A DNA stretch of 64,000 nucleotides from a virus. Lineage: Duplodnaviria; Caudoviricetes. A program made the translations under genes and the position numbers. Shown one piece after another: positions 1 to 64,000 of the stretch. How positions within the stretch are numbered: the stretch's first letter is position 1; each line of letters opens with the position of its first letter. The DNA lies in IMG/VR virus record IMGVR_UViG_3300034272_001608, positions 2,105-66,104 of that record; one strand, given 5' to 3'. The notes beneath the pieces were generated by a model. The model was not told where the DNA came from. It saw only the letters and a list, made by a program, of their open reading frames with translations, and did no database searches.

Positions 1-257
1 ATTGTTGGTGTTGGCGTTACTGTAGGTGTTGGTGTGACACATGCTAAGTTCACAACAATACCATTAAACATGTCATTTCTTGTTGCCGCAGAATAATAAA
101 TTACGTCATCAACATAAATGTTAAATGGACCTAATGCGTTTGAGTTAGAAGCAAGTCTAACGATATATGAAGTACAACCAGTGACAGTAAGTTGTTGCTC
201 AATCTCGGTCGAGCAACCAGGAGCATTGTTTGTAACTAAAATAGAATATATAGACAT
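1..257 (-). CDS. Partial Thr/Pro-rich (mucin-like linker) putative virion decoration protein; runs off the left edge
   Basis: Not in ORF track. ATG at 257 translates as MSIYSILVTNNAPGCSTEIEQ...VNLACVTPTPTVTPTPT with no stop before base 1; TATTTAT motif at 274-280 upstream. Confidence 0.8.
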   Translation of the reverse strand, partial: MSIYSILVTNNAPGCSTEIEQQLTVTGCTSYIVRLASNSNALGPFNIYVDDVIYYSAATRNDMFNGIVVNLACVTPTPTVTPTPT

Positions 258-339
258 CCGAGGTTTTTATTAAATAAATACCACAACTATTCTATTTCAT
301 TTACTATATTCTAAAAATATAGAATGAATATTTTTTTGA

Positions 340-699
340 TTAAACTAAAACGATGCCGCAGTTCGCTTCTGTACTAAAAATAGAAAAATTACAATTAGAT
401 TCTTGGATATCAATATTAACAATACAAGACGCCAATTCTATTGTAATTTCAAACGCACATCCGAAAGTACATTGAAGAATTTTGAACACTTCGCAGTTGT
501 TACTGTCAACCAACTTCAACATAATTTCAGGTGCGGTTGTAAATATTGAAGGTATAACTGTATTATATTCAACAACAGGTGGGACTGGTCCTGTGGAAAT
601 GGTTCCTAAAAGTGTTTGGTTATTACCATATACATCTGAGATGTAAACACTAATAGGGTATGTGCCTCCCGATATGTCTGTAATTCTTACCTGTGTCAT
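340..699 (-). CDS. Small Cys-rich beta-strand structural/adaptor protein
   Basis: ORF track starts at 708, but ATG at 699 overlaps the upstream TGA (ATGA coupling). GGTYP...L.LVDSNNC resembles one SprB-like unit. Confidence 0.7.
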   Translation of the reverse strand: MTQVRITDISGGTYPISVYISDVYGNNQTLLGTISTGPVPPVVEYNTVIPSIFTTAPEIMLKLVDSNNCEVFKILQCTFGCAFEITIELASCIVNIDIQESNCNFSIFSTEANCGIVLV

Positions 700-2831
700 G
701 ATAAACAAATTATGTCATAATCAATAATCAAATCAATAACAATTTCTTGACCTTCTAATGAAGTATTATTACGACTTGTTTCTATTGTTATTTGATTGTT
801 AAGTTGGTCTATTGTAACATTACCAACACCTGGTATACCCAATAATAAAGTTCTAACCGTGTTATACCATTGATTATCGCTAGGTGCTTGTACTAAAGAT
901 GTTGATGTGAAAAAGTTTTGTGATGCAACAATACCCGATGGGTTTACTGAAACTTTTGCAGTGAATGTTGCACTTATTAAATCACAACTTGTATTTCCTG
1001 TTGTTAAATCATAGTACCCTTCATTTAACATTTGTAATAACCCAAATTTAGTTGGTGATTGAATGTTAAATATTTCTGCACCCATGGTGTATGTTTGATA
1101 CGACGCATAGTTTTTGTTACAACTAATAGTTGTACTTCTTGTTAATGAACAACCGTTTGAATCAACAATAGTTAAAGAATATGTTCCAGCAGTTAAACCG
1201 CTTATTTGAATTTGTTGTGGTTCGTTTGGAACGTTGTCTGACCAATTAAAACTAAATGGTGGCTCCCCTGATGTAATGAAAGCGGTTATTTTCCCGTTAT
1301 TACCACTTCCGCAAGAAGTACTATATAAAGAATAGTTTAGTGGCTGACTACTTGGTACAAGTATATTTGTTGTTTGTGTACATCCATCAGCGTCTGTAAC
1401 CGTTACAACGTGTGTACCTGAAGTTAAATTATTAAATGTAACCGCACTTAAGTTGGTGTCAAAAACATTTTGAACTCCGTCAACAGAATAATCCAAAGGT
1501 AAAGTACCCCCTGATGTTGAATATATTGTAACAGAACCATTGTTTTGATTACAACTTGTACCAACGACACTCGTTGAGATTGTAAATTTGTTTTGAGCAA
1601 TTAAAGTAACCTCTTGAATTGCGGAACAACCTGTATTATCCGATATACCAACAGTATATGTACCTGACCCTAAATTTTCAAATATTTGTGTTGTTTGTGA
1701 ATTGTTAACGTTTAACTGAGTACCATCAGGTGATATTAGTGTATAAGTATATGGTGTTGTACCACCAACAACATTAATTGTTATTGAACCGTTTGTACTT
1801 GAACATGTTGAATTTTGTCCTTGAACTGTGATTGATGTTATTCCTCCTGGAGTTTCTAACGTTGTACCAGCAAACATTTGACACAGTCCCGCATCTGTAA
1901 CTTGAAAATTGTATTGTCCCGCGGAAAGACCTGAAATACTAAAACTTCTGGCATATGATACTAATATATCTCCTGTTGAGGCCGAATAATAAAATGGTGA
2001 TGTACCGCCAGTGATGGTCATATTTATCACACCATTTGATTGTAAACATGTTGGTTGTGTTGCGGTAAATATACCAAGACCAACTGGACTAACGTCAGTT
2101 ATTTCAGCATCTTTAGAAACAGTACAACCAAAGGCATCGGTTACAGCAACAGAATAAAATCCTTTAGTAAGACCTGTAATTGTATCCCCTGTTTGTCCAT
2201 TACTCCAAAGATAGGTATAAGGCGCAAGACCTGTTTGTCCTGTTACAATTATCTTACCAATTGGGGTTCCTCCGCAACTTGAGTTTGGTACCGAATATAA
2301 CCCAAAATCTAAAGTATTAGATTCTTGTATTATAAAAGATGGTGTAAATGCGGTACATCCACCTAAATCAATAACCCCAATATAATAAGTTCCAGCGGTT
2401 AATTGTCCAAAGGTTATTGTCTCCGTGTTTGTAGAACCTGAAGTTATAAAAGTATTATTTATATCAAACAGTGAGAAATTGGTTGATGAATACAGAGACG
2501 TTGATGCTGCAATAACCCCCCCGTTATTTAATCCACATGTGGTATTTTGGGTGGCAACGATTGAGCCGCAAACTCCACTAGATATTGGTATGTTTACATT
2601 AAATTCGTTGTTAACAGGTATAGTACTATCATTAACCCTTAATTGATAGACGTTACTTTCTAAATTAACTAATGTGGCAGGATTTGTTGTTACCGTCTGA
2701 GTCGGAAATGAAGGTGTAATAAATTCAACGGTATATGGTGGAGTACCTGAATTAATGAAAAGGTTAAGCGCACCAGAGCCGTTATTAAAACAATCTCCCG
2801 AAACTGATACATTATAATTTAATACCGCCAT
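696..2831 (-). CDS. SprB-repeat-containing adhesin/fibre-like protein
   Basis: About 7 repeats of xxC...G.I...GGT.PY.Y...GL..G.Y.V.VTD..GC, typical of Bacteroidota SprB repeats. Confidence 0.8.
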   Translation of the reverse strand: MAVLNYNVSVSGDCFNNGSGALNLFINSGTPPYTVEFITPSFPTQTVTTNPATLVNLESNVYQLRVNDSTIPVNNEFNVNIPISSGVCGSIVATQNTTCGLNNGGVIAASTSLYSSTNFSLFDINNTFITSGSTNTETITFGQLTAGTYYIGVIDLGGCTAFTPSFIIQESNTLDFGLYSVPNSSCGGTPIGKIIVTGQTGLAPYTYLWSNGQTGDTITGLTKGFYSVAVTDAFGCTVSKDAEITDVSPVGLGIFTATQPTCLQSNGVINMTITGGTSPFYYSASTGDILVSYARSFSISGLSAGQYNFQVTDAGLCQMFAGTTLETPGGITSITVQGQNSTCSSTNGSITINVVGGTTPYTYTLISPDGTQLNVNNSQTTQIFENLGSGTYTVGISDNTGCSAIQEVTLIAQNKFTISTSVVGTSCNQNNGSVTIYSTSGGTLPLDYSVDGVQNVFDTNLSAVTFNNLTSGTHVVTVTDADGCTQTTNILVPSSQPLNYSLYSTSCGSGNNGKITAFITSGEPPFSFNWSDNVPNEPQQIQISGLTAGTYSLTIVDSNGCSLTRSTTISCNKNYASYQTYTMGAEIFNIQSPTKFGLLQMLNEGYYDLTTGNTSCDLISATFTAKVSVNPSGIVASQNFFTSTSLVQAPSDNQWYNTVRTLLLGIPGVGNVTIDQLNNQITIETSRNNTSLEGQEIVIDLIIDYDIICLS

Positions 2832-5818
2832 TAGTTAGTTGGACAATTTATACTTATGTTTATCCCTGAATTTAAAGAAAGAAGTTCTTTGGCGTTTCTC
2901 TCTGTACAAGTCAGACTTGTTATTGTTAATACGTTTCCATTTAAGAAATAAGTAAAACCATAATCATAAAGTTGTGGTAAGTACTGAATCAAAGCATTCC
3001 TCCATGCTCTGTTTGATGGGACATCGCTTAATCCATATCCTGTATAATACAACTCTTGAATAATTATATCCCCGCCTATTCTTAAATCAACATACCAATT
3101 GGTTTCTACCGAATTTTGAATACAATCATTTAGTGTTAATCCACTTGCCGCTAACATATTGTTAACCCTATTTGATAAAATACTACTAAAATTACTTACT
3201 GTAACATCTCCATTCAACCAAGGGTATATGTTGAAGTCAACATATTCTGTGGCACATGTGTAATCATAAATATTTGAGATAATATAACATGGGTCAACCG
3301 CAACTGGTATGAATTGACAGCCTCTTTGTCTTCTATAGACATATTTTTGTCTTTGAAAGATTGAATTCTCCATTCTAACTCCCGTATTCCATATTGTTGT
3401 TGCGGGAATCATTTGTTCTGCCAACTTCATCCAATAAGGACCGATTCCATTTACGTAGTCAATTAATTTTTGATACGTATACTTGTTATTTGGTAGTCCG
3501 ACTGTTTCTTCTGACTCAATGTATTTCCACCAAATAGATTGTAGTGTTGGGTATCCACCAGTCTTACCATCTGTGATGTATTGTCTGTTTCTAACGTTAA
3601 TCATATTCTCCCAAAACGTTTGAGAAAATTCAAAGAATGTTTTTTTCTTTGGTTCGGGGTTTACAAATGTAGAATCAACACCACCAGGAACAGGATAACC
3701 TATAGTTAATCCTGATTCAGGAATTGGATAGTCATATCTTCTTGATTGGTCCCAAACATCGTACACCATACCTTGGGATGGGTTTAAAAATAAATCAACA
3801 TTTTTAACGTTTAGTACAAGCTTTTCATTATCAACAAAATAGTAAGCGTTATAGTCAGCGCTTGTGGATATTCTTATCTTTGTGTCTTCTTCCAACCAAG
3901 ATTTATTGTTATCAACAATTTTTCTTAATTTAAACCCTTCAGTCATATAAGGAAAATCTCTATATCTGTCCAAATAAAGTTGTCCGTATGTGAAAGGTGT
4001 CAACTGTGTTTGAATGTTATAATTTTGGCCTGTATAAACTTGTCCTGTTATTACAACTTCATCTGGGCTTCTATGTGACGGTGTTGATTCATACCATCCC
4101 GCACCTAATTGGAAGAAATAATCTTCAGTATTTACAGGAGCGTTAGGAAATCCTTCCGCATCAATAGGATAGTCGTCTAATTTTGTAGACACATCTTGAT
4201 AAATTGCCGTTGATGTGTAAGCGGTATAAATTTGTCCTTTAATTTTATACGTTGTTCCAGGAAGATACTGTGGTACATCTTGAACATATGTTCCTCCAGA
4301 AATTGCCGCCCATTGAACGTCAAATTGGTCCATGTTAATTTTTTGGTCCGCAAGGTAAATGTGTTCGTTATATTCAATTAACGAATCAGGTGCACCAATT
4401 AAACGTAACATAAATTCAACGGACCTTCTTGTTCCTTTTGATTTAAAAAGGTAAGATGCGTTCAATATTAAATTACGATAAAATGAATAATTCAATTCAG
4501 TTGGTGTAAGAGCTCTCGCGTAACCAGGATATGTTGGCGTATTTGTGTTACCAAAAACAGAACTTAAAAAGTCTTCGTTTGTTATGGGTGAGAAGTTTGA
4601 ACTCCAACCCAAGGTCTGAGCCAAATTCACTAACAATTGTGATGGTATATCATTAGATGGGTTATAACTAACCGAGTTCATGTATGCCAACGCATCAATA
4701 AATTGTTTGATTTGGTCAAAGCTTCTACCATATATTTGAAATATCTTTTCAACTTTTTGCCCTAAAGTATCAAACTCTTTAAGTGAGTCGGTAACCAAAA
4801 ATCTTGAAATCAAGTTTGTTTTAAATGAATCTAAATTAACCGCAACATCATCTAGTTGAGCCAAATAGTTGTCAAATAAGAATGATTTAATGTCTAAATT
4901 CCATGGACCTTCTTTAGGCCAAGTTACTTGTTGATAATTCGTATAAAACTGTCCGTCTTGGTTTTGTTGTGGTACTTGGAATACCGCAGTATATTCTGGT
5001 CTTACTAGTCTGTTTAACAAAAATTTTTGTACTTCGTCAAAATCCTCCAAAAAGATTCTATCAACAACAAAGTCATTAGGTCTTATTTGATATTCTTCAA
5101 ATATGGTCGTTGCACTAGTTCCAAATGGGTCACCAGAAACATAAAACTCAATGTAACCTGTTGTAAGTGTTTCGGACGGATTAAATGAAACAATTTTATA
5201 AATGTTGTCATTTATAGCAACACAATAATCCAAATACGTATTATATAAATTTCTATAAGGAGAAACAACAATTTCTCTAACAGATAAATTAGTTGAAGCG
5301 CTTATTGAATAATCAATGTCAAATGGATTATTAATTCTATCGACAGGTATTCTGAAGTAAGTTTCATCTAAATTTGAATCGTATGAAATATTTGTTGCAG
5401 TTGCCCCTGTTATAAATTGGTCGTTGTTAAACACAACGTCTAACGATGCGGGAAATCTATGTATTATTTCAGTAACAGATACTTGAAATCTTTTACGTAA
5501 TGAACCATACATTGAAAAATTAAGAACTTGTGACACGTCATAGTTTGGATAAACTCTGAACTGTGTTGCCATTATTCTTCTACTTTCTGTAAGGTCTTCG
5601 ATGTCTAATCCCTCCAAACTTATTGGTTCGGAAAAAGCGCCAACATTAAATCTTCTATTAACTTTTTCAACTACGGACGTTGTAAATTCAAAATTACCCT
5701 GCGTAAGTCCGCCACCCTCAACTGTTTGTAATCCTACAATGTTGTCAGAAAAGGTTGCCGCACCACTACCTGGTCGTGGAGGGTAAAAATATTTTGTTGT
5801 CCTTTGTGTAGTCGCCAT
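2831..5818 (-). CDS. Baseplate wedge protein (T4 gp7 / P2 gpI-like domain)
   Basis: LVNLAQTLGW...LFKSKGTRRSVEFMLRLIG resembles the conserved wedge/tail protein I segment; lies in the baseplate cluster. Confidence 0.6.
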   Translation of the reverse strand: MATTQRTTKYFYPPRPGSGAATFSDNIVGLQTVEGGGLTQGNFEFTTSVVEKVNRRFNVGAFSEPISLEGLDIEDLTESRRIMATQFRVYPNYDVSQVLNFSMYGSLRKRFQVSVTEIIHRFPASLDVVFNNDQFITGATATNISYDSNLDETYFRIPVDRINNPFDIDYSISASTNLSVREIVVSPYRNLYNTYLDYCVAINDNIYKIVSFNPSETLTTGYIEFYVSGDPFGTSATTIFEEYQIRPNDFVVDRIFLEDFDEVQKFLLNRLVRPEYTAVFQVPQQNQDGQFYTNYQQVTWPKEGPWNLDIKSFLFDNYLAQLDDVAVNLDSFKTNLISRFLVTDSLKEFDTLGQKVEKIFQIYGRSFDQIKQFIDALAYMNSVSYNPSNDIPSQLLVNLAQTLGWSSNFSPITNEDFLSSVFGNTNTPTYPGYARALTPTELNYSFYRNLILNASYLFKSKGTRRSVEFMLRLIGAPDSLIEYNEHIYLADQKINMDQFDVQWAAISGGTYVQDVPQYLPGTTYKIKGQIYTAYTSTAIYQDVSTKLDDYPIDAEGFPNAPVNTEDYFFQLGAGWYESTPSHRSPDEVVITGQVYTGQNYNIQTQLTPFTYGQLYLDRYRDFPYMTEGFKLRKIVDNNKSWLEEDTKIRISTSADYNAYYFVDNEKLVLNVKNVDLFLNPSQGMVYDVWDQSRRYDYPIPESGLTIGYPVPGGVDSTFVNPEPKKKTFFEFSQTFWENMINVRNRQYITDGKTGGYPTLQSIWWKYIESEETVGLPNNKYTYQKLIDYVNGIGPYWMKLAEQMIPATTIWNTGVRMENSIFQRQKYVYRRQRGCQFIPVAVDPCYIISNIYDYTCATEYVDFNIYPWLNGDVTVSNFSSILSNRVNNMLAASGLTLNDCIQNSVETNWYVDLRIGGDIIIQELYYTGYGLSDVPSNRAWRNALIQYLPQLYDYGFTYFLNGNVLTITSLTCTERNAKELLSLNSGINISINCPTN

Positions 5819-6726
5819 TAACTAGTTATGTTTGTGAAGTTTTTACTGAAATCAATGTTATTACCTCTACTTTGTCTAACCTCATAAAGAAGAGCATTAA
5901 ATTGGTCTCTAATTTCATATAAGTTATACTGTCTGTATATGTTATTATTAGAATCGTAGATAGTGTAGATACCATCATCAATAGATTTAGTTTGATTACC
6001 GTAAAGAGCAATCGCAAGAGATGAGATATCGTATTCAACCATTTCAACTTCAACAGTCACAGGATTAAAGAATGTATTTGTGATAATAATATCTTGGTCG
6101 GGTTGTCCGATGTATGGTGTGGCATTAGGTTTATTAGTTGGTGAAGATGATGGTGATAGTGTTAAGAAAATAAGATTTGAATCTCCTTCAACATATCTGT
6201 ATCTAATCGCCTTTTGTGATGTATTAACTTCGTTTGAGACAACAGGTTCACAAAAGAAACTTGATGTAACAACTCTGAAAAAGTTTGGAATCTTTGAACC
6301 ATCAGCATTAAGGTATTCAATTCTAAATCCAACCAATCCTTGTGGTACAAATTTATTTTGATATTGTGTTGGTACATCTGTTATATCAATAACAATACCT
6401 TTAACATTTGGTAACGCACTTAAAACTCCACAATCACTAATTATAGTTCTAATTTCAGCGGGTCTTAAATATAAGGTGTAAATACCCAACGCATTAAACT
6501 GATTTGCGGGTAAAGTTAGATTATATAAACCTCCTAATACCTCAACGCCAGGATTACCCCCTGTTTCTGTATTAGCAAAATAAGGTCTTAATATTGTTTG
6601 GGCGTCCAATTTTGTCAGAACAAATTGGTCTGTAACATCTCTTGTTGGAGTGTAGTTCATGATTATTTCAACATCTGATGGTGAAACATCACTTGGTCTT
6701 ATTGTACCGTATGAGCCGATTGCCAT
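5818..6726 (-). CDS. Conserved virion/baseplate structural protein, function unknown
   Basis: 302-aa ORF coupled to the downstream wedge gene; own TATTTAT motif at 6744-6750. Confidence 0.6.
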   Translation of the reverse strand: MAIGSYGTIRPSDVSPSDVEIIMNYTPTRDVTDQFVLTKLDAQTILRPYFANTETGGNPGVEVLGGLYNLTLPANQFNALGIYTLYLRPAEIRTIISDCGVLSALPNVKGIVIDITDVPTQYQNKFVPQGLVGFRIEYLNADGSKIPNFFRVVTSSFFCEPVVSNEVNTSQKAIRYRYVEGDSNLIFLTLSPSSSPTNKPNATPYIGQPDQDIIITNTFFNPVTVEVEMVEYDISSLAIALYGNQTKSIDDGIYTIYDSNNNIYRQYNLYEIRDQFNALLYEVRQSRGNNIDFSKNFTNITS

Positions 6727-6743
6727 GTCTTCTTATTTAATTT

Positions 6744-6750
6744 ATAAATA
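6744..6750 (-). promoter_or_regulatory. Representative copy of recurrent TATTTAT phage promoter-like motif
   Basis: The same 7-mer lies on the sense strand upstream of about 18 genes. This copy shares the longer context TAAACTATTTATAAA with the copy at 15418-15424. Confidence 0.7.
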
Positions 6751-6769
6751 GTTTAGTTCCCTTTTTCAA

Positions 6770-7861
6770 TTAGTTTCTTTCTTTACTAACCACATTAAAA
6801 AATCCATATCCGTAATTTATCATATCCCCAAGATTATCCACCTCTCCCAACCTCATCACTCTTTCATATGCACTGTTCTTTCCTCTCTCAACAAATACAT
6901 TAGTTTGTACCTGTGCTTGGTCAATAACTTTAAGTAATACCTCATCTTTTGTGATTGGCACTGCGGTCAAATTATTTGAGGTTAGTCCTGAAGATTCTTG
7001 GAAGAATATTGTTGTACCGTCACTATAATCATAGTAATAAACACCAGTAATTGTATAGGCAGTAAAAACTGAGTTTATGTCACTTATTGCCCCCCATATT
7101 TGTCCATTACTGATAACAGGTACCCCCACTTGAAATTTTGGACTACCGTATAATGCCAATTCATTTATTCTAGATTTTGTTAATCCTGACACAGTAAATG
7201 GAACCGTAACATAATTGTTAGATGTTTGAGCCGAAACCTCGTTTACCGCGTCACCTGAAAATATATAATTGTAAGATACAGGCGTTCCAATCCAATTACC
7301 TGTCGAAGTTGCAAAATAACATTCTCCCGTCGGATTATATACAGTCACATTAGAATAAGGAACGGTTATTGTTTTTGACACTTTAGTTACCCCCCAAGGA
7401 TTAGTTTGTTCCAATGTAATAGTATAATCTTTTGTTGCATTAGGATATGTGTGACTTATAGAGTTTGGCGTATATGCGCTAATAATTTGTTTTGGACTTC
7501 CGTCACCCCAATCAACTTTATAGGCGGATAAATCTAAGAATTTTTGAAATTCGTCCGAAGTATTATAAACATTCCACACATATGGTTGAGCAGTTGTTGA
7601 TGAAAATAAAAAGTTTGTAACTACGTCTTTTTGTAATACAGCACCGTCAAATGGACTATAATATCCAGCGTCTACCGCGGTTTGTCTTAGTAAAATTGGT
7701 ATGGATAAATTAGTTAATAACGAAGTACCTCTAGGTCCTGAACTTACCACTTTTGTCATGGCAGAATAAACCCCAACAGGTGTATTGTTATAATCTACAA
7801 CGGACAAATCCCTTGCGACATTCTCAGGTGAAACAATAAACTTATAATAATCTTGTGTCAT
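6770..7861 (-). CDS. PKD-like domain structural protein
   Basis: YKVDWGDGS...SHTYP...YTITL PKD signature; S/T-rich. Confidence 0.65.
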   Translation of the reverse strand: MTQDYYKFIVSPENVARDLSVVDYNNTPVGVYSAMTKVVSSGPRGTSLLTNLSIPILLRQTAVDAGYYSPFDGAVLQKDVVTNFLFSSTTAQPYVWNVYNTSDEFQKFLDLSAYKVDWGDGSPKQIISAYTPNSISHTYPNATKDYTITLEQTNPWGVTKVSKTITVPYSNVTVYNPTGECYFATSTGNWIGTPVSYNYIFSGDAVNEVSAQTSNNYVTVPFTVSGLTKSRINELALYGSPKFQVGVPVISNGQIWGAISDINSVFTAYTITGVYYYDYSDGTTIFFQESSGLTSNNLTAVPITKDEVLLKVIDQAQVQTNVFVERGKNSAYERVMRLGEVDNLGDMINYGYGFFNVVSKERN

Positions 7862-8688
7862 TATTGCGGTGGATTTACATATTCATACCATTTTATGGGT
7901 ATATTGGTACCCAACCTCTGACCGTACGTATTAAAAACTTGGTAAGTTTGTTTTTCATAATCTAATTTAACGGTGTAGTAAAAATACTGTGTATTATCAA
8001 AAGCATACTTATTACCCAAGTAAACCTGTGGACCATTTGTTAAATCTATTGGGTTACTTCCTCTACCTGTCATCATTTTTGTAAACTGACCTGTTTTAGC
8101 GTTGTAAAATTTGGCGGTCATGTAAAATGTACTGACATCCAAAAAGTTTCTTTTCTTCAACCAATAAATAAAAAACCCTTCTTTATCACCAACATAATCC
8201 AAAACAAATTGTGGTTTTCTTATATTCACCAAAGTTCTTTGCATTTGAGCTTGCATCATTAAACCTTGTTGAGTTGGTAATATAATTGTAAGATAGTTTG
8301 TTTGTTGTTTTTCGTCAGGAGTATCATAAAAGTCTAACTTAAAAAATGAGTTTGAAAAATTATTTTCATAGTAATAAACTTCTTGTGGTGTGAATCCCTC
8401 ACTAAGGTAATTAACTCTCCAATTTCCAATATTATCTAACGAGCCGCCAGAATAAAAATAAAACTCATAGTTAATTAAAGTATCGTTTGTTGTCCCTGTT
8501 GCAGGAGCATGGGCAAATCTTGAGATTTCAAAATCTCTACCTCTACCAATTACTTCATCAATAATTCTGGTTTCATATTCGTCAATAGACATGTCTAACC
8601 CCAAGTAATCCCACTTAAGTTCAACAGGTATATTGATTTGTTTATCAACAATGCCGTCTTGTCTAATCGTAAATTTATTCACACTCAT
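7861..8688 (-). CDS. Hypothetical virion structural protein
   Basis: 275-aa aromatic-rich ORF overlapping its neighbours in the structural operon. Confidence 0.55.
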   Translation of the reverse strand: MSVNKFTIRQDGIVDKQINIPVELKWDYLGLDMSIDEYETRIIDEVIGRGRDFEISRFAHAPATGTTNDTLINYEFYFYSGGSLDNIGNWRVNYLSEGFTPQEVYYYENNFSNSFFKLDFYDTPDEKQQTNYLTIILPTQQGLMMQAQMQRTLVNIRKPQFVLDYVGDKEGFFIYWLKKRNFLDVSTFYMTAKFYNAKTGQFTKMMTGRGSNPIDLTNGPQVYLGNKYAFDNTQYFYYTVKLDYEKQTYQVFNTYGQRLGTNIPIKWYEYVNPPQ

Positions 8689-10372
8689 CTATCAAAGGTT
8701 TTAATGAGAAATCAAATCCATCTAAATTCTCGTTATAGTTTATTCCTTCAGGTATTAATCTAAAAATGACTTGAGTGTATGGATATTGAGCAGTATTTAA
8801 AAACGGGTAATCAACACCTCTACCAAGGTTATCTAGAAAACCATAAGTATACAAATCTCTCCATCTAAACTGTTGGTCTGTTCTTGAATAAAACGCCCAA
8901 CTTGGTATTCCATCAATATTTTCAACGTCACCAGTTTCAATATAATCTGAAAAAACTCTAAGAGTCATTGGATTATGTGGTCTATAATAAAAACCTGGTG
9001 CGTTGTTTGAAAAATCATTTGTAGTTTGAAACACCGTTTGGTTATATTTCAATTTTTGATAATAATGTGACACAACTCTTTCGATTTGTTCATAATCATT
9101 CCATTCACAAAAATCACCGTCAATCACATCTCCAGGTTTAAGGTCTAAATTATAGTAGAATGTTTTTGTCGCACCGTTGGTGAGAGTATATGCGGATACG
9201 GGGATGTTGGTATTTGATTTTTGATTGTTCAAATCCCACCATGGATTTATATTTTTTGATAAATTAAATTCCCACCCTTGTTTTAATCCAACTCCATTTA
9301 ATGGTTGATTAAAATAACCTGAATATCCTTTATTAATAATTGTTAAACTTATTTCATTAAGTGGTCTCTTTTGGTTGTCGTAATAACCAGCAAAGTTTAA
9401 GTCATAATTTGATGTAACATCATAAGAATTACTACTACTTTTTTGAGAAATTCTGGTAAGGTTGTTTGGAGTAATTGAACTGTACTCTAATTTTTTTTCT
9501 TCCCCAAAAACGTTTTTTTCAAATCCAGCCTTTGTTATCGCAACGTCAGATATGTTTGTAATAACCTTATATTTTTTTATATAATATTTTGATTTGGTTT
9601 CTTCTAAATTGTCAGGATTAATAACCCTTTTAAATGTACCAATTGTTCCATTATTAAATGTACTACCCGTAAATCCAATATTAAAAAGATTGAATACGTA
9701 AATATTACTTCCAAACGCCCCATTTCCAATTGAGTTTACTTGAAATATTTTTTCATTTCTATACGTTAATGATAGTTCAACATATTCTCCTGGAGTTAAT
9801 CCGTGAGGTGCAATACAAGTAAACGATACTAATCCGTTTCCGTTTTGTGTCGTATTTGTAATAGTAAAAGGTATTCCTTCTGAAGCAACCCAATTGACAT
9901 CGTTATTATTTGTTGAATAATATGTTAATTGTTTTGTATAATCATTTTCATGTGGATACGTTAGGTAAAACATCCAGTTATATGTGTAAGCGCTTTTTGA
10001 TTTATATTGAAAATGATTGTCTCCAACATTAGGTCTATAAATGTCAAACTCATAATATTGTGGATATCCGTTCCATTTACCACTTTGTTTAGATGACTCA
10101 GGTGCGGTATAATATAAATTATATTGGAATGGTAAATATGTTGTAGACCCCGTATATGTGTTGTCATATAAATACGTTACCTTGAAAGTTGGTCTAAATA
10201 TAGTACAAGATTGTCTTTCGTCATCATAAACTTGAGCCAAGTTAATAGTTGAACTCCTATCGTACTCGGTCAATTGTTGACTTTGCTCTTCTAATGTAAC
10301 CGAAATTTCTTGGTCTAAAGAAGGTGCTCCTTTATACCTCAAACCACTCGGAACTATTGTATACTTATTCAT
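8675..10372 (-). CDS. Hypothetical virion (baseplate/tail) structural protein
   Basis: 565-aa ORF; HGL..G.YV motif seen in phage fibre/baseplate beta-barrel domains; overlaps neighbours. Confidence 0.55.
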   Translation of the reverse strand: MNKYTIVPSGLRYKGAPSLDQEISVTLEEQSQQLTEYDRSSTINLAQVYDDERQSCTIFRPTFKVTYLYDNTYTGSTTYLPFQYNLYYTAPESSKQSGKWNGYPQYYEFDIYRPNVGDNHFQYKSKSAYTYNWMFYLTYPHENDYTKQLTYYSTNNNDVNWVASEGIPFTITNTTQNGNGLVSFTCIAPHGLTPGEYVELSLTYRNEKIFQVNSIGNGAFGSNIYVFNLFNIGFTGSTFNNGTIGTFKRVINPDNLEETKSKYYIKKYKVITNISDVAITKAGFEKNVFGEEKKLEYSSITPNNLTRISQKSSSNSYDVTSNYDLNFAGYYDNQKRPLNEISLTIINKGYSGYFNQPLNGVGLKQGWEFNLSKNINPWWDLNNQKSNTNIPVSAYTLTNGATKTFYYNLDLKPGDVIDGDFCEWNDYEQIERVVSHYYQKLKYNQTVFQTTNDFSNNAPGFYYRPHNPMTLRVFSDYIETGDVENIDGIPSWAFYSRTDQQFRWRDLYTYGFLDNLGRGVDYPFLNTAQYPYTQVIFRLIPEGINYNENLDGFDFSLKPLIDECE

Positions 10373-13300
10373 CTAACGAATACTTTGTTTTAAATTTATC
10401 TAACGCGGTCTCTCCTTTTATTGTTCCAAAATAAAATTGGAATGGGGCCCCTACCACAAATTTTTTATTAATTGCACCTGTTGTACTATATTGACCATTC
10501 CCAACGGTACCATTTACGTTGAATATATATCCTCTAGCGTTAAGGTCATTTGACATTGAATTAGAACCAAGAAAATACGGCGTACTTGTATTAAACCTGT
10601 CCATTGATTGATATCTAGTGTTTTGGACAAGGTCAGATTTCGCTGTTGCCCACGTATTATATTGATTACCAAATATTGTTGAGGTATTGTTTAATTGCCA
10701 CTGATAGAATGGAACTACTTGTGATTTAATACCATATGGGTATGGATAATACCCGACATTATTAGAACCTCTAAAATTAATTCTACCTGGTGTTAAATAA
10801 TCTTTTGTCTGTAAATCTTGAGTTGTTGACGAAAACCAAACCGCAATTGCTGGATTGCTAGGACTACCAAGAATTGTTGTTGGTTGATTTGTTTGGCCTG
10901 GAATAATATCATAATATTCTGGTGAAAAATTAATATTACCTATTTCACAGTTAATTGACATCATTTGTGCTAAATCGCCATCAATTCTCCTCTGACTACC
11001 ATCTCTACTAAACAACTGATTAAGTGAATTATCCCCAATAGCAAGAATTTGTTTTAGGAAGGTTTCATCTGTAATTCTAGAAATAACAAATAAATTAACT
11101 AAATCAGAAGTGTCACCATAACTTGTTGGGTTAATGTTTGGAAGTACATATCCGTTAGTAGATGGGTCAAAGGTTATTTCAGAGTAAAAAGAATCTTTCA
11201 TACCCAAGTTTAAAATTGTTGTTGGATATAATAAATTTACGTTATTCACGGTACCAGCGTTATTAGTTTCCATACCAATAAATTTATTTGAAGAGTCATT
11301 ATATGGACTACTTCTATAATAGAAGTTATTACTATCAGCATTGAAATACACGACATCCCTACAAAATGATTGTTTACTAACTTTGTTTTTACTATTGTAA
11401 TAAGTGTCAACTTGTATTGGAAAAGAATATAAGGTACCATTAATCCAATTGTTCATAAACGATTGAGATAATACACCTCTGCATAATCCATAGAAAAATC
11501 TAAACCTGTAAGCCCATTGTCCAAAATTTCTATAGTCCTTGGGTAAATCGGTTAAAGGTACTCTCATAAACATGTAACACCCTTTTTCTACTGCGTCCGC
11601 GGTTGTACAATTCTGATTTATTTCAAATTGACTTCCAAATCCTTGATAACACTCCAATCCAACCATGTTTTCACAATCAAACGAAGAAAGAACTGTTATG
11701 GCATTAGGAAGCCCTTCTATATCCACAGTTACAATATCAGCGCCTGTATCACCTCCTTGAGATGAAATCGTTACGTCTTCCGCATTTATATTATAAATGT
11801 TAAAATTTAGATTTTGTTGTAAAAGAGCTGGGTTAGTCGCAAAAGAACCTCCGTCAAGCCCGTCGGATGATGGTAATCTGTCGGTTCTCAATACGTTATT
11901 AACACTATTGGAGATTGTAATTGCGGAATTAGATAACGAAAAGAATGTTGAAGTTCCGTAATTAAACTTCAAATAGTAGTTGTAATCATCAGTATAAGGA
12001 AAAATATCGTTTACAATTGAGCTCATTACTCCCATTCCCGATAAATCTTCACTAGCATCGTATTTTTGGGTTGCGGGGATTCCTGAATAAAACCCATTAT
12101 CTGTTCTTGATACAACGGTAGGTAATGAAGATGAGGTGGTACAAGAATTAAAACTCAAAACATACCCAGTTGGACTAACTTGAACGGAGTAAAATGAACC
12201 ATTCCAATTCATCTTAAACCACTTATTTTGACCATTAAGCGGGCTTGAATACCCTATACCCCAGTTTGGGTCATAGTTTTGATACAGTTTAATACCTACC
12301 AAAGGTATTGAGGTTTGTGGTACATTTGGAACAAATAAACTATCACTAGGTCCTGTAATATTACAAACCCCGTTACTTGTTGTTAATGAACTAGTAAAAT
12401 AAGTTATTCTTCTAGCATTTCCTAATGTTCCAGGATTTGAAGCGTTTGTACCAGTTGTTGATGAACCAATTGGTAGTGGATTAGTTGTAGCGTCTAAAGA
12501 ACCATAATACGCGGTTGCGGTTGTAGTGAAACCTGTAAAGGATTGTCCTGGTGTTAGATTAGGTGTTGTTCCAGGTTTGAAAAAATAAGAAGGATAGTAC
12601 ATTCCATCTTGACTATATGGTTGTACAGACATATTTGATACATTTATTTTTTGTATAGGTATGTTAACTCTAGTCTCAGCAGTAAAAGTCCAATTTGGGT
12701 CGGAATCATTACTACCGAATAAAGTTCCTAAACTATATTCATTTCTATACTTTGGAGAATATGGGTCCACACCTCTTTGTAGAACTAATATATATTGACT
12801 TTGTGCCTCTTCAAAGTACTCAAAAGGATTCAATGTTAACGTATTAGTAAAAACCCAAGCGGCATATTGCCTAGTATATCCACGTAATCTTGTTGGTGAA
12901 TTTATTATATTACCGAAAGATTGTGTAGCCCCTGTATTCCAAATTTGGGAAGCTTGTGATACAGTTAAAGCGGTGACTACCTGATAATACTCAATGTCTG
13001 CAGGAAACTTATAATTAGTATTACCTGAACCATAAGGTAAATTATATACAACAGGTGTTGAAATATTTTCAGTTTGACTTACGGCATATGCAATACTCAC
13101 TTGTGTTGCACCCGTTCCATTGTAAGTTTCTCCTGAAATTCCTCTTAAAATCGTACCATTTGAACTTACACCTGAATATAAAAAATTTGGGTCGGTTGAG
13201 CCCGTAACATTAACAAAAGTTAGAAGTTCACCAGCCTCATATTGTTCAGTAGAAAGAACAGTTATTGTGTTATCATAGTGATGTTTACCAACATTAAGGT

Positions 13301-15401
13301 CTTTAGCAAAAGTTACCTTTATTTTATTTTGGTTTGCAAAATATGAACTTCTTTGATTGAATATATTAATCCTCTCTCCAATTGGTAAATCGTATGACGC
13401 AACAAAAGAAAACCCTTTAGCTTGTGAAAGAGGTAATTTATATCTTTTACTATCAGGTTTAAAGTTAAGTAAACTAAATCCAGCCATACCTTCACTATAT
13501 AGGATAGACTTATCCTGTCCTGTTTCAGTATCAGCAGAAAATACAATGGTATTCAATAGCGTGTCATAATATTCAGGAGAAGACACAGGAGATAATACCC
13601 CTTCAACTCCACCGTTTTCTTGTCTATCTTGAGTTTCCTGAGTGTCTTGTTTACAATCACAAGCCTGACAATCAGGATATGTAATCATAGGAAGTCTTAT
13701 TGTATTATCTCTTCTACCACAATATTTTCTCCATCTTTTGAATGGTCTCCATCCCGCAATTTTAATTTTAGAAATGGCACATAGAAAACTTCTAAATAGG
13801 TTGTTCAACCAAAGTAATATATGGGCAAGTGTTAATACAATTAAACCAATTGGTTGAATGATAACCATAAGAATTGAAAACACGAAGAATAATAAATCAA
13901 AGTTTCTGAATCCGTCATTTACAGGAAATTTATTTACCGTACTTTCGCATTCATCATCGTCTATTTCTTTAATACCAATAAATCTACCTTTAGCACCTTT
14001 TTTATATTGGTCAATCAAAGATGAAACTGTATAAACTCTATTATATTGAAATTCATAAAATGTGTCCTCACAATCTATAATTTCGTTTAATCTATCTGTT
14101 TTTTTAGTACCTGTAAAACCATTCGTATATCCGCTCCAAGCGAGTCCAAAATAATACGAACTTTGTTGTTGTTTTAGTGTGTTTTGGTTTGTTGAATATG
14201 TTGGGTCCACGTCAGACTCTTGCCAGCCATATTCTTTAACATTTGGAACTAAATAGTATGCACGTCTTGTTTGTAATGTTAATTCATTTGGCTGCGACCA
14301 CTTTACTTTAAATCTATATTTTGCCTTTGTTGGTATTCCGACTGTAGGGTCATTAGATAACACTTTTTCTCCAAATTCATTTGTAATAAAATAATCTAAA
14401 TTCATTGGAAGTTCTGTTAACCATGCTCCTGTTCCGTCAATAACATTTCCCGCTTGTTCTAATTCAAAAACCTCCAAAACAGGATTTCCGTCTTCGTCTT
14501 GTTGTATTGTTTGTCTAATAGATAAAATTTGCCCAGGTGTGGCAATTAACCCACACAAATTACCCATATTATCCCTTGGGCTACAATTTTTTCTAACCCT
14601 CATACCATCGGGAGATGAGAACATAGACCCCATAAATACAGATGTTGGTTGAATATCCACATTTGCATCATCTCTTAAATCAAAATCTAATCTATTAATT
14701 GATATTTGGCAAATTTCAGGGTCTCCCCATAATGGAGATATTTCAGCATTTTTTGATAAATTAATAATTTGAGGTAATGAATTTAAATCATTAGATGTTC
14801 TAAACTTATTTCCCGCAACTTGGGCTTCGGTTGCAAGTCCTATTCTAATTAAATCTTGGGGCGTTAATGAGAACTCCCCAATATCAGAAAGGTCAACATC
14901 CATAACCACGGTTTGGTCCCCAAGAGGAACTCCCATAATCATATAATCACCACTCTCGTTGGTTTTGGATGTAAATCTATAATACTTGTCGTAAATTTCT
15001 ACTGCAGTGTCTCCTGTTAATACATCGGCTCTTGATGGAAACGTTCCTGTTGATGCATGTTTGGAATAAGATTTAACGTATGGTAAAAGATTATACCTAA
15101 AACCGTCTTCATTTTTATCAGTTGGTGATTTGTATGGGTATATACTTGTGATAAGAGGGTTTGATTGGTCGACTTGTTCAATTGGAATAAAAATTGAAAC
15201 TCTAGCGTTTGGGAGACCGAACCCATTGTTCGCAGTAATTCTACCAACTAAAACACCATAGTCCGCACAACTTCTTGTGTAGATGTCAGTTTGTTGTATT
15301 TTAAGAGATAAAATTTCTAAGAACTCAAACTCTTGGTCTAATTGTATATTAATTGACTTATTAATACCAAGCTCGGTCTTAATTCTATATGAGTCACCCA
15401 T
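10365..15401 (-). CDS. Large tail/baseplate protein with N-terminal carboxypeptidase-regulatory-like beta domain and internal hydrophobic segment
   Basis: GVLVGRI...GLPNARVSIF...TNESGDYMIMGVP.G N-terminal fold signature; hydrophobic stretch LLFFVFSILMVIIQPIGLIVLTLAHILLWL; 1678 aa. Confidence 0.6.
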   Translation of the reverse strand: MGDSYRIKTELGINKSINIQLDQEFEFLEILSLKIQQTDIYTRSCADYGVLVGRITANNGFGLPNARVSIFIPIEQVDQSNPLITSIYPYKSPTDKNEDGFRYNLLPYVKSYSKHASTGTFPSRADVLTGDTAVEIYDKYYRFTSKTNESGDYMIMGVPLGDQTVVMDVDLSDIGEFSLTPQDLIRIGLATEAQVAGNKFRTSNDLNSLPQIINLSKNAEISPLWGDPEICQISINRLDFDLRDDANVDIQPTSVFMGSMFSSPDGMRVRKNCSPRDNMGNLCGLIATPGQILSIRQTIQQDEDGNPVLEVFELEQAGNVIDGTGAWLTELPMNLDYFITNEFGEKVLSNDPTVGIPTKAKYRFKVKWSQPNELTLQTRRAYYLVPNVKEYGWQESDVDPTYSTNQNTLKQQQSSYYFGLAWSGYTNGFTGTKKTDRLNEIIDCEDTFYEFQYNRVYTVSSLIDQYKKGAKGRFIGIKEIDDDECESTVNKFPVNDGFRNFDLLFFVFSILMVIIQPIGLIVLTLAHILLWLNNLFRSFLCAISKIKIAGWRPFKRWRKYCGRRDNTIRLPMITYPDCQACDCKQDTQETQDRQENGGVEGVLSPVSSPEYYDTLLNTIVFSADTETGQDKSILYSEGMAGFSLLNFKPDSKRYKLPLSQAKGFSFVASYDLPIGERINIFNQRSSYFANQNKIKVTFAKDLNVGKHHYDNTITVLSTEQYEAGELLTFVNVTGSTDPNFLYSGVSSNGTILRGISGETYNGTGATQVSIAYAVSQTENISTPVVYNLPYGSGNTNYKFPADIEYYQVVTALTVSQASQIWNTGATQSFGNIINSPTRLRGYTRQYAAWVFTNTLTLNPFEYFEEAQSQYILVLQRGVDPYSPKYRNEYSLGTLFGSNDSDPNWTFTAETRVNIPIQKINVSNMSVQPYSQDGMYYPSYFFKPGTTPNLTPGQSFTGFTTTATAYYGSLDATTNPLPIGSSTTGTNASNPGTLGNARRITYFTSSLTTSNGVCNITGPSDSLFVPNVPQTSIPLVGIKLYQNYDPNWGIGYSSPLNGQNKWFKMNWNGSFYSVQVSPTGYVLSFNSCTTSSSLPTVVSRTDNGFYSGIPATQKYDASEDLSGMGVMSSIVNDIFPYTDDYNYYLKFNYGTSTFFSLSNSAITISNSVNNVLRTDRLPSSDGLDGGSFATNPALLQQNLNFNIYNINAEDVTISSQGGDTGADIVTVDIEGLPNAITVLSSFDCENMVGLECYQGFGSQFEINQNCTTADAVEKGCYMFMRVPLTDLPKDYRNFGQWAYRFRFFYGLCRGVLSQSFMNNWINGTLYSFPIQVDTYYNSKNKVSKQSFCRDVVYFNADSNNFYYRSSPYNDSSNKFIGMETNNAGTVNNVNLLYPTTILNLGMKDSFYSEITFDPSTNGYVLPNINPTSYGDTSDLVNLFVISRITDETFLKQILAIGDNSLNQLFSRDGSQRRIDGDLAQMMSINCEIGNINFSPEYYDIIPGQTNQPTTILGSPSNPAIAVWFSSTTQDLQTKDYLTPGRINFRGSNNVGYYPYPYGIKSQVVPFYQWQLNNTSTIFGNQYNTWATAKSDLVQNTRYQSMDRFNTSTPYFLGSNSMSNDLNARGYIFNVNGTVGNGQYSTTGAINKKFVVGAPFQFYFGTIKGETALDKFKTKYSLDE

Positions 15402-15497
15402 GTAATGTCTTTAGTTTATAAATAGTTTATGTGTACTTTTTAAAGTATGGATACACACATTATAAATTATAAACCAAACCCTCAGAGAATAAACCTA

Positions 15498-17336
15498 TTA
15501 AGAGAATGTAATAGATTGGAAGTTTTTAACGGAAACTTTAATATCCTTATTTGGATATCTAATTTGATAAACTTGTGATGGTTGAGCAAAAATTGTGTCG
15601 TCAACTGGTGCAATCTCTTTAGTTTCAGGGTCTGAATATACCATAGAAGTTTCTGCTGAAGAATATTGTCCACCAACATTGTTAAACACTTTAATTCCAG
15701 CAACTGTTAATACACCACTTTGATTTTGAACAATACTTTGTAATTCAGAAAGATAAACATTTTGTCCCAACTCTCTGATTTGTGGGTCAAAGTAACCTGA
15801 TATTCTATCTACAACGTCTGCAATAATTTGTCCTGAGTTTTGTGCGGAGTCTAAAACAATTGAAACTTCAACACTTAGGTCAATAACCTCAGCGGTTAAA
15901 ATAGATATGTAGTCGTTCATCATTCTATAGTTAGAAAGATATGTTGCAACATTTTGTCTTAAAGTATTTGATACAATGTTTGTTAATTTACCAGAGGTAT
16001 CATATGACAACAGTTGAATAAGTATTTTGTTATTGTCTTCAGTGATTGATACTTTTGCAGGTGCCCCAAATTCCGCTGGCATATTTCTGACTATTGATTC
16101 ATAATCTTGAACTGTTACCGCTCTTTTTTGTGCCGAGAAATTAAATGAAACATAGTTTCTTATTTCTTCTAAAGATGGTAGTCCCGCACCTCCAATAGCC
16201 GCAGTTACGTTATTACATCTTAATGAATTCACAACTGAAGAGTTTGTAAGTTCTGATGGACCATTAACAAAAAACGAAACTGTACCAATTTGGTTGATTA
16301 CGTTTGTTCCTAAGTTAGTCCCTAATCCTCCTCCAACTCTATATTGAATAAACAAGGTTGAGTTTGGTATTAGTGCCGAACCTAAAGATAAGTTGTTTGA
16401 ATATCTTTGTAGGTCTAATGTTGTACCTAATGTTGTAAATTGATTTAAAGCATCTTGAGCCGTGTTGGTTCCTCCACCAAAGGTCATTTTTTTGAATCCT
16501 TCAGGGGTGTATTCACTTATAAATCTATTAGATGTTTGAATATACTTACCAACTTTAATACCTGGTTGGTCTGATACTTTAGTTGGGTCTTCAATGAAAA
16601 CTCTGTCTTCAGCTAAAGCGTCAACCTCATACCATTTATTTGAAGGGCTTAAAAATTCTGCCGTTGTTGGTACATTTGTATATTCGGTACCACTTTTTAA
16701 TAATACACTAGTAATACCTAATACGTTTTTCTCAGGTAAGAATAACTCAAAGAATGGCTTAACGTCATTTGGAGTAATAACTCTTTTAAAAACTTTTGTA
16801 ATACCATTAACAACCAATTCTCTTTTAGTAATTGTGTAGTTAATTAAAACATTATTAGCGTTAAAGTTTGGTATTTTTAACCTATTTGGAAAACCTTGAG
16901 CGTTGTATGGTGATGTAAAATCAACATCATATATATTTTCAAATATGATTCCAGCCCCTGAAACTTGAGACCCTCTTGCAAGAATTCCTAAGTATCTCTC
17001 ATCTTCTTTATCCCCGAACGCAGGAACAGTTATTGAGAAATCAACTAAAGACACCGAAGGTCTTTGACCAGGAATTTTTAATCCATAGGTTCTAGCTATA
17101 TTATAGATAGATGACCTTTGTTGTGCATATTGAAGAACAGTTTCCTGAATACTTCTATCAATATGATAATGTAGGTTATCTGCAACCGCAGCATTCAAAT
17201 CAATAAACACGGAGAATACTGAGGCATCATTAAAGTCCTGAATTAATTCAGGATAGTATGTTTTACAATAATTGAGTAACTCAGTTCTTATTCCCTGATA
17301 ATCTCTGGTTGTATATGAAATTTTACGATTTGCCAT
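15498..17336 (-). CDS. Baseplate wedge protein (T4 gp6 / baseplate J-like)
   Basis: RDYQGIRTEL, AQQRSSIYNIARTYG, YRVGGG..TN, AQKRAVTVQDY motifs of gp6-like wedges. Confidence 0.9.
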   Translation of the reverse strand: MANRKISYTTRDYQGIRTELLNYCKTYYPELIQDFNDASVFSVFIDLNAAVADNLHYHIDRSIQETVLQYAQQRSSIYNIARTYGLKIPGQRPSVSLVDFSITVPAFGDKEDERYLGILARGSQVSGAGIIFENIYDVDFTSPYNAQGFPNRLKIPNFNANNVLINYTITKRELVVNGITKVFKRVITPNDVKPFFELFLPEKNVLGITSVLLKSGTEYTNVPTTAEFLSPSNKWYEVDALAEDRVFIEDPTKVSDQPGIKVGKYIQTSNRFISEYTPEGFKKMTFGGGTNTAQDALNQFTTLGTTLDLQRYSNNLSLGSALIPNSTLFIQYRVGGGLGTNLGTNVINQIGTVSFFVNGPSELTNSSVVNSLRCNNVTAAIGGAGLPSLEEIRNYVSFNFSAQKRAVTVQDYESIVRNMPAEFGAPAKVSITEDNNKILIQLLSYDTSGKLTNIVSNTLRQNVATYLSNYRMMNDYISILTAEVIDLSVEVSIVLDSAQNSGQIIADVVDRISGYFDPQIRELGQNVYLSELQSIVQNQSGVLTVAGIKVFNNVGGQYSSAETSMVYSDPETKEIAPVDDTIFAQPSQVYQIRYPNKDIKVSVKNFQSITFS

Positions 17337-17341
17337 CTATA

Positions 17342-17812
17342 TTAAATATTAATTATAACAAAATCACTTTGAGCAAAAGTTGTTCTGTTGTTAGAATAGT
17401 CTATTCTAATTTTAGCGGTATATTCTGATGTCCCTTTACCAGGAAGTCTATATATTGGTGATTCACTTGTTCCTACCGTGTTTTCTCCTAACATAGTGTC
17501 AACTTCTTCCATTGGGTCTGCTGGGGTAATTGTTATTTGATTCAATAATAAATTTGGCATATAAGCTTGAACGGCATCTCTTATGTCTGACTGAATGGCG
17601 TCAAAAGTTAATCCGTCAAAAGGTTCAAATAAAAACTCATACAATCTTGTTCCAAAATCAGGTAAAAAATATCTACTACCTTTTCTAGTTAATAAAAGAT
17701 GTATTAAGTCCGCCTTGATTTCTTGAGACTCTAATTGAGTAAGTTCTAAGTAGTCACCCCTTCTAGAATCTCTAAAAGGGAAATTAAGACCATATGTAAT
17801 TCCATCTGCCAT
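17342..17812 (-). CDS. Baseplate wedge / sheath initiator (T4 gp25 / GPW-like)
   Basis: IKADLIHLLLTRKGSRYFLPDFGTRLYEFLFEP gp25 signature. Confidence 0.9.
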   Translation of the reverse strand: MADGITYGLNFPFRDSRRGDYLELTQLESQEIKADLIHLLLTRKGSRYFLPDFGTRLYEFLFEPFDGLTFDAIQSDIRDAVQAYMPNLLLNQITITPADPMEEVDTMLGENTVGTSESPIYRLPGKGTSEYTAKIRIDYSNNRTTFAQSDFVIINI

Positions 17813-17832
17813 ATACCATAAATATACTTGGA

Positions 17833-18027
17833 TTATTTTTTTACTAAAGAAGTATTACCTTTTTGATACTTTGGTTCATAAGGGCAATTTAAACATCCTT
17901 TACCACAACAAAAACCTCTATTAGTGTGGTATGATTCTGTAAAAACAATTAATCCTTTATCATTATAGTAAAAATCAGAAGGGAGAAGTTTTTTAGGCTT
18001 CTCCCTTCCGTTATTTTGTTCGTTCAT
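17833..18027 (-). CDS. Small Cys-rich protein (DUF5522-like)
   Basis: YY...G..VFT..YH..RG.CCG.GC..CPY motif. Confidence 0.75.
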   Translation of the reverse strand: MNEQNNGREKPKKLLPSDFYYNDKGLIVFTESYHTNRGFCCGKGCLNCPYEPKYQKGNTSLVKK

Positions 18028-18028
18028 A

Positions 18029-19891
18029 TTATACGAATTTTACTTCACAAGCCCCTCCAGCACAAGCCGCTTCACCACTCAAGTCTGTATCATCATCTAA
18101 TTCAACAATTTTAGATAAATCAACATCATGTAATGTTTTCATAAGCTCTTCGTACTTTTCTTTAGTACAATCTTCAAACGGTGCTTGGATATAACTTCCT
18201 CCGTCGTATGGTAGAACTGATAATCCATTGTATGCATCTTTGTTTTCCCACATCCACTCACCAACCGCAGGCCATTCGTGTTCACGAACTGAAATGGTTG
18301 CAGATACATTGTGAGCATTTGAACCACTTCTGTGACCTGGTTTAATCCATTCTTGTTGAACTTTCTTCACTCTCTCCAATAATTGGATTGGTGATTCATT
18401 TCTTAAGATTGAACCTTCAGGTGATTTTTGTGGTATTCCAATAACCGCTGTGTCGTGTGGTCTGAAGTATTCATCTTCCACCAACTCAGGGTGATTTTCT
18501 TTTAAATGAGAATAGATTGCTTCGTTTTTACCAACTCTTACTCTTCTAATATAATAGTCGTTGTGCCATGCGTGGATACCACTTGATGTACCTAATGTTA
18601 AAGAAGTTGTTCCCGCAGGTTTAACTGTTGTTGTTCTTGCCGCTGGGTTAATACCAAGTAAGTCAGCAACTCTTTTGTTTTCGTCTTTTACAACTTTAGC
18701 AGCGGCTTTCATGTTTAATCCAAGAACCGCACCTGAACCAATACCTGTCATTGAAATTCCAATTAAAGCGTCTTTTTCAGTTGTTCTTTGCCATATAGGT
18801 CTTAAGTAGTGGAAATCAGTATATCCCGCCTGTAGTGTTCCGATGAACGTAGCCGCTCTAACTCTATCTTCATAATCTTCTTGAGATACAACGTTTGATA
18901 CGTTAACCTCTGTAAGGTTACAGAATTGGAATGGTCTAAGAGCAATTTCACAACAAGGGTTTGTTCCCCAATCTTTATCGTTACTCAAGTAGATACCAGG
19001 TTCTCCTGCTCCACTTGCCTCAATTCTTTTCCACAAGTCCATAAAGTAATCTTTATCAATCTTGTGTCTCATCAATACTGCAGAGTTATTAGCTCTACCT
19101 CTTTGTGGATTTGTTTCCCACCATGCACCACTCTTACATCCAATCATCTCATCGTCTGTTGCTGAGAATAATGAAATAAGTGCCGCTCTTCTAATACCAC
19201 CAGCAAGTACTGCATCAGCGATATGACAAACCATATCATGAACTTCAATAGCCTTTAACTTCTCACCATCTTGTTTTGAATCTAAAATTCCTTCAAGTTT
19301 GATAAGACATTCTTTAAGTGGTTGTGGGCCAGGTGCTTTACCGCCAGATGTAACTAATCTCGCACCTTTAGGTCTAATGTCACTGAAATCAAATTGGATG
19401 TGTGAACCACCAAAGAAGTATGATTTAACCAACACTTTAACAGCGTCAGCCCATCCTTCAATTGAGTCAGCCACTAACCATCTTCTACCTCTTTCTTTGT
19501 TTGGTTTTCTGATTTCAGGTAATGCATCTACGTGATGTTTTTGTACTGAGTATCCAACTCCTGTTCCACCCAAAAGTAAGAACATGATTTCTGAGAACAC
19601 TCTCCAATCATCGATTGGTGCAAAGGCACAGTTGTAAATTCTATTTGGTGAAATTTCAATAGGTTTTCCTGCAAACTGCATCGACCTCATTGATGGTAGT
19701 ACTTGTTTTCTGAAAACATACATGTAGTTTTCGCGAATCTCTTTTTCTAGTTTAGGGTACTGCTTGATATGCATCTCCATGTTTCTAGTAACAAGTTCCT
19801 GCCATGTTTCTCTTCTTTTTAGTTCTGGGATATACTTGGCGTACTTCATGTACACGGTAATGTCCGATAAAATTCTGTTTGAAATGTCCAT
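18029..19891 (-). CDS. nrdJ: Class II (adenosylcobalamin-dependent) ribonucleotide reductase, monomeric RTPR-like
   Basis: YNC, GGIRRAALI, TNPCCEI (thiyl Cys), FCNLTE, TTVKPAGT, C-terminal ACAGGAC redox pair; no beta-subunit gene nearby. Confidence 0.9.
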   Translation of the reverse strand: MDISNRILSDITVYMKYAKYIPELKRRETWQELVTRNMEMHIKQYPKLEKEIRENYMYVFRKQVLPSMRSMQFAGKPIEISPNRIYNCAFAPIDDWRVFSEIMFLLLGGTGVGYSVQKHHVDALPEIRKPNKERGRRWLVADSIEGWADAVKVLVKSYFFGGSHIQFDFSDIRPKGARLVTSGGKAPGPQPLKECLIKLEGILDSKQDGEKLKAIEVHDMVCHIADAVLAGGIRRAALISLFSATDDEMIGCKSGAWWETNPQRGRANNSAVLMRHKIDKDYFMDLWKRIEASGAGEPGIYLSNDKDWGTNPCCEIALRPFQFCNLTEVNVSNVVSQEDYEDRVRAATFIGTLQAGYTDFHYLRPIWQRTTEKDALIGISMTGIGSGAVLGLNMKAAAKVVKDENKRVADLLGINPAARTTTVKPAGTTSLTLGTSSGIHAWHNDYYIRRVRVGKNEAIYSHLKENHPELVEDEYFRPHDTAVIGIPQKSPEGSILRNESPIQLLERVKKVQQEWIKPGHRSGSNAHNVSATISVREHEWPAVGEWMWENKDAYNGLSVLPYDGGSYIQAPFEDCTKEKYEELMKTLHDVDLSKIVELDDDTDLSGEAACAGGACEVKFV

Positions 19892-20025
19892 TTGTTTAAA
19901 TTTAAGTAATTGTTTTTTTTATCAAAAAATCAACGATTTTTATGATAAATATGCGGTTGTCTACTTAACGACCACAATTTTTTATAAAAAAAAATAAGTT
20001 TTTTTTGAAAAAAGTAGATATTTAA

Positions 20026-21417
20026 TTAGGTGTTATTTTGAGCTTTTGTTGAGGCTTCTTTTGCCTTTCTTTTCTCCATAAGTTCTTTAACCCTATCTCT
20101 CTTCCTTTCTTCTTGTTGTTCCTCGAAACCTAAGAATGTCACCGAGCTTTCAGTGTCGATTTCAAGTAATTCGTTGTTGAATTTGCAGTTTTCAAATACG
20201 ACCCCGTCTTTACCAAGACGTGATTTAGTAATGGCTATTGTCGCAAGATTCATTTCTTTTTGTTGGAGTGTTTTTGCTACCGTGATAATAACGTGTCCTA
20301 CTTGTGCCTTTTTGATTGAACCTCCCATTTGGTCTGTAGTTACAACTTCTGAAGATATAGAACTTCTATTTCCTTGAGTTGCGGTCCATCCTACCAAATT
20401 TAGTTCGTGACACATTGCTTCAAAACCTCTCATTACTGAACCCTCAGCCTTCCACTCATCCTTTGCAGATGTCTCAGGTAATACACAATCGATGTAATCT
20501 AACATAATCATGTCAATTTTTGTTCCGTCAGCAATGATTTTTCTAACTTGACTCTTTAATTGATTCATAGTCATAGTATCAGATGCCAACTTCTTCAAAA
20601 TTAACTTGTTTTTCATAGTTTCTTGGATGTCAGTTATTTTACCCATAACCTCATCTCTATGATTAGCTAATTCATCAGGTGCAATGCCCGTCCAAATGGT
20701 GAAGTGTTTTCTTTGGACAATCTTTGGGTTGTCTTCAAAAAATACTTGGAGAACATTGTATCCCATATTAAATGCGGTGTTTGCTATCTTGGTTAATATA
20801 GTTGTTTTACCAACCCCTGTTGGAGCTAAAATAACACCTATCTCTCCTTTTGCTAACCCACCTTTTAATAATCTGTCAATACCTGGTATTCCCATTGGAA
20901 TTGGGTGTCTATAATCCTCGTCCAATACGGTTTCCAATTCTGAAAAGATATCTGTTTGTCCTTTTTCAATTTCACCTACTTGTAAAGCCTCTCTCACTAA
21001 TCCTTCAACTTTATCGTAGGATTCAAAATCACCTTGTGTGATAATTTTTTGTGCTTTGTCCATAGCCTTTTGAAGTTCCTGTTGTTTACAGAACTTTAAA
21101 GCCTTTTCTTGGACAAATTGAGTTCCTTCAAATGGAGCCTCTTTAACTTGCTTCAATGTGTCTAACACAATTTTAGCAACCATTTCTTGAGTGACCTCGG
21201 ATTTAATAATTTGTTCAAGGGTTTCGAAGTTAGGCGTAGACTCATACTTAACATAGTATTCCTTAATCATTTGTAAGATGATTTTGAAGTACTTGTTGTC
21301 GAAATAAGATGCTTCGATAACGTCGATAATAGACGATGAAAAATCTTTGTCTACTACAATCTGGTTAAGTAATTGAATCTGAAAAGTGTTCCCTAAATAA
21401 TCGAAATTTTTGTTCAT
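20026..21417 (-). CDS. dnaB: Replicative DnaB-family (SF4, T4 gp41-like) helicase
   Basis: Walker A APTGVGKT, Walker B MIMLDYID, WTATQGNR, KSRLG arginine finger. Confidence 0.9.
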   Translation of the reverse strand: MNKNFDYLGNTFQIQLLNQIVVDKDFSSSIIDVIEASYFDNKYFKIILQMIKEYYVKYESTPNFETLEQIIKSEVTQEMVAKIVLDTLKQVKEAPFEGTQFVQEKALKFCKQQELQKAMDKAQKIITQGDFESYDKVEGLVREALQVGEIEKGQTDIFSELETVLDEDYRHPIPMGIPGIDRLLKGGLAKGEIGVILAPTGVGKTTILTKIANTAFNMGYNVLQVFFEDNPKIVQRKHFTIWTGIAPDELANHRDEVMGKITDIQETMKNKLILKKLASDTMTMNQLKSQVRKIIADGTKIDMIMLDYIDCVLPETSAKDEWKAEGSVMRGFEAMCHELNLVGWTATQGNRSSISSEVVTTDQMGGSIKKAQVGHVIITVAKTLQQKEMNLATIAITKSRLGKDGVVFENCKFNNELLEIDTESSVTFLGFEEQQEERKRDRVKELMEKRKAKEASTKAQNNT

Positions 21418-21453
21418 AATTTGTTATAATGTATCCCCTGTATTATTAAATAG

Positions 21454-21906
21454 TTACTTACTAAGGTCAAATTCCAAATATTTGTAAGTTAATTTCTGAG
21501 TTGAAAAAATGTCAGTCAACTCTCTTAGAATCTCTTTTAAAAATGGTCGTACGTCAACCGTATAACGAACTTTTGGTGGGAAAAATTTTCCATCAAAAAC
21601 TCTGTGACAAATTGTCGTGTCCCCAACCTTAATAAAAAGGTTAAAAACTTCAGGTCCTTCGGTATACGAAGTGTTCATAATTGACGGGTCGTGAGTAATG
21701 GCATCTCTGTTGTCCATCATGTAAATAACCGTTTTCATTTTCAGGTGATACTGAAGTTGGTCTTTAATTTGACTAACGGTTTCGTACAACTCTACAGAGT
21801 TTTTTGCCTTTTGGTTGAACCCTCTCACATTGAAAAATCTTTGGACCACGATATTATCGTTAAGGGTCAAAAGGAATTCCATCTTTGTGCTGTCTTGCTC
21901 TTTCAT
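21454..21906 (-). CDS. Hypothetical protein in replication cluster
   Basis: 150-aa ORF between exonuclease and helicase; no recognised motif. Confidence 0.7.
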   Translation of the reverse strand: MKEQDSTKMEFLLTLNDNIVVQRFFNVRGFNQKAKNSVELYETVSQIKDQLQYHLKMKTVIYMMDNRDAITHDPSIMNTSYTEGPEVFNLFIKVGDTTICHRVFDGKFFPPKVRYTVDVRPFLKEILRELTDIFSTQKLTYKYLEFDLSK

Positions 21907-21912
21907 GTTTGT

Positions 21913-22914
21913 TTAATTTTTGTTTGTGTTTCGTTTTTCTTTTCTTGTTAATTTCATAAATGGTCGGAGGAAGTTTACCCAAGCTTCGTCGTTTTTGGGT
22001 AGATACTTGAAGAGACCGTCCTCCATCATCATTCTCATCAAGTTCTTATATCCTCTGTCGGTGGGGTCAATGGTATCGGTGTGGATTTGTTCTACAAGTT
22101 CTTTACCGTCATCGGTAATTAACGGATTGTGGAGGTCTACAATCTTTTTATTTGTCTCATAGAACTGTTCACCAAGTATACCACATTTTGTACGTCCAGT
22201 CAAAATATTTTCTAACGCTTTTGGTTTTTTCTTTTGTTGGTTATTTCGTGCCTTATCCAAGATTTCTTCGATAGTACAGGATTTCTCCAACAATTCAGGA
22301 AACAATTTGACCAAAGTCTTTTCTCCCAACATTTCTATACCATCTATGTTATCAGACTTATCCCCTGTCATAATCTTGGTTAATAAGACGTTAGTATGTG
22401 GTATATCAACCTTATTGATTGTAATCTTATCTCCATTCTTAAAGTATTGTTTTGATGTTGGAGAATAGATGGTAACCCTTTTGGATATAAGTTGTGTTAA
22501 GTCTTTGTCCGCCGAGAATATAATAATTTGTTCGTCAGTTGCGATGTTTGCATAATATGCAATTAGGTCATCAGCCTCATTATTGACCATCTCAACTTGG
22601 CGTACGAATATTTCCTCAAGGTATTGTTTAACCCGAGCTTTCTGTTGAAGATATGATTCGTACTTATACTCATTCATATCTTGTCTACGATTCGCCTTGT
22701 ATTGTGGATATATGGATTTCCTGATAGATGAATTGGAGTCTCCGTCCCAAAAGACAACAACCTTATCGTGGTTGTGTTCCTCTAAGAACTTTCTTAAGAT
22801 GTTGATAAAATGGTAGATTCCTCCTAAGTGGTCTCCACCATTATACAACTCTTTTACTCCGTGAAATCCTATTTTAAACAGATTGTCTCCGTCTACTAAT
22901 AATGTCTTAATCAC
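21913..22914 (-). CDS. 5'-3' exonuclease / flap endonuclease (T4 RNase H-like)
   Basis: LLVDG, VFWDG, YKANR, EADD, SADKDLTQL, GDKSDNIDGI..LGEKT; GTG start. Confidence 0.92.
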   Translation of the reverse strand: MIKTLLVDGDNLFKIGFHGVKELYNGGDHLGGIYHFINILRKFLEEHNHDKVVVFWDGDSNSSIRKSIYPQYKANRRQDMNEYKYESYLQQKARVKQYLEEIFVRQVEMVNNEADDLIAYYANIATDEQIIIFSADKDLTQLISKRVTIYSPTSKQYFKNGDKITINKVDIPHTNVLLTKIMTGDKSDNIDGIEMLGEKTLVKLFPELLEKSCTIEEILDKARNNQQKKKPKALENILTGRTKCGILGEQFYETNKKIVDLHNPLITDDGKELVEQIHTDTIDPTDRGYKNLMRMMMEDGLFKYLPKNDEAWVNFLRPFMKLTRKEKRNTNKN

Positions 22915-22943
22915 AATCTGTGATTTAAATGTGAAACAATATA

Positions 22944-23945
22944 CTAATCTTCTTTTTCTTCTTTCAAAGTGAACTCACCATCAGAACCGATAATATCTTT
23001 CCAATAGTCAGCGTATTCTTTTTTGTAGGCCTCAATAGAGACCTTTTCTTCTGCCGCTTCTTTACCCGCCAAGAATCCGTGTGGTGTCACAATTATCTTA
23101 CCATCCTCATAACCCAAACCATTAATGTGGTTTTTCATTACAGAGATTTTAGTTCTAATTGCAAACTTAATGCTTCTTTTGTCTTTTGTTGCCGTAATCT
23201 TATTAGTTCCCGCGCCTTTTTGGTTACCAAATAAAAACACCAAAGATGAGTTTAACCAAATCGCCTCACCACCCTTAGCCTTAATTTTTGGTTGACCAAA
23301 CGGATTGTCTGGTAGTTCAACCCAAGGTTGGTTAACAATAACCAAAGTGTTTTCGTATTTTGAATCAGCTTTACGTGAACCTGAAATACGTTGGTTGATA
23401 CCCATACCAATTTTGTCTGCAAGTGTTGATGCGTTGTGTTGTTTACCACCTTTACCTTCAAAAGTCATCTTACAAGGAACAGAACCAACTGAGTCCCATA
23501 GGAACAATAAACTATAATCTAACTCACCTTTTTCTTGAGCATCCAACAAACTATTGATGTAATCTGTAATTTGTTCGATGTAGTCAAAGTTATTATTGAA
23601 GATGTAAAATCCATCCCAATCTAATTCCCCTGTCTCTTCATCAACAACCTCTTCACATTGGAATCCCATCAACTTAGCGTGTTCAAAACTCCATTTTTGT
23701 TCTGTGATGATGAATACAGGAAGAATTCCTTTTTTCTGAGCATCTACCGCTGTTTTTACCAAGGCAGTTGTTTTACCTGTGTCTGAGTGACCAAGTAACA
23801 TATTTAAATGTCCAATGGCTGGACCTGGAAGTCCAACGGCATCCAAGAAGTCAGGACCCAAATCAAAAAATCTTTGTGGTTTATATTTTGCTGAAGTGGA
23901 AAACTTCTTTTTTAAACTTTCGAAATCGTTTTTCTTAATCGCCAT
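22944..23945 (-). CDS. recA: RecA/UvsX-like recombinase
   Basis: GHSDTGKT Walker A, LFLWDSVG Walker B, VIVNQ, KGGEAI, KNH motifs. Confidence 0.85.
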   Translation of the reverse strand: MAIKKNDFESLKKKFSTSAKYKPQRFFDLGPDFLDAVGLPGPAIGHLNMLLGHSDTGKTTALVKTAVDAQKKGILPVFIITEQKWSFEHAKLMGFQCEEVVDEETGELDWDGFYIFNNNFDYIEQITDYINSLLDAQEKGELDYSLLFLWDSVGSVPCKMTFEGKGGKQHNASTLADKIGMGINQRISGSRKADSKYENTLVIVNQPWVELPDNPFGQPKIKAKGGEAIWLNSSLVFLFGNQKGAGTNKITATKDKRSIKFAIRTKISVMKNHINGLGYEDGKIIVTPHGFLAGKEAAEEKVSIEAYKKEYADYWKDIIGSDGEFTLKEEKED

Positions 23946-24225
23946 TTTGTATTTTTTTTATGTTTGGTAGTTTGTTTGCCTTTGGTCCTTTATAGAAGAT
24001 AGGGTCTTCCTCATATAAGGAACCTACTTCTTCTTCGTGAAAGGTTACTAATCTATGATTAAGTTCTCCCTCTTCACCTTCTCTCAACATACCAAACAAA
24101 ACTGTATCACCAATTTGTTTACCTCTTCCTGAGAAGTAACTTTTATCTTTTAACTGACTTAAAATTTCATAGGATAATATTTTATTATCTCTTAATTGTA
24201 AATCAATTTCTTCTTTAAACGTCAT
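23935..24225 (-). CDS. Hypothetical protein
   Basis: 96-aa ORF overlapping the recA start. Confidence 0.6.
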   Translation of the reverse strand: MTFKEEIDLQLRDNKILSYEILSQLKDKSYFSGRGKQIGDTVLFGMLREGEEGELNHRLVTFHEEEVGSLYEEDPIFYKGPKANKLPNIKKIQNGD

Positions 24226-24227
24226 GT

Positions 24228-24261
24228 AAAAAAAATTAAAGGGTGGGGGATTCCCACCCTT
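24228..24261 (-). terminator. Intrinsic terminator after ssb
   Basis: 9-bp stem AAGGGTGGG/CCCACCCTT (24239-24261) followed by a U-rich tract on the minus strand. Confidence 0.75.
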
Positions 24262-24269
24262 GTTATAAA

Positions 24270-25124
24270 TTAGAACGGTAAATCACCGTCTGGTTCGTCA
24301 TTAACTTGTGGGTCAACTGACTTAGCGGATGACTTTGGTTTTCCACCACCAATAGAAGTTTCTTCTACTGAGCTATCACCATATACATAACCACCTTTTT
24401 CAGAATCCCATTTTGGTGTTTCCCCTCTTGCGATTGCCTCAAGATATTCAACAGGTTTTTTTGAATATACATCCAACCATGTTAACTCATCAGTAATCCA
24501 CTCTTTTGCTGTATCAGCATCTTGGTGAACTGTAGTTGGGTCGTCATACATAATAGTCGAAACTGTAGTGTATTCTTTACCCTTTGGAGTTTTGGCTTTT
24601 GCCAACTCGATGATTAAATCACGACCTGTTTCAGCATCAGTGATGTCACCTTTGTTTCTCCAAATAGGAATAATTTTATCAAGAATACCATCATTCTTGT
24701 AGTTGTGTTTAAATCTCCAGAATTTTGGACCGTCTTCTTCGTGGTCTCTGTCGATAACTTTAACAATGTAGAATTTACGAGATTTGTACTGTTTAGCCAA
24801 TTCTTTGTCAGATTCTTTACCAGTTGACATCAACTCTTCGTAAACCTCATTTAAAGGTGAACGTTCGTTGTCGTTTTTTCCTGGGTCGTAGAACTTCTGC
24901 CATTGACCTCCCACTTGGATTTCGTGATACCAAGCTTCTTTAAATGGTGATGAACCATCTGGAGTAGGAAGAATTCTTACTCTTCTTTGTCCTGATTTTT
25001 CTTTATCTCCAAGGATTAAAGCGAAATACTTTTTCATTCTTTCGTCTTGCGACATTTTTGATTGGGCCCCGCCCCCGATTTGATTTTTTTCGTACTGTGC
25101 CAATACGGCGTCTAATGAACTCAT
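24270..25124 (-). CDS. Single-stranded DNA-binding protein (T4 gp32-like)
   Basis: RVRILP...PF..AWYH, FYIVKVIDR, DITD.ETGRDLII, acidic tail ending DGDLPF. Confidence 0.85.
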   Translation of the reverse strand: MSSLDAVLAQYEKNQIGGGAQSKMSQDERMKKYFALILGDKEKSGQRRVRILPTPDGSSPFKEAWYHEIQVGGQWQKFYDPGKNDNERSPLNEVYEELMSTGKESDKELAKQYKSRKFYIVKVIDRDHEEDGPKFWRFKHNYKNDGILDKIIPIWRNKGDITDAETGRDLIIELAKAKTPKGKEYTTVSTIMYDDPTTVHQDADTAKEWITDELTWLDVYSKKPVEYLEAIARGETPKWDSEKGGYVYGDSSVEETSIGGGKPKSSAKSVDPQVNDEPDGDLPF

Positions 25125-25160
25125 GTTTTTTAATTTTTAATTTGAGAATTTGTTTATACA

Positions 25161-25190
25161 AGTATAGTTTAAAGTGTGACTATAGTCAAA
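25161..25190 (-). promoter_or_regulatory. Host-type promoter for the ssb-recA-exo operon with overlapping 12-bp palindrome
   Basis: Minus strand TTGACT-N17-TATACT (25189-25161); also reads as TTTG-N20-TATACTTG, one mismatch to the Bacteroidota -33/-7 consensus; palindrome TGACTATAGTCA at 25177-25188. Confidence 0.65.
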
Positions 25191-25192
25191 TG

Positions 25193-25218
25193 AAAAAAGG
25201 TACCGTTGGGTACCTTTT
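25193..25218. terminator. Bidirectional-type intrinsic terminator
   Basis: AAAAGGTACC-gttg-GGTACCTTTT perfect 10-bp stem with A/T tracts on both sides. Confidence 0.8.
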
Positions 25219-25234
25219 ATATATTTTGTTCAGA

Positions 25235-25906
25235 TTATCTGAACGATGTTTTATAAGCTTCTTTTTCCATTCCTCCTCCTGGTTGAAATGAATTTTTGAT
25301 GTCATTAACATTAATATCGGTAACCTCGTCTGAAGTTAAAACATAATCATTTTTTCCTGTCTTTTCCATTTCTTCTGATTTATCATCAAAGAATTGTGAA
25401 AGTTTTTGGTTAAACGGATATGAATCATATGTTCTTAATTCTAACTTTTCTTGAGGGGTTTTCTCTCTATATTTCTCAATCTTATTTTCAAGTGAGTTAA
25501 GTTTATTCATAATATTATCCATTTCACCTAATTTAGATTGTAAATCATTAAGTTGGTTGAATAAGTTGTTGAAATAATCTTCTTGTTTCTTTTCAATATT
25601 TTTTTGAGAGTCAACTAATTCTGTAACATCTAATTCTTCAGAACCTTCTCCTTCGTCTCCTTCTTCGGATTTACCTTCGTCGTCAAGTTTCTCAACGTCA
25701 GGGTCATTCTCAACATCAATAATTTGAGGTGCCGCTGGTGGTACCGCCTCAGCAGGTGCTGGTGGAGGTGTTGCTCCAGCCTCAGGTGCCAATGCCCCTA
25801 ATGCATCTTCAGCAGGTGGGGGTGGTACTGCGGCTTGTTCCATGATGTACTGATTGATACTTCTATATCTTTCAATCTCACTAATAATTTTTTTATCTAA
25901 ACTCAT
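25235..25906 (-). CDS. Acidic Pro-rich coiled-coil protein, putative internal head/scaffold-like
   Basis: IISE...IMEQ leader, A/P-rich and D/E-rich disordered region, heptad coiled coil. Confidence 0.55.
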   Translation of the reverse strand: MSLDKKIISEIERYRSINQYIMEQAAVPPPPAEDALGALAPEAGATPPPAPAEAVPPAAPQIIDVENDPDVEKLDDEGKSEEGDEGEGSEELDVTELVDSQKNIEKKQEDYFNNLFNQLNDLQSKLGEMDNIMNKLNSLENKIEKYREKTPQEKLELRTYDSYPFNQKLSQFFDDKSEEMEKTGKNDYVLTSDEVTDINVNDIKNSFQPGGGMEKEAYKTSFR

Positions 25907-25909
25907 TTT

Positions 25910-26134
25910 TTATCCGTTTAATAATGTTTTTATTCCGTTACCAGTTTCAACCATTACTTGTTTATTAACATAAGTATTGTTTTGAACTCTTTCTATTAGA
26001 CCGTCTCTTTCTCTGACGATGTAACAAACACCAGTATCTAAATCACAAACTTCTTTAGTACCATCTCCCAGGTCTCTATCAGAAAAGTTTGTTCTTTTTC
26101 CTAAATAGTTGTCTATTGCTTCTTTAATGTTCAT
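25910..26134 (-). CDS. Small hypothetical protein
   Basis: Start moved to ATG 26134 (MNIKEAI), which follows the TATTTAT motif at 26149-26155 and avoids overlapping the hub gene; EVCDLDTGVCY motif. Confidence 0.65.
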   Translation of the reverse strand: MNIKEAIDNYLGKRTNFSDRDLGDGTKEVCDLDTGVCYIVRERDGLIERVQNNTYVNKQVMVETGNGIKTLLNG

Positions 26135-26165
26135 ATGAATCTTTCTATATAAATATATTGTTATG

Positions 26166-29100
26166 CTATAAAGTGAAGGGCTCACTCTTTGCTGTAAATG
26201 TTCCTGGCACGTCCGCATTATTATAAGTTACAGATAAAACAAATCTCCCTGAATTTTTCACATCGATAACGTTTGTATATTTGGTGTCAGGAGTATTGGT
26301 TATTGTTATGTTTTGTACCGATGTTTGTTCGTTTGACTTAACAACCTCAACTTTAGTTATTACACAACGAGAACAACTGAATCTATAAGTAATGTACCCA
26401 CCATCAGGTCTTTTTATATTGTAATATTCTTTACCATTATAATTAGGTAAATCAACGTCTTCACTTCTTTGTATAGAAACTAAAGAACCTTCGGGTTGAA
26501 CCGTGTTTCCTGTTGATGGAACAACGATTCTGAAATTATAATCTCTAGTGAAATCTTGAGGGTATTTTACTTTGTCCGCAGGTCTAGCATACAATTCAAT
26601 TGTTGTACTAATTTCAAGTCTATTTCCATCCTCCATTTCAATATCCTGTTCAAACGCTTTATCAATAAACGCTTCTCTTGTTATTGAGAATGTTTGACCA
26701 TCAGGTGACACGAATCCTTCAAGCGCTTGATATGTACCTTCGCTTGGCGTGTATCGTTTAACCGTGTTGTTCGGTCCAATTTCTATCGCATCAATCCTAT
26801 AATTGTACCTTGGCTGGTCATCTATTTTCCAAACACCGACCCCTTCAACAGGATTTACTTTTACTGTCAAAATTCCGTTACCAAGTTCACTTGATGTTTT
26901 ATCAGTTAATATTAATGGGCTTTGTGCAGTATTTTGTAAATTTGGGTTTGTAGTAGTAACTGTCGTTCCTGTTGTACCCGTTGTTGCTGAAGATGGTGGA
27001 ACTGCGTTGGCATTAGTAGGGTTTTGGAACGCGCCTGGTGATGATGCGGTAGATGCGGAAATTGCTGGGTCATAGGTGAATAATCCAGTAGGACTATATA
27101 AACCATATTCACCTACCGCCGCAACCTTGGTCTGAACTTTAAATGTTCCTGTTCCAAATTTTGGTATTGATAATCTTAAGGTATTTTCATTCAAGAACGT
27201 GATATCTTTAGCTAATACTTTTTCAAAAATTTGTTGTGGTTGTTGTGGTGTAACTTGGCTTGAGAAAGTAACCGCACTTACACTCGCCAAGTTTCTACCG
27301 TTGATTTGAATTATTGTACCAGTATTACCAGACAATGGTGTGAATGTATTAATAATCGGTGGAGGGCACGTTAATCCTGAAAGTACAGGAAGTGGTGTTG
27401 GGGTTGGTGTAACTCCTGGTGTTCTTCCTTTTGCCTCAGCATTCTTTATTGCTGTCTTGAAGTCAATTACTTTATCGGCATTAGTTAATCCGACCTCAGT
27501 CGCTGATTTTAACGCTTTATAGAACGTATCTTTTGTTTGTTTAAATTCACCAATATGAGAATCATAATACTCAGGTGTAATATTAGACTTAGGCCAAAAA
27601 CAAACATAATACTTTGCAAGACCAATATCTAAAATTCTATTAACATTTGCCGTTAATCTACCAGACATAAAATTAATATACGCGTCTAAAGATGCGAAGT
27701 GTGCAACTGGTTTAGATGAACTTGTTGACGGGTTTGATGTTATATTTATACAACTATACGTTCTTTGAAGTTGTGATATTTGTCCACCATAACTCATTTC
27801 TAAATCAAGTATGGCTAAGTTGTTATTCCACGCGTTAAACGTACCTACAGATGTGTTAGAATCTTTTTGATATGTTTTCATGTATGAAATACAATATATT
27901 ATTGACTGTAAATCAGGGTTACTTGGTATTAATCTCTTAAGAGCATTTGCAAGTTCTTGAGGTGTAACCTTTGTAGACGTACCGTTAACAGCCGTATAGG
28001 CAGGATTAGCGTTTGTATATTCAGGAAGAATAACTTTTGCACTACACGAGTTTGTGGTGTCTAATGTATTGTTGGCCTGTTGAGGTAATTCTTTAGCTTT
28101 GATTGTATTTGTAATTCCACTAACCGCAACTTGTTCTTTATTAATTTTTTTCAACTCTTCAAGTTTTGTTAGAAGGTTTTGATTAATACTTTGTAAGAAA
28201 CTGTCAATCGCAGGTAAATCATAGATACCCTGTCTAACACCATTAAATACAGTTTGGAAACTTCCAGGTTGTATTGAGTGATTTACATCTGTAATCATAT
28301 AAGGACCGTTAAACATAGGTACGTGCCTTACATTGAAGTACATTGTAGGTTGGATTAACGCATTCCCTAAAGCAGTAACAGTACACTTATAACTTCTTTG
28401 TTTGTATAGGTTATATAAACTAACATTTTGAGTTGCCACCGCTCTTCCTGACGCTTGGTCAACCATGTTAAGTTGGGTGTTAATTGATTCTGAAGTTGCA
28501 ACACCATTGTCTTGGGAAACAGTGAATGAATAGAATATGTTTTGATTTCTAATTCCAAGGTCAACATTAAATCCAACACATTTGTTTGATACCGCCCAAT
28601 CTTTTTTACCTTGTTGATTTTCTAACAGTGGGTTTTCAGATGCTCTTCTCATTTCAAATGCGTCATCTCTAAATCTTGAGTTACCTTTTGGTAATGCAAG
28701 ATATTGTGACGGTTTGCCCACATAGAAACACACCATTTTTGGACCTGAATTTCTATAATCAACATTTAAAAAAGTTCCCCAAAAATTATTTGCAAACTCT
28801 AAAGAGCCTTCAGGTTTTGGTTCTGTAGTTCCGTCAACATCTTGAATGTTATAAAAGTTTACGTAGGCTGGTAAATTCATAACTGTAAAGTTATTCTTAA
28901 TAAGAATACCACTAATGAATGTGAATACGCTCATAGCTTGATTCAAAGAATACTCTCCTGGTTTGTCCCCACCAACACCAAACATAGTTTTTAAATCAAA
29001 TATATCTAAAAGTATTGTGTCTCCAATATTTCTTGACGCTCTATCCAAGAACAAGATATCCTCAAATAAAGTTTTTGTTTTGTAGTCTCCACCCGCAATC

Positions 29101-32100
29101 CACTTATCATTTAAAGCTTTAAAAACTTCATAATTTTCCACCTTACTTTGTTCTCCTGTTATTACACTACTAATTTTTCTTTCGGGTAATTGTTGTTGGT
29201 CAGGTAAACTTGCCCTTAATTTAGACAACACACCATTCAAAAAGTTATTTTGTAAACTTGTTTCTCTTTGCAGATACTGACTAAGTTGAGTTTGAAACTG
29301 AACGCGATTTAAAGATGGATTTATTAACTTCTGTGTCGCATACATTTTAATTATTGGCGATAACAAAATCACATTTTGTGCCGTAAATTCTATGTTATTA
29401 TCAACAAAGAAATCAGTAATGTAAGACCCTGTTGCACTATATCGAACATTTGGTATAGTTGAAAATCCAACCTCTGTTTCAAGGGCAATCCAAGCCGCCC
29501 TGTTATTAATTTGAGATTGACTCAAACTAAGAGTTCCTCCTCTTGTTGGAAGTGTGTTTGGGACATATGGATTGAATGTGATTGGGTCAATAACAACTGG
29601 CGTGTTGTTGTAAGATAAATAAGAATCAAACATTCTTCTTTGATAGTTTGATGGATTACCATACTTGAATATTACATCAAACTCCATAAAAGATTTAACT
29701 CCGTTTTGGAAAACAGCAAATTGGTTTTCAATTGTATTATTAAAATATTGTTCTTCTGTTTGTCCGCTTGTTTTAATCGGAACACTCATTAAACTCTTGA
29801 AAAACGATTGGAAATTTCTGAAGTTTGCGTTTACGTTTACTGGCGAAACTCCAAAGGTTGCGGTTTCTTCTCCCACAGACGCGTTTGTTATTGGCTTACA
29901 AAAATTCAAAAACTCTTGTTCAAATCTATCCAATATTTTTTTATCAAAAACAGAAAACACTTCTTCTATTTTAGTGTACTCATCTTGAGTTAAAAAGGTA
30001 ACAGGTGATTGGCTATTTCCTGTTGTAATAAAATTAAGATATGAATCAGGTTGTGGGTATGTTATTTGGTTATTATCATAATATCCAAAATTAGGTGCTG
30101 ACCATAAACATCTAACTGAGCCGTTGAACACACTTGTGTTGTTGGTTAAATTTACTTTGGTGCCTGGTGTTGTTGTTTGTCCAGTAAGACACGCATTAAT
30201 TGTTTGGTTTAATGGTGTACCAAATGATGGTATAACATAATACTCGTCTCCACTTGTATTATCTTTAGGATTACAATCTATTGGGGAATCTGGACTTATG
30301 TTTGGTAATAAAACAGACCAAGTTGACAACCTAAGGTTTTTAGTTCCTTGTGTTGCACTATTAATATTAGAACTACTAAAGTTATATAACTTCAACCCTC
30401 CATTAACACTATTTTGTATTTCTTGATTTGTATAATCTTTGTATAAATCATAACCATTAAAAAACACGTTAAAGTCATTAATAACTTTAGGGTAGAATCC
30501 AACCTGCATATTTACACTTGTTGTATCTTCAGTTTGTAAAGTTATATTAATATTGTTATCACCATATTTTAATGAATACGTTTGTGTTGTGGCACTTGTT
30601 ATTGGATAATAATTTCCCGCATAGTTAAAGTTATTCCAAGCACTTTGTAAGATATCCACATTAGATTCTTTATATCTTTTGTATCTGTGCCAAATAGAAC
30701 CATACTTTAATACCCATGCGTATGGTAATTTATGAATTGCACCAAACTTTTTAAGTGCCGATGAAATATAATCTAAATCTGTAGTAACTCCATTGGTTTG
30801 TGGTGGTTCGGGTTTAGTATATGTCTTATATTTTTCTCTTAACGTTGCTAAAGGTAATGAATTTAAAAACAAAAATGCCGCTTGAACATACGGATATGTG
30901 TTTCCTGAAATTCTTGAATTATATACCCCGTTTTGGATTGCGTTGATAAAATAAGGAGTGTTCAACATAGATGTTGTACTTCTTGGACCAAAGGCTCCTG
31001 TTGGTGTTGTTCCGTTAACGTATCCCTCGGTTGCGATAAAATTGTCAGGGGTTCTTGTTCCGTAAAAAGCATTCAATCCAACAACACCCAAAGATGGAAT
31101 ACCTATGGTTAAAGCAACCACGGTTGGGTTAGGGTTTACTATATATCCAAAATTAGTTACAGGTCTATTAAAGACGTAATTATATACATCCGTAAAATTG
31201 GAAATAATCTTTCTTTGTTCAAATATAGTTAAAGATTTATTTGTATTATAAACTTGATTTGAAATCGCGGTATTACTTTGACTCATGTTGTTTAAACACC
31301 ATGTAGAATCTGTGTAGGGTAAAGTGTCAACAATCAATGGTTCGTTGGATGCATTAGTTATTAAAGACCTTAGGGCTTCTGATTTTGCAGATGTCTGTGG
31401 AATTTTTCCAAGTTCTAACGTGCCTAAAATAGCAAAAGAATTTTCAGTTATGTTTTTTATATATGGTGTAACAAAGAAATCTCTAATGTAATCTTGGTAC
31501 GCTCTACCTGTACCTAAGTTTGATATTGTATTTAAAAACTGAGGGTAGTTAGACGCGTTCAAATTAAAATTCTTAAGTTTGAGTGTTAAGTATGGCGAAC
31601 TACCTCCAAGTTTAGTTTGGATATTATTAACTTCGGTTTCAACATTCAATCTTAATAACTCGTCTGTCTGGCTTGAGTTTGCTCTAACTAAACCAGAATA
31701 ATGAGATGTAAGAAATTGTCTCTCCCAAATCTCATAGAAAAATTTAATCTCTTCTTTATTAGAATATGCAAGTCCTGTTGAGGGGTACTCTATTGCATTT
31801 ATGTTAATTATGTTTGTATCGTTTTGGTTGTCAAGTGGTGGTGGTGCTGCAGGATTTTGAAACTTTTGTGTTAATCCTTTCATGTACTCTTCAACAAATT
31901 CAACCTCTGGCCACTTATCAAAAAGGTATCCTTGGGTTAAATCCACAACAGTTGGGTCCGCAATATACTTTAATTGGAATCTCCCTTTTTTATCATCGGG
32001 TGATTCAACAAAGAATTGAGGCCACGGATAAACGGGTATCTGTGAATTATTGTCCGCAGTATTTAACGGATTTCTTTTTACGTTGTCTATTGTTTCACTA

Positions 32101-33950
32101 CTTGGTGCCGATGTTGGGTTGTCTAAAATCGCTCTTTTTCTTACAGGGTCGTATTTTACACTCCAAGCATTAGTATGACAATCGTCCATAAGACGAATAA
32201 AACCTTCCGCCGATGCCATAATAACAGCAATAATATTTCTAACAGTAGGTTTAAACCCAATACCCGCATCTTTATCTTCTATTTTTCTAAGTAATTTTGC
32301 AGAAATATCACTTTCGTATTCTGATAATTTTTTATTTGCTTGAGTTTCTAAAAGAGTAATTTCTTTATCAAATCTACCGTCCCCCTCAAAAATAAAACAT
32401 TTTTGTGGCACAACTGTGTCGGGTACAAGAAGTTCAGGTTTTGATTTTTCAAATGTTGGTTTTAACTTGTTTAGTAAAATAATATCTTTTTGTTTTTTAA
32501 TATCTTCAGTTGTAGGTAAAACAATTCCTGTTCGTATTCTTGTCGTTTCAGTCCAATCAATGTCCGCTTCCCCTGGAACAGGACACTCAAATATATCGTA
32601 TTTAATTGGGTTAACTATTGGAGACGGTCCTTTTGCCCCCAATGTTGGGTTTTCAGCAAGTGACTTATTAAATCTTGTTACATTATCTTTTAATAATGTT
32701 ACCGCAGAATCTTTAACCGATTGTTCTAATGGTTTAAATAAATAAACGTTTTTACCAGTCTTTCCCGCATTCAAAACAACAGGTTGTGGGTCCAAATAAG
32801 TATTAAACCATGAATTGTCCGCACCTCTTACGCTGTTGAAGTATTGTGTTAGTATTCCTTTATAGTTTCTTATATTAGTTAAAGATTCAACCTCTGTTTT
32901 ATCAAACGAGTTCATAATGTTTTGTTCAAACATTTCTAACTTGTTCATAAGTTGTACAAGAGTTAATTCAGGAAAATCAGGTGGAATTAATCCTTTGGCC
33001 TTATATTCACTATAAACCTCAACAATTTTTTGATATCCCTTTTCAGCAACCAGCTGGGTAACAACCGCTTCTTTAGAACCTACATTATTAGCTCCTTTTT
33101 CCGCTTGAGTACTTGCTTGTGATTCTGCGGACTTATTTGATTGTTGTGGACCTACAGGGGTTTGAGCAACATCAAATCTTTGACTATACATGTGTGGTGC
33201 CGCTAATAAGTGACCCATTGCAATTTCATTTAGGATATTAAATTTATATCCTTTGAATTGAAGTCTAACTTGATAGTTACCGCTAAATGTGTTAAATGTG
33301 GCATTAAACTTTTCTAAATTAAGTTGGTATCTAATAGCCTGTCCATAATATCCTTTCAATGTTAGATAGAATGGTGGATATGGTAAATTAAAAAAGGCGG
33401 AGTAGGGTGAGTTATTACCTAATTGAAACAATCCTCTTCCTTGTACATCTTCCAACATTATTTCTACTGTAGGTATGTAACTTGAGTTAGTTTGTATGTT
33501 AATTGACGTTATACCCAAAAGTCCATTATCCATAATGTCTTTCTCATTGGCAACAGTATTTTGAATATAAGCCTTACCGTTGTTGTTGTCAGGTTGACCT
33601 ATCTCTAGTTGTTGGTTTGCACCTTTAAACTCTGTTGAGTTTTGTCCCGTTATCTCATCGTAATATCCAGTTCCAAGGTATGTGTTTTTTGTTGGTTTCA
33701 AAAAATTCATCTTAGCAACCGAAATGGTTCTAAGTCTGTCTTCAGGGCTACCTCCAACGGCAAGTTTTGTTCTTGGAACAACTTCAGCTTCCAAGTTTGC
33801 ATACATAACTAAATTCTCGTGGTCAACAAGACGCTCCGCAACGTTACCAAAAACATCAATTGTCTTATTTGGGTCAACAACAATAATGTTGTTGTAATCG
33901 AATTCTACAAGAATATTTCCGCTGTTATCTGCTTGAATGTTACCTGCCAT
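26166..33950 (-). CDS. Giant baseplate hub protein (T4 gp27 / gpD-like) with C-terminal lysozyme-like and IPT/TIG domains
   Basis: N-terminal GITSINI...PTVEIMLEDVQG; C-terminal hub motif YKCTVTALGN..IQP...FNGPYMITDVNHSI..GSFQT.F.GVR; PPPIINTFTPLSG..GT.I.I.G.NL IPT signature; follows the gp53-like gene. Confidence 0.7.
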   Translation of the reverse strand: MAGNIQADNSGNILVEFDYNNIIVVDPNKTIDVFGNVAERLVDHENLVMYANLEAEVVPRTKLAVGGSPEDRLRTISVAKMNFLKPTKNTYLGTGYYDEITGQNSTEFKGANQQLEIGQPDNNNGKAYIQNTVANEKDIMDNGLLGITSINIQTNSSYIPTVEIMLEDVQGRGLFQLGNNSPYSAFFNLPYPPFYLTLKGYYGQAIRYQLNLEKFNATFNTFSGNYQVRLQFKGYKFNILNEIAMGHLLAAPHMYSQRFDVAQTPVGPQQSNKSAESQASTQAEKGANNVGSKEAVVTQLVAEKGYQKIVEVYSEYKAKGLIPPDFPELTLVQLMNKLEMFEQNIMNSFDKTEVESLTNIRNYKGILTQYFNSVRGADNSWFNTYLDPQPVVLNAGKTGKNVYLFKPLEQSVKDSAVTLLKDNVTRFNKSLAENPTLGAKGPSPIVNPIKYDIFECPVPGEADIDWTETTRIRTGIVLPTTEDIKKQKDIILLNKLKPTFEKSKPELLVPDTVVPQKCFIFEGDGRFDKEITLLETQANKKLSEYESDISAKLLRKIEDKDAGIGFKPTVRNIIAVIMASAEGFIRLMDDCHTNAWSVKYDPVRKRAILDNPTSAPSSETIDNVKRNPLNTADNNSQIPVYPWPQFFVESPDDKKGRFQLKYIADPTVVDLTQGYLFDKWPEVEFVEEYMKGLTQKFQNPAAPPPLDNQNDTNIININAIEYPSTGLAYSNKEEIKFFYEIWERQFLTSHYSGLVRANSSQTDELLRLNVETEVNNIQTKLGGSSPYLTLKLKNFNLNASNYPQFLNTISNLGTGRAYQDYIRDFFVTPYIKNITENSFAILGTLELGKIPQTSAKSEALRSLITNASNEPLIVDTLPYTDSTWCLNNMSQSNTAISNQVYNTNKSLTIFEQRKIISNFTDVYNYVFNRPVTNFGYIVNPNPTVVALTIGIPSLGVVGLNAFYGTRTPDNFIATEGYVNGTTPTGAFGPRSTTSMLNTPYFINAIQNGVYNSRISGNTYPYVQAAFLFLNSLPLATLREKYKTYTKPEPPQTNGVTTDLDYISSALKKFGAIHKLPYAWVLKYGSIWHRYKRYKESNVDILQSAWNNFNYAGNYYPITSATTQTYSLKYGDNNINITLQTEDTTSVNMQVGFYPKVINDFNVFFNGYDLYKDYTNQEIQNSVNGGLKLYNFSSSNINSATQGTKNLRLSTWSVLLPNISPDSPIDCNPKDNTSGDEYYVIPSFGTPLNQTINACLTGQTTTPGTKVNLTNNTSVFNGSVRCLWSAPNFGYYDNNQITYPQPDSYLNFITTGNSQSPVTFLTQDEYTKIEEVFSVFDKKILDRFEQEFLNFCKPITNASVGEETATFGVSPVNVNANFRNFQSFFKSLMSVPIKTSGQTEEQYFNNTIENQFAVFQNGVKSFMEFDVIFKYGNPSNYQRRMFDSYLSYNNTPVVIDPITFNPYVPNTLPTRGGTLSLSQSQINNRAAWIALETEVGFSTIPNVRYSATGSYITDFFVDNNIEFTAQNVILLSPIIKMYATQKLINPSLNRVQFQTQLSQYLQRETSLQNNFLNGVLSKLRASLPDQQQLPERKISSVITGEQSKVENYEVFKALNDKWIAGGDYKTKTLFEDILFLDRASRNIGDTILLDIFDLKTMFGVGGDKPGEYSLNQAMSVFTFISGILIKNNFTVMNLPAYVNFYNIQDVDGTTEPKPEGSLEFANNFWGTFLNVDYRNSGPKMVCFYVGKPSQYLALPKGNSRFRDDAFEMRRASENPLLENQQGKKDWAVSNKCVGFNVDLGIRNQNIFYSFTVSQDNGVATSESINTQLNMVDQASGRAVATQNVSLYNLYKQRSYKCTVTALGNALIQPTMYFNVRHVPMFNGPYMITDVNHSIQPGSFQTVFNGVRQGIYDLPAIDSFLQSINQNLLTKLEELKKINKEQVAVSGITNTIKAKELPQQANNTLDTTNSCSAKVILPEYTNANPAYTAVNGTSTKVTPQELANALKRLIPSNPDLQSIIYCISYMKTYQKDSNTSVGTFNAWNNNLAILDLEMSYGGQISQLQRTYSCINITSNPSTSSSKPVAHFASLDAYINFMSGRLTANVNRILDIGLAKYYVCFWPKSNITPEYYDSHIGEFKQTKDTFYKALKSATEVGLTNADKVIDFKTAIKNAEAKGRTPGVTPTPTPLPVLSGLTCPPPIINTFTPLSGNTGTIIQINGRNLASVSAVTFSSQVTPQQPQQIFEKVLAKDITFLNENTLRLSIPKFGTGTFKVQTKVAAVGEYGLYSPTGLFTYDPAISASTASSPGAFQNPTNANAVPPSSATTGTTGTTVTTTNPNLQNTAQSPLILTDKTSSELGNGILTVKVNPVEGVGVWKIDDQPRYNYRIDAIEIGPNNTVKRYTPSEGTYQALEGFVSPDGQTFSITREAFIDKAFEQDIEMEDGNRLEISTTIELYARPADKVKYPQDFTRDYNFRIVVPSTGNTVQPEGSLVSIQRSEDVDLPNYNGKEYYNIKRPDGGYITYRFSCSRCVITKVEVVKSNEQTSVQNITITNTPDTKYTNVIDVKNSGRFVLSVTYNNADVPGTFTAKSEPFTL

Positions 33951-34263
33951 AATAATAAAAATGATTTTCTAACGCGGCTTTATAATCCTGTAAAGATGGT
34001 AATAACGGAAAAGGAATAATCAATACCGCACCATCATATATGTTGTTCTCAAGTCCTCCAAATTGCGGATTAGCTTGAAGGATTAACCACCCAAAATATG
34101 GTGAGTTATAATACTCTTGAGAAACTTTGTCTAACCTACTTTTAGCAACTTTATATATGTAAGCTTTGTCAGTTGGCTTTTGAGCAAGTGGAACCCATGG
34201 TACCACAGTTTGTTCACCATTTATAAGAAAATCACTATATCTATTCCAATACTGAAATGCCAT
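33940..34263 (-). CDS. LysM-like baseplate wedge protein (T4 gp53-like)
   Basis: RLDKVSQEYYNSPYFGWLILQANP...G.VLIIP. Confidence 0.85.
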   Translation of the reverse strand: MAFQYWNRYSDFLINGEQTVVPWVPLAQKPTDKAYIYKVAKSRLDKVSQEYYNSPYFGWLILQANPQFGGLENNIYDGAVLIIPFPLLPSLQDYKAALENHFYYYGR

Positions 34264-37200
34264 TAGTTAAGTTTTGCTTTTGATATGAATGCACCTGTCG
34301 CGTTACCGTTGGTGTCATTCCAAGTTAATACATTAGTGTTTTGATTTGTGGTATTGGCTAATCCTTTAATCATATTCTCTTGTGATTTTTTCTTATCTGT
34401 GGTAGATGGGTTTTCAGTTGTAAAAGTAAACTCTCTATCTTTTTTACTAAATGGTGTATATACTAAATAATTTTTCAAACCATTTTTTTCTAAATTATCC
34501 ACAAAAGATTTAGATATATTGTTTTCTTCCAAGAACGCAGGTTTGGCCGTTTTTTCCCAATAAAGATTAAACGCAGCTTCAATGTCTGCGGAACCATTTC
34601 CAATCACAGTTTGGTTTCCTATAACGTTACCAATAATTTGTTGTTTGAATGTTTGGTATTTTTTATCATCAACAACATCATCAGAAACAATCATATATAC
34701 TCTTCTAAAAACATTGTTTTCAAAATTTGCATTTCTACTAAAAGGTAAGAAAACTTGTTGAGTTGTAACCGCTTTAGACTTACCATTATCAACTTGATAT
34801 ACAAGTATTCCCTCGTATTCGGTACTATTAAAAGAAAACTTACTGTTTGAAAAAATAACTTGATTGAATCCCGCAATATCTTGTTGGATTTTTTTAACGT
34901 CATCAACTAACTCAATCAGTGTGTTTGCGGCGGTAGAACCTTTAGTAACTCTAGATGTTCCTAAAGTTACGTATGTTGTTACGGGTCCGTTGTTAGTTTG
35001 AAATCCGTCAGTTCCAGAATCAAAAGTTGTTCCTTTATAAGTAACAATGTTAACTCTACTTAAAGTTTGTAGATAAGATTGTTCTTGATTTACTAAATCT
35101 TGTGTAATTTTTGAAATCGCATTTTGGAATGAACTTCTCTTTTTTGAAACATAATTTGAATAATTCTCTTTTACGGTTCTAATCAATTTCTCTGAAAAGT
35201 TTTTTGAGTTATCCGAAATGAATTGGATAAACCCTTCACTGCCGTTTTTGATATTATTATCTAATTCCACAAATATTTCATCAAATCTTTTTTCAACGTT
35301 ATTAGGTTTACCAAATAGAACAACGTTTGGTGAATCAACATTAAAATTACCTTGGGTGTAGTTTCTCTCCAATAACCACTGTTGTCTTACCGCATTATTA
35401 TATTGGTTAATAGTTTCCTTAGTTTTGTTTACAACATTGGTAAAGTATGTTTGAGTATCGGTTTTAACTTTTTCCATGAAGTCACTATAACTTATTACTC
35501 CAGTAGTACCACTTGTTGTTGCAGAACTACTAATAACAATTCCAATTGGGTTATTATTACTTTGTCCGTTATTTGGTTGAGCACTATTGGCTCCTGGTAT
35601 TGGTGGAGGTGTCTGTCCTGCCAAGAATATTTGGTCAAGTATTTTGGAAGATTCTTTATCGGTAGCGTCGGCTCTGTCGTCGTAAATTTCGGTATTCGCA
35701 TAATAGTTGAATGTTAGAGCGTTTTGTAACTTATCAATAGATTCTTTTAACCCACTACCACCGACAAAGTTAAACGACAAAGTCACATTGGCAATCATTG
35801 GTTGAACACCAATACCTTCAGGGTTAATATCCAAACCTTCATATTGTATTGATAGGTTATTCGGAATTATCTTTGTATTATAAAAATCTCCAACTCTTAA
35901 AACTAACACGGGTGGTGCACCAAAAGCGGTATTTACCGCATTATTATATTCTGCCTCAGGTTTAGCATTTGGCGTTTTTTGTTTGATTGTAGGGATAGTA
36001 TCCCCTGGTCTCATACATTGTTGTAAGAATGTTAACCTTGAGTTAAGACCTTCGGGTGTTATAGAGTGGAATGATGGTTGGAAAAACTTAAGTTTATCTT
36101 TTAGGTTATCATACACCATCGGTGTTTCCGCCTTTATTGTTTCAAAATAATCACACTCAGATAATAAAGCTCTTACAACTTTCTTAGTTATGTTGTCTTT
36201 TGGTTTCCACTCTTGAGTCACTTCTTCAACTTTTACTGTTTCAGTCACAACATTTCCAACTAACACATCAGTCTTGTTTGGTACTGGGTCTGACTTTGGG
36301 GTTTGTATTGTTGTTGAAACGTTTTTAATAAATGCTCTTCTACACGCCATTGCATTAACTGTGAATATTTCTTTAGAATCTGCATTGGTGTCTCCTCCTG
36401 ACGCACTTGGGTCGTTATCAGTACAATTAAACGTGTTTCCAAGTGGTGTCAAATCAGTGACTGTATATGTACCACCACTTTTAACCGCCGCCTTTTGTAC
36501 TTGTGAAGAATTAGTTGTACCACTTCCAATTGTAGTTTCCTCACCAAGAGCAGTTCCACCTAATATTATCAATCTTTTTGGTGAAGATGTTGTATATTTT
36601 TTTAGTGCTTGATTGTTTGTAAAAAATTCAACCATAGAACGTATCCTTCTTCTTGATAGTTCTACGTTATATGCTTTTGTTGCAGGTGCGGAACAACTTG
36701 AATCAACATTAATTGTTACACTACCTTCGGTATTTGTTTCAAATATTTTTGCTAAATCTAAACAAAACTGTTCTGCAACTTTATAGTTTGGAGTTACGAC
36801 TGTATCAAAAAAGGTATTTGTGGCACCTGCGTTTTCTTTAGAGTTATAATATTTTCTATTAGAAGTCGATGTATATCTATTATACTCAGTAATATAATCT
36901 GTAGTACCATTTGGTTTTGGGTAATCATTTCCAAAATATAATCCCAAATTAAGGTACTTTTTTAATAATGACTCAACTTCACTATTGATTGACGATGAAG
37001 ATATAGGTTGGTCGGCTCCGTTTGGAGAATTAACACCACTCTCAATTGTTTTTCTTGTATACTCAATCTGCTCCCTAGTCATTTCTTTAGTTGTAATGGC
37101 CTGTTGTAATTGGAACAAGTCATTAGGGTTTACGGTTTGGTATTTTTTAGCAAGTTCATATATGTCGTATTTTCTACATCCTGCAAAAAATGATTCAAGT

Positions 37201-39338
37201 ATACTATCAATACGAACTCTATTTGTTTCGTTATTTAATACTTTATTAACAATAACGTTCAACACAGATGGATGGTCAACAACTATCTTCCAAGTTAACG
37301 ACCCACCTCTATTTGTACTCTTATAGGTGTAAATTGGTTCAGGTCTTCCCAAAAATTCACTAGCATTCCAGTTTGCGGTAACAGTCTCACTGAATGTTAA
37401 TCCGTATGGTGGGAACCACATAACACGTCCTCCGTTTGGACCTCTCTCACAAACAGGTAAGTCTGATGTTGAAAACCCTGGTGTATTTGATGTTCTCCAC
37501 GCTAAGTTCTCGATTGAGAACATGTATTTCTTGGCAACAGCATTATTAATGGTACCAATAATATTTGAAGAGTCTTGTCCACCCTCTTGTTTGTTTGGTA
37601 CAATATTAAGATTATATGTTTTGTCTAATACCGAATATGCAAATCTTCTACCTTCAGTTGTGATACCATCAACTTTTTGAAGGTCATTGTATTGTAAGTA
37701 TGGTACATCTTTAGCAAATACACGACAATACTCAGTACCAACTTCTTGTCCAATTGCACCAACATATCTATAAACTCTTGAGCCTTTAGTTAACTCTTTA
37801 TACCCATCATGGAATACTTTACTAACTTGGTCAATCGCATTACCAACGTGTTGTAATCTTTTACCACCTTGTGGTTGGCTATCAATAATTCTTTGGGTAT
37901 CGTCTAAAATAGAACCCTCTCTAAATGTTCTTTCAGTAGACTCAGTTGTGTTATATGATGACGGTTTGAAGTCTTCGTCTTCATTTGTAACCTCACCACC
38001 AAGACCAACTTTCTTACCAGCGTTACCTTTATACTTAGGAGACACCCACGTAAATCCACCTTCAATACCTCCTCCATTAGAGTATGTAGGACCATTGGCA
38101 CCTAATCTAACATCTTTACTTGGTCCTTCATATAACTGAGCAAGTTCTTGTGGACCATATACAGGTGACTGTTGTTCTATACCATACGCATTAACAGGTA
38201 CTTCACCTACAGGTGAGAATACTTGTGAAGGGTTTGATGTAATATTTCCTATATAGAAATTACTATTGTCAGATTGTGTACCTGTTAAAGCCCCCGCAGC
38301 TCTGTCAATAAATGTTCTTGGGAAGTTTGGTTTATACTTGTTATAATCAATATTCTTGAACAGTCTTGACCTCTGACCCGCCCCCATGTTGTTAAACATG
38401 ATTTGAGAACCAGTGTCTCCACCACCCATTAATCTATTAAAGAACTTACCAACACCACTACTTCTAAACGCATTAGACATTTGTTGTATTGTAGTCTGTG
38501 GACCTGGGTTGATGTTAGGGTCAAAGTATGAACCAGGAATTGTGGATGCGGGTAAAATACTACCACCCAATCTCAACGCAAAGTTGGCTGCAGCAAATAT
38601 TGGATTTGCGTTTACAGTAATTCTGTAGTTTGGTTCAATAATTGGAACTACCCCTGATAATATATTAACAATGTCACTACCACTATTGATGTTAAGAATA
38701 TTGGCTCTGTCAATCGTTTCTTGTCTAATTTGAGCAGCAATTCTATCTTCAAACTCTTTTCTCAAAGTTTGTGCTCCAAGACGAGCAATGAATGAATCTT
38801 GACTCAATAATCCATTACTACCACCAGGGTCTGGTGATAATAAAATTGAAACAGGAGTATAACTTGACGGAACAAAAGTTGTTGGGTAAGGTTGGTTATT
38901 TGATAGATTGGTTGTTTGTGGTCTATCTAATGAATTAAAAAATGGAGCACTGTCAAGTTGAAGTTGACTTCCGTTTGAATATACGTTGAGTGGTTTCCAT
39001 TTCTGAGATTCTGGAACGGCTTGGTCAACAATATTTGCATCCTGGTACCCATATTCACCTTCATTGGATTTTGTATTATTTAATCCATTTGGGTCAGGTA
39101 CTTGTTCGTATCCACCTTCGTTACCATATTGATTTAAAGGGTATAGTTGGTTGGCGAATGAAGGTTCGTCAATAAGTTGGTCAGGACTATCTTGAACTGA
39201 TGTGTCCGATTGAACGTATTCAGTATTAAATGGGGGCGTAGGTCTATTGGGAGCCTTGGCATAAGGTGTCAAGTTCCTAACTATAAGTTTCTTTCTGAAA
39301 CCTTCCGAATTTATAAAATCTAAAGGACTATTTCCCAT
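34263..39338 (-). CDS. Tail-tube initiator / baseplate protein (gp48/gp54-like) with inserted OmpA-like domain
   Basis: FSETVTANWNASEFLGRPEPIYTY and PPVLVLRVGDFY tube-like halves; LYFGND...YNVELSRRR...CRRAFI OmpA-C-like motifs between them; position between tape measure and gp53. Confidence 0.65.
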   Translation of the reverse strand: MGNSPLDFINSEGFRKKLIVRNLTPYAKAPNRPTPPFNTEYVQSDTSVQDSPDQLIDEPSFANQLYPLNQYGNEGGYEQVPDPNGLNNTKSNEGEYGYQDANIVDQAVPESQKWKPLNVYSNGSQLQLDSAPFFNSLDRPQTTNLSNNQPYPTTFVPSSYTPVSILLSPDPGGSNGLLSQDSFIARLGAQTLRKEFEDRIAAQIRQETIDRANILNINSGSDIVNILSGVVPIIEPNYRITVNANPIFAAANFALRLGGSILPASTIPGSYFDPNINPGPQTTIQQMSNAFRSSGVGKFFNRLMGGGDTGSQIMFNNMGAGQRSRLFKNIDYNKYKPNFPRTFIDRAAGALTGTQSDNSNFYIGNITSNPSQVFSPVGEVPVNAYGIEQQSPVYGPQELAQLYEGPSKDVRLGANGPTYSNGGGIEGGFTWVSPKYKGNAGKKVGLGGEVTNEDEDFKPSSYNTTESTERTFREGSILDDTQRIIDSQPQGGKRLQHVGNAIDQVSKVFHDGYKELTKGSRVYRYVGAIGQEVGTEYCRVFAKDVPYLQYNDLQKVDGITTEGRRFAYSVLDKTYNLNIVPNKQEGGQDSSNIIGTINNAVAKKYMFSIENLAWRTSNTPGFSTSDLPVCERGPNGGRVMWFPPYGLTFSETVTANWNASEFLGRPEPIYTYKSTNRGGSLTWKIVVDHPSVLNVIVNKVLNNETNRVRIDSILESFFAGCRKYDIYELAKKYQTVNPNDLFQLQQAITTKEMTREQIEYTRKTIESGVNSPNGADQPISSSSINSEVESLLKKYLNLGLYFGNDYPKPNGTTDYITEYNRYTSTSNRKYYNSKENAGATNTFFDTVVTPNYKVAEQFCLDLAKIFETNTEGSVTINVDSSCSAPATKAYNVELSRRRIRSMVEFFTNNQALKKYTTSSPKRLIILGGTALGEETTIGSGTTNSSQVQKAAVKSGGTYTVTDLTPLGNTFNCTDNDPSASGGDTNADSKEIFTVNAMACRRAFIKNVSTTIQTPKSDPVPNKTDVLVGNVVTETVKVEEVTQEWKPKDNITKKVVRALLSECDYFETIKAETPMVYDNLKDKLKFFQPSFHSITPEGLNSRLTFLQQCMRPGDTIPTIKQKTPNAKPEAEYNNAVNTAFGAPPVLVLRVGDFYNTKIIPNNLSIQYEGLDINPEGIGVQPMIANVTLSFNFVGGSGLKESIDKLQNALTFNYYANTEIYDDRADATDKESSKILDQIFLAGQTPPPIPGANSAQPNNGQSNNNPIGIVISSSATTSGTTGVISYSDFMEKVKTDTQTYFTNVVNKTKETINQYNNAVRQQWLLERNYTQGNFNVDSPNVVLFGKPNNVEKRFDEIFVELDNNIKNGSEGFIQFISDNSKNFSEKLIRTVKENYSNYVSKKRSSFQNAISKITQDLVNQEQSYLQTLSRVNIVTYKGTTFDSGTDGFQTNNGPVTTYVTLGTSRVTKGSTAANTLIELVDDVKKIQQDIAGFNQVIFSNSKFSFNSTEYEGILVYQVDNGKSKAVTTQQVFLPFSRNANFENNVFRRVYMIVSDDVVDDKKYQTFKQQIIGNVIGNQTVIGNGSADIEAAFNLYWEKTAKPAFLEENNISKSFVDNLEKNGLKNYLVYTPFSKKDREFTFTTENPSTTDKKKSQENMIKGLANTTNQNTNVLTWNDTNGNATGAFISKAKLN

Positions 39339-39378
39339 TTATATCTTTCCTAATAAATAGGTCGTGAGTTATTTTTTA

Positions 39379-41217
39379 TTATCGAGCGTAATTGTTTGCA
39401 ACAGGTGCTTTAGTAGGATTTGAAGCTGTGGTAACATTTACAATATAATCTTTGAATCCTTGCTCATTTAGTTTATCATAAATAAGTTTTTGAATTTTTT
39501 CATCGCTAAATCCTGGAGGTGCCGTAATATCTATTTTAATTGCTCCCGCAATTTCAACTTTTGAGTTCTGTCCTCCCGTTTGTGCGGCACTTCCTGTTGT
39601 GGCATAAGCATCTCTAACTTGTGTTTCTCGTCCTTCAATAAGAGATGAAATTGGCTTACCTCCAGCAGTCTTTTGTTCTTCAGCTTTTGGAGCAACCTTT
39701 CCAAGTACATAATCATAACCTTGTTGCATCGCCCTTTCAATTGCGGTTTTGTCTGTGGTGTTTGCCCTAGCTTCCTCAATTGCCTTTTTCATAGTATCTT
39801 TGAACTTTTCGTTGACTTGTCCTGCTTGATTTCCTGCTCGTTCAAAATACTTTGAGAGTGCGTCTGTCGTAGACATGTTATTTTTGAATATATCATCTTT
39901 CAGTTGTCCAACATCACTTAAAGCTCTCTCACTTTCTCTTCTTATATCTTTTGTGGAGCCAGCGTTTGAAACCGCACCAGTAAGTGCCGAAGCACCTCTA
40001 CGAATACCTTCTCTTGTGTCTAATACCTGTCCCGCACTTACCGCCCCACCAACAACTTTAGCTCTAATTGCTGCAACATCGTTCTTAGTTATTTCAGAAA
40101 GATTCATTTGTGACCTTGCAAGTTCTTCTAATGTTTTGGGTCCTTCCTTTTGTTCTTTAATTAACTTATCAAACTCATCCTGAGTAAGTTCACTTAACTT
40201 TCTTGTTTGTTCGATACCTGAATCATCTTTTATTTTAACTTCATATTCACCACCTTCACCCATCTTAGCAATGTTTGCTAAGTATTGTTTGTCATCCTCT
40301 TTTATATTTAAACCAGCCGCACCTATCGCAGAAATTCTTTTATCAGCCTCAGCCGCAGCTAAACCTAATTTTGACATTTCTTTTGCAGAAACACCTGTCT
40401 GTTGTTCCATTTCCCTAAGAGTAAGAACACCTTGAGGATTAATTTTAAATGTTTTTGTTTTTTCGTCGAAGTATGTAAATTGTTTTGCTACGTCAACTAA
40501 ACTATCTTGTAACGCGCCTGGGTCATTAATTGATGCGTTCATTAATGCAAATGGGTCGGCTAAATTTCCTGCCGCAACTCCCAGTCTTTGGAATGCCGCA
40601 GCTGTTTCAATCGCTCCTTCAGGACTTAATACTCTATCAGCCAATCTGAATGTCTCGCTCATGTCAAATCTTAACATAGAAGCTTGTGCCGCCATCTTAG
40701 TTAAACCAAGAACTCCACCCTCAAATTGGTAACGGTTCATTTGTTCCATGTTTTGGGTAACATCTCCCATAACCGCCTTGGCGTTACCACCAATACTTTG
40801 AATATATTGTACAGATTCTTCTAAAGCCTCGGGTATTGTTTCGATACCCGCCCCAATGTCTGAAAAAGCTTTAGTAAGAGTTTGTGCATCTAGACCTAAA
40901 ACTTTGTTAGCAGCAAATAATTTTTCAACATCTTCAGTATTGGCAATTACATTCCTTCTTGATTCAGCCGCAACTTTTCCAATAATATCTGCAACATCTT
41001 TAATGTCACCACCTAACCTTGTTACATTGGGTGTTGCATCCGCAAGTGCAGTAGATATTTCACTAATACGTTGTCTACCTTGAGTAAAAGTTTCGTTTAC
41101 TTGGTTGGAGTATTCTGATAATGCGTCTGATGCGGCGGTGAATGCCTTAAGGTCAAGGGTTAGTTGTCGTTGGACATCTTCACCAAATTTTTCCGCGGTA
41201 CTTTTTTCGTCTGCCAT
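39379..41217 (-). CDS. Tape measure-like protein
   Basis: Ala/Gln-rich helical 612-aa protein directly downstream of tube and chaperone genes. Confidence 0.7.
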   Translation of the reverse strand: MADEKSTAEKFGEDVQRQLTLDLKAFTAASDALSEYSNQVNETFTQGRQRISEISTALADATPNVTRLGGDIKDVADIIGKVAAESRRNVIANTEDVEKLFAANKVLGLDAQTLTKAFSDIGAGIETIPEALEESVQYIQSIGGNAKAVMGDVTQNMEQMNRYQFEGGVLGLTKMAAQASMLRFDMSETFRLADRVLSPEGAIETAAAFQRLGVAAGNLADPFALMNASINDPGALQDSLVDVAKQFTYFDEKTKTFKINPQGVLTLREMEQQTGVSAKEMSKLGLAAAEADKRISAIGAAGLNIKEDDKQYLANIAKMGEGGEYEVKIKDDSGIEQTRKLSELTQDEFDKLIKEQKEGPKTLEELARSQMNLSEITKNDVAAIRAKVVGGAVSAGQVLDTREGIRRGASALTGAVSNAGSTKDIRRESERALSDVGQLKDDIFKNNMSTTDALSKYFERAGNQAGQVNEKFKDTMKKAIEEARANTTDKTAIERAMQQGYDYVLGKVAPKAEEQKTAGGKPISSLIEGRETQVRDAYATTGSAAQTGGQNSKVEIAGAIKIDITAPPGFSDEKIQKLIYDKLNEQGFKDYIVNVTTASNPTKAPVANNYAR

Positions 41218-41249
41218 AATAATTTTAATAACCTATATTATATAAATAC

Positions 41250-41275
41250 AAAAGGACTGATTTTTCAGTCCTTTT
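41250..41275. terminator. Intrinsic terminator after chaperone locus
   Basis: AAAAGGACTGA-tttt-TCAGTCCTTTT 11-bp stem; contains the stop codon of the +1-frame ORF. Confidence 0.8.
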
Positions 41276-41444
41276 TATTATCTTCTAACCATTTATCTAA
41301 AAGATATTTCCTAACAAACAATGGCATAATTAAGAAATCTTGATAAGAGATGTTTAATAATTTGTTTAAATAATAGAATTCGTCTATTTGTCCTTTTCTA
41401 TAATCAGAAGAAAGGACGAAAAAAGTCGACCCCAAAGCCAACAT
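41265..41444 (-). CDS. Tail chaperone second ORF (T4 gp51-like / GT-type extension), probably reached by +1 frameshift
   Basis: Not in ORF track (59 aa). (MLALGST)FFVLSSDYRKGQIDEFYYLNKLLNISYQDFLIMPLFVRKYLLDKWLEDNKKD, in the +1 frame overlapping the end of the upstream gene. Confidence 0.75.
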   Translation of the reverse strand: MLALGSTFFVLSSDYRKGQIDEFYYLNKLLNISYQDFLIMPLFVRKYLLDKWLEDNKKD

Positions 41445-42147
41445 TCACTGTAAGCTTTTCTCCTGACGGGGCCAATATTGTTCTATTTAAATCTAATCGT
41501 GGTTCATTGTCATCCATAAATTGTCTGATATACTTTGAATCTGCAATTGGCATCTGCTCGATGAACTTTGCAATCTCCGCCTTATCAGTTACCCCATTAA
41601 TCTCGATTATTTGTTTGTTTAATCTCCAAGTAACTTTTGGAACCGTTCTACCTTGTGGGTAAGAGTCGGCCATTTTTTGAACGTCCATAATTTCACCATA
41701 AGTCATTGGTTTAAGTTTAACACTCGTTTGTGACTTTGGTAAAGTTGTTATGAATGTACCGTCTTCTTGTGGTTCTTGACCTTTAATAATTTCCAAAGAG
41801 TCTAATCTAACCGTTCCCTTGAATGGTTTTTTAGTGGAGGGGTCAATTAAATTTAAATCAATTTCAGGACCAAAAGCAGTATTTCTTAAAAAGATTAATA
41901 TTGCTTCAATGTCACCTTCCATTAAATCCTCAATACGAACATCTGGTTCGTATATCTTTGCTCTCAATAATGACTGTGTCATATCTGTACCACCACCCAT
42001 TAAGATATTCTCGTCACTTGCCGTAAGATAACCTACTTTAATAGATTTCTTTTTGTTTTTGTAGAATACACCTTGTGTTGGTAAAGGAACTACATCATGT
42101 GGTAATGAAAAGTTTGCTTGACCGTATTCTTTTGCTTGATTGTCCAT
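41404..42147 (-). CDS. Tail/baseplate-hub assembly chaperone (T4 gp26-like)
   Basis: VPLPTQGVFY, LTASDENIL, GD.EAILIFLR..AFG, C-terminal GVDFFRP; between tube and tape measure. Confidence 0.8.
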   Translation of the reverse strand: MDNQAKEYGQANFSLPHDVVPLPTQGVFYKNKKKSIKVGYLTASDENILMGGGTDMTQSLLRAKIYEPDVRIEDLMEGDIEAILIFLRNTAFGPEIDLNLIDPSTKKPFKGTVRLDSLEIIKGQEPQEDGTFITTLPKSQTSVKLKPMTYGEIMDVQKMADSYPQGRTVPKVTWRLNKQIIEINGVTDKAEIAKFIEQMPIADSKYIRQFMDDNEPRLDLNRTILAPSGEKLTVNVGFGVDFFRPFF

Positions 42148-42149
42148 AT

Positions 42150-42187
42150 AAAAAATTAACCGTAAAGTTTATGTGCTTTACGGTTAA
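42150..42187 (-). terminator. Terminator/attenuator hairpin between tube and chaperone genes
   Basis: TTAACCGTAAAG-8nt-CTTTACGGTTAA 12-bp stem (42156-42187) followed by a U6 run on the minus strand. Confidence 0.7.
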
Positions 42188-42219
42188 ATATAATTGTAAT
42201 TAGTTTTTTATAAATAGTA

Positions 42220-42708
42220 TTAGTATACTAACACACATCTATCCATTCTCAAAGTTGCCGCGATTGTTGCTAAACCGTCTTGGTTATAAGCCAAGGTGTT
42301 AAAGTTAACATCTGTTAGGAATGTACCATATAGAATCCACTTTTCAACAACAACACCCGTTGGGTCCAACATCTCAAGGTCCACATCTTTTTTGTAACCC
42401 GCTGCATATCCCATACGACCTGTTACTGACTCGGCGTGTAAACGCACCCACTCCATAAGAGCTTGTGCCGCAGAAGGTCCAATTGGGTCTCTGAATGTTA
42501 CGTTAATTGTTTGCCAGTTAAATCTACCTGCAACATATGTTGAGGTGTTCAAAAATGGAATCTCTGTCGCCCCAATTGTAATGTGTGGTCTAGCCGCAGA
42601 TTCTACGAACCACTCATTAATACCTAAACTTGATGGAAACCTTAGAATGAATCGGTTTTGACGTTTCGGTTCGTAAGGAATCGGCATTTTCATCAGTAAA
42701 TCAGCCAT
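42220..42708 (-). CDS. Tail tube protein (T4 gp19-like)
   Basis: EPKRQNRF, YVAGRFNWQTINVTFRD, YKKD..L.MLDPTG.VVEKW.L.G.F. Confidence 0.92.
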   Translation of the reverse strand: MADLLMKMPIPYEPKRQNRFILRFPSSLGINEWFVESAARPHITIGATEIPFLNTSTYVAGRFNWQTINVTFRDPIGPSAAQALMEWVRLHAESVTGRMGYAAGYKKDVDLEMLDPTGVVVEKWILYGTFLTDVNFNTLAYNQDGLATIAATLRMDRCVLVY

Positions 42709-42798
42709 ATTATTTAAATTTTGTTTCTATGTTTATAACGATAAATATATCCGTTTGAAAAATTTTTCTCTTTACTTATTTTTTTAAAAACGGTATTC

Positions 42799-43629
42799 TT
42801 ATTTTACTTCCTTTTTAGTGCCTCCAGCAGTAGAATAAGTCTTAACTATATTATCTGGTTTATTTTTAAAATGCTTTTGCATTACTTCTATATTTCTAGG
42901 GTCATCGTCACTAAAACCTATTGTTGGTTCTGCTGGAATAAATTTATTACCTATATCATTTTTTAAGTAAGCTCTTTTATTTAGAACTGCTGCCATCCCT
43001 TTAATATAACTCACAAAATCTTCCATTGCACGGACCTTCGCCTCTTCAGGATTTTGAGCCCCCTTATCGTCCCCAAAAGAAACGGGGTGGTATTTGTTAA
43101 GTTCTAAATATGACTTGATTAATTCATCGTCGCTCATTTCGTCTTCACCAACAAACGACCTATATTTTTTTAAATTTTTAATCAACTCTTCTTTGTCAAT
43201 ACCATTAAACCCTTCTATAATATAATTGTAGACAGCTTCTTTTAAAGTGCTTGGGTTATGACCTCTCGCAGTAATGATTGAAAAAATTGACCCGTTATTA
43301 ATCGCCTCTCTAAAATCATCAAAAGCTGGACCAGTTTTGGCTCTCATTGCATCCACTAAAAAATCTTTATCTCCCTCGGTTCTAAAATTTCTAAAAGGAT
43401 TTTCTCCAAACCCTACAATCATTTTACCCTTATATTCAAAAGGTTCTTTTCCAATATGATGTCTATGTTCCGCAAAATCATCAGTAGACATTCCAACTTC
43501 ATCTCCGTCCTCATCTTTTACAATAATTTTTGTAGGCATGTGGACAATATTGTCGTCCCAATCGAACGCATAATATTTTAAATCTGGTGAACCCTCACCC
43601 TTAAACCCTTCTGTAAACTCTTTTCTCAT
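42799..43629 (-). CDS. HAD-superfamily phosphatase-like protein
   Basis: Motif I FDWDDNI, motif II IITARG, Lys in EEAK, motif IV GFSDDD. Confidence 0.7.
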   Translation of the reverse strand: MRKEFTEGFKGEGSPDLKYYAFDWDDNIVHMPTKIIVKDEDGDEVGMSTDDFAEHRHHIGKEPFEYKGKMIVGFGENPFRNFRTEGDKDFLVDAMRAKTGPAFDDFREAINNGSIFSIITARGHNPSTLKEAVYNYIIEGFNGIDKEELIKNLKKYRSFVGEDEMSDDELIKSYLELNKYHPVSFGDDKGAQNPEEAKVRAMEDFVSYIKGMAAVLNKRAYLKNDIGNKFIPAEPTIGFSDDDPRNIEVMQKHFKNKPDNIVKTYSTAGGTKKEVK

Positions 43630-43635
43630 TTGGCT

Positions 43636-43657
43636 AAAGGGGGGAATTAATCCCCCC
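43636..43657 (-). terminator. Hairpin after tail sheath gene (weak terminator or mRNA stabiliser)
   Basis: GGGGGGA-attaa-TCCCCCC stem; only a short U tract on the minus strand. Confidence 0.6.
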
Positions 43658-43668
43658 GTTAATTATTA

Positions 43669-46600
43669 TTAGATATTTTCAAACGAAGCTCCTGTTGGAG
43701 TGATGAAGAATTCGATGTCGATGAATTCTAACGCCTTCGTTGGTTTTAAGTATATCTTACCTGTTAATGTGTTTCTATCTAAGTCTTCAGGTGTTGAAGA
43801 AACTGTTACACGGAAATCGTATAAACCTCTGTCTCTTCTGATTGAGTCTAAGATAGGGTTAACACTATCCAAGAATTGTTGTCTAACGATTTGGTCGTTT
43901 TGTTCGAACAATAATCTTACCGCTACCGCTGAAATCAACTTACGAGCTTGAAGTAATAATCTTCTTACGTTCAATCTGTTAAGTGCTGTGTCAGCAACTT
44001 GTAACGTTTTGTTACCCCAAATTACAGTTCCTACATCAGAGAAGGTTGCGATAGGGTTAATTCTACCTTGGTATAATGTGTCTCTATCTTCTTGAGTCAA
44101 CTTAGTTCTCGCCTTAATTGAGTTCACAAGACCTCTTGTGTAACCCGCTGATGCGAACCATGGGAATGCAATGTTATCTGTTAACGCTAAGTTTCTACAA
44201 ACTTCACCTGTTGGAGGTAAGTAGATTTGTGTATTGTTTACAGTATCTCTTACTAAAATCCATGGGTAGTAAGTCGCCGTATAGTTAGAATCAATTCCTG
44301 TGTTATCTAAGTTATCAACCGCCTCTTGTGGGTAGATGATATCTAATGAGTTTGTTCCATCAGGAGTAAACATTAGGTAATCAGGAGTTGTTGCGATATA
44401 CACAGAATCAGCTCTTGAGTATTGTACCATGTCGATAGCCTCCTCAACAAGGTTTGAGTTATTTACATAATCAATTGCTGAAGTTGCGAATACGTTAATG
44501 TTAGTTGACTCGGGGTTAGCAAATGTTAAGATACCAAGTAAGTAAGCGTAATAGTCAGTGTTTGCAAAATCTTGAGTATTGTTTTGAACAACGATTCTCT
44601 TGAATAAACCTTGACCTGTCGCTGTTGGGTATCTTGCTGATACAGAAGCTCCCGCTAAATAACCTGTAGAACCTAATTGGAATCTATCTAAGTTTGTTCT
44701 TGATTCTCTATAAATGTCCCAACCATCAAATCCACCCGCAAAACATACTGTGTATTTTCTTGAGTAAATAAAGTAGTAAGGGTTTTCTTGTGTTTCTGGG
44801 TCTCTTGTAAAGTTAGCAACGCCACATTCAAAAGCAGTTTCACCACTTGTTAAGAATGAGTTTGATATTGTACAAACAGTTGCACCTGAGTCCATGTGGA
44901 AACCTTTACTTAAGTAATTCCAAGGTGTTCCGTCTACAGGTAAAGCTGATGCCACCCAGTTAGATGGATTTTGTGTTCCTTTATATTGTAAGAATGAATC
45001 ATCAATCCCAAATTGACTTGAGAAACCTAAGTAACTTCTTCTTATGATGTCTCCAGCTGATTCGGTTGCATTTGCCGCTGAACCAAATGGAGGGTTGTAT
45101 ATTGTTTCTCCAGGGTAGTAATATTTTGTTTTAAATTGAGGTACTGGTGATGGGTTCAATACTGAAGCATATTCTCTTTGAGTATATCCATAGAATCCAC
45201 AAGGAATTGCATCAATTGGTGCTTCATCCGCCATCTCAACCATTATATATCTTGATACTAAAGCGTACTCTCCATTAGATGAACCAATTTTCTTAGCCAC
45301 AAAGTTGTTAGAACCTGGGTCCATATTACAGTTTGTGAATTTCTCAATAACCACAGGGTTAGCGTCAGTGTCAAAGAAATTTCTTACTAAGACATCAAAT
45401 GTCATGTTATTAAATGAAAGGTTTGCGATAGACACTTTAACTTCAGTGTTTGCTGCGTCTCCATCAGATATTGAGATGAATTTGAATAAGTTATAAACCT
45501 TATTACCTCTTAATTCTGAAACTAAGAATGGTGTACTTGGTGATTTATATTGTGTTACGTTATAAGCAATAGACTGTGGGTCTTGACTTCTAGCACCTTC
45601 AAGTGCAATTAAATCACAACTTAGACCACGAATGTAACCTTGGTTGTAAGCGTAATTTAAAGAACCAGGATAAATTTCTTCAACATATACTGGTACCTCA
45701 TTTCTTGATTTACCAAAGTTATCAATTCCTAAAACTTTAGTAATATATTTAGATGAAGCTGCAGACATAGAAGTTTCAAAAGAGAAATTATCTCCGTCTT
45801 TAGTTACACCTGATAGTAAGAATGTTTCAAATGGTAATTGAGTAACTCCTGAATATTGTTCAGTACAAACCATTTGTAAGTCAGTTAATCCACTAACTTC
45901 ATAAACAGGACCGTGTAAATCAGTTTCTGTACTATTACTATAAAGAGAGATACCTCTTGAACGTAAAGTCGCAATAACCATATTATTATAATCTGTGTAA
46001 GCAGTACCAGAATAAACATATGAGTTACCTGTAATTGTTCCTGTGTAATTACCGTTACCTAAAGACACCAAGTTAGATACTACATAATAAAACGAGTATC
46101 CTGAATACGCATTACCTGAAGTAATATCAAAGTTTGCGTAATACCAAGGGTCGTTATTATCAGAACTTAAATCGTTTGATGTTAAATTAACAGATTCAAC
46201 TCCATACTCATTTACAATATTAGAATATGATAAAGATAAATTATCATAATCGGTTTCAGGGATTGAACCGTACACTACAGCAGTTGTTGCGGATAATGAC
46301 GGGTCATCCATTACAGAATCCAAATTAGTAGTAAAATCTAAACTTAAAGAAGATGTACTTCCATCAGATAATCTATATTGATTATTTAAATTAACTGTTA
46401 CAGGTCCAGGTAATGAACCAGACGTGAATATAAATGTATTACCACTTGACGTTCCTGAAAATTCAGCGATAAACGGAGAACCAGTAGATGGATTAGTTCC
46501 GATAGTTAGTGGGTCTACGTTTGCCGTTACCTTGATGCTCCAAGACGGACCAGCGTCGTATCCTGACAATCCTAAAATTCTCGTTACGAAAAGTTGATTA

Positions 46601-46869
46601 GATTGTTGTAGATAAGATTTGGCGATGTACGCCGCTTCGTATTTAGGGATTTGTGTATTAACAAATTTTGTAGGTTCTGTTCCCCCAAAATATGCTTGAA
46701 ACTCATCGTAATTTGTGATAAATATAGGTTCGAAAGCGGGACCTTTAATTGTTTCCCCTACCAATCCTAATGTAGTTACACCCACACTCTGAGCAACAAA
46801 TGATAAGTCGGTTTCAGACGTGTATACTCCAGGTGATACATATACCTTTTGATTTACTTGTGTTGCCAT
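43669..46869 (-). CDS. Contractile tail sheath protein (T4 gp18-like), enlarged
   Basis: SPGVYTSETD, G.T.KGPAFEP, PWFASAGYTRG, INPI, WGNKTL, LNVRRLL, FEQND, IYLKPTKALEFI. Confidence 0.95.
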   Translation of the reverse strand: MATQVNQKVYVSPGVYTSETDLSFVAQSVGVTTLGLVGETIKGPAFEPIFITNYDEFQAYFGGTEPTKFVNTQIPKYEAAYIAKSYLQQSNQLFVTRILGLSGYDAGPSWSIKVTANVDPLTIGTNPSTGSPFIAEFSGTSSGNTFIFTSGSLPGPVTVNLNNQYRLSDGSTSSLSLDFTTNLDSVMDDPSLSATTAVVYGSIPETDYDNLSLSYSNIVNEYGVESVNLTSNDLSSDNNDPWYYANFDITSGNAYSGYSFYYVVSNLVSLGNGNYTGTITGNSYVYSGTAYTDYNNMVIATLRSRGISLYSNSTETDLHGPVYEVSGLTDLQMVCTEQYSGVTQLPFETFLLSGVTKDGDNFSFETSMSAASSKYITKVLGIDNFGKSRNEVPVYVEEIYPGSLNYAYNQGYIRGLSCDLIALEGARSQDPQSIAYNVTQYKSPSTPFLVSELRGNKVYNLFKFISISDGDAANTEVKVSIANLSFNNMTFDVLVRNFFDTDANPVVIEKFTNCNMDPGSNNFVAKKIGSSNGEYALVSRYIMVEMADEAPIDAIPCGFYGYTQREYASVLNPSPVPQFKTKYYYPGETIYNPPFGSAANATESAGDIIRRSYLGFSSQFGIDDSFLQYKGTQNPSNWVASALPVDGTPWNYLSKGFHMDSGATVCTISNSFLTSGETAFECGVANFTRDPETQENPYYFIYSRKYTVCFAGGFDGWDIYRESRTNLDRFQLGSTGYLAGASVSARYPTATGQGLFKRIVVQNNTQDFANTDYYAYLLGILTFANPESTNINVFATSAIDYVNNSNLVEEAIDMVQYSRADSVYIATTPDYLMFTPDGTNSLDIIYPQEAVDNLDNTGIDSNYTATYYPWILVRDTVNNTQIYLPPTGEVCRNLALTDNIAFPWFASAGYTRGLVNSIKARTKLTQEDRDTLYQGRINPIATFSDVGTVIWGNKTLQVADTALNRLNVRRLLLQARKLISAVAVRLLFEQNDQIVRQQFLDSVNPILDSIRRDRGLYDFRVTVSSTPEDLDRNTLTGKIYLKPTKALEFIDIEFFITPTGASFENI

Positions 46870-46990
46870 TCTTTAAATTATTCTATTGCAGATTTATTTT
46901 ATTGATAAATATTAGTATCTGAATGAAAAAACTTGACTTTTGAATATCTATTTATAAACAGTATGAATTAATTCTGCCTTTTTTCTACCT

Positions 46991-47152
46991 ATGAAAACAA
47001 CTAAAGAAATAAAGAACATTAAAATATCCCCTGAAGTACACGAGGTACTAAAAAAGTACTGTGATAAACGTGGGATAAAGATTTATAAATTTTTGGAAAA
47101 TCTGATACTGGAAAAGTGTAAAGAAAAAAAAGATATATACGGAGAGAATTAA
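46991..47152 (+). CDS. Small ribbon-helix-helix-like DNA-binding protein
   Basis: Not in ORF track (53 aa): MKTTKEIKNIKISPEVHEVLKKYCDKRGIKIYKFLENLILEKCKEKKDIYGEN; beta-strand then helix-G-helix; TATTTAT at 46949-46955. Confidence 0.75.
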   Translation: MKTTKEIKNIKISPEVHEVLKKYCDKRGIKIYKFLENLILEKCKEKKDIYGEN

Positions 47153-48189
47153 ACTAATTGGGAATCAAACTGAATTGAAGCCTCTTGGGTATTGTCCGTT
47201 TTAATAATATCAATTCTTAATACGTCGTTTGTCGTTATTTGTATTTCTTGAACATCACTACCAAAATAATCGTCGTTAATATAAACATCATAACTTTCAA
47301 CATTTGTTGAATTAGTAAATGTCATATTAGCAGTGAAATCAATTACATCGTTTAAACTAGTGTTTCCAACAACGTATAAAAAGTTTGATAAAAATTCATC
47401 TGGATTTTTTGGATACTTGTTTTTTCTATTCTTTAAAAGAGTTGTATCTAATTCCATAATCTGTGATACTCTGGCAATTGCAGGTTTTACTTGAAATTCT
47501 TCTTCGTCAATCAAATAACCCAACATTGTAAAGTCATAGTTTTGAACAAAATATTTTCTTGAATCCATATTCATTTGAGATTCATCAGAAATGTTATTCA
47601 ATACAATTGGAACGTATTGTCCTTTTATAAATGTATAGGCTTGTCTTGATGAAAACTTCTGCATAATCACTTTGTTTAGTTGATTAAGCTCTCTCATTCT
47701 ATTACAAATGATTTTAACACTGTAATTTATATCTACAGGTACGGGTTGGGGTATTGTATAAATGTCCATACCTTGTTCGTTTCCATTCCAAGTTGGAACT
47801 GAGGCATAATAGAATTGTTTTCTATTTGGTATTGTGTACTGTAATGATGGATTTGTTCCAAACTTAACTTCAGGTTGTCTCACCACAGTAATGAATGGAG
47901 GTTCGGGGTTGTAATCCAAATTAGTAAACAATGCGGTCTCAACATACTGAGTCCAGTTTTGAGTTGTTATAATAATATCAACCATAGGTACAATCTTACC
48001 TGATGTTATAACCTGTAAATCTTCCTTAACAAAATCCAACATACCTCTATCCAAATCAGCATGTAATACCGACTTAGGAAGATAAGTTCCGTCTTCATTA
48101 ATGTACTCAAGTAATTGTTCTCTACGAGCAGACAATGTCTTTTTTGGTACTAAAGGTAATGTAGGTTTAACCTGTTTTGGTAACGGCAT
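47149..48189 (-). CDS. Tail terminator / sheath stabiliser (T4 gp15-like)
   Basis: PPFITVVR, PQPVPVDINYSVKI...ELNQL...F pattern; upstream of sheath. Confidence 0.7.
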   Translation of the reverse strand: MPLPKQVKPTLPLVPKKTLSARREQLLEYINEDGTYLPKSVLHADLDRGMLDFVKEDLQVITSGKIVPMVDIIITTQNWTQYVETALFTNLDYNPEPPFITVVRQPEVKFGTNPSLQYTIPNRKQFYYASVPTWNGNEQGMDIYTIPQPVPVDINYSVKIICNRMRELNQLNKVIMQKFSSRQAYTFIKGQYVPIVLNNISDESQMNMDSRKYFVQNYDFTMLGYLIDEEEFQVKPAIARVSQIMELDTTLLKNRKNKYPKNPDEFLSNFLYVVGNTSLNDVIDFTANMTFTNSTNVESYDVYINDDYFGSDVQEIQITTNDVLRIDIIKTDNTQEASIQFDSQLV

Positions 48190-48190
48190 A

Positions 48191-48727
48191 TTATTTTTTA
48201 ACTACAAATAATTTATTAGTTGAATTTATCATATCAACCTCTTTGGCTGAGTATATTGGTTCTCCACCTTTTTTATATACAAATGAATCGTTTTTATATG
48301 GGTTATATGTTATGATATTATCTGATGTTTGAGAAGGAATCTCTTTACAAGGGTGTTCACAATAATCTAATAAATCCCCAATCACAAACGCGTGAACGTT
48401 TTTGGATTTCTCAGCACGCACTCTATCTTTACCTCCTGGTCTAACTCTAAACTCAACATCACCTAACTTAACAAAATCTGCGTGTAGTATTACTTTAGAT
48501 TTATAAGTAACTGAGAATGTGTGTTTATGTAAGTTATAATAAACCATAACTCTTTTTCCTATATATTCTTTTTCAGAGTTATCATGTCCGCACTTGTGAC
48601 AGATGTAAGGGTCATCTCCTCCATCCGAAAGTTCCCAAGACCAACCACAACTATCGCAGATAACTTTACCATCGGTAATAGTCTCTACAATTTTTCTTAA
48701 TTGTGATTCTGTAACAATAACTTTCAT
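48191..48727 (-). CDS. Zn-ribbon plus conserved phage domain protein
   Basis: CDSCG...CHKCG zinc ribbon; VYYNLHK..FSV...KNVHAFVIG domain; MKVIVTESQL leader. Confidence 0.65.
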   Translation of the reverse strand: MKVIVTESQLRKIVETITDGKVICDSCGWSWELSDGGDDPYICHKCGHDNSEKEYIGKRVMVYYNLHKHTFSVTYKSKVILHADFVKLGDVEFRVRPGGKDRVRAEKSKNVHAFVIGDLLDYCEHPCKEIPSQTSDNIITYNPYKNDSFVYKKGGEPIYSAKEVDMINSTNKLFVVKK

Positions 48728-49239
48728 TATATACCTCTAAATTCGTTTTCACTAACATAATTTGCGGTAATAGACCTATAGAAAGGTTTGTAACCACCAT
48801 ACGTGTGTTTATTATCAGATTTTACAAATCCATCATCTGAAACAACATAATACCTAACTCGGTCTTCTGTTTCGTAGTATCCTATATAATCCCCTTGGAA
48901 AATTTCAACTCCCATATCATCCAAAGTTTTTTGATATATAGAAAACTTCATGTTACCAGGTTCTTGAATTTCAACCTTAGAACTACCGTAAGTTTTTTGT
49001 GTTGGAGCCATGACTTGAACCAAACCTTTTAATTCAACAGGGGCCAAGAATTGTATTCCATCTTCCAAAACCTCACCATACACATCATCAGTTTTTGTCT
49101 TTCTTCTATCAATACGATAAAGAACTATGGTAAAGTTCATGTCACCAAGTAACCACTCTTCACCCATACCGATGTCAAGGTCATAATCCTCCGCCCCGAA
49201 GAACTTACCTAATCTTGTTATTGGAACTAATTTTTGCAT
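48727..49239 (-). CDS. Head closure / neck protein (T4 gp14-like)
   Basis: IVLYRID...DDVYGE...F..PVEL...GDYI pattern; next to the gp15-like gene. Confidence 0.65.
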   Translation of the reverse strand: MQKLVPITRLGKFFGAEDYDLDIGMGEEWLLGDMNFTIVLYRIDRRKTKTDDVYGEVLEDGIQFLAPVELKGLVQVMAPTQKTYGSSKVEIQEPGNMKFSIYQKTLDDMGVEIFQGDYIGYYETEDRVRYYVVSDDGFVKSDNKHTYGGYKPFYRSITANYVSENEFRGI

Positions 49240-49294
49240 ATATTGATAAATACTCTGCTTATAACTATATTTAAGTCAAATATTTTTCTTATAG

Positions 49295-51046
49295 ATGGAT
49301 GTAAGTTTAGAATCTAAAGCATTGTCTCTGTTGGAATCTTATGAAGGTGGAAACAACTACATACTTGAACTTAAAAGAAAGTCACAAATAAATAAGAAGT
49401 TTTACCCAACAAGAAGTCAATCAGAGTACATTATAAATAACCATGACAAACAACCTAAGGTTGCCAAGAAGTGGGTTATTTTAGATGCGTATTTTGCCAA
49501 AAAATTGGCAGACGATAAACTAATGACCGAAATACCAGAAAAGGTTTGGGTTGAAAAGTTACTTGCTGATAAAGAAAAGGCATATCACATTTGGGGTAAA
49601 ATTACAGAAACACAAGAACTCCACGACTTTTGGTTACCAAAGGCGGCAATTATAAAAGACAACACGGTAAAAGATGTTGTTATTAGTTATGACAAATACT
49701 CTCACCGCCCCCCGTTAGAGCACCAAAAAGAAGCAATTCAAAAACTTGTTGAAAATAAAAAGTTTATCTTGGCCGACGACATGGGTCTTGGTAAAACCAC
49801 CTCAACAATTATTGCCGCTTTAGAAACAGGTGCTAAAAAAGTTTTGATAATTTGTCCAGCAACTTTGAAGATTAACTGGAAACGTGAAATTGAAAATTAC
49901 TCTGATAAATCAATATTCATTTCAGAAGGAAAAAGTTTTAGTACAGAACACGATTTTGTTATCATAAACTATGACATTATAAAAAACTTCCATGATAGTA
50001 AGAAAAAAGATGAATCTCAAATTTTTATTGCCAATTTTGATTTGGTGGTTGTTGATGAAGCACACTATATCAAAAATCCTACGGCGCAAAGAACAAAACT
50101 AATTAACGATATTGCAAAAAAGGTTGACAGATTGTGGTTACTAACTGGTACCCCAATGACATCAAGACCCATGGACTATTTCAACTTGTTGAGCCTTATT
50201 GAATCACCCGTTGCAAAAAATTGGATGGCTTACGCCATTAGATATTGTAATGGATATCAATTTAATGTTGGGGGTAGAAAAGTATGGAATGTAACAGGTT
50301 CATCCAACTTGGAGGAATTAAGAGACAGAACATCTCCTCTTGTATTAAGACGATTAAAAGAAAATGTTTTGGACCTTCCAGATAAAATTATTACACCAGT
50401 TTACCTTAGATTAAAATCAAAGGCTTATGAAGAGGTTATGGGTGAGTATTATGATTGGTATGATAAAAACCCTGAAGAATCTAAATCGTTGACGGTACAA
50501 TTTACAAAGCTTACAAAAATTAGACAAATAATTGCTGATGAAAAAATTAATCAGACAATTGAAATTGCTGAAAACATTATCGAACAAGATAAGAAGGTTA
50601 TTATATTCTGTAACTTTACTGACTCATTAAATAAAATTTGTCAACATTTTGGTAAAACCGCAGTAAAGGTTGATGGGTCCATGACAAAACCAGAAAGACA
50701 ACACAGTGTTGACTCTTTTCAAGAAAATGAAAAAGTTAAAGTTTTTGTTGGTAATATTAAAGCGGCTGGAGTTGGGCTAACACTGACCGCGGGGGAGGCT
50801 GTTATTATGAACGACCTATCTTTTTTACCGTCAGACCACGCTCAAGCAGAAGACAGAGCGTATAGATATGGACAGAAAAATAATGTTTTGGTTTATTATC
50901 CAATATTCGAAAACACCATTGAAGGTATTATCTACGATATCCTAAACAACAAGAAACAAGTCATCGCAACTGTAATGGGTGACAATCAAAATACATCAGA
51001 TGCCGCTGAAGAAATTTTGAAGAGAATCAATGAAAGTAGAAAATAA
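49295..51046 (+). CDS. SNF2-family helicase-like ATPase (SMARCAL1/HARP-like)
   Basis: LADDMGLGKT, DEAH, LTGTP, LRRLK, GVGLTLT, QAEDRAYRYGQ. Confidence 0.9.
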   Translation: MDVSLESKALSLLESYEGGNNYILELKRKSQINKKFYPTRSQSEYIINNHDKQPKVAKKWVILDAYFAKKLADDKLMTEIPEKVWVEKLLADKEKAYHIWGKITETQELHDFWLPKAAIIKDNTVKDVVISYDKYSHRPPLEHQKEAIQKLVENKKFILADDMGLGKTTSTIIAALETGAKKVLIICPATLKINWKREIENYSDKSIFISEGKSFSTEHDFVIINYDIIKNFHDSKKKDESQIFIANFDLVVVDEAHYIKNPTAQRTKLINDIAKKVDRLWLLTGTPMTSRPMDYFNLLSLIESPVAKNWMAYAIRYCNGYQFNVGGRKVWNVTGSSNLEELRDRTSPLVLRRLKENVLDLPDKIITPVYLRLKSKAYEEVMGEYYDWYDKNPEESKSLTVQFTKLTKIRQIIADEKINQTIEIAENIIEQDKKVIIFCNFTDSLNKICQHFGKTAVKVDGSMTKPERQHSVDSFQENEKVKVFVGNIKAAGVGLTLTAGEAVIMNDLSFLPSDHAQAEDRAYRYGQKNNVLVYYPIFENTIEGIIYDILNNKKQVIATVMGDNQNTSDAAEEILKRINESRK

Positions 51047-51072
51047 ACAACTTACGGATTATTTATAATCAA

Positions 51073-52626
51073 ATGAATAATCCAAAGATGAATAAAATAG
51101 AAGAAAAGATTCAACAACTCGAGACACAAATTGTAGAACAAAAAGTGACAAGAGAAAAAGAGTTGTTAATCACAGAAATGAAAAAAATCGGAATAGAGAA
51201 ATTACCCTATTCTTACTCAGCCCTGAAACAGTTCATTGACCAAGAGACGATGGACTTCCACTACAACAAACATTACAAGGGGTATGTAGACAAGTTAAAC
51301 GCCGCTTTAGCCAAGAAAAAATACGGAGACTTAGAGTTAGAACAGATAATCAAAACAATCAGTCGTTTTGATAAAACAATTAGAAATAATGCTGGTGGTG
51401 CATTTAACCACGCGTTATTTTGGAACATGTTAACCCCACAACCAAAAAAACTTCAAGGGGAATTATATAAGAAAATCACAAAAGAGTTTGGAAGTTTTCC
51501 AGCATTTAAGAAAAAGTTTGAGACAATTGCCAAAGACAGATTTGGGTCAGGTTGGGTTTGGTTGGTATTAACCGCAAAGAACGGTCTTAAAATTATGTCT
51601 ACACCAAACCAAGACAATCCATTGATGAATGTTATTGAAGGTGGTGGGTTTCCTCTTTTAGGTTTGGACCTTTGGGAACACGCATACTATTTGAAGTATA
51701 GAAACAAAAGGGACGAATACATTACAAACTTTTGGAAAGTTGTTAACTGGGATTTTGTTTCTAAATTATATGAAATGAAAACCGAAACAAAACTTTTAGA
51801 GTCGGTTGAAATGGCAAAAATAATAACCGAATCAAAGGAGGCTGAATTTTGTGATAACAAAGAAGTTCAGTTCTACAGAGAATTAATTAACAATCCAAAA
51901 ATTAAAAGAGTATACCAAGACGGGGTTACCAGTGTATTAAAACAAGTGTTTCACCAATTTTGGGTTGAAAGTACCAACGAAGAAATGTCAGGTTTCTATG
52001 GTGTTGAATCTAAAGAAGGAAGGTCAATATTAAATAACCTAAACACAAACTTCAACGCATTCTGTTTGTTAACCAAAGCGGTGAACAATCAAATTGAGAA
52101 CATAGGAAAACCTGAAAAGAAATTTGATTTTAGTAAAAAAGAAAAAAGAAACATAAGTGAGGTTGCCAGATTAATTAAAGCTTTAGACCATTTCAAGAAA
52201 GATATTTTTACAAAAAACAATCAAGATTTTATAAACATAATTAAAGTTTTAAAAAAACTTTGGGATAGAGGACAAAAGTCAGAAGACGATGTGTCGTCAA
52301 AAATTACAAAATATTTTGGTTCAGAATCTTCTGTTGAAAAGATTAGTGGTCACGGAGAAAAAAACGATGCGTTTAAAGGAATTGATTTAATTGTGAATAT
52401 TGGTGAAAGAAAATACACCGCACAAGTTAAACCGTTTTCTAATATGAAAAACGAAGATGGTAAAATAACTGTATATGATACGGGTAACGTAAAACCATAC
52501 AACGTAAATTGGTTGATATTTATTAACACGAAATCTAATAAGATTTTAATTTTTGAAAATAATCCAGTGAAGGACCACCATCAATATGTGTTTGATGAAT
52601 CGTCTTTAATACACGAAATAGAATAA
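51073..52626 (+). CDS. sodA: Mn-type superoxide dismutase fused to a C-terminal PD-(D/E)xK nuclease-like domain
   Basis: LPYSYSAL, HYNKH..Y, NNAGG.FNH.LFW, FGSGWVWL, NQD, DLWEHAYY; extra ~280 aa with ND...GIDL...TAQVKP. Confidence 0.85.
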   Translation: MNNPKMNKIEEKIQQLETQIVEQKVTREKELLITEMKKIGIEKLPYSYSALKQFIDQETMDFHYNKHYKGYVDKLNAALAKKKYGDLELEQIIKTISRFDKTIRNNAGGAFNHALFWNMLTPQPKKLQGELYKKITKEFGSFPAFKKKFETIAKDRFGSGWVWLVLTAKNGLKIMSTPNQDNPLMNVIEGGGFPLLGLDLWEHAYYLKYRNKRDEYITNFWKVVNWDFVSKLYEMKTETKLLESVEMAKIITESKEAEFCDNKEVQFYRELINNPKIKRVYQDGVTSVLKQVFHQFWVESTNEEMSGFYGVESKEGRSILNNLNTNFNAFCLLTKAVNNQIENIGKPEKKFDFSKKEKRNISEVARLIKALDHFKKDIFTKNNQDFINIIKVLKKLWDRGQKSEDDVSSKITKYFGSESSVEKISGHGEKNDAFKGIDLIVNIGERKYTAQVKPFSNMKNEDGKITVYDTGNVKPYNVNWLIFINTKSNKILIFENNPVKDHHQYVFDESSLIHEIE

Positions 52627-52632
52627 TAAAGA

Positions 52633-52639
52633 TATTTAT
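52633..52639 (+). promoter_or_regulatory. TATTTAT motif 5 nt before the neck gene ATG
   Basis: Plus-strand copy before a plus-strand gene, showing that motif orientation follows gene direction. Confidence 0.7.
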
Positions 52640-52644
52640 TAGAT

Positions 52645-53772
52645 ATGGCAGTATTACCAGAACCAGAAAGAAGTAGAATATATACGAGAATCAAACATCA
52701 ATTGGGTGCTCCACTTAGAAGTGTTGAACTTGAGGATGAAATGATGGACTCGTTGATGGAATTAGCGATTGGGGATTATGAAGAATATATCCTTCAATGG
52801 TTAATTGATTCTCAATGGGTTAACCTTGTGAATTTAAACATGAACGAAAGGTCTGTAGCAAGAGCTTTGGTTACAAGAACTATGGATTTTGAACAACAGT
52901 TCAGTTATTCGTATTCTAAAATTGTCGGACTTCAAACCGAAGGACCATGGGTTTTAAAGAAAGATTACTTTATATTAAGTGCCAACACTCAAACTTACGA
53001 AATACCTGCGGGCAGAGAAGTTAACGAATTACTATGGTTTTCTAACCAAGCTTGGACCGCATTTGGTTTAGGTGGAATGGGTGGATTCGGTATGGGTGGT
53101 GTTGGATTAGGGGCTAATGAAGCGGGATTTGCCCAAATGGGATATCAAGGCTCTTATTTTATGATGTCAGGTTTTGATTACCTGATTAGAATGCAAGAAG
53201 CAAACATTTTAAATAGAATTTTAGGTGGTTCATTAACTTATAGAATTACAGGATTACCTGATGGTAAAAAGTTAATACACTTATATAACACACCTGGTGG
53301 TAAGTTTAATTGGGCTAACTATAACCTATACGTTGGTAAAGCTGTTTGGTATTGGTATTACGATGTGGAACCTGATAGTAGAGGAGATTGTCTTAAAAAT
53401 AATCCTGATATTATTAAATTACCTACGGATGTTCCAATTGAAGAATTGACTTGGACCGACTTAAACGTACCAGGGCAACAATGGGTGAGAAGATGGTTTA
53501 CCGCATACTGTAAAGAAACACTAGCAAGGGTTAGAGGTAAGTACAGTGGTAACTTGAAAACACCTGACACAGAAATTACAATGGACTATCAAAGTTTATT
53601 GACCGAGGCAAAAGACGAAAAAACCAAATTGATTGAAGAATTAATTGGTGCTGAAGGTTGGTTAACAAGAATGAGACCTGATAAAGTAATGGAGAGAGAA
53701 GCCTTAATTGCTGAAAACTTAAATAAGCAAATGAAATTTAGGGCTATGCCTCGTCAAATATACGTAATATAA
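52645..53772 (+). CDS. Neck / head-tail adaptor protein (T4 gp13-like)
   Basis: QLGAP..SVEL, W.RRW..A..KE.L...RGKYSG, LL.EA..E motifs. Confidence 0.85.
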   Translation: MAVLPEPERSRIYTRIKHQLGAPLRSVELEDEMMDSLMELAIGDYEEYILQWLIDSQWVNLVNLNMNERSVARALVTRTMDFEQQFSYSYSKIVGLQTEGPWVLKKDYFILSANTQTYEIPAGREVNELLWFSNQAWTAFGLGGMGGFGMGGVGLGANEAGFAQMGYQGSYFMMSGFDYLIRMQEANILNRILGGSLTYRITGLPDGKKLIHLYNTPGGKFNWANYNLYVGKAVWYWYYDVEPDSRGDCLKNNPDIIKLPTDVPIEELTWTDLNVPGQQWVRRWFTAYCKETLARVRGKYSGNLKTPDTEITMDYQSLLTEAKDEKTKLIEELIGAEGWLTRMRPDKVMEREALIAENLNKQMKFRAMPRQIYVI

Positions 53773-53776
53773 ATTT

Positions 53777-54112
53777 ATGGCAATAGTAAAATCGATACCT
53801 TCAAGAAGAATTATCAACGGGGTGTCAATCAATACATCAGAAATATCTGTAGTTTCAGAATTAGATTATAGAACACAAGGTGAAAGTTGTGTAATTATTA
53901 GAGGTGTTACACAATCTTTTGTAACATTAGATTCATCAACTACTGACCACATTGTTGTTAAATCAATGACAAACCTCACCATAAGACCTGATGTCGGTAA
54001 AATCGACGAGGAATATGATGAGGTTGTTGTAGATAAGTTTGCTTGTATTGAATTTAGATTTGTTGGTGGAAACTGGTATATCCTTTCATCCGACGGACTT
54101 AAACAGTCATAA
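53777..54112 (+). CDS. Small beta-rich structural (collar/fibre-associated) protein
   Basis: IVVK....LTI.P..G.ID...F.GGNWYI pattern found in fibre/collar domains; follows the neck gene. Confidence 0.55.
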   Translation: MAIVKSIPSRRIINGVSINTSEISVVSELDYRTQGESCVIIRGVTQSFVTLDSSTTDHIVVKSMTNLTIRPDVGKIDEEYDEVVVDKFACIEFRFVGGNWYILSSDGLKQS

Positions 54113-56822
54113 GTTTTTGTTCCCAACCTTCTTCAGCTAACTCATACATATAATGAGGGTCAAGTCCTCTTTTCTCCCAATATTTAAGTTCTTGCTCTGT
54201 AATATCTAATACGTCTTTTTGTAAATCGTCTTGGTCTCCTTGTCCTAATGGATGTCCATTTATTAATTCACATTGAGCCGCAGTAAATATACCACGTTTT
54301 TCAGGGTCGGCAACAATAAGTCCATTTCTAACATCGTCTTTAAATACAACCATAAGAGGTTCAATTCTTTTATTGAAGGTAACAACCGCTCTTGGTACAT
54401 TATAATCACCAGTCAAATTAGGGTCATTGTCTAATATATCTTTATCTAACATATAACAGTTAAGTTGTACACCATCCCCTTTCTTTTGTACATCCCCATG
54501 AGATGCCTTAAGTCCATTGTTAACATACATTATAACGTCACCCAAATTAACATTTAAATTGTTTTCTATTGCAAGTTCCATGTGTGCCATTCTTGACATA
54601 CTATTACCTGATTTAGTTTTTGTATTCAAACGTTTCTTGTAGTCATCAAGAGATAATTTAACTTTAGCTCGCTGTGCAATCTTGGATAGCGGTATTTGTT
54701 TATCAAAAATCTTTTGTAGGTATTCATAATAATATTCGACAAATTCTTTACCCTCACCCTTTAACAACATCTTAATACCCTTATCAAGGAACTCCTCAAT
54801 ATAGATTGGAAGTTTCTTAGATTTAATACTATTACCTGTTAGTTTAATTTTACCCTTGGCATCCATAACCGCATAGTTCTTACGAGCCAAGTTAATACAT
54901 GAAGGCCAAACACCGTCGGTGTCCAAAGCCATTTCACCCCTCATGAATATATCGTTGTACTCTGCAACATCTGCCTCAGGGCCATAATATTCTTTACCTA
55001 ATTTAACTTTCCAATTCAATCCACGACCAACATACACTCTGTCTTTAGCTTCAGGTGGTGTCGAGAAGTTCACACCGTCCGTATCCATAACCAATGGAAC
55101 ATATCCTTTGGTCATAAAGAATCTAATCATTTGTCTAAGGTATTGTCTACCTGTACAAGTAATCTGTTCACCCATATACATGTCACCCCAAGCATAAACC
55201 TGTGGGGCGGATAATGCACCGAACATAGAGTTGATAAAGATTTTGATAGGTAATTGTTTATTACCGTATGATTCTGATTTCTTCTTATCAATCGTATAGA
55301 ATTCTTCCGCAAGGTTCTTGTATTTGATACGAGTATCACGGAACCATTTTAACATTCCCTTCATCGCACCCGTAACATCACAGTCAGGGAAAACGTCGTG
55401 TACTAATTGAATAGAGGGGTATAGAGACGAAAAGTCGAGCTTAAGTACGTCTTTACTATATCCAACCTTAAGTAGTCTAGAAAGACCTCCTACGAAGTCT
55501 GTTTTTGATTCTTTCGCAGGTATTGCAAGGCTATGTTTATAAGACCACGCCAACATCAACATTTTCCATAATGTTGCGGTACCCATTGTTGAAACCCTTT
55601 CATATGTTGTTGGAATCATCGCAGCCAACAAGAATGAACCTTGGTTGAATTCTGAGTCAACCTTAAGGGTTTCATCTAAGTCATCATCAAGATATCTCTC
55701 AACAAGATTGTCTCCTGTGGTTTTAAGATATACGTCGGTTCTATTCTCACAGATTGCATCAATCTTTGGGTCCTGTCCAACCTTACGGTAGTTACCGTTT
55801 TGAGTATTTAACCAAAACTCTTCTTTCTTAGTATAGAACGGACCAATGTCTAAGTGGTCAATGTAAACTCGGTCAGGTGCTTCGGCATTAATAAATTGTG
55901 TAATGTATTTCAAACCCGCAGATTTAATACTTGAATTAATTGCTTGAGCTCTACGAACCGCGTGAATAATATCAATAACGTTATAACCCCAAATAGAAGT
56001 TTGAGTATATGGCTCAACTTCGTTTGCAAGTTTCAACATACTCTCTTTTCTTGTAAACGAATGTTGTGGATGTAATGATTTACAAATCTTTTTAGGGTCA
56101 ATATTCAAAATAGAACATCTTTCAAATATCCAATGCCAGTCAAAGTTTGCCGAGTTATAACCACCAATAATACTTGGTTTTAGTTGGTCTATAATATCAA
56201 AAAATTCTATGATAGCGCCACGTTCCTGTGACTCATCAATACATTCAATAACTTTATGATACCCTTTATTTGTTTTGATTCCAATCATGAATATACGACC
56301 GTCTTTTGGTTCCAACGAGGTCGTCTCCAAGTCAAACACCAATCGGGTAACTTGATTATAATCTTCAAATCCTTTGAATAATCTTTTTTCTTTTGAAATA
56401 AGGTATTGTTCTACGGGAGGTAGAATCATAACTTTATCTTTAGTCCTTTCCCCCCAAGGGTCACAACCACCTTCTCTAAAAAACTGTACTAATTCACGAT
56501 AACCTTTTAAAGACTTAACCATAAATGTTAAACCTTTTTCTAATCTTTCGTTGTCGTAAGTTTGTAGTTTTTCAATCATGATACCATGTTTGGTCATGGC
56601 TTCTTTCTGAGCGGCTTTGGAACCACCATAGAAATTAATATCTCGTAAATCACCAACCCAAGCAAATGGAGTAAATGTGTCTTTACGGATTTCTTTTCCC
56701 TTACCTGGGATTTCCTTAACTTTAAAAATGGAGTTTGATGCATAGTCGAACTCAATGGCGACTATAAATTCTTCAGGGTCGTTTCCGTGTAGGAACGATT
56801 CAATTTCTTGTTCTGTAAACAT
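54099..56822 (-). CDS. polB: Family B DNA polymerase with 3'-5' exonuclease
   Basis: ExoI FDLETT, ExoII YNSANFD, ExoIII YLDDD; PolA DFSSLYPS, PolB K...NSMFG, PolC MDTDG, KNY. Confidence 0.93.
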   Translation of the reverse strand: MFTEQEIESFLHGNDPEEFIVAIEFDYASNSIFKVKEIPGKGKEIRKDTFTPFAWVGDLRDINFYGGSKAAQKEAMTKHGIMIEKLQTYDNERLEKGLTFMVKSLKGYRELVQFFREGGCDPWGERTKDKVMILPPVEQYLISKEKRLFKGFEDYNQVTRLVFDLETTSLEPKDGRIFMIGIKTNKGYHKVIECIDESQERGAIIEFFDIIDQLKPSIIGGYNSANFDWHWIFERCSILNIDPKKICKSLHPQHSFTRKESMLKLANEVEPYTQTSIWGYNVIDIIHAVRRAQAINSSIKSAGLKYITQFINAEAPDRVYIDHLDIGPFYTKKEEFWLNTQNGNYRKVGQDPKIDAICENRTDVYLKTTGDNLVERYLDDDLDETLKVDSEFNQGSFLLAAMIPTTYERVSTMGTATLWKMLMLAWSYKHSLAIPAKESKTDFVGGLSRLLKVGYSKDVLKLDFSSLYPSIQLVHDVFPDCDVTGAMKGMLKWFRDTRIKYKNLAEEFYTIDKKKSESYGNKQLPIKIFINSMFGALSAPQVYAWGDMYMGEQITCTGRQYLRQMIRFFMTKGYVPLVMDTDGVNFSTPPEAKDRVYVGRGLNWKVKLGKEYYGPEADVAEYNDIFMRGEMALDTDGVWPSCINLARKNYAVMDAKGKIKLTGNSIKSKKLPIYIEEFLDKGIKMLLKGEGKEFVEYYYEYLQKIFDKQIPLSKIAQRAKVKLSLDDYKKRLNTKTKSGNSMSRMAHMELAIENNLNVNLGDVIMYVNNGLKASHGDVQKKGDGVQLNCYMLDKDILDNDPNLTGDYNVPRAVVTFNKRIEPLMVVFKDDVRNGLIVADPEKRGIFTAAQCELINGHPLGQGDQDDLQKDVLDITEQELKYWEKRGLDPHYMYELAEEGWEQKLMTV

Positions 56823-56892
56823 ATTTCGTATACGAGTGGTTTATTGGCTTTCACACTGTCGTGAAATTTACCTTCCTCATCGTATATAAATA
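56823..56892 (-). promoter_or_regulatory. TATTTAT motif plus structured 5' leader of polB
   Basis: Inner hairpin TTTCAC-6nt-GTGAAA (56849-56866), GAG..GGT/ACC.CTC outer pairing, TATACGA/TCGTATA stem; motif at 56886-56892. Confidence 0.5.
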
Positions 56893-56918
56893 TTAAACAA
56901 AATTTTTGAGTAATCAAA

Positions 56919-57296
56919 TTAGCAACAAGCAGTTTCTGAAATAAAACTATCTTGGATGTTGATATAAAGTTCTTCTCTAATTGGTAAAATTAAATTTCCT
57001 TCGTCGTTCTTAATTAAGAATTGTCCTTGGTATCTACCAGGGGTGTTTGTATCTCTTGCAGTAAACTTGAAATAAATGTAATACTCAGGAGCCGCACCCA
57101 ATGGTAGGATTAAATTCACGATTTCACATGGGGCAGAGACAATTTTAGGAATTCCTGTTTCCACGTCAATCATAGTAAAAAATATTGTGGAAACTTCCAG
57201 GTCCTCCATAAGTTGTTGGTACCCAGCTCTTCCATCTTTTACAACCTGCATTTTTAACACAGGAAGAGTTGCATTCTTCTTAATATAAAATTCCAT
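56919..57296 (-). CDS. BppU-N-like Ig/beta-sandwich structural protein
   Basis: FYIKKN.TLP.L...Y.F...DT..PG.Y.G.F.I...LP....L.I.I pattern. Confidence 0.6.
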   Translation of the reverse strand: MEFYIKKNATLPVLKMQVVKDGRAGYQQLMEDLEVSTIFFTMIDVETGIPKIVSAPCEIVNLILPLGAAPEYYIYFKFTARDTNTPGRYQGQFLIKNDEGNLILPIREELYINIQDSFISETACC

Positions 57297-57312
57297 AACA
57301 ATAAATATACTG

Positions 57313-58989
57313 TTATGACTCTTTACGAAGGTCTCTACTATAATGTTCGAATCTATCGTGTTCTGTTGGCGTTAGAAGTAATAAACCAGGATACAATTCG
57401 TCTTTCTTTACAAGTTGATACATATGACTCATCCATGTCTGTTCAAACGGATGTGCCCATGTTGTATCTAAAAACATTTTTTGATTTCCTATTCTACTAA
57501 CAATCTGAGGCCAGTTACAGTAATAAACTTCACCAATAGCATATGGTAATCCTTTGTGAGATAAAACTGCGTGGAATTCTGTTTTTGGAGCATTAGGGTC
57601 TAACCCCATTTCAGGTAATCTATTTTTACCTGGCCAAAACTCTTCTCTCACATGTTGAGGTACGTTATACCAAGACCATTGTGTTCCGTTGTCACCATAA
57701 AACTCACTATAGTTTAACTTTAAAAAATCAAAGTTTTCTTTTTTAATAATATCTAACGATTTAGTATATAAGTTTGGAACATATCTATTAAATCCGTTTC
57801 TACAAACAGACCCTTCGTTAGGATAAAAGAACATGTCGTCTTCAAAGAAAAGGTAATAATCTAAATCGGTTTCTTTTTGAAAATGTTCTGCAATCCATTG
57901 TCTACCACCACAAATACCTAAGTTATCTTTTTTGATGTGTTCAAAATCAAACTCTTCACAGATTTGCTTATACTCTTCGGTTGTCGATAAATCACTTGAG
58001 TTATCCAATAAAAACTTTTTTGTTTTATAAACATAGTCCTTGTCGTAGGCAATCATTGAATCAATTAAAGTTCTAAACTGTTTTGGACTATTAAATGTTA
58101 TAACATACAACCCAACCTTATTTGTGTCTAAAGAGTTATCAACTTTAATAGTGTTTTCATTTTTAACTTTAAGGGAATCGTTTTTTAAATCTTCAAAAAA
58201 CCTTCCAACCAATCCATTAGACTCTATTTCAAAATAATTAATTAAGTCAGAATGTTTGTAACACATAATACTGAATATAGATTCTTCAGTTCCCATATAT
58301 CCATCATCTAAAGTACTTTTAAGTAATCCATAATAGATTCCGTTCATATCCCCAATAGTATGTTTAGGTCCTCCAAAAAATCCACCTCGGGCAACTTTAT
58401 TAACCTTAGCTCCCGCCAAAGAATTTAATTTGTTATATTCAAAACCATGAATTTCTTTTTCAGCACCATAAGGAAAACATATGAATGAGAATTTAGAAAT
58501 ATATTTTGATAGGTTATCTAAAACTTTATCGTGAGTAAAATAACCAGGGTGAACAGTATTGGTTAATCCTCCGTCAATCCAAAACATATATTCGGAGTTG
58601 AACTGGTCCATGATTTTTGCATCGTGTAACAAAAACATTTTTGACATTACAAGGGGATTATAATTTTCTAATCTTGCTTGTGTGGATTCTTTTAACCAAC
58701 CAACTTGGTCATACCAATTAGAATTAGTCCTAATCTTTTGTATCATTGGAAAAAACTCAGAATTAGTAAACCAACTTAATGGTCTTGTAATAAACTGCGT
58801 GTTTTCTGAAGTTCTATGTTTGAATACAAATTCTTTTAATTCTTCATCTCCAAATACAATAAGGTTCTCTTCAACCTTTAACAGTTGTTCAAACTTATCC
58901 AAATAATGTTGAAAAGACCTACTCCATCCTTCAGTCAATTCTCCTCTACCAATATCCCAAATACCTGTTACTAAAGTTATGTTACTCAT
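57313..58989 (-). CDS. Two-domain glycosyltransferase: HtrL/YibB-like plus GT-A (GT2-like)
   Basis: N-terminal ITLVTGIWDIGR, FWIDGG, RGGFFGG, GTEES; C-terminal YVITFNSP, LLDNS, NLGI.GGR, FFEDD. Confidence 0.75.
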   Translation of the reverse strand: MSNITLVTGIWDIGRGELTEGWSRSFQHYLDKFEQLLKVEENLIVFGDEELKEFVFKHRTSENTQFITRPLSWFTNSEFFPMIQKIRTNSNWYDQVGWLKESTQARLENYNPLVMSKMFLLHDAKIMDQFNSEYMFWIDGGLTNTVHPGYFTHDKVLDNLSKYISKFSFICFPYGAEKEIHGFEYNKLNSLAGAKVNKVARGGFFGGPKHTIGDMNGIYYGLLKSTLDDGYMGTEESIFSIMCYKHSDLINYFEIESNGLVGRFFEDLKNDSLKVKNENTIKVDNSLDTNKVGLYVITFNSPKQFRTLIDSMIAYDKDYVYKTKKFLLDNSSDLSTTEEYKQICEEFDFEHIKKDNLGICGGRQWIAEHFQKETDLDYYLFFEDDMFFYPNEGSVCRNGFNRYVPNLYTKSLDIIKKENFDFLKLNYSEFYGDNGTQWSWYNVPQHVREEFWPGKNRLPEMGLDPNAPKTEFHAVLSHKGLPYAIGEVYYCNWPQIVSRIGNQKMFLDTTWAHPFEQTWMSHMYQLVKKDELYPGLLLLTPTEHDRFEHYSRDLRKES

Positions 58990-59863
58990 ATATTCTATTA
59001 AATTCTTCTAATATTTTATAAAAACTTTTATTTTGTTGAAACAACTCTTCGGATGTTCCTCTTGGCGCATTATCTCTGCACCACCATATATCAAAATGCT
59101 TTCTTTCAAAAAGTTCTTTATGGTTATAAAACATGAGGGTCATAATGTGTTCTTCATGTGGTATACCTTTATCTTCATTTATAATTTTCTCTACATAATC
59201 TTCAAATAAAGAAACAACTTCGTCCCACTTACTTTTGTGACCTCCAAAAAGACCACCAATTATATGAAGTCCTCTATCGTATTCTTTATACCATTTTCTA
59301 TCCACAGTACCAGACCAATAATTTCTATCGTTTTCTTTACCAAGAATTAAAAATTTGTCACCAGTATCTTCAATTACATTATTTAAAAAATTGTTGTTGA
59401 ATAATGAACTTTCATAATACCTTTTAACCAAACCATTATCAGTAAGATATTTTAATGGTATTAATCCACAATGTGATAAACCAGCATCAATCCAATAATA
59501 ATAGTCATAAGATTTATCCTCATTCCACCACCAGTGAAATTTGGAATATTGAATCTCGATACATCTATCAGATTTTTTAGTTTCATCAATATTTTTATAC
59601 TGATTAATCAAATCTTTAAACTTAGTTTGAGATATATCAAATACCTGAAACTTAAGTTTTTCAGGTGAAATATTATTTTCATTATAGAAAAACTCAATCA
59701 AAGAATCTAATTCTCTGTCTGAGGTATAACACAGAAAATCTGCGTCCGTCATTTTTAACAACGATAATAAACTGTATCTGTAGTGGCCTCCTCTATTAAC
59801 TCTACCCCCATATTCGGTACCATAAAGGTCACTATAGATTGATGTGATGAATTTAATTGACAT
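58982..59863 (-). CDS. HtrL/YibB-like putative glycosyltransferase
   Basis: KFITSIY, YSKF, YWIDAG, IGGLFGG, HEE motifs parallel the N-terminal domain of the downstream gene. Confidence 0.65.
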   Translation of the reverse strand: MSIKFITSIYSDLYGTEYGGRVNRGGHYRYSLLSLLKMTDADFLCYTSDRELDSLIEFFYNENNISPEKLKFQVFDISQTKFKDLINQYKNIDETKKSDRCIEIQYSKFHWWWNEDKSYDYYYWIDAGLSHCGLIPLKYLTDNGLVKRYYESSLFNNNFLNNVIEDTGDKFLILGKENDRNYWSGTVDRKWYKEYDRGLHIIGGLFGGHKSKWDEVVSLFEDYVEKIINEDKGIPHEEHIMTLMFYNHKELFERKHFDIWWCRDNAPRGTSEELFQQNKSFYKILEEFNRIYE

Positions 59864-60599
59864 AGTAAAATTTATGATGTTCGTTTTTGTCTTTCATTTC
59901 TTGAACTTTATATTGGTCCATAAACTCATTTGGTATTTTTCGTGGACACCACCTGTTCCAGTTATAAGTTTGCATGTACCAATTATTATATACTCCTTCA
60001 GATATGTTTGAGTAGTTTGTTTTTTGTGGTGCGATAGGCAAAACAGGACAATAACTTTGATGTTTTTGTACTATGAACCTATACGTATAATCATCTAAAG
60101 CAAAATAATATTCTCCACTTGTTGTGAACGCGGTTAGTGAAATATCAAATATTGTATCATAGATTGACTCATCATAGATTACCATATTAGCACCATAAAT
60201 TCCTCTACTTTCTTCGGGTGCTTCAGGAGTATTTGTCATATCAAATAACAAGTCATGTTTATCGCTAACATTGATTGGTCTATTTTGAGTTGGGCCCAAA
60301 TTAAACATTGCAAATTTTAAGTCAGGACAATCATTTTCTATTTGTTCTAATAAATCTTTAGAATACGGCATAAACCCGCAGTCATCTTCAATAATCATAA
60401 CTCTTGGGTACCCTCTTTCTTTTGCAATTTTAATAACTTCAAAAGTTGATTTAGTAATACCCATGTAAGAATTTGTATCTATTGCCGAAAACCTTTCAAA
60501 GTCCCAACCAATATATTCCATTTCTTTTGTTATGGATTCCAGTCTGTCGGGTCTTCTATCAAGATTTATAACAAATTTTGGTATTTCTGAAAACTTCAT
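59853..60599 (-). CDS. Glycosyltransferase family 25-like
   Basis: FVINLDRRPDR, F.RFSAID, MIIEDD, late D..., Q...YS.I motifs of GT25 (LgtB/Lex2-type). Confidence 0.8.
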   Translation of the reverse strand: MKFSEIPKFVINLDRRPDRLESITKEMEYIGWDFERFSAIDTNSYMGITKSTFEVIKIAKERGYPRVMIIEDDCGFMPYSKDLLEQIENDCPDLKFAMFNLGPTQNRPINVSDKHDLLFDMTNTPEAPEESRGIYGANMVIYDESIYDTIFDISLTAFTTSGEYYFALDDYTYRFIVQKHQSYCPVLPIAPQKTNYSNISEGVYNNWYMQTYNWNRWCPRKIPNEFMDQYKVQEMKDKNEHHKFYYVN

Positions 60600-61861
60600 T
60601 AACTAACGTGATTGTGATTTAGTTGACCAGTTAATCTGTCACACCATCCTTTAGATTCTGAGTGTGGCCAAACAACCCAATATGACGGTAACATTGTTGT
60701 TGGAAACTCTCTCCAAACTTTACAATACTTATCAGGGTCTCTCATAAATCCAGCAATCTCATTCTTGTCGGCATCTTTTCTATATAAAGTTTCATCATTT
60801 GGACCATGGAATGCAACTACCCAAAAATCATAATCTGTTTCAGGAACACTTGAATAACCAACATCAATACAATGTTTGTAGATAGTAGAGAAACTGTTTT
60901 TCCATTCTGTCTCGTCTTCAATAACGGGACTTGGTGGATATTTCTTATCCAAACAATGTTGGTCTACCGCTCTTTTTTCAAATAACAAACCTGAATATCT
61001 TTCATATTCTTGAAGAGTACGAACAGTTCCGAAACCAAATGGACCTTCATGACCCTCTTGAGTTTCTCCATCCATTCCAAATAATTTTCTATTTGTTAAA
61101 TGAGAATGTTTGTTTTTATCTCCCCATGTTTTGTCGTCATCCCACTGTTTGGTTCTACCCTTACGAGTGTACTCATGGTAAACCACAGGCATATGTGGAT
61201 GGAATAAATCATAACCCCATGTGTAAGCTCTTGCCGCAATTGAAATCTCTTCTCCGTGGAAATAATATTCAGGGTTATGTTGAACTTCGGTTGAGAACTC
61301 ACCTAATGTAAAACAAAAGTGGGCAGAATAGAATCTTGACGGAACAGGTTTTGTCATTTCTCTCCAACCTGGAATTGTTTCAGGTAAAAAGAATACCGCA
61401 CCTTCAGGAATAAACCTATCAAACGCCATTCTCCAAGCATCTGTTGCTCTTCCCGCTGGGTCATTTTCGGGGTCAAAAGATGGGACATAACCCGTAAGTA
61501 GAGGTTTCTTATGCCCATCTTTTTGAAGCCCCTTAATCATTTTAATTAACACATCATCCCAATCCTTAATGAACCTCATGTGAGAATCAATTTGAAGTGT
61601 GTATGTTTCTCCGTCATAAAGTTGTTGTGTTAGGTTTCTTGCCCAACAAACTCCTTTGGCTTCTTCATATGGGATATTTAAAATTTTAAAACGTTTGTCG
61701 TTTCTAAACTCGTCTAAATTATCGAATCCATCGGATTCACTGAATTGTCTTGCAATTGCAAAAACCAAGTTCTTAGGTTTCTTTGCATTTGCAATCATGT
61801 CTTTTATGGTTGGAACTAACTGAGGGTCCCTGTAAGATGCGATTTGAATAAAAATTTTCAT
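60599..61861 (-). CDS. GT60-like polypeptide alpha-HexNAc (GlcNAc) transferase with extra C-terminal domain
   Basis: IFIQIASYRD, AKGVCWAR, LQIDSHMRF..WD (DxH), FHGEE, H.Y.R; signature of the Gnt1/Gnt2 (Pfam GlcNAc) family. Confidence 0.85.
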   Translation of the reverse strand: MKIFIQIASYRDPQLVPTIKDMIANAKKPKNLVFAIARQFSESDGFDNLDEFRNDKRFKILNIPYEEAKGVCWARNLTQQLYDGETYTLQIDSHMRFIKDWDDVLIKMIKGLQKDGHKKPLLTGYVPSFDPENDPAGRATDAWRMAFDRFIPEGAVFFLPETIPGWREMTKPVPSRFYSAHFCFTLGEFSTEVQHNPEYYFHGEEISIAARAYTWGYDLFHPHMPVVYHEYTRKGRTKQWDDDKTWGDKNKHSHLTNRKLFGMDGETQEGHEGPFGFGTVRTLQEYERYSGLLFEKRAVDQHCLDKKYPPSPVIEDETEWKNSFSTIYKHCIDVGYSSVPETDYDFWVVAFHGPNDETLYRKDADKNEIAGFMRDPDKYCKVWREFPTTMLPSYWVVWPHSESKGWCDRLTGQLNHNHVS

Positions 61862-61930
61862 TTAAAATATATTTTGTTATAAAAATAAAAAACCCTCCAC
61901 AAAAGTAGAGGGTTTTATTTATATTATTTT
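61857..61930. repeat. 74-bp direct repeat, copy 1 (terminator plus glycosyltransferase start)
   Basis: 70/74 identical to 63454-63527 by manual alignment. Confidence 0.9.
61881..61916 (-). terminator. Intrinsic terminator after mucin-like gene
   Basis: Minus strand AAAACCCTCTAC-tttt-GTGGAGGGTTTT plus U tract; a G-U pair closes only on the minus strand. Confidence 0.8.
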
Positions 61931-61938
61931 TTTTAATT

Positions 61939-63363
61939 TTAAACACAACCGTTAGGGTCTGATGAAGTAATTTGTCCTGCTCCACCTGTTACTTGGTACC
62001 AAGCGGTTCCATTAGAATAGAATCCATTAGGAACTACATCTGTAAGAGGTCTTCCAGTGGTTTCGTATAAGTATTCACCTATGTTAGGTCCTACACCACC
62101 TGCAACTGAACCATAGATTGTTTGTGGAGAAGCTGAGAATGCTAAACAAGCGTCGTTAGCCGTTGCACCTGTACCTAAACTATATGTATACCATGCAAAT
62201 GTTGATGTTGGAGTTTGAGTTGCAGTATTTGTTGGAGTTTGTGTTGGAGTTTCTGTTGGTGTGTTGGTTGGAGTTTCAGTTTGAGTAATTGTTGGTGTTG
62301 GAGTTGGTAATAATGAACAAAGTGTATAACCACCCGTTTCAAAACCTCCTGAAGTTAATTGTACAACATCTGAACCATTACTATAGAATCCTGCCAAATC
62401 AATTGTAACAATTCCTGACGGGTCATTATAGAATTGAGAATTTTCGTTGAATATTGCCGTAAATGCATATAATGTTACCGATACTCCCGCCTCACAAGCC
62501 TCATTAGAAGTTGTTCCTGAGAACACATTAAATGATTGAAGTGGTGATGTTGGAGTTGGGGTTGGAGTTGCGGTTAATGTTGATGTTGGTGTTACTGTTG
62601 GTGTGCTAGTCGGAGTTGCTGTTGGTGAAGGACATACTGTAGTTCCAATAACGGTTGCACCCGATAAACATCCTGTTGGACCATCACAATCACTTAGCTG
62701 GTAAGTTATTCCATCAACATTATAAAATCCAACAGCATTACCTGTATTACCTTCAGAACTTGACCAGAATAAAGTTGATGATGCAAAAAGTGGATTATTT
62801 CCAAAAAGAGTTGAAGTGTCTACACAACCACAAGCTTCAAGAGGGTCTACCTCACTTTTACAAACACTATTAAACTGATATCTCACAACATTTGTTGGTG
62901 TTGGAGTGTTAGTTGCCGTTACACTAGGTGTTGGAGTTAGAGTTGTGGTTGAGCTAGGGGTTGGTGTATTAGTTGGAGTTTCTGTTTGCGTGTTAGTTGG
63001 TGTGGGTGTTGGAGTACCTGTTTCCGTGTTAGTTGGAGTTGGAGTATTAGTTGCCGTATTAGTTGGAGTTGGAGTATTAGTTGCCGTAACACTTGGTGTT
63101 GGCGTATTTGTTGGGGTAGCAGAAGGTGTTTGCGTCGGAGTTGGAGTTATCGCAACTGGAGGAAACACTCCTTGATTTACTAATGAAATTACGTTTTTAA
63201 ATGATGGTGCAATTGTATAAGTACCATTAATTACCCAAATATTTTTTCTTTGATTTGGTGTAAGCTCAACTTGATAATCCCATAATGCATCGTCACATCT
63301 TTGGTAACTAAAATTTACGGTAGTTGAACCCGTATTTGTAAGTGTATATTTGCTACATGCCAT
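61939..63363 (-). CDS. Mucin-like Thr/Pro-linker protein with three Cys-bracketed beta domains (putative virion decoration)
   Basis: Three (TP)n tracts (about 85, 30 and 35 aa), each followed by an AC...T.(Y/F)...GFY..G...Q...C domain. Confidence 0.8.
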
Positions 63364-63453
63364 CTTATTTCTTATTTATCTAATAAATACTAAGATTTTG
63401 GCTAATTTATTCAAGAAGAGTAAAAAAATATTTTTTGTTAAAAGTTAAATATC

Positions 63454-63527
63454 TTCATTTAAAATGTATTTTGTAATAAAAATAAAAAACCCTCCACGAA
63501 AGTAGAGGGTTTTAGTTATATTATTTT
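63454..63527. repeat. 74-bp direct repeat, copy 2 (terminator plus dead ATG remnant MKIFNF*)
   Basis: 70/74 identical to 61857-61930; includes the same terminator hairpin. Confidence 0.9.
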
Positions 63528-63534
63528 AATTTTA

Positions 63535-64000
63535 TTAATCAGTAAAAATGATTTCTATCAAGTCACTTTCCGAATATGGAGAACTAAATTCGTAATTTTG
63601 CGTTAGGGGTAGAGGACCCGAGAAACCTGGAGAAATTTGAGAACCATTAGCACTGATATACATTTGGAAATTTCCTGTTCCTGCCATAATAACATTTATG
63701 GTTGTACCGCTAACGATATTTTCATGGAACGCGTTTCTAGTTGTACCACTTGTTATTGGGTAACCGCCAACGGGACCAAGTACAGGAATTGTTCCACTAA
63801 TTCCTGAAATTTCTTTATCACCAGTTGCAGTATTCACGAATCGGAAATTTCTATATTCAGTTGGTGATGGTGTTAGAGTATTTGTTGGAGTTAGAGTATT
63901 TGTTGGTGTTTGAGTAATTGTTGGTGTATCTGTAGGTGTTTCTGTTGGTGTTTGAGTATTTGTTGGAGTTGGTGTTAAAGTATTTGCTGGGGTTGAAGTA
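63535..64000 (-). CDS. Partial (3' end) mucin-like Thr/Pro-linker protein
   Basis: Frame is open past the ORF-track start to the window edge: [23 protein letters not shown]...SPTEYRNFRFVNTATG. Confidence 0.8.
   Translation of the reverse strand, partial: TSTPANTLTPTPTNTQTPTETPTDTPTITQTPTNTLTPTNTLTPSPTEYRNFRFVNTATGDKEISGISGTIPVLGPVGGYPITSGTTRNAFHENIVSGTTINVIMAGTGNFQMYISANGSQISPGFSGPLPLTQNYEFSSPYSESDLIEIIFTD

Follow-up and report, generated by a model that had tools for sequence, protein, structure and literature searches.

A GT60-led glycosyltransferase row beside Thr/Pro-tract genes in a jumbo phage: a candidate system for glycosylation of phage proteins

Gene Layout of the Locus

The locus described here belongs to an uncultured jumbo phage with a genome of ~320 kb that is common among lake metagenomes. 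The window, namely the whole stretch of 64,000 nucleotides that was analyzed, lies within a 66-kb fragment of this phage and contains the following features:

1-257, minus strand: start of the third Thr/Pro-tract gene, which runs off the window start
696-2831: SprB-repeat protein
15498-17336: baseplate wedge
43669-46869: tail sheath
56919-57296, minus strand: 125-aa ORF, no family match
57313-58989, minus strand: 558-aa two-domain GT-A enzyme
58982-59863, minus strand: 293-aa HtrL-like GT-A paralog
59853-60599, minus strand: 248-aa GT25-like glycosyltransferase
60599-61861, minus strand: 420-aa GT60-like (PF11397) glycosyltransferase
61889-61916, minus strand: terminator-like hairpin (12-bp stem and T run) between the 474-aa and GT60 genes
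61939-63363, minus strand: 474-aa Thr/Pro-tract protein with three tracts
63486-63513, minus strand: near-identical terminator-like hairpin, 3' of the incomplete Thr/Pro gene
63535-64000, minus strand: second Thr/Pro-tract gene, C-terminal 154 aa; the contig end falls within the tract

The sequence-only reading had recognized four overlapping glycosyltransferase (GT) genes at this locus. The arrangement on the minus strand is confirmed, the adjoining genes (57313-61861) overlapping by 8, 11 and 1 bases, and Pfam, hhalign and profile matches confirm the family assignments. The 125-aa ORF, for which family searches gave no match, lies between this row and, in close relatives, the gene of a family-B DNA polymerase; it is found in 75 of 80 close loci with 63-97% identity, and the other five loci stop short of its position. 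Neither a membrane-like segment nor a signal-like N-terminus is present in the four enzymes and two Thr/Pro proteins, in which the maximal 19-residue hydropathy does not exceed 1.04. The earlier statement that nucleotide-sugar genes are lacking in the window holds for the part covered by the 19 further ORFs that we scanned, among which none was found. Complete relatives encode many nucleotide-sugar enzymes, which casts doubt on the accompanying idea that the host supplies the sugar donors; in one of these relatives, many such genes lie just past the point matching the end of this contig.

All three Thr/Pro-tract genes noticed before are real, including the one starting at 257. In the contig the latter encodes 552 aa, of which 332 form a tract containing 150 Thr, 64 Pro and 19 Ser, and it sits at the distal end of the row of tail and baseplate genes. 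The second gene is incomplete because the contig stops where the window does. Scanning all six frames of the window revealed Thr/Pro tracts only in 61939-63363 (three) and 63535-63999. The 474-aa protein has four small Cys-containing globular domains and three Thr/Pro linkers (residues 66-160, 247-282 and 364-392); its N-terminal domain recurs in 66 of 80 close loci, the remaining domains in 24-47 of 80, and ESM Atlas matches of the C-terminal domain are viral clusters only. We propose that this protein is fibre-like and a candidate acceptor of glycans.

A strong terminator-like hairpin follows each of the Thr/Pro genes at 61939-63363 and 63535-end, so that these genes and the enzymes do not form one operon and their co-transcription is unsupported; judging from the sequence, the Thr/Pro genes would be separate transcription units. 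Enzymes and putative scaffolds are thus encoded together as neighbours, as had been claimed, but not within a shared operon (hairpins 61916-61889 and 63513-63486). After the 63486-63513 hairpin, the initial codons of the GT60 gene are found once more, a duplication resembling a scar left by cassette insertion.

The GT60-like Lead Enzyme

The 420-aa protein encoded by the first gene of the row matches PF11397 ('GlcNAc') with an E value of 3.7e-66 and 224 bits (cut-off 21), and phrog_24687 with an E value of 8.9e-163. No PDB chain was matched in a sequence-level search. When its AlphaFold model (pLDDT 90.7) was compared with the PDB by Foldseek, every one of the top 24 hits was a GT27 polypeptide GalNAc-transferase (E 9.5e-11 to 7e-9, TMq 0.43-0.53), the best being 6nqt (E 9.5e-11, TMq 0.51). 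These results uphold the earlier GT60 assignment, with membership in the polypeptide alpha-GlcNAc-transferase family PF11397 and a fold nearest to that of mucin-type polypeptide GalNAc-transferases. The protein shares with GT27 enzymes a DxH-type motif, D92-S93-H94, which is invariant in the family alignment of 31 sequences, and a build of catalytic domain (GT-A) plus beta-rich C-terminal extension (about residues 325-413; roughly 120 aa). It differs from them in its predicted cytoplasmic location, GT27 enzymes, the initiators of mucin-type O-glycans in animals, residing in the Golgi.

According to PMC8724618, the GT60 family of CAZy comprises polypeptide alpha-GlcNAc-transferases related to GT27. 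PF11397 is common to the phage protein and the known members, namely Dictyostelium Gnt1 (acting on Skp1-Hyp) and Gnt2 (acting on mucin-type repeats) and Trypanosoma cruzi OGNT2. In the Skp1 branch, by the same account, the enzymes are soluble and cytosolic, and Gal- and Fuc-transferases and a bifunctional di-glycosyltransferase act after them. The 420-aa enzyme is likewise predicted to be soluble, and the phage row has Gal-type, two-domain and (in relatives) Fuc-type enzymes after GT60. The peptide KPPTTTTTTTTKPP, reported in PMC3769586 to be accepted by the T. cruzi enzyme, is Thr/Pro-rich like the candidate phage acceptors. In contrast with the known GT60 enzymes, the phage protein is viral and has the extra beta-rich C-terminal extension, and its donor, anomer and acceptor are putative. 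We propose that it is the initiating polypeptide HexNAc-transferase of the row.

The Other Enzymes of the Row

The match of the 248-aa protein to PF01755 (GT25) has an E value of 8e-9 and is limited to residues 7-44. Its family profile retrieved from the PDB 9crz, which is Mimivirus R655 (E 5.9e-5), and, weakly, COLGALT1 (E 0.04-0.08); residues E71-D72-D73 are invariant. This proposed extender is encoded by the most variable gene of the row, with 48-91% identity in close loci and absence or replacement in some. The 293-aa protein gave no match in a Pfam search, yet its family aligns by hhalign with the HtrL half of the 558-aa family (96.2%, E 2.2e-9), the motifs WIDxG, GGxFGG and EE being common to it and the N-terminal domain of the 558-aa protein.

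Residues 3-252 of the 558-aa protein match PF09612 (HtrL_YibB) with an E value of 5.8e-23. Its AlphaFold model (pLDDT 94.8) has two domains, an HtrL_YibB-like one (1-275) and a GT2-like one containing F382-E-D-D385 (290-558), and the best Foldseek matches are LH3 (1.3e-12), LARGE1 (5.2e-10), K4CP (8.2e-10), COLGALT1 (9.5e-9) and PmHS2 (1.5e-7). All these proteins also carry two GT-A domains per chain, but the likeness is in fold only (TM 0.24-0.28), and sequence searches with the 558-aa enzyme returned no match to bifunctional tandem GT-A enzymes. Because the model is bipartite and most resembles tandem GT-A enzymes in the PDB, the 'five catalytic domains' counted in the row by the sequence-only reading are supported as five GT-A folds, their catalytic activity being predicted. 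A polymerase activity of the 558-aa enzyme would be speculative on the basis of such a model.

Association of GT60 with Thr/Pro Tracts

A Thr/Pro tract lies on the same strand within 2.5 kb upstream of GT60 in 71/71 evaluable close loci, that is, those with at least 1 kb of upstream sequence (nine of the 80 were too short and omitted). Tract density near GT60 in close loci is 72 aa/kb upstream versus 0.13 aa/kb downstream. The adjacency recurs in clades having GT60 proteins 54-72% identical to that of the window, in which none of the 474-aa protein's globular domains was found (0/80 loci); what accompanies GT60 is hence the tract rather than a single conserved gene. The adjacency is also clade-specific: with clustering at 80% identity it occurs in 13 of 44 evaluable GT60 clusters, with clustering at 70% in 4 of 14, and it is absent from one large clade (2/32 loci) and the XacN1-like group.

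Tracts of the (TP)3T type are present in 10/10 complete GT60-bearing genomes or records versus 0/5 GT60-lacking jumbo phages, a contrast between phylogenetically non-independent genomes (G001 and G003 are near-identical) and controls of our own choice. The reversed pattern produced no match in any of these 15 genomes or records (10 with tracts, 5 without), indicating that the tracts are not due to chance. Among 45 viral records with Thr/Pro tracts, six have PF11397 and 39 lack GT60; PF11397 is found in 0/4 of the records that are at least 90% complete. Hence, the co-occurrence and synteny expected from the earlier reading are borne out by the close loci and complete genomes, but not by most GT60 clusters, and tracts are common without GT60. 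Tracts of this kind might simply act as flexible linkers.

The Xanthomonas jumbo phage XacN1, a relative available in culture, retains the core of GT60 (ORF334, 45% identity), HtrL-like protein (ORF332, 30% identity to the 293-aa protein) and tandem GT-A enzyme (ORF330, 42% identity to the 558-aa protein). It differs from our phage in that a carbamoyltransferase replaces GT25, no Thr/Pro gene adjoins the row and the DNA polymerase is unrelated. No Thr/Pro tract was found closer than about 9 kb to its GT60 gene; its Thr/Pro-tract ORFs are 232-237, 325 and 384, which the text of the XacN1 paper (PMC5852040) does not mention. XacN1 virions contain 'at least two glycoproteins', for which ORF328 and ORF334 were proposed as the enzymes (Yoshikawa 2018, PMC5852040), neither enzyme family nor acceptors being named in that text. 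Glycosylation of virion proteins by a phage GT of this family is an idea raised in 2018 for XacN1.

Variable Cassette and Sugar Islands in Relatives

The row of relatives has conserved ends, GT60 being first and the tandem GT-A enzyme last, with GT10, GT11, GT7C-like, RXYLT1_C-like, FkbM and other methyltransferases in between. Relatives also possess large islands of nucleotide-sugar genes in which no membrane proteins are encoded. In the complete relative G002, a block of four fibre-like genes separates the GT row from a sugar island of 23 kb; Thr/Pro tracts occur in three of them (811, 187 and 334 aa), the fourth being a collagen-repeat gene (794 aa). The island encodes two epimerase/dehydratases, a UDP-Glc/GDP-Man dehydrogenase, a DegT aminotransferase, GT10, GT11 and a GT2+GT4 fusion. 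No ORF with at least two membrane-like segments was found in the glyco regions of G002, which thus offer no candidate for a flippase, polymerase or polyprenyl-phosphate transferase. Genes of PF13640 are present elsewhere in G001 and G002 and absent from G004, G007 and XacN1, and no prolyl hydroxylase was found linked to the GT60 row.

Possible Function of the Row

The presence of a GT60-led enzyme row beside Thr/Pro-rich, fibre-like genes suggests that the phage probably glycosylates, or sugar-coats, its own proteins, a capacity demonstrated or suggested in few phages only. The specific reading that we tentatively favour is that the row constitutes a cytoplasmic, phage-encoded protein O-glycosylation module acting on Thr/Pro fibre-like proteins. 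The soluble GT60-type enzyme would transfer the first HexNAc, most likely GlcNAc, from a UDP-sugar to a putative protein acceptor, the target being Thr in the Thr/Pro linkers of phage fibre-like proteins and, less likely, Ser or hydroxyproline. The glycan would then be extended by the GT25-like, HtrL-like GT-A and two-domain GT-A enzymes, and the decorated proteins would probably be fibres exposed on the virion. Since relatives have fucosyl-, galactosyl- and methyl-transferases in place of the central part of the row, the glycan would vary by strain.

The glycosylated proteins of mycobacteriophages are reportedly capsid and tail-tube subunits, modified by enzymes said to belong to other GT families; that system is not known to include GT60 or Thr/Pro mucin-like proteins. 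It resembles the proposed module in that phage-encoded GTs put glycans on virion proteins, as papers citing Freeman et al. 2023 state. The subunits modified there accord with an alternative that we consider rather unlikely, in which the phage glycosylates its capsid, sheath, collagen-like or other structural proteins while the tracts are nearby plain linkers. XacN1, with virion glycoproteins and yet no tract near GT60, fits this alternative, as do the many GT60 clades missing an adjoining tract, the frequency of tracts without GT60 and the collagen-repeat protein in the fibre-like block of G002, the GT25 family including collagen galactosyltransferases. It is harder to reconcile with an adjacency that is invariable in the clade of the window and recurs where the neighbours have no common globular domain, with the presence of tracts in every GT60-bearing genome, and with the preference of known GT60/GT27 enzymes for Thr/Pro-rich unstructured acceptors.

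HtrL/YibB belongs to the LPS-core locus of E. coli, and GT25, GT10 and GT11 are typical of LPS/LOS synthesis, building LOS or Lewis antigens. The row could accordingly modify a glycan of the infected host's envelope (LPS/LOS, capsule or exopolysaccharide), with superinfection exclusion or altered adsorption as examples of what this might achieve, a reading that we regard as doubtful. GT clusters of jumbo phages and cyanophages have been read as remodelling host outer polysaccharides (Iyer et al. 2021, PMC7824862); these clusters are similarly polymorphic and combine several GT families with nucleotide-sugar enzymes. The variable cassette, akin to O-antigen diversity, and the large sugar islands fit the same picture. 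However, our row is led by a polypeptide-type initiator, is linked to fibre-like genes, beside which the module keeps, and has no membrane components: the glyco regions of G002 lack any polyprenyl-phosphate transferase, flippase, polymerase, ligase or multi-membrane-segment protein. Moreover, the ever-conserved first enzyme comes from a family in which all characterised members act on polypeptides, and its structural neighbours are polypeptide transferases.

Sugar hypermodification of phage DNA, for which T-even phages and YerA41 with its oligosaccharide-like thymidine adduct are models, would account for the position of the row beside the family-B DNA polymerase gene, but is very unlikely. 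It could draw on weak PHROG matches to 'beta-glucosyl-HMC-alpha-glucosyltransferase' (E 7e-4 and 2e-3) and on the precedent of YerA41, where several GT genes accompany a base modification that is bulky and glycan-like (PMC9023294). Against it, the sole thymidylate-synthase-family gene of complete relatives scores above the cut-off of the thyA equivalog (311 vs 108 bits), leaving no hydroxymethylase candidate; the lack of a Tet/JBP match is a weak point, since the control was silent too. In XacN1, the DNA was mapped by BssHII, NaeI and SpeI digests and the polymerase gene is 5 kb off with other genes intervening. A methylated, fucosylated glycan made by many enzymes also differs from known DNA sugars, and the GT60/GT27 fold indicates peptide acceptors. 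The synthesis of an oligo- or polysaccharide that stays free or is secreted, or glycosylation of a host protein, with the tandem GT-A enzyme as a polymerase similar to the bifunctional LARGE1, K4CP and PmHS2, is highly improbable, considering the low TM-scores (0.24-0.28), the absence of export machinery from the G002 glyco regions and the fact that no GT60 initiator would be needed.

The favoured reading of a module that glycosylates the phage's own fibre-like proteins has a parallel in giant viruses, such as Mimivirus with its fibrils and chloroviruses with their capsid, which combine virus-encoded nucleotide-sugar synthesis with many GTs. They also have collagen-like proteins, with a phage counterpart in the fibre-like block of G002, and Mimivirus R655 is the protein matched by the GT25-like profile, whereas the source here is a tailed bacteriophage. 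Of note, PF11397-like folds are present also in Megaviridae and Pandoravirus.

A Glycosyltransferase Row Led by a GT60 Enzyme

The window carries four glycosyltransferase genes that overlap head to tail, all on the minus strand, next to genes with long Thr/Pro tracts. This arrangement, first noticed from the sequence only, is confirmed by our analysis and extends to relatives of the phage. We interpret the row tentatively, as a reading falling a little short of probable, as a phage-encoded, cytoplasmic system that is initiated by GT60 and O-glycosylates Thr/Pro-rich, fibre-like phage proteins; that the acceptor of the row is a protein of some kind we consider rather probable.

Glycosyltransferase genes of the row
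60599-61861, minus strand: 420-aa GT60 enzyme (PF11397, E 3.7e-66)
59853-60599, minus strand: 248-aa GT25-like protein (PF01755, N-terminus only)
58982-59863, minus strand: 293-aa HtrL-like protein (no Pfam match; hhalign)
57313-58989, minus strand: 558-aa tandem GT-A protein (PF09612 at residues 3-252, E 5.8e-23)

The assignment of the lead enzyme to GT60 is upheld by both its profile match and its modelled fold. The match to PF11397 scores 224.4 bits (cut-off 21) and covers positions 2-43 and 94-351 of the 352 in the profile, while residues D92, S93 and H94, which we take to be the metal-binding DxH motif known from GT27 and GT60, are invariant across an alignment of 31 sequences that are 44-81% identical to the window protein. 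Comparison with the PDB by sequence and profile gave no usable match. The AlphaFold model (pLDDT 90.7), in which a C-terminal extension at about residues 325-413 is beta-rich, has its nearest PDB folds in Foldseek among the GT27 polypeptide GalNAc-transferases: ranks 1-24 (E 9.5e-11 to 7e-9, TMq 0.43-0.53) are exclusively chains of GalNAc-T1, T2, T4, T7, T10, T12, PGANT9 and Toxoplasma GalNAc-T3, followed by TarS, GlfT2, RmlT, K4CP and SpsA. Among predicted viral structures, the nearest are proteins of uncultured tailed phages named 'Glycosyltransferase, GlcNAc' (E 5.1e-27), and the next are proteins of Megaviridae and Pandoravirus. Relatives of the protein number more than 7,000 in a large protein collection, those among the best 120 matches listed being 72-95% identical, without names and uninformative as to function, and at least 553 GT60 loci are present in IMG/VR.

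In the sections of the literature dealing with these enzymes, CAZy GT60 comprises polypeptide alpha-GlcNAc-transferases akin to GT27 and without the ricin-like domain, and its Skp1 branch involves soluble cytosolic enzymes that add GlcNAc, Gal and Fuc, with two steps combined in one bifunctional protein (PMC8724618); the part of a further report that concerns the T. cruzi enzyme gives its assay substrate as KPPTTTTTTTTKPP (PMC3769586).

The remaining enzymes of the row are assigned with varying depth. The 248-aa protein matches PF01755 with 36.1 bits (cut-off 24) over residues 7-44 just, and a profile built from 14 GT25-like relatives, in whose family alignment an EDD motif is invariant, reaches Mimivirus R655 (PDB 9crz, E 5.9e-5) and, weakly, human COLGALT1 (E 0.04-0.08). 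The 293-aa protein, for which Pfam gave no match, is tied by hhalign alone (96.2%, E 2.2e-9) to the HtrL domain of the 558-aa protein. The latter scores 82.3 bits against HtrL_YibB (PF09612, cut-off 24.1), and was rejected as an equivalog of E. coli YibB, its 86 bits lying below the NCBIfam cut-off of 264.9 (TIGR02192); by these profile scores it is a member of the HtrL_YibB family and no YibB ortholog. A representative search returned 912 relatives, and both halves of the protein also exist as separate proteins. Its AlphaFold model (pLDDT 94.8, from an alignment of 46 sequences) has two domains, and the best PDB matches are the two-GT-A enzymes LH3, LARGE1, K4CP, COLGALT1 and PmHS2 (E 1.3e-12 to 1.5e-7), with TM values to such tandem enzymes of merely 0.24-0.28; sequence and profile searches of the PDB with this protein gave no usable match. 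Structure prediction, proposed by the sequence-only reading as a check, therefore bears that reading out at both ends of the row, with GT27 nearest to the first enzyme and two GT-A domains in the last. Of its claim of five catalytic domains in four genes, the five GT-A folds stand as models and catalysis itself stays predicted. No membrane-like segment or signal-like start was detected in the four enzymes and the two Thr/Pro proteins tested.

Thr/Pro-Rich Genes and a Putative Cassette Scar

The Thr/Pro genes adjoining the row, and the third that starts at 257, are all real. Within the window, tracts occur solely in 61939-63363 (474-aa protein) and 63535-63999; the gene starting at 257, at the end of the row of tail genes, encodes 552 aa, of which 332 form a tract (150 Thr, 64 Pro and 19 Ser). 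Tract length varies from 29 to 332 residues and the (T+P+S) fraction from 0.66 to 0.72, as in the Ser/Thr/Pro-rich, repetitive acceptor domains of mucin-type systems; the tracts are candidate acceptors. Tandem Repeats Finder detects periodic repeats of 12-42 bases in every tract; these probably break assemblies, and counts of Thr/Pro genes in fragmentary viral contigs are thus likely too low.

Depending on the domain, 24-66 loci of the close set of 80 described below encode the globular parts of the 474-aa protein, the N-terminal domain being the most conserved and the distal ones varying, and no locus of a divergent set of 80 does; the neighbours of GT60 in distant clades therefore share the tract and no detectable domain. 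This pattern, the location of the 552-aa gene beside tail genes and the virion glycoproteins of XacN1 (see below) are indirect hints that the Thr/Pro proteins may be part of the virion. The C-terminal domain matches viral clusters only in the ESM Atlas, one of them with Peptidase_S74 on 45% of its members, but all scores are below 0.9 and the match is thus a lead only. In lake metatranscriptome contigs (four RNA-library runs, compared with window 56800-63999), pieces of the 474-aa gene were found without difference in 4/4 runs and parts of the glycosyltransferase genes in 2/4; since DNA can be present in RNA libraries such contigs are no proof of expression, and uncovered stretches carry no information.

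Two near-identical terminator-like hairpins with 12-bp stems follow the Thr/Pro genes, each 3' of a stop codon.

Repeated hairpin region
63440-63513 and 61861-61916, minus strand: hairpin and following bases, a repeat that includes a copy of the GT60 start ATGAARATWTTT

Behind both hairpins the sequence is alike and repeats the opening codons of GT60. By its sequence, the duplicated region has the look of a scar from insertion of a fibre-gene cassette ahead of GT60, and the layout argues against a single operon and for repeated recombination at this place. A promoter scan performed no better than chance, with 28 found against 31.6 expected from shuffles.

Association of GT60 with Thr/Pro Tracts

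To describe the neighbourhood of GT60 we used two sets of loci. The close set comprises 80 loci with GT60 identity of 84-95%, of which 9 are too short upstream and 71 are evaluable (at least 1 kb). The usual order in these 80 loci is Thr/Pro gene, GT60, GT25-like, HtrL-like, tandem GT-A, ORF125 and DNA polymerase, and a same-strand Thr/Pro tract lies within 2.5 kb upstream of GT60 in 71/71 evaluable loci, tract density being 72 aa/kb upstream versus 0.13 aa/kb downstream. The second set consists of 80 loci picked for their likeness to XacN1, a cultured Xanthomonas jumbo phage, with 41-72% identity to the window GT60. When all 160 GT60 sequences are clustered at 80% identity, a tract is adjacent in 13 of the 44 evaluable clusters and present somewhere in the locus in 26 of 46; at 70% identity the corresponding figures are 4/14 and 9/15. 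Adjacency follows clades: 21/21 loci at 54-60% identity have it, 2/32 at 58-66%, and none in the XacN1-like groups.

At the level of genomes, the pattern (TP)3T is present in 10/10 complete GT60-bearing genomes or records (3-16 matches each, reversed control 0) and in 0/5 GT60-lacking jumbo phages (RaK2, Atu_ph07, SCTP-2, phiKZ and 121Q, all without a PF11397 match), a contrast in which the controls were chosen by us and the ten positives are interrelated, G001 and G003 being nearly the same. Conversely, a (TP)4T scan gave at least 120 stretches, and 45 records from the first 50 of 80 listed loci were searched for PF11397, which was found in 6/45, including 4/6 contigs of at least 100 kb and 0/4 records at least 90% complete. 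Tracts are therefore widespread without GT60, yet present in every GT60 genome examined. The synteny and co-occurrence proposed as a check are thus borne out for the close loci (71/71) and the complete genomes (10/10), but not across clusters (13/44), and tracts are common where GT60 is lacking. The mucin-type reading of the virion is partly supported: it draws on the enzyme families, folds and neighbourhood and is weakened by an adjacency limited to some clades.

The clades without adjacency, together with the gene layout of XacN1, agree with a serious alternative, namely that the row glycosylates proteins at sites other than Thr/Pro tracts; the adjacency in every evaluable close locus agrees better with the tracts themselves. 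The XacN1 protein ORF334 is a 45% identical homolog of the window GT60. The portions of the XacN1 paper bearing on this report glycoproteins in the virions, their identities unnamed there, and propose that phage glycosyltransferases including ORF334 are responsible (Yoshikawa 2018, PMC5852040).

Variable Cassettes and Sugar-Gene Islands in Relatives

The middle of the row differs in several close relatives, where five to seven other genes take its place or are added to it, among them GT10, GT11, GT7C/GT2-like, RXYLT1_C-like, FkbM and other methyltransferases, and in one arrangement the tandem enzyme carries a fused methyltransferase; in XacN1, Xoo-sp13 and RAS14 a carbamoyltransferase occupies the middle. 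The ends are constant, with GT60 first and the tandem GT-A enzyme last, a pattern that fits the fixed start, variable middle and fixed late step of an exposed, diversifying glycan.

The complete relative G002 (326,291 bases) has nine ORFs with Thr/Pro tracts, three of them less than 7 kb upstream of GT60 and four at 295-303 kb. The same-direction proteins upstream of its GT60 have 334, 187, 794 and 811 aa. That of 794 aa (97544-99928, or 5885-8269 of its stretch L013) contains collagen-type Gly-Ser/Thr-Ser repeats (Pfam Collagen, E 6.6e-23) and matches tail-fibre PHROGs, mostly across Gly-Ser/Thr-rich repeat regions; lying between Thr/Pro genes, it is a candidate for a second kind of glycan carrier. 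In the second Thr/Pro group, 298606-300030 encodes a 474-aa protein with a small N-terminal domain, short Thr/Pro tracts and about eight 'NGSIDNTFN.GTGFN'-type repeats that appear beta-propeller-like by eye.

Sugar-gene rows of G002
102444-125856, opposite to the fibre-like genes: row 1, 23 kb, tightly packed on one strand
308820-326291 and 1-26594, one strand: row 2, at the genome ends

Of the approximately 75 genes in both rows, 20 were scanned. In row 1, the 10 scanned of about 26 comprise 7 sugar genes (two epimerase/dehydratases, a UDP-Glc/GDP-Man dehydrogenase, a DegT aminotransferase, GT11, GT10 and a GT2_5+GT4 fusion), a PolB-type exonuclease and 2 without match; row 2 contains DegT, dehydrogenase, epimerase, radical-SAM and carbamoyltransferase genes. 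PF01370 has 8 matches in G002 and 2 in G001, another relative. The sugar-handling complement is thus much larger than the four genes of the window, which form one edge of it, and sugar donors need not come from the host, as had been suggested, since G002 encodes many nucleotide-sugar enzymes itself. Row 2 also includes a 751-aa protein (314056-316311, or 14056-16311 of its stretch L100) with two Hint/intein-type modules (PT-HINT E 1.3e-20, AXH E 3.6e-19, Intein_splicing E 1.7e-12). Genes for PF13640 2OG-Fe(II) oxygenases, of the prolyl-hydroxylase superfamily, number three each in G001 and G002, none near the GT60 row, and none was found in G004, G007 or XacN1; hydroxyproline as acceptor is a minor option, under which these oxygenases could be relevant.

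These islands also bear on host-envelope remodelling, the reading given to such glycosyltransferase clusters in the pertinent part of the literature (PMC7824862). It agrees with the LPS-type families, but a polypeptide-type lead enzyme does not fit it and the membrane machinery is missing from the glyco regions of G002, where a hydropathy scan of 408 ORFs found none with two or more membrane-like segments and hence no sign of the membrane initiating transferase, flippase, polymerase or ABC exporter of an Und-P-dependent LPS or capsule pathway. Glycosylation of DNA by the row, for which YerA41 offers a precedent, ranks low, because the sole TS-family gene scores as thyA and indicates no hydroxymethyl-pyrimidine route, no TET/JBP match was obtained (with a control that was silent too), and XacN1 DNA was cut by BssHII, NaeI and SpeI in the mapping digests described in its paper (PMC5852040), which speaks against bulky base modification there.

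Proposed Pathway and Significance

If the acceptors are the Thr/Pro-rich proteins, dense O-glycans on their mucin-like tracts, and possibly also on collagen-like repeats rich in Ser/Thr, would be initiated by the GT60 polypeptide GlcNAc-transferase; Gal, Fuc and methyl groups would come from strain-specific cassettes, and the LARGE/K4CP-like tandem GT-A enzyme might polymerise a repeating disaccharide into a proteoglycan-like brush supplied with nucleotide sugars by phage-encoded pathways. The fullest version, in which an abundant clade of lake jumbo phages gives its own fibres a eukaryote-style glycoprotein coat, polymerised brush included, made wholly within the bacterial cytoplasm, and phages form a large, diversifying reservoir of GT60/GT27 'mucin-initiation' enzymes that would bear on the origin of that family, we regard as unlikely.

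Virion glycosylation is well documented for giant viruses; in phages, to our knowledge, it is known only for some mycobacteriophages and hinted for XacN1. Glycosylation of virions is thus already known in both, and the idea for this very enzyme was raised by the XacN1 authors. In the literature on phage GT60, virion glycoproteins, O-glycosylation and XacN1 we found no description of a GT60-led system with Thr/Pro acceptors, one phage paper merely listing GT60 among viral auxiliary genes. What is notable here is the combination of a GT60/GT27-type initiator, mucin-like candidate acceptors, a swap-in cassette and the abundance of the clade. Were the reading correct, widespread uncultured lake jumbo phages would devote tens of kilobases to making sugars and attaching them to their own fibres, beginning with an enzyme of the family that initiates mucin-type glycosylation in protists. 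It would also bear on host adsorption, resistance to proteases or grazers, attachment to particles and the fast variation of fibre genes and sugar cassettes, and would provide a compact, soluble system of the bacterial cytoplasm for O-glycans on Thr/Pro peptides. The case further cautions against automatic annotation of such clusters as 'host LPS modification'.

Source Phage and Other Genes of the Window

The window, with a GC content of 34%, is a piece of an uncultured jumbo phage. It encodes a tail sheath, baseplate wedge, ribonucleotide reductase, DnaB-like and SNF2 helicases and a family-B DNA polymerase, and complete relatives have genomes of 317-326 kb. The parent contig has 66,104 bases (CheckV completeness 21%), of which the window takes 2105-66104; window and contig therefore end at the same base, which falls within a Thr/Pro tract (63847-64000). 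Megablast of 54099-64000 showed no DNA similarity to isolated phages, and in tblastn the DNA polymerase matched phages of Salinibacter and Dolichospermum at only 24-25%; by these comparisons no cultured close relative exists. In 15 DNA runs labelled lake water metagenome, 81-96% of sampled words of 57313-63999 are present.

Just upstream of the 552-aa Thr/Pro gene, the product of 696-2831 (minus strand; 711 aa) contains SprB repeats (E 1.1e-21) and has a weak Hoc-like match; it is likely a surface adhesin-type virion protein, and the repeats give a weak hint of a Bacteroidota host. On the plus strand, 51073-52626 encodes a 517-aa fusion in which an entire Fe/Mn superoxide dismutase (Sod_Fe_N E 1e-22, Sod_Fe_C E 4e-40) is joined to a C-terminal region of about 280 aa without a family match.
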